Shown: one piece after another, positions 1 to 33,000 of the stretch
Position numbering within the stretch: the stretch's first letter is position 1
Layout: each line of letters opens with the position of its first letter
DNA from: Paragordius varius
Taxonomy: Eukaryota > Animalia > Nematomorpha
Assembly (NCBI GenBank): GCA_964247055.1
Contig: OZ176052.1
Span: 2,945,001 to 2,978,000 of the forward strand
Reading direction: 5' to 3'
Length of the DNA: 33,000 nucleotides
The notes under the pieces: model-generated
Seen by the model: only the letters and a program-made list of their open reading frames with translations
The model's database searches: none
Told to the model about the DNA's origin: nothing
Made by a program: the position numbers and the translations under genes

Positions 1-1159
1 AGGTGGGAGGTATGATATTTCTTCATTTTTTTTAAACTTTAATCTTTATTAGTTTTCTTATTTTTTGCATAAACGAATTTAAGATACTTTGTTGAAGCGT
101 ACTTCAAACTATTTTAGAGAATGATAACGGTGTAACGCTATAATATATAAATTAAACCCTTTTCCTAAATAATTCGATGATGTTGAACATTACTATAGGT
201 AATTTAAAGGTTTGCTTTCTTGCAAATGGTGAATTTTTGTAAAACACAATAATTCTGAGTGAGGAAAACGTATAGCATTATCGAAATACATATATAAATT
301 ATTAAATCTCATCCGTTTATATCGTTTCCATCATGCTGAAAATAGTATGAAGTAAGCTTCAACAAAATTTCTTTAAAAAATAAATTTTTGAAAGTATCCA
401 TTTTTTTGAAATATATTTAGTTGATATCAAAATTTAGCTTGTATTTAAAATTATTGCACAATTTCGAAATTTTTGCGTTTTCTTTGAGAGAACAGTCCAT
501 TTTTAAAAAAGCCAAAAAAATTGAGACTTTCAGAGCCCTTATCCAGCATTTTAAAAATTTTTAATATAATTTTGCTTTTTATATATAGTTTATAATATTT
601 TAGTAATTTGAAATAAAGCACTTAAATTGACCAAAAAATATAAATGAAAAAATTGCGCACCTTTTGCAATTTTATACGGAGCATCTACTACAAAAGTGTA
701 AATAATTTTCTTTAATAACTCGTAAAGGTTAAAAGCGCCATGATAATCCTGTTTTCCTATCAGAATATATATTTCATCAGGATATTTTTTTGTGGAAACT
801 TTGTAATATACTACACCGATGGTGTAAGAACAGGCAAAGTATGTTTTAATTTTGTACTGCGTCCAAGTCAAAAATATCTGGTCACATTATATATATATAT
901 ATATTCCATCAAAGTTTAAAACAAGTAATATTAAAACAATTTTTCCTCCCAAATCGATGCTACTGAAGATATAGATATACAAAGTTCTTGACCTCAAAAA
1001 TTTTTAAACATTAAATGTTTTTCCCTAATATATAATTAATTTGATAGTAGCAGGTAAAATTATTTTTCGTAAACATGTAAATTTATGTGATTATTATTTA
1101 CAAATCTACTATAAATTTTGCTTCGTAAAATTTAGAGGCTAATATATATTTTTATTGCT

Positions 1160-1223
1160 ATGCATTGCATTTTTTATACAACTATCATTATTGTAACTAC
1201 ATTTAATCATGAGATTTTATCAA
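1160..1223 (+). CDS. Cys-domain gene exon 1 (tentative signal peptide MHCIFYTTIIIVTTFNHEILS)
   Basis: ATG, hydrophobic stretch, phase-1 donor A|GTAAAT compatible with exon 2. Confidence 0.4.
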
Positions 1224-4200
1224 GTAAATTTAATTTAAATAAAAAAATTTAATTTTAATTAATTAATAATATTATATTTCAATGATCTTGGCTTCTAACA
1301 TTGGAAATGTTTTACTTAAGCGTACGATAAAATATAATACAAATCAAGAATAGTTAGTTTCGATACAAAATTTGGTAATTAAATGCTCCGGGACTTTATA
1401 AATAAATTTTATTACCAATGAAGTTTTTGGTATAAATTTTAAGTCAAAGTTAAAATTAGGCACATTCTCGCTGAATGAACGTCAGTATTACTTATACCGC
1501 TCACGAGCCGTATAAGGCATTCAATTAAATTTTCGAGCCAGAGATTTATATATTAAAATTTTAAAAATCTAACATTACATCAGCGGGATATGTTTCGGCT
1601 TACAACACAAAATTATGTAAGAATTCAATACTACGAATATGATGTGAAAAGAACACGGATTTCCTCATTTTATATAATGTGATACCTAATTTAACATATT
1701 TATATGTGTAACAGCCAAGTTTTTGATATAAATTTAAGTTATATTATTTTAGGTTTTTATTTTAAATACTGTCTTAGGAATAAATAAAAACGCAACTAGT
1801 TAAATTTATATCTCATGGTTTGGATAGTGTGGTCATAAAATGTTTCGTATTACAACAATTAAAAGTATAATTGATTTAAAACCTTTAATTAGGAGTTATT
1901 TAATATTTATAATTAGGTTTTTGCCATAGCAAATATTCACCATTTAAATACTGCCAAATACCGTCACATGGTTATTGCTACAAGGAGAAATTTTTCAACA
2001 ACACATGGGATTATGGGTAATATACTTAATACAACTCAATAACAAAATACCCAAAATTAGCATTTTATTTTTAATTATTGATTCAATTAATGTACGCCAT
2101 TATAATTAACGTCCCATGTCCCAAAATTATTTATACTGTATGGATATCATCAGATCTGGTTGTTCAGGTGTTTGCAATTTATTTTTACTTGGCTTTCTGA
2201 GTTATCCTTTATATTGATATGTATAAATAAAGAAATTTGTTTATCTTAAAATTTTTGAGAAGTATAATAAATATAAATTTTAAGACCGTTTGGTTGTTTT
2301 CCCTTGGACTTAATGAAGTAATTGCCGTTTTTATAATTAATAGATCAAAAATTTGTTATTAAAATAATTATATAAATTTTAAAATAAAGCTATTCAAGTA
2401 AATGACTATAAAAAAATTATGATAATGCAATTCAAGTATGATTTGATAGATACTATTATGTGGTAAAATTTTTACTGATGTCACAACATAATCAAAATTA
2501 TCGTTTAAAAAAATATAACATATTTTACAATTAAAATTATCGGGTATGTTTTGAAATACATACGAAATGAAGAATGCTATATATCCACATTAATACAAAT
2601 TAACCATACTTAACACACCAGAGATACCTTGTAGCATTTATCAGGATCTTTATTAAGAATCAATGACATAAAAAATTAGTAAATTAAAAATTATTTACAA
2701 TTTAAAATAATTTAAAATAATTTAATGCAATAACCTTTTTTTGTTAGAATTTTAGGTGGCACACATAACCTTATACTAAATTAATGCAATAATGAGATAC
2801 ATTAAATAGTATTTAAACTGCTCATGTATAATTTTTAATAACTGTGCATAAATATTATACTATATATTAGAATATTATTATAAGAGCGCTCCCTATATAT
2901 AAATAAATAGATGTATCAATTCGAGTTTGGAATGTGCACATATAGATTACCTTGCCATATTTAACCCAAACTCTGGCATAATCTCAGGGAAACAGTGTTG
3001 TAACAGTCATTTTTGTAATCGAATCATAAAAATTACTTTTCCCATGGGTAAACATATCTATCAATGTTTTCAAAAAGTTAAAAAATTAAAGGTTAACAGG
3101 ACTCGAAATATATTAAATTGCAATTTTATATCGATACATTTTAGAAATTAAATATAATTATTTATATACCGTGGTTATTACTTTAATTGAGTCTGATAAT
3201 CCGGTTAGTAATAATTTTGGGAATATAACCATTAAAAAACTTTAAAAATATTTTATTAAGTGATTAAAATTAATATAAAATGATATACAACATTTTTAAA
3301 ATATATTTATAAATGTTTAAACATCAAACTTGGCTTCTTATTAAAACTTTAAAACTTTTAACCGCAATGACACCCTAAACTGAGACATGCCTTTTTATTC
3401 AAGTTAATTATCTTTTACCATTTTGAAAACCCATTAACTACCTGTAATTCATAGTTTGTATATCACACGGTTATCGATTGTATACATAGCCAATCTATCA
3501 TACTTAAATTTTTGTGATGCAAAAATTAAGTTACTTATAAAACGGTTACTTCAAATTTTAAACGCGCTCATATAATTAAGTGATTTAAAATTTTTACAAA
3601 TTTTGTACAATGAAAAGGTTGCTTTTAATAAAGGTTTTCAATAATGTCCAATTAATTCCAACATTCAATTATATAAGGTATTGATGTGGAAGGGGAAGAT
3701 AATAAAAAGCAGAAATTATGTTTATGCACCAACTGTACAGGATTGGCAAAACATTTGTGCTCAACGGGCTTGTGTTACAGAAAAATCAATGCATTGGGAG
3801 TTACATATGGGTAAAACTATAATATAATAAATTTATTAGCCGTTAATTTGAGGCCTTTATGCACTAAAAATACGCCATCATATAGCGATTATTTAGTGTA
3901 GAGGTATTTTTTCGATAGATGATTCCAAATATTCTCCCTATAAAGGCAATAAATTTTTAGCGCTTTTTCTATATAGGCCTATGGTGACGGATCAACCGGT
4001 TTAAAACTGATACGCCCTACAAAAATGGCATTTTGGAGCATTTTCAAAATATTTAAGAAGCCATACAAGTTCAATAATGGCTTTAAATATTAACCATATA
4101 AAGGTAAAAATATAGAGCGGTTTTTTCCGTTAGCGTCGATTTGGGGCCTTTACACCGGTAAACAATATATTAGTATGAATGCACAGTTTTGACAATCCTA

Positions 4201-4365
4201 AGAGATAATAGCTATTAAATAATGTTTCGAAATAATCCACATATATGGATCATTTTATTGTCCCCTTTTTCAAACAGCCCACCCCCCCCCCCAGATTTCC
4301 GAAGGACTTTCTCGGAAGTAGCACGAGATTTACGCTAGTTTTTAAATAAAATAAAGGATACATGA

Positions 4366-4411
<46 letters not shown>

Positions 4412-7400
4412 AGGACTTGAACTTTTAAACATGTCTATTATGTAGATCAGGGCTTCTTAAACTATGGGTCGCGATCCCATTTGGGGTCGTGTAGCAAAAT
4501 TATGGGGGCGCGAGTGATAAAAATACAATTTAACAAAAAATGTTTTTTAACTTGTAAAATGATTGTTATAAAAAAACATAACAATCATCGTAGATATTAT
4601 AAAATTTTCTGGTTGGGAAAGACTGTTTATATCAAAATTTCTATTCCCATCATTATAATCTATGTAATTATAAAAATGGAAAATGATGGCTTTGTGATCT
4701 GTTTCTGGAAAACTGGTAGACCCATTCAAATCCAAATGTCAAAAAATAAAATCATTATGCACCGACAATAGCTTCGCTCATTTTTAGAATTAGGCTCCCA
4801 GTTCAGGCCCACCCCCTGTAAAAACGGAATTTTTTAACATAAGTCCATAAAAGTCGTGTTGAGGCAATTTTCCGGAAAAAGTGTTGGACCATTCCATTTC
4901 AAATATAATTTTATTTTACTTTTTTACGATTGCGCCGAACATAATCGGTTTACTTTTTTAATTTAGGCCCTCATTTTACCCGTTCCCCCCGTAAAATGCC
5001 ATTTTTTCAAAAAAAACTAAATTTTGCTCAGGATAAGAGACTGTTAAAATTCACTGAGGATTTCAGGTATTCCCTGTGGTCAAAATTTTAGTTTGTGTTT
5101 TGATTCTTTAATATTGGCTGCTGGGTAAACAGAACTGAGCCACTATATAGAAATTGTGTTGTTTTGGATCCAATTTACCTAAATACCCCTAGCTCGATAA
5201 AAATTGGGCTTTTTTTAGCCGTTAATTGGGGGCCTTTATGTACTAAAAATACGTCATCATATAACGATTATTTAACGTTGAGGTATTTTTTAACCCATGA
5301 GACGATGGTATCAAAGATGATTCCAAATATTCCTATAAAGGCAAAGAATTTAACTCAGCGCCTATCCCATATAGGTCTATGGGTAGGGGTCTACCGGTTT
5401 AATACTGGAGACGCCATACAAAAATGGCGTAGTTTTGGAGCTAATTTTCAAAAAACTTAAGAAGCCATACGAATTCAGTTAAAAATATTTCTGGGGATTT
5501 TGTATAATATCATTCTTTTCTTTCCTTTAAAAAGGGACCACAAATAATTTCCTATTTATATCCCTTGATCCCAGCAACGAAAATCTTAAAATAAAGTCAA
5601 TGATAGTTGAATATCTTTAATAAGGCAGAGATTTAATTTGGTCAATTTCGAGTAAACAATATTCGAGCCTATGCGAAAACCTGTAAAAGAATAATTAAAA
5701 CATTTATTTTAAAAATATGTTTTTATTATTTTTTACTCTATTAACTCTATTTATTGCAAAATTAAGAATAATTATCGGTGGGACTACGCTACAACGAACG
5801 TGACAGGGCCAGATAGTATCTCAAATAAATTTACTATTAATCAGAAAATGTTATAAAAATTTATAAAAAATGTATATTTATTTTTGTTAATTTATTAAAA
5901 CCGAAATAATCCTTATAAATATTTTCATCAAAATTTCTAAGTATTATTTCGAAAAAAACTCATATTTTTCTTTTATATTTGTTGGGGTCGTTAAGAAACT
6001 CGCAATCATAAATGGGGTCGTAAACTACAAAAGTTTAAGAAGCCCTAATGTAGATAATTGGTTTATTCTGCACAGGTTAACAGTGGAATATTACCTCTTT
6101 ACTATAAGGGGCCATTTATCTTAATGTCGTCAAAAACTTCGTCATTTTTCTTCTTTGTTAAAGGGGTTGTTTTCTTTGACTCTGCGGCACTCAAAATTAT
6201 TTTTTGATTGGTATCACTTTTTGATGTTTTAATTGGGTCAGCTAACAATATAATACGTTGGCTTCAAACAAATAAAGCGTATATGAATATTTTTATACTT
6301 ATTGACATTGTGAATTCAAATTCGTCTTTGTATTTAAAATGGCTACTTAATTCAAAATACTAAAGATTGTGTTGTTCATTTGTTTTGTATTTTATCATAC
6401 ATCAAGATTATTCATAAAATAAAATCCCTTTTTACCAAGAAGGATTTGTATATGTAATTTAAAAATTATCAAAATATTATACCATTAAACATTAAAAAAT
6501 TCTAAAGACGTAGGAGGCTAGAATTACAGTTGCGCTTTCCCAAAGAGAACATATTTTCTGAAAATAAGATTAAAAATACCAAAGCTAGTACAATTCACGT
6601 ATTATATTAACACTTCGATTCAAATTGGGGTATCTAAATACTCCAGACTATATTTAAATTAATATTTTAAAAAAACTACTGAAGGAAACAGTCCCAATTT
6701 AAATTTATGCTTCTATCCTGATAAAAATTATATAAATATGCCAAAATATCTTAATAATTTGTTTTGAAAAAAAAGTTCCATCTCAAACTACTTCAACGCC
6801 ATTTTTATTTTACAAAATCTTTGCAAAATATCGTCTTTATTTAATTTTAAGGGTATAAATAAAGCTAATTTTTTTTAATTTACATCTAACATTGAGAGAA
6901 ATAGAAAACGCGGTTTAGATATCTTTCTTCATTTTACAATTTGACACATGTAACATTGACCAAATTTTTACCTTTCGGTTTTATAAAATAAGTAATATTA
7001 AGTATTTTTGAATAAATTTTTTTATATATTTCGGTTTATTAATGTTATATAAGTGCAAAATTTTGCCATGGTTTAAATTCCTTCCATACTTTTTATAGTT
7101 TTTGATCTTAAACAGGCCTGTGGTATCCAAATACCCCAATATGAATCGGAGGACTAAAATAAGTGTGTTGTATCCAAGTGTTAAAAACAGTATTTTTAAT
7201 GGTTGTTTATTTCACACTATTGAATTTGCAACACAGTATAATATATGGCAAACAACAACATGTAGAATAAACAAACATTTTTATATTAAGATAATAATTT
7301 GTATTCTCGTAAAATTTATTAAAATCAAACTATATCCAAAATTTTCGATACATGAGAGTATCTTTTTCAATGGATTAAACTATAACAAAGGAAATTTTTT

Positions 7401-10400
7401 TTAATTAATCTTATTATTATTTTCCTTTGTTATAGTTTAATCCATTGAAAAAGATACTCTCATGTATCGAAAATTTTGGATATAGTTAGATTTTAATAAA
7501 TTTTACGAGAATACAAATTATTATCTTAACATAAAATATTCGTTCTCGATGACAATATAAACATTTTTATCCTTTCTTTTTTCCATACACTACTTTGTTG
7601 CAAATTAACCAACTATAGTGTAAAATAAGCAACCATTATAATGAATACGATTTATAATATCAGGTGCACTAATGATGGTTTCAATTTCTGCCCAGGACCT
7701 CCTAATATCAACCACTCTACCTCAACTCTGGTCTCTACTGTATATTGTTGCAACAATAGTCAATTATGCAATCTTGATCCTCACAAAATTAGATTAAATG
7801 ATCATCAATCTTTTGACTTAGGTTGTAATACTTAATTGTATTATTTTTTGTACATATTTATTTATAACTGCTTATACTAAAATAAAAGTGCTTTATTATG
7901 AAAATCTTTTGTTATTCGTGGGGCCCTTATAAAGTTGATTATGTCGAAAAATGTTGAAACCGAAATTTTTGTATTTAGAATAATTGGTTGGTTTAAAAAA
8001 TCAAAAAGAGTGATTTCCAAAAAAATAACTGGCTATGTTGGTTTCTATTGAAAGTTTCTGCCAAATTCTCAAGAACCATGTTTTATTTCATTCCTGGTTT
8101 TAAGGATACCAATCTAAATTACATATTTGTTAAAAATAATAATGTCTTTTTAAAATTGAAATAGAAAGAATTTATTTAATTATTATAATGCCAATCGCAT
8201 ATTCAGCAATTTTATTTAACATATTATATATCAAAAACACAATTGAATTAAACATTTTTATAACAATAGCAAGCAAATTTAGGGTTCGTAAAGTTAGATT
8301 CGAACGGTTAACATCCAACACAACTAATACCTACAACTTTAAATTTGTCAATTGGATTGGTGGAACACTCAGAGTCCAAATTTTCGAAATCTTTTCATTT
8401 GGTATTCGAGATGAAATGGTAATACACATTTACTATTGTTTTTTTTCGTAAAAGTTTAAATCAAAAAATTAAACAATCTTATTACATATCTGTCACCAAT
8501 CAATATTTTTAGTTTTCCATTTTAATGGTCTGTTATTTACATATATATATATGTAAAATTTACACTTCAATTCACCCTCAAACAATTCAAATTTACCCTA
8601 AAATAAATTATGTTTTTTAAGTTAAAAATTACCTTTATTGTTTAATATTTTTAAAAAATCAAATTTCGTTTTAAATTGACATATTACTGAAAAAATAACT
8701 ATGTCTAAGGTGACCAGATTTTTTGAAGGAAAAAGCTGGACAAATCTGAGGAGGGGGGTCATTGGGGGTACAACCAAAAATTTTTATACAAAAAATTTAT
8801 TGCAATATTTATTTTTTTTACATTATAAATATAAAGAAATTTGTACCTTATTCAATAAATTTACATGTGCACGAACAAAGGGTGAAGTGATTGTAATATT
8901 CTAGAAAAAAATAATAAAGACGAAATCATCACAAAGTGCGCTGGGTGATGCAAGAAGTGGCACAAAAAATATTTTTAACAATTTAGCGAATAATCTTAAT
9001 CAAAGCATTATTGTCAGATACACAGCGCTATTCAAACAGCTACTGATTTGTTACCCCTGGATGTGGAAAATATAGATGTTAAAATGGTTGGATATTGTAG
9101 AACTGTTGGTTAGCTCTTTTGCCAGCGATTGAAATATTTATAAAAATGTGATCTTCTAAAATCCTATTTTTTATCACATGACAAAGGTCAAAATTCCAAG
9201 TCAAAAAAGTTTAGAAAATAATTTTATACCATTACCTAATCGCAATATTATAAAGCATCCAGAAAAACAAGGCTCAATGAATAGCCAGAATATAAAAATG
9301 TTTTATACAAACAGAAACGATTATTTAGAGACAAGACGGTGCACAATGACACTTTTTTATGATGTCTCATTTTTAAATAAATATATTGAATGAAAACTTA
9401 TATTATGGACAACAGAAAATAATACGTAGGATAGAAATGGTTAAAATAATCATTTTTAAACAAATTATGTTCCATGAAATAATATTTTAATTGTAGAATT
9501 TGCATTATCTTTACCTGAACCACTGCTATTGAACGCGTTTTTCCACAGTAAATTAAGTAAGGACAGGGAATCAAATTAAAAATGTTGAATAAAAGCCATT
9601 TTATGTGTTCAAATATAATTTGACAAATTAAGACTTATACAATATTTTAAATAATTTTGTTTATTCTTTAACACAAAAACTTTAAAGAAAATATTTTATT
9701 TTTTGGTATATTTTTTGTTTGAGTGAATGCGTTTTAGCAGATTGTCATCTTTTTTTAAAATATTGTAGAAGTCTTCACAAGAATTTGTCAAATTATATTT
9801 GACAGATAAAACGACCTTTAAAGTTTCAACATTTAAATTTGGTTTTTCCGATGTCCACACCTGATTTACTGTGGAAAAAAACGCGCTCAGTAGCAGCGTT
9901 GGTTCCAGGTAAAGATAGTGCGAATTCCACAATTTTTATTTTTGTATGTATAGTTGGCTTCAAAATGATGAAATATTTCCAATCATTTCTTTTCTACTGT
10001 ATATTTTTCTTTTGTCCATAATTTAAGTTTGTCATTATTAATATACCTTTAAACTAATGATAATTCAGAAAAAAGATCATTTTCTAAAAGATTACTTTTT
10101 GAGAATTTTTGGGAGCAATTATAATCAAATGATTTTCGAACATAGCACCAATTAAATTCTGATTTTAATGTTATCCAATGAAAATGATCATTGAATTGCG
10201 TCGTCCAGTCTTCCAAATAATCTTTACAGTTTGTATAAAACATTTTTATATGGTACAGGATATCTTGGCGATTTATTAAGCCTTGTAATTATTTATTATA
10301 TTGCGGATGGTTAATGGTATAAAATTATTTTCTAACCGTTCTTGACATTGGAATTTTAGGTTACTAACTTCATTGGCTACTTCGATTGCCGAAATTGTCA

Positions 10401-13036
10401 CCTTCTATAAATTTAATAACATTTTGAAAGAGAGAAGCTAGGTTATGTAAGAATTCTAACCATATTTTTGAAAAAACTTTTACAAAACTTTTTTAAAGTT
10501 GTAGGACATTTGTCCTGTAAAAAAAAGATTTTAAAGGATCCATTTTTAAAATTCTTTCGATGGCTGGCATTAACCAACGAGTTTTACAATATCCAAGCAT
10601 TTTTTGATATTGAACTTCTGCATTTTCAAGGAATTCTTTAAGCGTTTCAACACGTACAGTGTATATATAAAAATAGGAATATATTTTAACAACTACATTT
10701 TCCACATCTAGGGGTAACAAATCAGCAGCTGTTTGAATAGCGTTGTGTATTATATGCGCTGCACACCCAACGCCAACAAGGTTTTGATTATGGTTATCTG
10801 TTGATTTATAAGATATATTTTTTGTTCCCATCCTTGCTTTTCCACCGAAGTTCGTATTGGTGTTGTCAGCACAATATGCGATGATTTTGTTTTGTCTTTT
10901 AAATTATTTTTCTCTAGAATAATGATTATTAAAGTAAAAATTATGTCGGAATTTTCACCGTGTGAAGAAATAAAACTATTTAATATTTACTCCGGTTTCT
11001 CATCAAAATATCTTATTAAAGTGGGAAATTTTGTTACCTTGTGATTTGATGCATCAGAGTATAGCGATATGATTTAATTTTCAACGAATCTTTTCGTATT
11101 TCAGAAAATGCATGTGGCGAAAGGACATTGCATAAGATGGCTTCAGCCTTTGTACGGGCACATGTAATTTTTTTATTAAATAAGGTACAAATAACCTGTG
11201 AGGTACAGTCCATAGATCTAAAGGAATGATTGTGATTAACGGCGTGAAAAGATAACACGCCCTCAGCTAGCGCCAAATTCTTTTCTTCCTCTCCAAAAGC
11301 GGTTTTTCGAAAAAAATCGTTCATTTTGTAAGATGATGCCGCCATATCTAAACATTTTTTATGTTTCTGTTTCCATATGCTTTGTAATATCATGCTTGCC
11401 GCCATGTGCTAGGGTGAATTCCCCCTCACATAAAGGACATTTAACAGATGATTTTTCGTTTTTTTGATAAAAGGAAAATCTTTCATTAATTAATCGTTAA
11501 ATTTACAACCTCTTTTTGTGCTCATATTTATAAACTACTATTAGTATAAAAAATATTAAATTACCTTAATTTTCTGGAATAAACGTGTAATGTACCAATT
11601 TGTGCTATCAATTTGTCTTTTAAGCTACCGATTTGTGGTATTAATTTGGCTTTTTAATAATGTTGGCAAGTAATAAAACTAAAATATTAGTATAATAAAT
11701 ATTATATTACCTTAATTTTCTGGAATAAACGTGTAAGGTACCAATTTTTCATATCAATTTGTCTTTTAATCTAGAGATTTGTGGTATTAACTTGGCTTTT
11801 TGATAATGACAATAGTAGTAGGAAGGAAAGTGTATAATCATATGATATAAATTCGAAAAAAATAAATATTTTTAATTTGAAAATAAAAAATTTTGATTTA
11901 AAATTTATATAGATTAAGATATTTAATAAATAATTTAAACGTATAAAAAAAATTTATTTGTATTAAAAAAAAATTTTTTTATATAATCGTGAAAAAGCGG
12001 GACATTTTAAAAACGTAGCGGGACGCGGGACAAAGTGTGAAAAAGCGGGACGTCTGGTCACCTTAACTATGTCGTAAAAATATATTTGATGTTAATGATG
12101 TGCTATAATAGCCCGAAAACAAAAATTTATTTATAGGGTGAATTTGAAGAGTAAATGGTATAATATATATATACAGTATGCATTTTAATGTATGTTCAGT
12201 AATTTTATTGCCAGTCCAATAATATAAATGGTTTATCCAATGCGTAAAATACTGACCCACGATATTATTTCGTAGTACACACATGAAAGAGGATTGACGT
12301 GAGAATTAACATAGGCTTTAATTTGATGGATATTTTGTAATGTTAAATTTTGAGAATATTATAGCAATTTATGTTAACATTTGTAATATTGTTGTTACGT
12401 ATTTAGATGCGGAATTTTGTGGGTTTTTATCTTTGATATATTAATAAATAGTAAAATACGTATTTTAAGATTTTTTATGCCAATTATTCCTAAAAATAAT
12501 AAATATTTTTTAACATGCTAAATACCTGTATTAATCGATATTTGTATTATAATTTTATATAGTTGTTATTACCACACAGGAAAATATATATTTTTGAAAA
12601 TTTAAGTAGATTTTAGATTTCATATATATATTTACCTGTGATTTTTTTAATTGGTAATAACAACTATATAAAATTATAATACCAATATCGATTAATACAG
12701 TTTAGCATGTTCAAAATATTTATTATTTTTAGGAATAATTGGCATAAAAAATCTTAAAATACGTATTTTACTATTTATTAATATATCAAAGATAATAACC
12801 CACAAAATTCCACATCTAAATACGTAACAACAATATTACAAATGTTAACATAAATTGCTATAATATTCTCAAAATTTAACATTACAAAATATCCATCAAA
12901 TAAAAGATATATTAATTCTCACGTCAATCCTCTTTCATATGTGTACGAAATATCGTGGGTCAGTATTTTACGCATTGGATAAACCATTTATATTATTGGA
13001 CTGGCAATAAAATTACTGAACATACATTAAAATGCA

Positions 13037-13088
<52 letters not shown>

Positions 13089-15547
13089 CATTGTCGTATT
13101 GTTTTTTTGACATTTTTTAGCCCAAGGGCCGTTTGGACCCTTTTTTAAACGCATAAAAGATTTAAATGTTTATTTATGAATTATATGCTTAAATTAAATA
13201 AATAATGAAATGTTTTAGCAAATAAGTAATTTAACTAAATTTATAAAACTTAAATATATTAAGAAGACTTCCTAAATTTTAAAAATAAGATATATGTGTA
13301 TGTCTAACTTTTAAAATGGTATCAATACATCTTACACATACTTGACTTATTTGATTTTATCAGGCATAAGGTCGTCAACGACCCCAATTTTAATTGGAAA
13401 ACACTTGAACATTATTTGTATTCAATTCGAGTGTTTTTGAAAAATAGGAATTTACCATTTCATATATGTTTTAACAGTGAGAACCTTTTTGCAGGAATCG
13501 CACAATTTTAACACTTCGATTCAAATTGGAGTATGTATACCCCAGACTAAATTTAAGTTAGAATTTTTAAAAAACTACTAAAAGAAACTGTCCCAATTTG
13601 AATTTACGCTTCTATACTAATAAAAATTATATAAATATGCCAAAATATAAAATTTTATCTTTAAAAAAAGTTCCATGTTAAACTACTTCGACGCCATTTT
13701 TATTTTATAAAATTTTTGAAAATACGTCGTCACTTAATTTTAAGGGTAAAATTAAAGCTAATTTTTTATTTAAATTACATCTAACATTGATAGAAATAGA
13801 AAAAGCGGTTTATTTTATATTACTTTTTAATTTTACCATTTCACATATGTCAGGTTGACAAATTTTTACCTTTCAGTTTTAGCTTAAAATAAATAATATC
13901 GAGTATTTTTGAATAAATTTTTTTATATATTTCGGTTTATTAATGTTATATAAGTGCAAAATCTTGCCATGGTTTCGATTCCTTCAATATTTTTTAAAGT
14001 ACCCCAATTTGAATCGAAGGACTGAAATGAATGTGTTGTATCCAAGTGTTAAAATATATCATTTTAAATTGTAAAAAATAATTGGAGGTAATAATTGGAC
14101 AATAAATTTGGTCTTTATTAATTTTAAACGTCACCGGGTTATTTAAATTAATATATTTAAAGAAATTACATATAAAAAACCAGTCCCTGGTGAATATTTT
14201 TTTAAAATTAATATTCCATCACTCGCCCCAGCTTACTTTTTACAGTTTTAACTAATGTTTTATAAAATCTCGATTTTTATATAATATATATATATATATA
14301 TATATATTATACCATTTACAGTTCAAATTCACCCTTGAACAATTCAAATTCACCCTCGAACAATTCAAATTAACCCTAAAAATAAATTATGTGTTTTCGA
14401 ACTAATATAACTCATTATTAATATAAAATATATCTTTATGGCATGATTAATTATTTTTTTCAGTATTATTTTAATATAAAACAAAATTTTATTTTTTAAA
14501 AATATATTAAAATATAGGTAATTTTTAATTTTAAAAAACATGTTATTTATTTGAGGGTAAATTTAAATTGTTCGAGGGTGAATTTGAATTGTTCAAGGGT
14601 GAATTTGAATTGTTTAAGGGTGAATTTAAATTCTTTAAGGGTGAATTTATATTGTTTAAGGGTGAATTTGAACTGTAAATGGTATATATTATAGAATACT
14701 AACGGGTCAATTTCGTTTGTCACCAAAAATAACCGAATCTACAAAATTAAACTTACACCAGTTATTGATGAACGTCATTATTTGACCGAATTTACAACAG
14801 AATTTTATATGGGACGTATGAAAAGTATGTGCCTAGCCAAAAAAATAAGTTCGACAACTAATTTTAAAATAATAAAAAAAAAATGTTTTGTCGCATATCG
14901 CATATACAATTATATCGGCCAAATTTAAATACTGGAAATGATTTTTAACATTTTAAATGATAAAAATTTGTCATTTATAGTATACAACTCGGAAAGGTAT
15001 TTTGATGAACAACTACAGTAAAAATTTAAATTATACAAACAAAATGTGGTAATATAAAGATATTTTTTCTATAAGACAACCATACTTTTTAATCCTGATT
15101 TTTTTAAATATCACTCATTGTTTTAAAACTATAAGGTATGATATATGTAAATTGGTAACACATTATGTTTTTTACGATTGTAATCAAATGTTTTTTATGA
15201 GATAAATTAAAGTTTAAACAAGTATGGTTTTTTTTTGAAAAAAAATTTGTATTTATATTTTTCATTTTGTCCGAATAATTCCAATTTTTACTGTATTAGA
15301 TTTTCAATGAAAAGTTTTAATTAATAAAACACTTTTTTTTTAATAATTGGCTAAATTTGTATAAATTTTAGATTTCAATACTACATGGATTAATTTGGAT
15401 AATTTGGAAAATTTGGATTTAAGACAAGTCATCATTTTTTTTGCTAATCAATGTCAAATAATTAGAACCAATATATTTTGTGATGCTAGGCAAGCCAATG
15501 TAATGTTGGAAAATGATTATAATCCCATCTTCTATTCTATAGAATAG
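1160..15547 (+). CDS. Putative secreted glycoprotein (~348 aa): signal peptide, two tandem TGF-beta/activin-receptor-ectodomain-like (three-finger, CC-x4/5-CN) domains and a beta-rich C-terminal domain; join(1160..1223,1917..2016,2911..3047,3678..3810,7664..7821,8270..8418,14695..14824,15372..15547)
   Basis: Eight GT-AG exons with matching phases (1,2,1,2,1,0,1) total 1047 nt, i.e. 348 aa plus TAG. Two Cys repeats end CCNSHFCN and CCNNSQLCN; eight N-glycosylation sequons; AATAAA at 15557. Exons 2-5 are well supported; exon 1 and the exon 5-6 link are less certain. Confidence 0.65.
1917..2016 (+). CDS. Cys-domain gene exon 2 (FCHSKYSPFKYCQIPSHGYCYKEKFFNNTWDYG), N-half of domain 1
   Basis: aattag| acceptor, GG|GTAATA donor, G-x-C-Y...YG|C pattern shared with exon 4. 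Confidence 0.75.
2911..3047 (+). CDS. Cys-domain gene exon 3 (CINSSLEC...KQCCNSHFCNRIIKITFPM), C-half of domain 1
   Basis: aatag| acceptor, G|GTAAAC donor, CC-x4-CN motif; overlaps ORF 2927..3151. Confidence 0.8.
3678..3810 (+). CDS. Cys-domain gene exon 4 (IDVEGEDNKKQKLCLCTNCTGLAKHLCSTGLCYRKINALGVTYG), N-half of domain 2
   Basis: ataag| acceptor, GG|GTAAAA donor, CxCxxC...C...GxCY...YGC spacing like type I TGF-beta receptor ectodomains. Confidence 0.8.
3835..4073 (+). repeat. Dispersed repeat fragment, copy 1 (diverged copy at 5216..5477)
   Basis: Shared blocks tagccgttaatt..ggcctttatg.actaaaaatacg, agatgattccaaatattc, taagaagccatac. Confidence 0.8.
4369..4408. repeat. (TA)20 microsatellite
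   Basis: Read directly. Confidence 0.95.
4448..6047. mobile_element. Non-autonomous hAT (Buster/Charlie-like) DNA transposon
   Basis: TIRs CAGGGCTTCTTAAACT / AGTTTAAGAAGCCCTA (15/16); perfect 8-bp TSD ATGTAGAT at 4440-4447 and 6048-6055, fitting NNNTANNN; subterminal GGGGTCG motifs. Confidence 0.9.
5216..5477 (+). repeat. Dispersed repeat fragment, copy 2, inside the hAT element
   Basis: Homologous to 3835..4073. Confidence 0.8.
6611..7180. mobile_element. piggyBac-like MITE, copy 1
   Basis: TTAA at both ends, termini CACTTCGAT.../...ATCCAAGTG, subterminal inverted copy of the left end; three copies in window. Confidence 0.85.
7190..7648. mobile_element. Foldback/palindromic MITE-like element
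   Basis: Near-perfect inverted arms ~7283-7395 / ~7419-7537 with weaker outer arms; partial copy at ~26766-26863. Confidence 0.8.
7664..7821 (+). CDS. Cys-domain gene exon 5 (CTNDGFNFC...YCCNNSQLCNLDPHKIRLNDHQSFDL), C-half of domain 2; extends to TAA at 7835 if used as terminal exon
   Basis: atatcag| acceptor in phase 2, CC-x5-CN motif; overlaps ORF 7641..7835. Confidence 0.8.
8270..8418 (+). CDS. Cys-domain gene exon 6 (ASKFRVRKVRFERLTSNTTNTYNFKFVNWIGGTLRVQIFEIFSFGIRDEM)
   Basis: aacaatag| acceptor in phase 1, ATG|GTAATA donor, only one open frame, locally raised GC. Confidence 0.6.
8840..9655 (+). pseudogene. Inverted, internally deleted second copy of the same hAT transposase
   Basis: Colinear plus-strand fragments matching the reverse complement of ~9755-11190 (ICTLFNK.TCARTK; ctattcaaacagct.ctgatttgttacccct; LENNFIPL; KMFYTN; caaatataatttgacaaatt). 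Confidence 0.8.
9696..11525 (-). pseudogene. hAT transposase pseudogene
   Basis: Fragmented frames: Zn finger CPLC...HGGKHDITKH; HNHSFRSMDC...CARTKA; GCAAHIIHN (CxxH); CKTRWL; C-terminal LPGTNAATER...FSTVNQVW. In-frame stop and several frameshifts. Confidence 0.9.
11539..11808. repeat. 146-bp-period tandem duplication upstream of the transposase start
   Basis: Two copies of tattagtataa..ttaccttaattttctggaataaacgtgtaa..gatttgtggtattaa. Confidence 0.9.
12174..13041. mobile_element. ~870-bp foldback palindrome; TA-flanked, CAGT-ended, Tc1/mariner-type MITE-like
   Basis: Arms of ~400 bp nearly perfectly complementary around ~12605; set in TA repeats. Confidence 0.85.
13040..13085. repeat. (TA)23 microsatellite
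   Basis: Read directly. Confidence 0.95.
13512..14048. mobile_element. piggyBac-like MITE, copy 2
   Basis: TTAA flanks; homologous to 6611..7180 with a short internal deletion. Confidence 0.85.
14310..14684. mobile_element. TA-flanked MITE with TIR TACCATTTACAGTTCAAATTCACCCT and 21-bp subterminal tandem repeats
   Basis: Perfect TIR, repeat unit ttcaaattcacccttgaacaa on both arms. Confidence 0.88.
14695..14824 (+). CDS. Cys-domain gene exon 7 (NTNGSISFVTKNNRIYKIKLTPVIDERHYLTEFTTEFYMGRMK)
   Basis: attatag| acceptor in phase 0, 43 open codons, donor A|GTATGT (alternative C|GTATGA at 14815, same phase). Confidence 0.6.
15016..15293. mobile_element. Tc1/mariner-type MITE, copy 1
   Basis: TA-CAGTAAAAATT...AATTTTTACTG-TA; same family as 29334..29603. 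Confidence 0.75.
15372..15547 (+). CDS. Cys-domain gene terminal exon 8 (FNTTWINLDNLENLDLRQVIIFFANQCQIIRTNIFCDARQANVMLENDYNPIFYSIE*)
   Basis: ttttag| acceptor in phase 1, 57 open codons to TAG, AATAAA 10 nt downstream. Confidence 0.6.
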
Positions 15548-15556
15548 TTGTGAATT

Positions 15557-15562
15557 AATAAA
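15557..15562 (+). terminator. Candidate polyadenylation signal
   Basis: AATAAA just after the exon 8 stop; weak alone in AT-rich DNA. Confidence 0.35.
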
Positions 15563-18500
15563 TGTTTAAATATATTTATCTCTAGTATATTTATAAGAAA
15601 TACATGATTTTTTTCACAAATCTAAAGGATGAAAGTGATTGCACAATACTTTATAAAATATATAATTTAGATATCCCGATTATCATGTTGATTTTAGATT
15701 AGATTCTAAGTCAATTGTTTTTTATACGGTTTTAACGATTTAAACCTTAACCCAAGTGTTATGAGCAAAGTGTGTCCAAAAACTAATATTTATTTTGATT
15801 CCATGATTTAGCATATATATATTATATATATAAAACTCAAGTGAAACGGCTCTTTTGCATTTATTAAAACTGGCTCATTTTAAGGACAAAAATCAAAGTT
15901 ATATAGTTGTATAATTATAATTAATAATGGTACCCGAATATTCCGGTTTGTCTTTATTGACCAAAATTTAGCATTTTGTTTGCTAATTTTGGGATTTTCC
16001 GATATGTAATAATTCGATAAATTTGATAAATTCCTTAATTGAAGTAAACACTAAAGTCAAAAACATCATGAGAAGGGATTTAAAACCCTTGATTTTGTTG
16101 TTTGTATAGATACATTACAATTAAACTTTTTACTTGACCTCTCATTATTTTTCTACTTTCTTATAGATAAATACATGGGATGTTTATCTTCGTTAGTAAA
16201 AACTATATAAGATATAACGTTTTCAATATATTGCAAAAAGGATATAGAGTCATATAGTTTAAGGGAGAACGTCTTTGGTTTAAAATGAGGGTGTCCATAC
16301 AAATAGCTTTGAGGACCTCATCCAAAATATATTTAGGCATAAATATTTTTTAAATAAAATGCAAACACAATATAACAGTTTCAGGTTCGTTGCCTACTGG
16401 ATAAACTTATTCAGAAATTTGTTTTAAAAATATGAAAAGATTTTAGAAGCATATTGCAAATATTTCAAAATTCGCCGCACAAAATGCCTCTGAGTGCCGC
16501 ATGTGGACCGCGTGTACATCCCTTCTTAAAACCAGGTTGGATATAATAAAGCGAAAAACAAGCTTAAAACAAAAGACCATAGACAGAGTTCTATGCTCAT
16601 ACAGGTTGCATCAAATAACTCCCTTACTCGGGAAAACCTATAAATAAAAGGCATACCCATACATAAATTTATATGTCTAAAAATTGTTTTTTGGATATGA
16701 CCGAAATTCATGGAAAACATTTTATAATTAAATCAATGATATTTTTGCCATAATGAGATTTTTTATTTGCCAGGCTTTAAGGAAAACAAAAAATTCAAAA
16801 ATATTACGGATTTCCATTTTAAAAATTAGACATAAGATGCTAATTGTAAATGTGGCTAAATACATTCTATAATTTTATTGAGTAATGTTTGAATCGGGAA
16901 ACTACCCAAAATAAAGTAGTAAAAATTTAAGATTTTTAAAGATTAATAATCATTACCGTTCCCTCAAGAATTATTATTCGATTTTAAAATTAAAGATACT
17001 AGGCAAAATATTAAGAACATGCATTCTTTAGTCAAAGCGCATGAAATATAAAAATTTGAAATTAAAAATATATAATATTTTTTTCGTCGTTATTTTCTTT
17101 GGAGTTGTATTTTCCCAAGGAAAATGTAAATATTATAAAAAATATTTTCAGGATCGGGCCAAATTTAAAACATGCTTTCCTCATTTTAGGCGCATGACAC
17201 TTTTTTTAAAAAAATATAAAATTGTTAAAAAGCCTCATCTCATTTGGTCGCCATTTATACAACAGTCAAGTAAAATTATATTAGTAAAAAATAAAATAAT
17301 CAACTTTGTTAGCTATCAAAATCCATTTTACCAGAAAATTTTTGATATATATATATATATTGATTTTAATATCAGGTGTTTGCTTCTATCATGTTTTGAA
17401 GCCATTCGAAAGCATACAAGTTAGAAAACTGTAAAAAATTAAATTTATATCTAGTACACGGAAAGAGGATTGATATTAAATTTAAACCAAACAACTTTAA
17501 ACAGTAGTTTGTTAACTACTTTAATACTTCATGATCTTTTGGGGTAGTTATATATCCCAGAGAGAAAATTAAAAAAGGTATTGGGCTGAATTTGAAAAGT
17601 GCAGGCGCGTATATAAAATTAAAAATATTAAATTAAAAAATCCTCATACACTATTTCTTGCCACTGTAAATATTTTTACTCTTCATTACATCTTTTTTTA
17701 ACTTAGTTTATCTTTTGGGGTAGTTTTATATCCCAGAGATAAATTTTGTAAGACATTACAGTTTTAATTTTTAGTTAAATTTTTCTTTTCGAACATTGTG
17801 ATTATGTATTAGAAAAAAACTTATATTTTTAACAGTTGTGTGACTTCTTAAGTCTAAAAATGGGATAGTTCCGACGCACGATATAAACGAACAGCAGATA
17901 TCAAAATGTATCAAGTTTTAGCGGGTAATATGTAGCCTAAAATTTTGTAAAATAGTTTTTTATATATTTACTAACCAGAATATGCATTTATTTGCCTATT
18001 TTTAGCGTAAAAAACATGAAAAAACGGACGGTACAAAAAATAAAAATGATTTTTTTAATTTTTTAAAATAGTTATTGTATAATGCGCCAAAAATGATGAA
18101 GAAAGCTTAAATTCGGTTCAACTTAATCACTTTTTTAAGAATCTCGGACATAAACCAACCCTAAAAATATGTAAATCGCTAATGCAACAGGATAAATATA
18201 GATTATGGTTAGAAATTAAAAAAAATTTAATTTGAAAAGCTTTCGGGCTTCATTTTACCAGAAAAAACTGATATATTTTTATTGTAATACCAGTCTGTTT
18301 CAATCCTGTTTTGGAGCTATCCTATAAGTCACAAAAATGTAAAAAATATAAGCTTTTTTATCAAATACCTGACAACAATAATTGATAATTGAATTTTTGA
18401 TAAAATGAGACAGTAGTGTGGTTTATTTACAAAATTGAGTTTTAATATAAACCACCACAAAAGGTAAACTAGGGCAAAAAAGTCAAAAGTATTAAAGTGT

Positions 18501-18668
18501 TAATTGGTGTAATAAAAAGCAAATGTTTAAAATATAGATGATCTTTGAATTTGAAATATGCGTATATTTTCGTGGCGGTAAAATAACCAGATTACGCAAG
18601 TGCATTTTTGCTGAATTCGCATAGTTTCATAGCAAAATTAAGAACAGGTTAACTTTAGTTTCGGAAAA

Positions 18669-18788
18669 ATGCCGGATATGTCGTTTAATATTGAACAAGC
18701 GCAAAAACTTTTAGATTTCAATCAGAAATTGGACATAGGGCTTTTAGAAAATGTTATTAAAATTATGTACGGAGGCGATGGTGTGCAG
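18669..18788 (+). CDS. XPO1: XPO1 exon 1
   Basis: [40 protein letters not shown]. Confidence 0.9.
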
Positions 18789-21700
18789 GTTATTATTTAC
18801 CTAAAATGATACTTTGCTCAACATGCAATATAAAATATTTTCATTACAATATTTAGCAAAAAATGGCACAAGAGATTTTGACACGCCTAAAAGAACACCA
18901 GGATGCTTGGACCCGAGTAGATACCATACTTGAGTTTTCCACCAATCAAGAAACAAAATATTATGCGTTACAGATCCTTGAAAATACCATTAAACATAGA
19001 TGGAAAGCTCTGCCAAGAGCTCAATGTGATGGTAAAATTATATTATATATGCATTCTTTATATATAATTTTATATAAATTTATATTTTAGGTATAAAGCA
19101 ATACATTGTTGGTTTGATTATAAAAATCTCTTCGAATCCCGATATGTTGGAAAAGGAAAAGGTCTATTTGGGAAAACTAAACATCATATTAGTTCAAGTA
19201 AAAAATTTGTATTGCATGCTATTTTTAAAAATCATCATCGGATAAATACTACACTCCCCCTTTTTCTAAAAACTACAATCAAATGAATTTTTTAATCTCA
19301 TAAAATTATATAGAGAGATTTAAAATTTTTATTTAAAGAACTTCTAATTTAAGTTGATTGGACCATGAATAATACTAAATACAGCATTTTTTATAGTTAT
19401 TAAATTAACAATGCCTTTAAATATAATAATTGTTTTTATTGCATAGATTCTTAAAAAAGAATGGCCTCATAACTGGCCCAACTTCATTAGCGAAATAGTT
19501 GGAGCAAGCAGTACAAATGAATCTTTGTGCCAGAATAATATGATTATATTAAAGTTACTCAGGTATTAGATTAATTTTTTGCTATTAAGTAAATTTTTTA
19601 CCACAATTTAAAAGTCACTAAAATATTAGGGTTTAAGGTTAGGAAGTTTTATTCCATTTGGTTTACTATTTTTTGAAAACACTCTCCTATTAATATCTTA
19701 CAGATAAAGCAGAAGATAATTAAAAAAATATTATTAGGTTATGTCAATTTATTTTTTTATCCAAAAATAATCACTTTTATGAAAAGTTTTATGGCGTTTT
19801 TATATGCCGACCGATTATAATATTTGGATATATTTTAGCAAATCCTTTTTAAAAAAACTTTCTTATAATTATTAGCGAAGAAGTATTTGATTTTTCGTCC
19901 GGACAAATGACTCAAACAAAAGTACAACATCTGAAAGAGCACATGTGCAAAGAATTTATGCAAATATTTCAATTATGTCAAACTGTTTTGGTAAAATTAT
20001 CTTAATTTTTTGGTTAATAAATCACATAAATTGTTTATCTAAATTTTACGTAAACAATTATATTATATTAGGCTTTTTAATCGATATTGCCGTGTTTCAT
20101 ATTGAATTTCTAAGAAGTTCAAAGGCTGTTTATTTATTTTTTTCTAAAATAATATTAATTAGGGCCTACATTCAATTTATATCGAAATGCAAATTATTGT
20201 ACAAAAAATATTTAGAAACTTATATTTATGCTTTTAATTTTGATTTTCAGGACACATCTCAAAACGCGCCTTTAGTCTTATCGACACTAGATACGCTTTA
20301 TCGATTCCTTAGCTGGATACCGCTCGGTTACATTTTTGAAACGAAAATGATTGCAACCCTAATCCATAGAGTATACGACTTATATTCCATATTTTATAAA
20401 TTTTATTTATATAAATATTAAAGATGAATATAAAAAATAATTTATGTGATATGTTTTCTCAAAAATATTTTTTAATTTAATTTTTTTACTAATTTTTTGC
20501 TTTTATAAAGTCAAACCTCTTTAATTTGGATGGCTATGTTGCCTGCTGTGTCATTTTCAACACCATAAAAGCAGTTTTTGTCATTTCGATACATTTATAT
20601 ATTTTCATAGCCATGAAACCTTTGGGCAAAATATTAATTACATTTAAATATCCTAAGAATTAATCTATGTTTTTACCAAAAAACTAAACACTGAAATATA
20701 AAATTATTGAAGTTTTTGCTTTGAACCCAATAGTTGTTATTTATTAATTTACTTTTATGTAAATTATTTGAATTACAAATATTTTAATTGAATGTAAATT
20801 TATATTTAGTTTTTGATGGTACCGTTGTTCCGAAACATAACACTGAAATGCCTAACAGAAATCGGTATAACTCTCTTATATCATTTTTTAAAGCTACTCT
20901 AAAATCATTATTATATTTGACATATTATTCTATGACCACAGATAATTCCCAATTTCCTATCATTTGTTATAGTTACTTTAAAATTAATTTTTATTTGACA
21001 TGTTATTCTATGACCACAGATAATTTCTTAAATTATCTTGTTGACATTACATGATATAATGTTTAATTGACTCAAAATTAAGACATTTTAAATTAAATAA
21101 TTTTCGTAATTGGATCTATTCAATGAAAATGTAATGTGTATACATTAGTTAATAAATAGTTGTGTATCGCATTTATAAGCCTAATAAGCAAAGCACAACA
21201 TTAGTTTCAATTAATATTAAACAAATATATATTACCACTTTTTTCAATATGAATTTACTGTTATTTTAATTATATAATTAGTTTAAAGTTTTTTTTAGTT
21301 TAAATTGACTTGAATTATAAAATATTAACATCTGTATATGTCTATAGTTTCTTTGAATGATGCCCAATTTGATGAGCAATTACTTGTTTTGTATGTGGAA
21401 ACTATGGAGAAAATCAAAACGCTTATACCCATTTGTGGAGCTGACCTAGCCACGGCTTACAGCAAAGGAACTGATGATGAACAAAATTTCATACAGAATT
21501 TGAGTCTTTTCCTGGCTGCTTTTTTGAAAGAGCATGGTATATTAAATATACTTTTTTTCTTCTAATAGCGTTTTATTTAATAGATAAACGAATAATTAAT
21601 AGCTTATTGTGGTTATTATGTAACTCATTAAGATACTATTTATACTCTTCTCTTTATAAACTTTTTTGTTTTAATACATAGAGCGCGCCTAAAAACTAAT

Positions 21701-23435
21701 TGGCTTATGATGAATATCTAACACTTTTTAGTACAATCATAGTTTTATTTCATAGATTAAAGATAATTTAGCCGTGTTATAAGAATTTAGTATAATAATA
21801 TTTTATTTATGAATAAAACTATTATAAAATTATTTGGTTTTTATCAAGTATAATCAAAACTTTGTGTTTACCCTTTACATGTTGAAATATCACAATAAAT
21901 GATGTTCTAATTGATAAAATAAATTAAAAAAATGTAGAAAATAGGTTTGAAATTGAAAGCTGCGTTAGATACAAAGGTGCTACTTGATGTAGCCTTTTAT
22001 GATATAAAAAAATTAGAAAGCAATGGTTTCCGTAATTTTTCCCAAGCAATGGTTTCCATAATTTTTTCCCATAACAATTTAATAAATTATGAAAATATAG
22101 CGGAGTACCAAAAACCATTATAATTAAAATTTATCGCTTCACTTCATTTGCTTTGAGATTTTTTATCCCGATAAATTATATATATTACAATATTTAACTA
22201 TTGAAACTAAATTTTAACTTAAAATATGGCACACTATGACACACATATGGGCTATTAATAATTCTTCAAAAATATTTTTTTTAATTTTTCTAAAACCAAA
22301 GTTTTATATGATCACTTTTGAAATACCCAAAATATAAGGTATGATTACCAAAATGGTGATTTAAAAAACGGTTTCTTTGTAAAAAATATAGTTTTTACAT
22401 TATATATATGATTTAGTTTTTATATACTATTTACAATTCAAACTCACCCTCGAACAATTCAAATTCACCCTAAAAATAAATTATGTGTTCTCGGGCTAAT
22501 ATAACTCATCATTAAAATGAAATATATCCTAGTAGCATAGTGTATTATTTTCTCAGTATTATTTTAATTTTAAGCAAAATTTCATTTTTTAAAACATAAA
22601 AAATTTGAGTAATTTTTATTTTAAAAACGACTTAATTGATAATAGGGTAAGTTTGAAATGTTCGATGGGAAATCTGAAATGTTCGAGGGTAAATCTGATT
22701 TGTTTAAGGGTGAATTTTACACCTGTAAATGGTATATTTCATTAAAAATATGTATACTACTTTTTTTCTCATTTTATTACTTATTTTTTACTTTATAAAT
22801 GATAAAAAAGGTTCATTATTGGAGAAAAAAATAATGTTGGAAGAAGACAGCCAATCCAAATCACCCCCTGATGAAACATACTATCTGGCTTCAAATGGTG
22901 TCGATACTATACAAATACCCATGGGAAATAAATTGAAGGATGTTTTGATTCAAGTTTGCACTTTTATTTGACTCTATTACAAAAACTTTTTTTGTTTGTT
23001 ATTAATAAATTTATTTAAAGCCCTAATATAAGAAAATAAAAGACAGGAATATTTTAGATATGGAGAAAATTATTGATTTAGGTTTGCTTTTTCATATTTT
23101 TGCTTATAATGGTTTTTTTATCTACTGAACAGCATTTAAAGGCTAATTAGTAGGAAAAACTGATCATCAATCATTTTTCCGATTTTTAAATGAGGTCCAA
23201 GTTTTTAAGTTTTATTATAAATTTTATGTAGTCCCGAAAAATTTGTGGATTTTGAAACTCCTATAAAATCATTTTTTATTTTTCGAATATATTTGTAAAA
23301 TAATAGAGGATATAAAATAAATATTATAATTAATATTTAATTGGATAAATCAATTTAAACTTTTTTCTACAAAATGTTATGATGCGGATATAGTTATATT
23401 TTTCTTACAATCGGTGTAATTATGGAGAAACGTCA

Positions 23436-23473
<38 letters not shown>

Positions 23474-26400
23474 ACCATAATTATTTTTTGTACGTTGTGA
23501 ACCGTAATTTCTTTTTTTTGATATTTTTTAGGGTTATTACTATTTGCTCTTGATATCTCGTGTGGAGGAAATTGAAATATTTAAGATATGTTTGGAGTGT
23601 TGGAATCATTTAGCACATTCATTGTACCAAGAAAGACCAGTATATAATTATTTACACACCCTTGCATTAAAATTTAAATTAATGATTTCTTTTATTAAAC
23701 ATTAAAGTTTAATAATTAAGGCTTAAGATATGTTGTATCCAAATTTTTGATTATAACCAAAATAACCATATTTGGATTTTTATAAATTTTATATACCTAT
23801 ATGATTAAGATTGTTAAATTTTACTATCTTGTATTATTTCAAAAATCTTATTAATCTATTATGGTTGTTTTTTATTTCTACTTTATAAAAATAATTTTTT
23901 TAGGTATCATCCTACATATTTCAAGCGGCTATGCACGAAGGCTTAGGCAATTCTTTGATGGATAAACCCCCACGTTGGAAAATATATCAGAAGATACTTA
24001 GTCTGGTTTAATATATTTTCTCTATAGGATCGCATATAAATTATTTTCACATAAATGTTTTATTTTTTTATTTGGTATATTACCTTACAATGAAAGAAAA
24101 TTATTTGTGCCATTTAAAAATTACAATTGTTAGATAATAAAGCATATTTAATGGATTAAAAATTTTAAATAATCTATTTTTAAATATTTATTTCAATTTT
24201 GACGGATATAAATATTATGCCCAAATAAGCGAATTAATAATATTTTTGCGCAAAAAATCAGAAAATTATTATTTTTGTAAAATAAGATGATATTTAACAT
24301 GGAATGGCTCACGAGAATGGTTGTTATGTTATGCACAAAAAAATAGTTTGATTGTCAATACTTCTCTTTATTTTACAAGCAATTTTGACATTTTTTAATC
24401 ATATATCGTGTAATTATCACTTTTAACAATATTTATGCATCGAAACTGGTTTTAACTAATATAATTTTAATGAAAGCAATATAAACTTTTTAGTGTGTTT
24501 ATAGTCATAATATCACACAAAAAAAAGAAATGTCATTACTTTTAATAGGGGTAAAACAAATTCAACTTATGCCTTAATATGCATATTTATGCTTTAAAAG
24601 TGGTTTGCTGTTTTTTTATTTTAAAAGGAGGAAAAATTATTAACCCTTTTCTAACTCAATTGTTATAGTTTCGTGTGATTATAATCAGTCGAATGGCCCG
24701 ACCAGAAGAAGTTCTTGTAGTCGAAAATGATCAAGGGGAAGTCGTGCGGGAATTTATGAAAGATACGGATGCCATAAATTTGTACAAAAATATGAGAGAA
24801 ACGTTGGGTAATTTTTGCATTATAATAATAATCGAAATTATTAGGACAAAACGTTAAAACTAAAAGGCAAATATATTTTTTTCTGGAAAAAGCCAGCCAT
24901 ATTCTTAAACCTGTGTTTTTAATATATTATAAGGACAAAACAAATGACAAATATTTTTACAAATAAAAACAGGCATAATATTTAAATCTTTAATTTTTTT
25001 TAAATCATCTGGCTCTAAAAATAAATTTTGCGATTTTTTGCGCTACTAATTATTATTTCATTTTATGTTTATATATAGAAATATCTTATAATGTCATTAT
25101 TACATGCTTAATTAATATAATTTTCTAGTGTTTTTAACTCATTTGGATGTGGCTGATACGGAAAAGATTATGTTGGACAAATTGGAGAAACAGGTGTCTG
25201 GTCTTGAATGGTCCTGGAAAAACTTAAATTCAGTAATTTCATTTTTAAGTTATCTAATTTGCAATTTATTATTATCTAACCTCAAACTATGCCCTTGAAC
25301 ACGCGATTAAAATCGGTATATCATTCTAAATTTTTTTTGAAAATCCGTTTTAAATACAATTCGAAAATAATTGTGCTCTTTTTTTACATCTCTTTGATAC
25401 AATGTTAATACTTTGTTGTGATTGTTTTTTTACATAAAAATACAAAAGTTGTACACAATTAATGTTTACTATACCATTTACAGTTTAAATTCACCCCATT
25501 CACCCTAAAATAAATTATGTGCTTTTTTAATTTTTAAAAGATGAAATTACGTTTGGAATTTGTTTAATACTGAAAAAATAATAAACTATGCCATAAAGAT
25601 ATATTTTATAATATAATAATGTTGAGTCATATTATCCCGTAAACTCATAATTTAATTTTAGGGTGAATTTGAATTGTTCAAGGGTGAGTTTGAACTCTAT
25701 TTTTGTCGTTTCGTTGTATATTCATATTGTATTACTACAATTGTGCTGCTTATGAAAGATAGAAGAATCTTAATTTTTTCGCCAATAAATGTTTTCCATT
25801 CCAAATCGATCCTGTAGAACATTCCCTTTTTGCACTTAAACAACTTAAAAGTATATTAGAAGTTCTTTAATGGTGAATTTTAAAGTGTTAAGCATAAAAT
25901 TAAAATTGCCAATGCCCATAGTATTATGTCACAAATGTTTTATAAATCCTTTAATGTAAATTTCAATTTTTACTTTTCAATATTTTTACGCTTTTTATAC
26001 TGCCTGTTCTCTCTTCGACCTACATTATTATTTATGGATTAATATTTTAAAGAATAAATATTTCGAACTTAATCCTTTTATCAATTATAAAAACACAATA
26101 AAATAATAAAACAATATTAATTTTTAAGAAGTATAATATCTTAACATTTTATATCTAATTAAAAAAGGATTAGTGGAATATCCAACTATCATTGTCTTTA
26201 AAAACAAAATTTCATTATTTTAAACTAACTATTGTTGGTAATATCATCAATTAATCTATGCATTGATTATATCCGTGTCCACAAAACTTATAAATCTTTT
26301 TCAATACAGTGTAAAAGTTATATTTTAATTTTATTATTTACGTTTGATAAAAGATTACTGTAGTAGTAATCGAAAATTCGCACCCCCAATAAATTCACAT

Positions 26401-29400
26401 TTAATATTAGCTATCTGAATTATAATTGCAATCCTATAATAATAAAATAAATAATATAGTTATGTTGGGCCATTGGTTCGATTTCGGGGGCCATGTGTGA
26501 AGATGATGAAAAACGCTTCCTGGTAACCGTTATTAAAGACCTACTGTATTTGTGTGAACAAAAGCGTGGAAAAGATAATAAAGCCATAGTAGCGAGTGAT
26601 ATAATGTACGTTGTTGGACAATACCCTCGATTTTTACGGGCTCATTGGAAGTTCCTGAAGACGGTCATTAACAAACTGTTTGAATTTATGCATGGTATGT
26701 GTATAATGATATAATGATTTTTGTGAAAATATTGTGTATATATGCAACATTTATTTTATATCAATTATATTGTCAACGAAAACAATATTTTATGTTTAAA
26801 TAATAATTTGAATTCTCGTAAAATTTTTTAAATTGAACTATATCCAAAATTTTCGATACATGATCAAAAACAAAAGTGAAAACAATAATGATAAAATATA
26901 ATTAAAACAAAATTTGAAAAAAAAATATGCAAACACATTGTTTTTTATCATTGGTTGGTAAAAGCAAAGTTATTTACGAAAAAATTGCTCCACAAAACAG
27001 TCTTTTGCTGAAACACATGTAAAATTTGTAAATTACACAAAAAATCAATAATATTTATATAATAGGTTAAATTATTTTTTTCCTTTTAATCTTAGAAACT
27101 CACGAAGGAGTTCAGGATATGGCCTGTGATACTTTTATCAAAATTGCTAACAAGTGCCGAAAACATTTTATTCAGGTTATTTTTAATTTTATTCGATGAA
27201 CAATTAGTTTTTCTGTTAGATGATGCTATTCTTTTTTCTTTTTCAAATGAAAGTAAAAACAACACTTTTTCCGTTTGAAAAAGAATATCATGTAAAGCCT
27301 GCAGTTAGAAGCAATTTTTTTTAAATTTAAAAACAATTATTTGATACAATGTTTTTTTACAATAAGTAAATTAATACAATTGCATTTGAATAATGTTTGA
27401 AAAACAGTATATATATATTAATAATTTTTTACCCATTATATCAATCAATTTAAGCCCCCTGCCTAACCTCTTTAACTGAAATAAGTAAAGTTTATAAAAT
27501 GTTTTTTACAATCAATTTTTACCCATATTGTTATAATTTAACCGAAATTAGTAAAAGAAAATAGATGAAATGTAAACTATAAAATTATTTGAATATATTA
27601 TATTATCATATGATCATTTTTTACCCATAAATTTTTGCAAATCAATATATATTATATGTATATACCTCAGCTCCAAGCCGGAGAGGATAGATTATTTGTG
27701 GAGGAGATATTTGCAAACACACCCAACATAATATGTGATTTGAGTCCACAACAAGTCCATACCTTTTACGAGGCGGTGGGTATGATGGTTTCTGCCGCTG
27801 GACAACTCAGTCCTTATATGGATTCTTTTTCAAATGGCAATTCATCTTCCTTTATCTGGGGAGGGAATAAGGGTGGTGCTCTGCACAGTTCCACAAATTT
27901 ATTTGGGGGTCGTATTGATAGGGGTAATGAACAAAAAGGAACTAATGTGCCTGGGGCTGGTGTTGGTGGTGTAAATTTTAAGGAAACGCTCATCAAGAGT
28001 TATATGGCACTACCGAATCAGGCTTGGGAAGATATTATTGAGGAAGCATCAAAGGTAGGCATAGATTTATTCTAAGGGCCAAAAAAATATTTTTCTTGTC
28101 TCAAGAAGGGATATAATACCGATAAAAATGACACATCAGTTTATACTTATAATAATAAAATTTATTCAAGGCTATTGAGAGCACTTTTAGGGCCTGTGGG
28201 CTGCGGTTCGGGTAACACTAATACATATAGTATGCTAAGAGGAGTACATTTTAAATTTTGAGTTTATTTGGTTGCTAAAATATCTTTTGGATTTGCAGCC
28301 ATAGTTATGATTTTGTAATAATCATTGTTTTTATTATTAAAAACTATCTAATGTATCCAAATAAATATCAACAATAAATATAAGTTGTGAGTATGCAATG
28401 ATAATATAATCTTAGCCCCTATATCGATTTTACTAACGCATGTCCTTGTGTTATCATTAGAAAATTGGTTTTTGCCGTTAGAACGATTTCATGTCGCAGA
28501 CCACATTTTAGGGATTGGTGAGGACTAATGAAATATGTTCTTTTTTTATTATTAAAGAAAAGTAATGCCTTCTCTTCTAGAAGTATTTTTAATAAACTTC
28601 TTTAAAAATTTGATGAATTAATAATGTATTTTTGTAATAATTTAGAATAATGACGTTTTACGAGATTCTGAAATTATCAAGCAAATTAGCAATATCCTTA
28701 AAACTAATATTCGAGCATCAAAATCTTTGGGGGCGGATTATGTATCTCAGGTACAATTAATTTAATTAACCATCGATTGTTGGAAAAATTTTAATATCAA
28801 AAAGTAAAAAACGATTATTTTTATAGCAAAACCATATTTTTAACCCTAACCTCTTCAAATATAACCCATCAATTTGGTTATAAGTTATGGATAATTGGTA
28901 ATACCCTTTTTGTTTTCACAACCGTATTTATATAGGTATGTGTAAAAGTCAAAAATTAAAAAATATGGTTTTGCTTATCGTAAAATTGGGATATTTTTTA
29001 ATTTATTTAACATATTTATTTAGTTATTTAACATTATAAAATTATGTGGTTTACGTCAAACGATTAAAACAACTTTAATAATTTTATTGTTAGTTTTTGG
29101 ATTGTTTAAATAATATGACATTAAACTAGAGGTTATTTCTTGTTTCATATTATCAATTGATAAAACTTAAATGGATAAATTAATTTAATGTTTTATGGAA
29201 TTAATTAAATTATTTCACACCGAATTATAGTACATTAACTTAAACTTTAAATCTAATTCAAGTATATAACATCCAATTGTGGCTTATGATTATTTGTTTT
29301 ACACCAAATTATTTAAACAATTTTATATATATAGAGTAAAAATTGAAATTATGCGGACAAAACGTAAAAATATAAAAACAATAATATTTTTCCAAAAAAT

Positions 29401-32040
29401 TATAATTCTTAAATCTTGATTTTTTAATATAAATCATTGTTTGAAAAAGCGTGTAACAAAGATGTATTTTACTACAATCAATTTTATATATTAATAGCTT
29501 ATAAAGGAAACATAAGGTTTAAAAAAGTATGGGTGTCTTTTGAAAAAAAATATATTTGTCTTTATATTTTTACGTTTTGTCCGTATTATTTCAATTTTTA
29601 CTGTATATATGTATGATTATTTTAGTTGAGATTAATTTATCTGGATATGTTGAATGTGTACCAAGTCCTTTCAGCCAACATTTTGGCTGTGTACAAAACT
29701 CAAGGTCCGGAAATGGTTAATCGACAACCCCTGGTGAAAGATATGAGAAGTGTTAGACGTGATATATTAGCTCTCATTACTTCTTGGTTTGCGGTTACTA
29801 CCGACACTTCGGTAAAAATCATAAAAATTGTGTTTTTTTTTAATTTTAGAAGTAAATTTTAGGCTTAATTATTATTTCGTTTTTTATTTTCTGAAGAATG
29901 AGTTTTTACAAATTTAAACGAATCAATATTATCATTATTATTATGCCATGATTGCGCTTTCAGGCTTAAATTATTTATTTTATTAAATTTGAAAATGCGT
30001 TTTGAACCCCTCAATTATTCTAATTATAATGAATTAACTACAGTTATAGAGTAAAATGACGGTTTGGACAATGATATGACCCTTCGCATCTTTGACCCTT
30101 GTTTTTGTGTTAAAAATTTAAAAAATTCATTTTTTTGTTTAAAAGTTTTTGATTATTTTAATTCAATAATGTTATATTTTACTCTGCAGATGTTTAAGAC
30201 AATATTAAATAGTTTATTTCTTATTGTTTTAAGTTTTTATATATGCTTAATTCACAAACTATCTAATGGATTGGTAACGAAACTTTTAACGGGTTTTAAA
30301 TAAATAGTGCTTTATTATGAAATTGGGATGAGATAAATATTTTATATGCTTTGTTATATGTGTAAAAAACTTATGTACTAAGACAGGGGTTAATATTTTT
30401 TAACATTATGAGCTAATCCTAACAGCACAATATATTTTATTCATGTTTTATCCTATGTTATTTTATTTAAAAAATTCAGCATTGCCATTTATATTAATAT
30501 TTTTGCATGAGTAAATCCAAATTAATTATTAATTTAAAGAACCATATTCCAAACAATATCTGATTTCTTTGTCTTAGGTTTTGGAAAATTTTATATCACC
30601 ATTGCTGGAATCGATTTTGCCTTCGTATTGTGCAGACCCTGCCGAAATCAAAGAACCCGAAGTATTGTCCACCGTTTCGAAACTACTAGGTTGATATCAT
30701 AATTTATATGATATATTGTTTTATGTTAAAAATACTTTTTTTGAGTTTTAATTCCTAATTTTTTATAACAGGTTAATAATTATAATCAATCCATATTTTT
30801 AAGATCACTTTTTTCTTTAACACTTCGATTCAAATTGGGGTATCTAAATACCCCAGACTAAATTTTAATTAATATTTTTAAAAAACTACTGAAGGAAACG
30901 ATCCCAATTTAAATTTATGCTTCTATCTTAATAAAAATTATATAAATATGCCAAAATATCCTAATAAAATTTGAAAAAAAAGTTCCATGTCAAACTACTT
31001 TGATGCCATTTTTATTTTATAAAATTTTTGCAAAATATTTATTTAAATTTAAGGGTAAAATTAAAGCTAATTTATTATTTAAATTACATCTAACATTGAT
31101 AGAATTAGAAAGAGCGCTTTATTTTGTATTATTTTTTATTTTATATTTTAACACATGTCACGTTGACGAAATTTTTACCTTTCGGTTTCAGCTTAAAGTA
31201 AGTAATATCAAGTATTTTTGAATAAAAAATTTTACATATTTCGGTTTATTAATGATATATAAGTGCAAAATTTTGCCATGGTTTCGATTCCTTCCATACT
31301 TTTTAAATATTTGATTTTAAACAGGCTTGGGGTATCCAACTACCCCAATTTGAATCGAAGGAATAAAATGAGTGTGATGTATCCAAGTGTTAATATCGTT
31401 ATAAAAAACTAGTATAATTAGGGTTGGATTTGACCGTGTAAAAGATAAGATGATAATAGGTTCGATCCCTAATGAATATACGCCATTAATTAAAATATCA
31501 AAATTAATATGCCAATTAAGTTTTTTGTTAAGCTGACAATTAATAATCATTAAAACTAAAAATATTATAATTTAAAAAGTCGCATTTTATATATCACAGA
31601 TATATAAAAATTAAATTTCTCTTGTGGTCAGAACCGATGCATCTTCAACTATTTTCATTATGATACAAATAAGTTTAATTTATTTTGGTTTTAATATATC
31701 CGAAACTTTTTTTTGAGTTCCGTCGGTTATTTATTGTAGATTTACAGATTTTTAAGTCTTTTTTTCCGTCGCAAAAAAAGTCAAAAATTTAAATAATTTA
31801 TTTTTTTAAAACTAAATATTTTCTTATAATAAATAATTTTTCCCTTATGAAATAGTTGTGATGGGTGGACCCTCTGGGAAATATCGTTTTGCAAACTCGG
31901 TCAGATCAGGTCTTGTATCACCTCTAACCAATATTTTATCTACAATAAGGGATGCTGTTTTTGAACCAACCCTTGGTATGATAACGGCCAATTTCACCGA
32001 TTGGCCAGACCATCGGACAAATTTTTATGAATTCTTACAG
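18669..32040 (+). CDS. XPO1: Exportin-1 (CRM1), 20 coding exons in window, 3'-partial; join(18669..18788,18857..19031,19091..19197,19447..19562,19876..19990,20251..20370,20810..20864,21348..21536,22811..22953,23532..23639,23904..24005,24669..24807,25129..25232,26460..26694,27096..27175,27671..28054,28646..28750,29626..29811,30578..30689,31856..32040)
   Basis: Phase-consistent GT-AG splicing gives 960 uninterrupted codons colinear with animal XPO1: [44 protein letters not shown], acidic loop [25 protein letters not shown] groove [17 protein letters not shown]...KLFEFMHETH. Confidence 0.97.
18857..19031 (+). CDS. XPO1: XPO1 exon 2
   Basis: [28 protein letters not shown]...LPRAQCD. Confidence 0.95.
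19091..19197 (+). CDS. XPO1: XPO1 exon 3
   Basis: [15 protein letters not shown]...GKLNIILVQ. Confidence 0.95.
19447..19562 (+). CDS. XPO1: XPO1 exon 4
   Basis: [21 protein letters not shown]...[12 protein letters not shown]. Confidence 0.95.
19876..19990 (+). CDS. XPO1: XPO1 exon 5
   Basis: [14 protein letters not shown]...IFQLCQTVL. Confidence 0.95.
20251..20370 (+). CDS. XPO1: XPO1 exon 6
   Basis: DTSQNAPLV...[19 protein letters not shown]. Confidence 0.95.
20810..20864 (+). CDS. XPO1: XPO1 exon 7
   Basis: [18 protein letters not shown]. Confidence 0.93.
20913..21027. repeat. Short direct repeat (~35 bp x2) in XPO1 intron 7
   Basis: atttgacat.ttattctatgaccacagataatt occurs twice. Confidence 0.85.
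21348..21536 (+). CDS. XPO1: XPO1 exon 8
   Basis: [11 protein letters not shown]...[21 protein letters not shown]. Confidence 0.93.
22425..22734. mobile_element. TACCATTT-family MITE in XPO1 intron 8
   Basis: Homologous to 14310..14684, with TIRs and 21-bp repeats. Confidence 0.82.
22811..22953 (+). CDS. XPO1: XPO1 exon 9 (with ~32-aa insertion)
   Basis: GSLLEKK...NKLKDVLIQ; the phase 1-to-0 bridge required between exons 8 and 10. Confidence 0.8.
23440..23469. repeat. (TA)15 microsatellite
   Basis: Read directly. Confidence 0.95.
23532..23639 (+). CDS. XPO1: XPO1 exon 10
   Basis: [36 protein letters not shown]. Confidence 0.93.
23904..24005 (+). CDS. XPO1: XPO1 exon 11
   Basis: VSSYIFQ...[15 protein letters not shown]. 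Confidence 0.88.
24669..24807 (+). CDS. XPO1: XPO1 exon 12 (acidic loop)
   Basis: [46 protein letters not shown]. Confidence 0.97.
25129..25232 (+). CDS. XPO1: XPO1 exon 13
   Basis: [12 protein letters not shown]...EWSWKNLNS. Confidence 0.95.
25472..25696. mobile_element. TACCATTT-family MITE (degenerate right end) in XPO1 intron 13
   Basis: taccatttacagtttaaattcacccc ... agggtgaatttgaattgttcaagggtgagtttgaact. Confidence 0.78.
26460..26694 (+). CDS. XPO1: XPO1 exon 14 (NES-binding groove)
   Basis: [12 protein letters not shown]...[12 protein letters not shown]...KLFEFMH. Confidence 0.97.
26766..26863. repeat. Partial arm of the 7190..7648 foldback element in XPO1 intron 14
   Basis: taataatttg.attctcgtaaaattt...actatatccaaaattttcgatacatga. 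Confidence 0.75.
27096..27175 (+). CDS. XPO1: XPO1 exon 15
   Basis: [27 protein letters not shown]. Confidence 0.96.
27671..28054 (+). CDS. XPO1: XPO1 exon 16 (with Gly/Ser/Asn-rich insertion)
   Basis: LQAGED...[17 protein letters not shown]...[18 protein letters not shown]. Confidence 0.92.
28646..28750 (+). CDS. XPO1: XPO1 exon 17
   Basis: [35 protein letters not shown]. Confidence 0.93.
29334..29603. mobile_element. Tc1/mariner-type MITE, copy 2 (XPO1 intron 17)
   Basis: ~48-bp TIR (C/G)AGTAAAAATTGAAAT.AT.CGGACAAAACGTAAAAATATAAA, TA flanks. Confidence 0.82.
29626..29811 (+). CDS. XPO1: XPO1 exon 18
   Basis: [12 protein letters not shown]...[12 protein letters not shown]...TTDTS. Confidence 0.93.
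30578..30689 (+). CDS. XPO1: XPO1 exon 19
   Basis: [14 protein letters not shown]...[13 protein letters not shown]. Confidence 0.92.
30821..31389. mobile_element. piggyBac-like MITE, copy 3 (XPO1 intron 19)
   Basis: TTAA flanks; homologous to 6611..7180. Confidence 0.87.
31856..32040 (+). CDS. XPO1: XPO1 exon 20 (with ~17-aa insertion)
   Basis: VVMGG...[11 protein letters not shown]...[12 protein letters not shown]. Confidence 0.9.
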
Positions 32041-32139
32041 GTATAATTATTTGTCGTTTCTTAGAAAAACCCTAATTTTAATTCATTTATAACTCTTTAA
32101 ATTTTTTTAAGTCGCTTACCTATGATGATTAGGATTTTA

Positions 32140-32745
32140 TACCATTTGCACTTCAAGAGTGTCCTTGAACAGTTTAAGTTGGTCCTTGAACAATTCAAGT
32201 TGGCCCTCGAACAGTTGAAGTTGGTCCTTGAACATTTCAAGTTGGTCCTTTGACTTTTTTGTTTTGTTATTAACTTTTATCAGTCAAATCGTAAATAATT
32301 CATCTATTATATTGTTTTTAACCTATTTTCTATTATTTAACATAAATTCTAAATCGATATCAACTTTTAATCTTTGAGAAACCGTATATCTTTATTAATT
32401 TCTTAAAATAATTTTGGATATTTATAAGATTTTAATACGAAATGAAAAATATATAAGTTTTCTGGGTTAATAATTAAAAATTTTCATTAAAAACATTTAA
32501 AAGTCAATAATTTTGTTCAATTGAAAAAAAAATAGTTTGAAACAAAAAAGTGGTTTTAAATTAAAAAATTTATTTTTAAATGAATAAATATATAATAAAT
32601 AAAGAAAATTAGGTTAATAAATAATAAAATAAAAAAATAAATGCAATAATTATGATTAAATCAAAATTTATAAAGTTTAAGGACCAACTTACTGTTCAAG
32701 GACCAACTTGAATTGTTCAAGGACACTCTTGAAGTGCAAATGGTA
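32140..32745. mobile_element. TA-flanked MITE related to the TACCATTT family (XPO1 intron 20)
   Basis: Perfect 32-bp TIR TACCATTTGCACTTCAAGAGTGTCCTTGAACA; 21-bp subterminal unit ttcaagttggtccttgaacaa. Confidence 0.88.
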
Positions 32746-33000
32746 TATAATGGGTACAAAACACTGTATTTAACAACCCTATGTTTGCATCGGCTATAAA
32801 AAAAAGTTAAATATCGGCTGACTTTTACGGATTTCCACATATTAATTAAAAACTATATTTTTTATATAATATATATAATTACTGAATTATTATATAAATT
32901 ATCTAAAACAAAAAAAATTACTAATTTGTATATTTGATGCTAAAAATATAAAGTTAAAGATAATAACATTAAAATCACTTCCTCTCCATTAACATGTTTT

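Follow-up and report, generated by a model that had tools for sequence, protein, structure and literature searches.

Do the small open reading frames between positions 1160 and 15547 of the window, the whole 33-kb stretch of DNA that was analysed, belong to a single hidden gene, and what kind of protein would such a gene encode? An earlier note on this DNA had proposed eight exons spliced in phase to about 348 aa, specifying a secreted protein with two tandem TGF-β-receptor-like ectodomains, and had named a soluble decoy or ligand trap as its candidate function.

Gene model and paralogue

The model was rebuilt independently as eight small exons on the + strand (1160-15547) in one 348-aa frame. 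The only stop codon in the joined CDS of 1047 nt is the terminal one, and GT...AG borders are present at 7/7 introns. Exon 1 (1160..1223) supplies the ATG and, in a further 21 codons, a hydrophobic leader resembling a signal peptide, is the site of the top Kyte-Doolittle window of the protein, and ends at a phase-1 donor, GTAAAT; the signal peptide was called by eye and hydropathy only, and the leader has no basic n-region. The four exons that follow encode two domains of the Ly6/uPAR (LU) type, each as two halves. Specifically, exon 2 (1917..2016; acceptor phase 1, donor phase 2) carries the N-terminal half of LU domain 1 with 3 Cys and ends in ...WDYG, and exon 3 (2911..3047; donor phase 1) carries the C-terminal half, with 5 Cys including the CC-x4-CN motif, and the start of the inter-domain linker. 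Exon 4 (3678..3810; phase 1 in, 2 out) combines acidic linker sequence with the N-terminal half of LU domain 2 (CxCxxC-x7-C-x4-CY ... YG), and exon 5 (7664..7821; donor phase 1) completes this domain (C-x7-C ... CC-x5-CN). The C-terminal region begins with the Cys-free, beta-rich-looking exon 6 (8270..8418; KF.VR.VRFER ... KFVN.IGG; phase 1 in, 0 out), continues in exon 7 (14695..14824; NTNG ... YKIKLTP ... FY.GR; phase 0 in, 1 out), and ends in exon 8 (15372..15547; NTTWI ... QC-x8-C-DA ... DYNPIFYS) with the stop codon TAG at 15545-15547. All eight exons lie on the + strand, and their GC content is 0.33-0.35 versus 0.26-0.27 for the introns. A possible polyadenylation signal, AATAAA (15557..15562, + strand), is located 9 nt past the stop, which is weak evidence in 25% GC DNA. 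The next gene on the strand encodes exportin-1.

A second copy of the gene is located on the same contig at a distance of 258 kb (C3:2687733-2676759, minus strand) and encodes 345 aa. It has the same set of eight exons and the same intron phases as the window gene, and the two proteins are 51% identical. The leader exon of the paralogue (M-I-P-I-I-Y-T-I-I-L...) resembles exon 1, the CAA|GTA donor and its phase being common to both. Sequence identity to the paralogue is 57% for exon 2 (paralogue exon at C3:2686611-2686512), 56% for exon 3 (50 bits), 55% for exon 5, 55-59% for exon 6, and 56% for exon 7. All mature Cys (20/20) align between the two proteins, five sequons are shared, the junction from exon 3 to exon 4 is in frame in both copies, and the stop position is conserved, one to two residues past the shared DYNPIFYS; in the paralogue, an AATAAA lies 44 nt past the stop. 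Amino-acid change appears to be strongly constrained because pN is 0.318 versus a pS of 0.806, values derived from one paralogue pair with saturated synonymous sites. Evolutionary evidence of this kind identifies the eight exons as a genuine protein-coding gene and argues firmly that the window gene is one of two old paralogues on the contig, conserved under purifying selection. The hidden eight-exon gene of the earlier note was thus recovered, with a clean joined frame, seven GT-AG introns, and every exon in the paralogue. The paralogue search that it had suggested yielded this one copy and no wider taxonomic range; profile searches of the same genome for further family copies matched only the exons of the two genes, the weak extra matches being a low-complexity ORF and an ordinary Ly6 exon.

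Domain architecture and LU kinship

Domain 1 contains 8 Cys and ends in CC-x4-CN, and domain 2 contains 10 Cys in the arrangement CxCxxC-x7-C-x4-CY ... YGC-x7-C ... CC-x5-CN. Together with the eight N-x-S/T sequons in the 348-aa model, these spacings are exactly those reported previously. The two domains are joined by an acidic linker of roughly 24 residues, and domain 2 is followed by a hydrophilic C-terminal region of ~146 aa with two Cys. In the three-finger beta fold, disulfides connect Cys 1-5, 2-3, 4-6, 7-8, and 9-10; by alignment, domain 1 is without Cys2 and Cys3, i.e., the small 2-3 disulfide, and keeps the positions of Cys7 and Cys8. Both domains display the Cys signature of the LU superfamily, with 8-10 Cys in stereotyped order and a CC-x4/5-C-N end. 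In a six-frame translation of the 33-kb window, the CC-x4/5-CN motif occurs exactly twice, both times inside the model; 0.12 occurrences are expected by chance according to a first-order Markov simulation, in which at least two occurrences were obtained in 0/200 runs. The tandem pair of three-finger-type Cys domains that the earlier note described recurs in the paralogue, which argues against an alternative-exon artefact.

No TM helix was detected, as no 19-residue window outside the N-terminal signal-like stretch exceeds a Kyte-Doolittle value of 1.0. A GPI-type hydrophobic tail is likewise absent, the last 20 residues having a Kyte-Doolittle mean of -0.44 and ending in ...DYNPIFYSIE. The hydropathy scan, the hydrophilic C-terminus, and the conserved stop bear out the proposed lack of a TM helix, GS box, kinase, and GPI tail, and a secreted, N-glycosylated character is predicted from the signal-like start, the eight sequons, and the missing TM helix and GPI tail.

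The intron layout of the gene consists of a signal exon, a phase-1 intron, a half-domain, a phase-2 intron one nt before Cys6, a further half-domain, and a phase-1 intron, this arrangement being repeated twice, so that the phases from the exon 1/exon 2 to the exon 5/exon 6 junction read 1,2,1,2,1 in both paralogues. In a canonical LU gene, a signal exon is followed, for each domain, by a two-exon set that lies between phase-1 introns and is split by an inner intron at the loop 2 tip (PMC6600238), and this gene structure is found in both paralogues. Several multi-LU proteins have been described, namely uPAR, C4.4A, Haldisin, zebrafish two-LU proteins, and some Drosophila proteins (PMC6600238). 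Like the window protein, uPAR, C4.4A/LYPD3, Haldisin/LYPD5, and the zebrafish two-LU and Drosophila multi-LU proteins possess tandem LU domains ending in CC-x4/5-CN; multi-LU proteins also share with it a separate two-exon set for each LU domain, flanked by phase-1 introns, and an N-terminal LU domain that is short of one consensus disulfide (8 Cys). The missing bond differs, however, as domain 1 of the mammalian proteins (uPAR/C4.4A/Haldisin) is without the 7-8 bond, whereas the window protein, by alignment, is without the 2-3 bond. Moreover, the known multi-LU proteins are GPI-anchored and composed of LU domains only, whereas the window protein extends into a 146-aa non-LU tail without any anchor signal, and no sequence-level match between them was found. 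The earlier statement that the architecture is not a recognised one therefore has to be divided: tandem LU domains as such are known, and what is new here is the 146-aa non-LU tail, the missing anchor, and the lack of detectable relatives.

Soluble extracellular three-finger binders are found among the secreted single-domain LU proteins, such as SLURP-1/2, snake three-finger toxins, PATE, and Drosophila Boudin, all of which, unlike the window protein, have a single domain and no added C-terminal domain. Secreted LU proteins including the SLURPs, Boudin, PLA2 inhibitors, and toxins act as extracellular binders, Boudin being a diffusible Ly6 protein that is made with a GPI signal. By analogy, soluble three-finger binding in the manner of the SLURPs, the toxins, and Boudin would be the most likely mode of action of the window protein. 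Taking these features together, the 348-aa product is probably a secreted, N-glycosylated, non-anchored protein composed of a signal peptide, two tandem LU domains, and the ~146-aa tail, and serves as a soluble extracellular binder. As predicted, it would be exported and fold into two disulfide-locked three-finger modules; outside the cell, the finger loops of both LU domains might then touch a receptor, channel, enzyme, or ligand, and the conserved tail may offer a second binding or oligomerisation surface. A TGF-β-family ligand would be only one candidate partner.

Searches for relatives and transcripts

The earlier note had suggested Pfam and RNA as checks, and neither furnished a match. 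In Pfam, including Activin_recp, UPAR_LY6, QVR, and the other profiles of the LU clan (ecTbetaR2, BAMBI, toxins), no match was obtained at E ≤ 10 for any exon of either copy, each exon being searched singly. In an exon-level PDB sequence search, profiles A1-A5 matched nothing beyond antibody CDR3 and further chance similarities, and the 146-aa tail (exons 6, 7, and 8) had no Pfam or PDB match, exon by exon. An HMM of the four C-terminal LU half-domains was run exhaustively against 1.84 billion representatives and revealed no relative, its single match (P0001) being a repetitive, unrelated 259-aa sequence. For exon 8, the Atlas gave no match, and a word-index search gave no candidates, a blank that says little given the length window of that search. 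When exons 5 and 8 were scanned against metagenome contigs, no relatives emerged. Overall, exon-level queries found no orthologue in any of the protein or metagenome searches. Nothing of 1900-7899 was present in three presumed RNA runs (X4-X6), which consist of small sets of contigs from an unknown tissue, and the result is not evidence of silence. Read run X3 represents the DNA of a near-identical organism and thus contributes no selective information.

Receptor likeness, rival explanations, and meaning

Domain 2 and the type I receptor ectodomain (Activin_recp; ALK4/5/7, Baboon) have in common ten Cys, a C-x-C-x2-C start, the ...CY motif, and the CC-x5-CN end. The C1-x-C2-x2/3-C3 knot is present in domain 2 only, where it reads CLCTNC, compared with CYCNIC in the babo-like type I receptor of the same genome. 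The ectodomain of this receptor (C6:~9.8928-9.8931 Mb) has the same intron layout as the window gene: both there and in domain 2, the domain is preceded by a phase-1 intron and interrupted by a phase-2 intron one nt before Cys6. Based on the shared knot and intron positions, the likeness of domain 2 to TGF-β-receptor ectodomains pointed out in the earlier note is upheld. Weak similarity was also obtained by hhalign against the half-exons of the babo-like receptor (P=1.3e-4 for exon 4 and 4.7e-4), and in the language-model features of the Atlas the top named cluster for exon 5, at a weak 0.76, is the TGF-β receptor ectodomain (TGF-β-receptor/LU clan). An aromatic residue directly precedes Cys7, as it does in type I receptors (Phe85 of BMPR1A). 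Outside the Cys positions, identity between the window protein and type I receptors is low.

Type I receptors consist of one ectodomain, a TM segment, a GS box, and a kinase, whereas the window protein has two domains and none of the other parts. With the PF01064 (Activin_recp) profile, three exons of true receptors, located on C6 and C1, scored 25-31 bits, and no match was found in the 33-kb window when searched exon by exon; contigs C1 and C6 are the only ones that carry GS boxes and exons for type I kinases. The eight-exon gene is, as judged from sequence, not a receptor gene, because its stop is conserved, exportin-1 is the next gene, and the receptor kinases reside on other contigs.

Could the protein nevertheless be a soluble decoy, in which two type-I-like ectodomains on an acidic linker occupy both type I sites of a dimeric TGF-β/BMP/activin ligand and block signalling? 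The knot of domain 2, which is of the ALK4/5/7/Baboon type and spaced as in the babo-like receptor, the matching intron positions and phases, both hhalign values, the Atlas cluster of exon 5, and the aromatic residue before Cys7 all speak for it. However, Activin_recp detects single exons of true receptors and not those of the window gene, there is only marginal similarity beyond the Cys positions, CD59/Ly6 would account just as well for the later Cys spacings, domain 1 is without the receptor-type knot, and such a trap leaves the conserved 146-aa tail without a role. In addition, type I ectodomains of the activin/TGF-β branch bind ligand poorly without the type II receptor. We consider this decoy unlikely. 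No soluble tandem type-I-ectodomain antagonist is known from animals. A lineage-restricted, unannotated family of secreted proteins, in which the ectodomain exon pair of a Baboon-like type I receptor was duplicated and fused to a new 146-aa domain to give a bivalent trap or a presenting factor for activin/TGF-β-type ligands, seems rather improbable. Kinase-less, receptor-type LU ectodomains that interfere with TGF-β-family signalling are represented by BAMBI and by engineered ectodomain traps; BAMBI is a membrane protein with one domain, whereas the window protein has two domains and no anchor, and the engineered ligand traps are artificial Fc fusions (PMC8718839). A trap function is a candidate suggested only by pattern resemblance, neither supported nor refuted.

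The remaining explanations dispute the gene or its product rather than the ligand. Drosophila babo has alternative ectodomain exons 4a/b/c, and the two domains might accordingly be encoded by mutually exclusive exon sets within a Baboon-like receptor kinase gene, joined artificially into a tandem protein; domain 2 does resemble type I receptor ectodomains, and the internal exon structure of both domains is identical. This explanation was rejected as hardly credible: the paralogue has both domains in the same order and, after them, the three non-receptor exons and the conserved stop known from the window gene; in each copy, exon 3 is in frame with exon 4; C1 and C6 are the only contigs with GS-box and type I kinase exons; and exportin-1 comes next on the strand. 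That the locus is a dead or never-expressed relic, either a pseudogene pair or chance ORFs, would agree with the few small RNA runs, in which no contigs covering the gene were found, and with the missing annotated relative among the 1.84 billion cluster representatives. It is nonetheless quite improbable, as both copies keep open frames, all splice sites, 20 Cys, and five sequons at saturated synonymous divergence, pN is far below pS, and 25% GC DNA should contain a stop about once in 11 codons. Very improbable, too, is an ordinary GPI-anchored membrane protein of the insect Ly6 type (Boudin, Coiled, Sleepless); the Cys pattern and the gene structure are those of LU proteins, but there are two domains instead of one, the 146-aa tail is hydrophilic and has no hydrophobic GPI signal, and neither QVR nor UPAR_LY6 matched, exon by exon. 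A control Ly6 exon of the same genome (C5:8768431), by comparison, contains CCNNKDLCN followed by a hydrophobic GPI-type tail.

For now, the locus is best described as a well-supported predicted gene whose product has no assigned partner. As a real multi-exon gene, it illustrates what standard homology-based annotation would overlook; at the exon level, neither family models nor a search against 1.84 billion protein clusters brings it to light. LU domains are versatile extracellular binding modules that almost always occur singly, as GPI-anchored repeats, or as receptor ectodomains; a secreted tandem-LU protein would add a new architecture to the LU superfamily because its LU domains are joined to an unrelated conserved domain. 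If its partner did prove to be a TGF-β-family ligand, the protein would represent a new class of natural antagonist.

Gene model and paralogue of the LU gene

The window (C3:2945001 to 2978000) has a GC content of about 25%, includes kilobase introns and transposon relics, and belongs to a genome of 110.6 Mb in 44 contigs, which has the appearance of a small, AT-rich animal genome of the arthropod type. The model of the LU (Ly6/uPAR, three-finger) gene was reassembled from the window DNA, and the joined frame was counted and aligned to that of the paralogue by local scripts. Its eight exons lie on the plus strand at 1160 to 1223 (signal exon, donor GTAAAT), 1917 to 2016 (GTAATA), 2911 to 3047 (GTAAAC), 3678 to 3810 (GTAAAA), 7664 to 7821 (GTTGTA), 8270 to 8418 (GTAATA), 14695 to 14824 (GTATGT), and 15372 to 15547, the last of which carries the terminal stop. 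All seven introns are of the GT...AG type, with phases 1, 2, 1, 2, 1, 0, and 1, and the joined coding sequence of 1047 nt encodes 348 aa with no other stop. This reproduces the spliced frame of the earlier note; the cysteine spacings it had described in both domains and its eight sequons were likewise recovered, and, again in agreement with it, neither a transmembrane segment nor a hydrophobic tail is present. The GC content is 0.33 to 0.35 in exons versus 0.26 to 0.27 in introns, and a six-frame translation of the window contains the motif CC-x4/5-CN twice, in each case inside the gene model, versus 0.12 occurrences expected from simulation. The small contig sets of X4 to X6, the sole read runs under the same species label that are possibly RNA, contain nothing from positions 1900 to 7899, which speaks neither for nor against expression.

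In an exon-wise search of the whole genome, each exon found exactly one further copy, all on contig C3. The resulting paralogue (C3:2687733 to 2676759, minus strand), 258 kb from the LU gene, also has eight exons, with every intron phase identical. Its 345-aa product shows 51% identity to the LU gene product; all 20 cysteines of the mature proteins align, five sequons are common to both, and each protein terminates one to two residues past the common DYNPIFYS. When the genome was searched with profiles of the half-domain alignments A1 and A2, no third family member emerged. The Nei-Gojobori method gave a pN of 0.318 and a pS of 0.806, the latter signifying saturation of synonymous sites; together with the low pN, this indicates that both copies have been held open and under constraint for a long time. 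Nucleotide identity of the exons barely exceeds that of the intron flanks, and conservation is therefore at the protein level. Domains 1 and 2 share 18 to 31% identity, versus 48 to 56% between each domain and its paralogue counterpart, so the domain duplication is older than the gene duplication.

LU-type domains and C-terminal tail

Canonical LU genes consist of a signal exon and exon pairs flanked by phase-1 introns, and the ectodomains of TGF-beta-family receptors are counted among LU domains (PMC6600238). The exon layout of the LU gene is this canonical structure, with a signal exon followed by two such pairs, the inner intron of each being located one nucleotide 5' of the sixth cysteine. 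As in the LU gene, the organism's own babo-like type I receptor (contig C6, L001/L003) has one intron of phase 1 ahead of the domain and one of phase 2 right before Cys6. Domain 2 possesses all ten consensus cysteines and starts with CLCTNC, matching the C-x-C-x2-C spacing of CYCNIC in this receptor; domain 1 lacks Cys2 and Cys3 in alignment A2.

Sequence similarity to known families is marginal. With each exon used as a separate query in searches and family scans, no Pfam family matched at E<=10 and no PDB sequence was found; PF01064 detects the true receptors of the genome exon by exon. Alignment of the exons with the half-exons of the babo-like receptor by hhalign yielded P values of 1.3e-4 and 4.7e-4, the score being driven by the cysteine motifs. 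The Atlas features of exon 5 gave a weak pointer (0.76) to the TGF-beta receptor ectodomain cluster, to be taken as a lead only, and nine of its ten best named Atlas matches fall into one clan. An exhaustive HMMER search of 1.84 billion cluster representatives with a profile built from the four C-terminal LU half-domains returned no relatives, its sole match being one unrelated repetitive protein, and two metagenome scans, with exons 8 and 5, found none either; accordingly, the family is either confined to its lineage or lacks annotation in all relatives sequenced.

The C-terminal 146 aa, encoded by exons 6 to 8, are 51 to 56% identical to those of the paralogue, on par with the LU domains. 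This tail contains two conserved cysteines and the invariant motifs VRFER, KFVN.IGG, YKIKLTP, NTTWI, and DYNPIFYS, and has no match in Pfam, PDB, the Atlas, a word-index protein search, or metagenome contigs. Exons 6 and 7 form a 93-aa unit between phase-1 introns; phase-1-flanked units are a frequent form of mobile extracellular modules.

Repeats and receptor loci

Intron 6 spans 6.3 kb, versus 50 nt in the paralogue, and much of it consists of inverted transposase-like ORF fragments at 8680 to 9400 (plus) and 9696 to 11405 (minus). These share motifs including ...AHIIHNAIQTAADLLPLDVEN... and ...FNK.ITCARTK.E..., look hAT-like by eye, and have no Pfam match. The intron 4 region (3700 to 7700) holds high-copy dispersed repeats, with copies also near the paralogue; in run X3, DNA of a near-identical organism, their contig word depth reaches thousands to tens of thousands, versus about 4 to 5 in single-copy flanks. 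A 21-bp minisatellite with the approximate unit TTTAAGGGTGAATTTAAATTG, translating into ...RVNLNCS... repeats, is located at 14318 to 14377, 14550 to 14676, 22644 to 22698, and 32161 to 32250, as well as in L005 and L008; the family occupies introns genome-wide, including beside the type I receptor on C6. A 127-aa ATG ORF (17041 to 17424, plus) located between the LU gene and exportin-1 has the hydrophobic signal-like start MKYKNLKLKIYNIFFVVIFFGVVFSQG... and no Pfam match; it may encode a small secreted protein or be due to chance.

Within the babo-like receptor, only 29 nt (GTAATT...TTATAG) separate the ectodomain half-exons (L001 1620 to 1660; C6 around 9892930 to 9892975, minus); an intron of this size is unusually short for animals, and the gap may reflect either a micro-intron or an error in the assembly. 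On contig C1, a single exon encodes a complete type-I-like Activin_recp ectodomain (L002, C1:12508572 to 12508835); the closest GS-box/kinase exons (L004, C1:11923698 to 11924574) are about 584 kb away, the two belonging either to one very long gene or to different receptor genes.

Nature and possible function of the product

The LU gene product is neither a receptor nor a GPI protein. The only exons encoding a GS box or a type I kinase are on contigs C1 and C6, the frame closes at a stop conserved in the paralogue, and the next gene on the plus strand is exportin-1/CRM1, split over many exons at 18863 to 30000 (IBN_N, 18863 to 19090; CRM1_repeat_3, 26493 to 26714; both plus); a reading as alternative ectodomain exons of a babo-like gene was therefore rejected. 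The tail is hydrophilic, in contrast to the last exon of a typical Ly6 gene in the same genome (L031 1884 to 2078, minus; C5 around 8768383 to 8768577), where YCCNNKDLCN is followed by a hydrophobic GPI-type tail.

The earlier note had proposed a ligand trap for the TGF-beta family, which we now regard as improbable. The receptor-like knot of domain 2 is compatible with such a role and is the one feature in its favor, but domain 1 lacks a receptor-type knot, the later cysteine spacings suit CD59-type LU domains equally well, and the conserved tail is left unexplained. The nearest known counterparts of the product are the multi-LU proteins, comprising uPAR, C4.4A, Haldisin, zebrafish two-LU proteins, and Drosophila multi-LU proteins (PMC6600238). 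Unlike these, the LU gene product has no GPI signal, carries an extra non-LU domain, lacks the 2-3 rather than the 7-8 disulfide in domain 1, and has no detectable sequence relatives.

The LU gene thus encodes, in a conserved open frame, an anchorless protein made up of a leader, two LU-type cysteine domains, and a conserved tail. This product would be secreted and glycosylated, and by analogy with other secreted LU proteins the loops of both three-finger modules may act as a soluble extracellular binder, to which the tail would supply a second surface.
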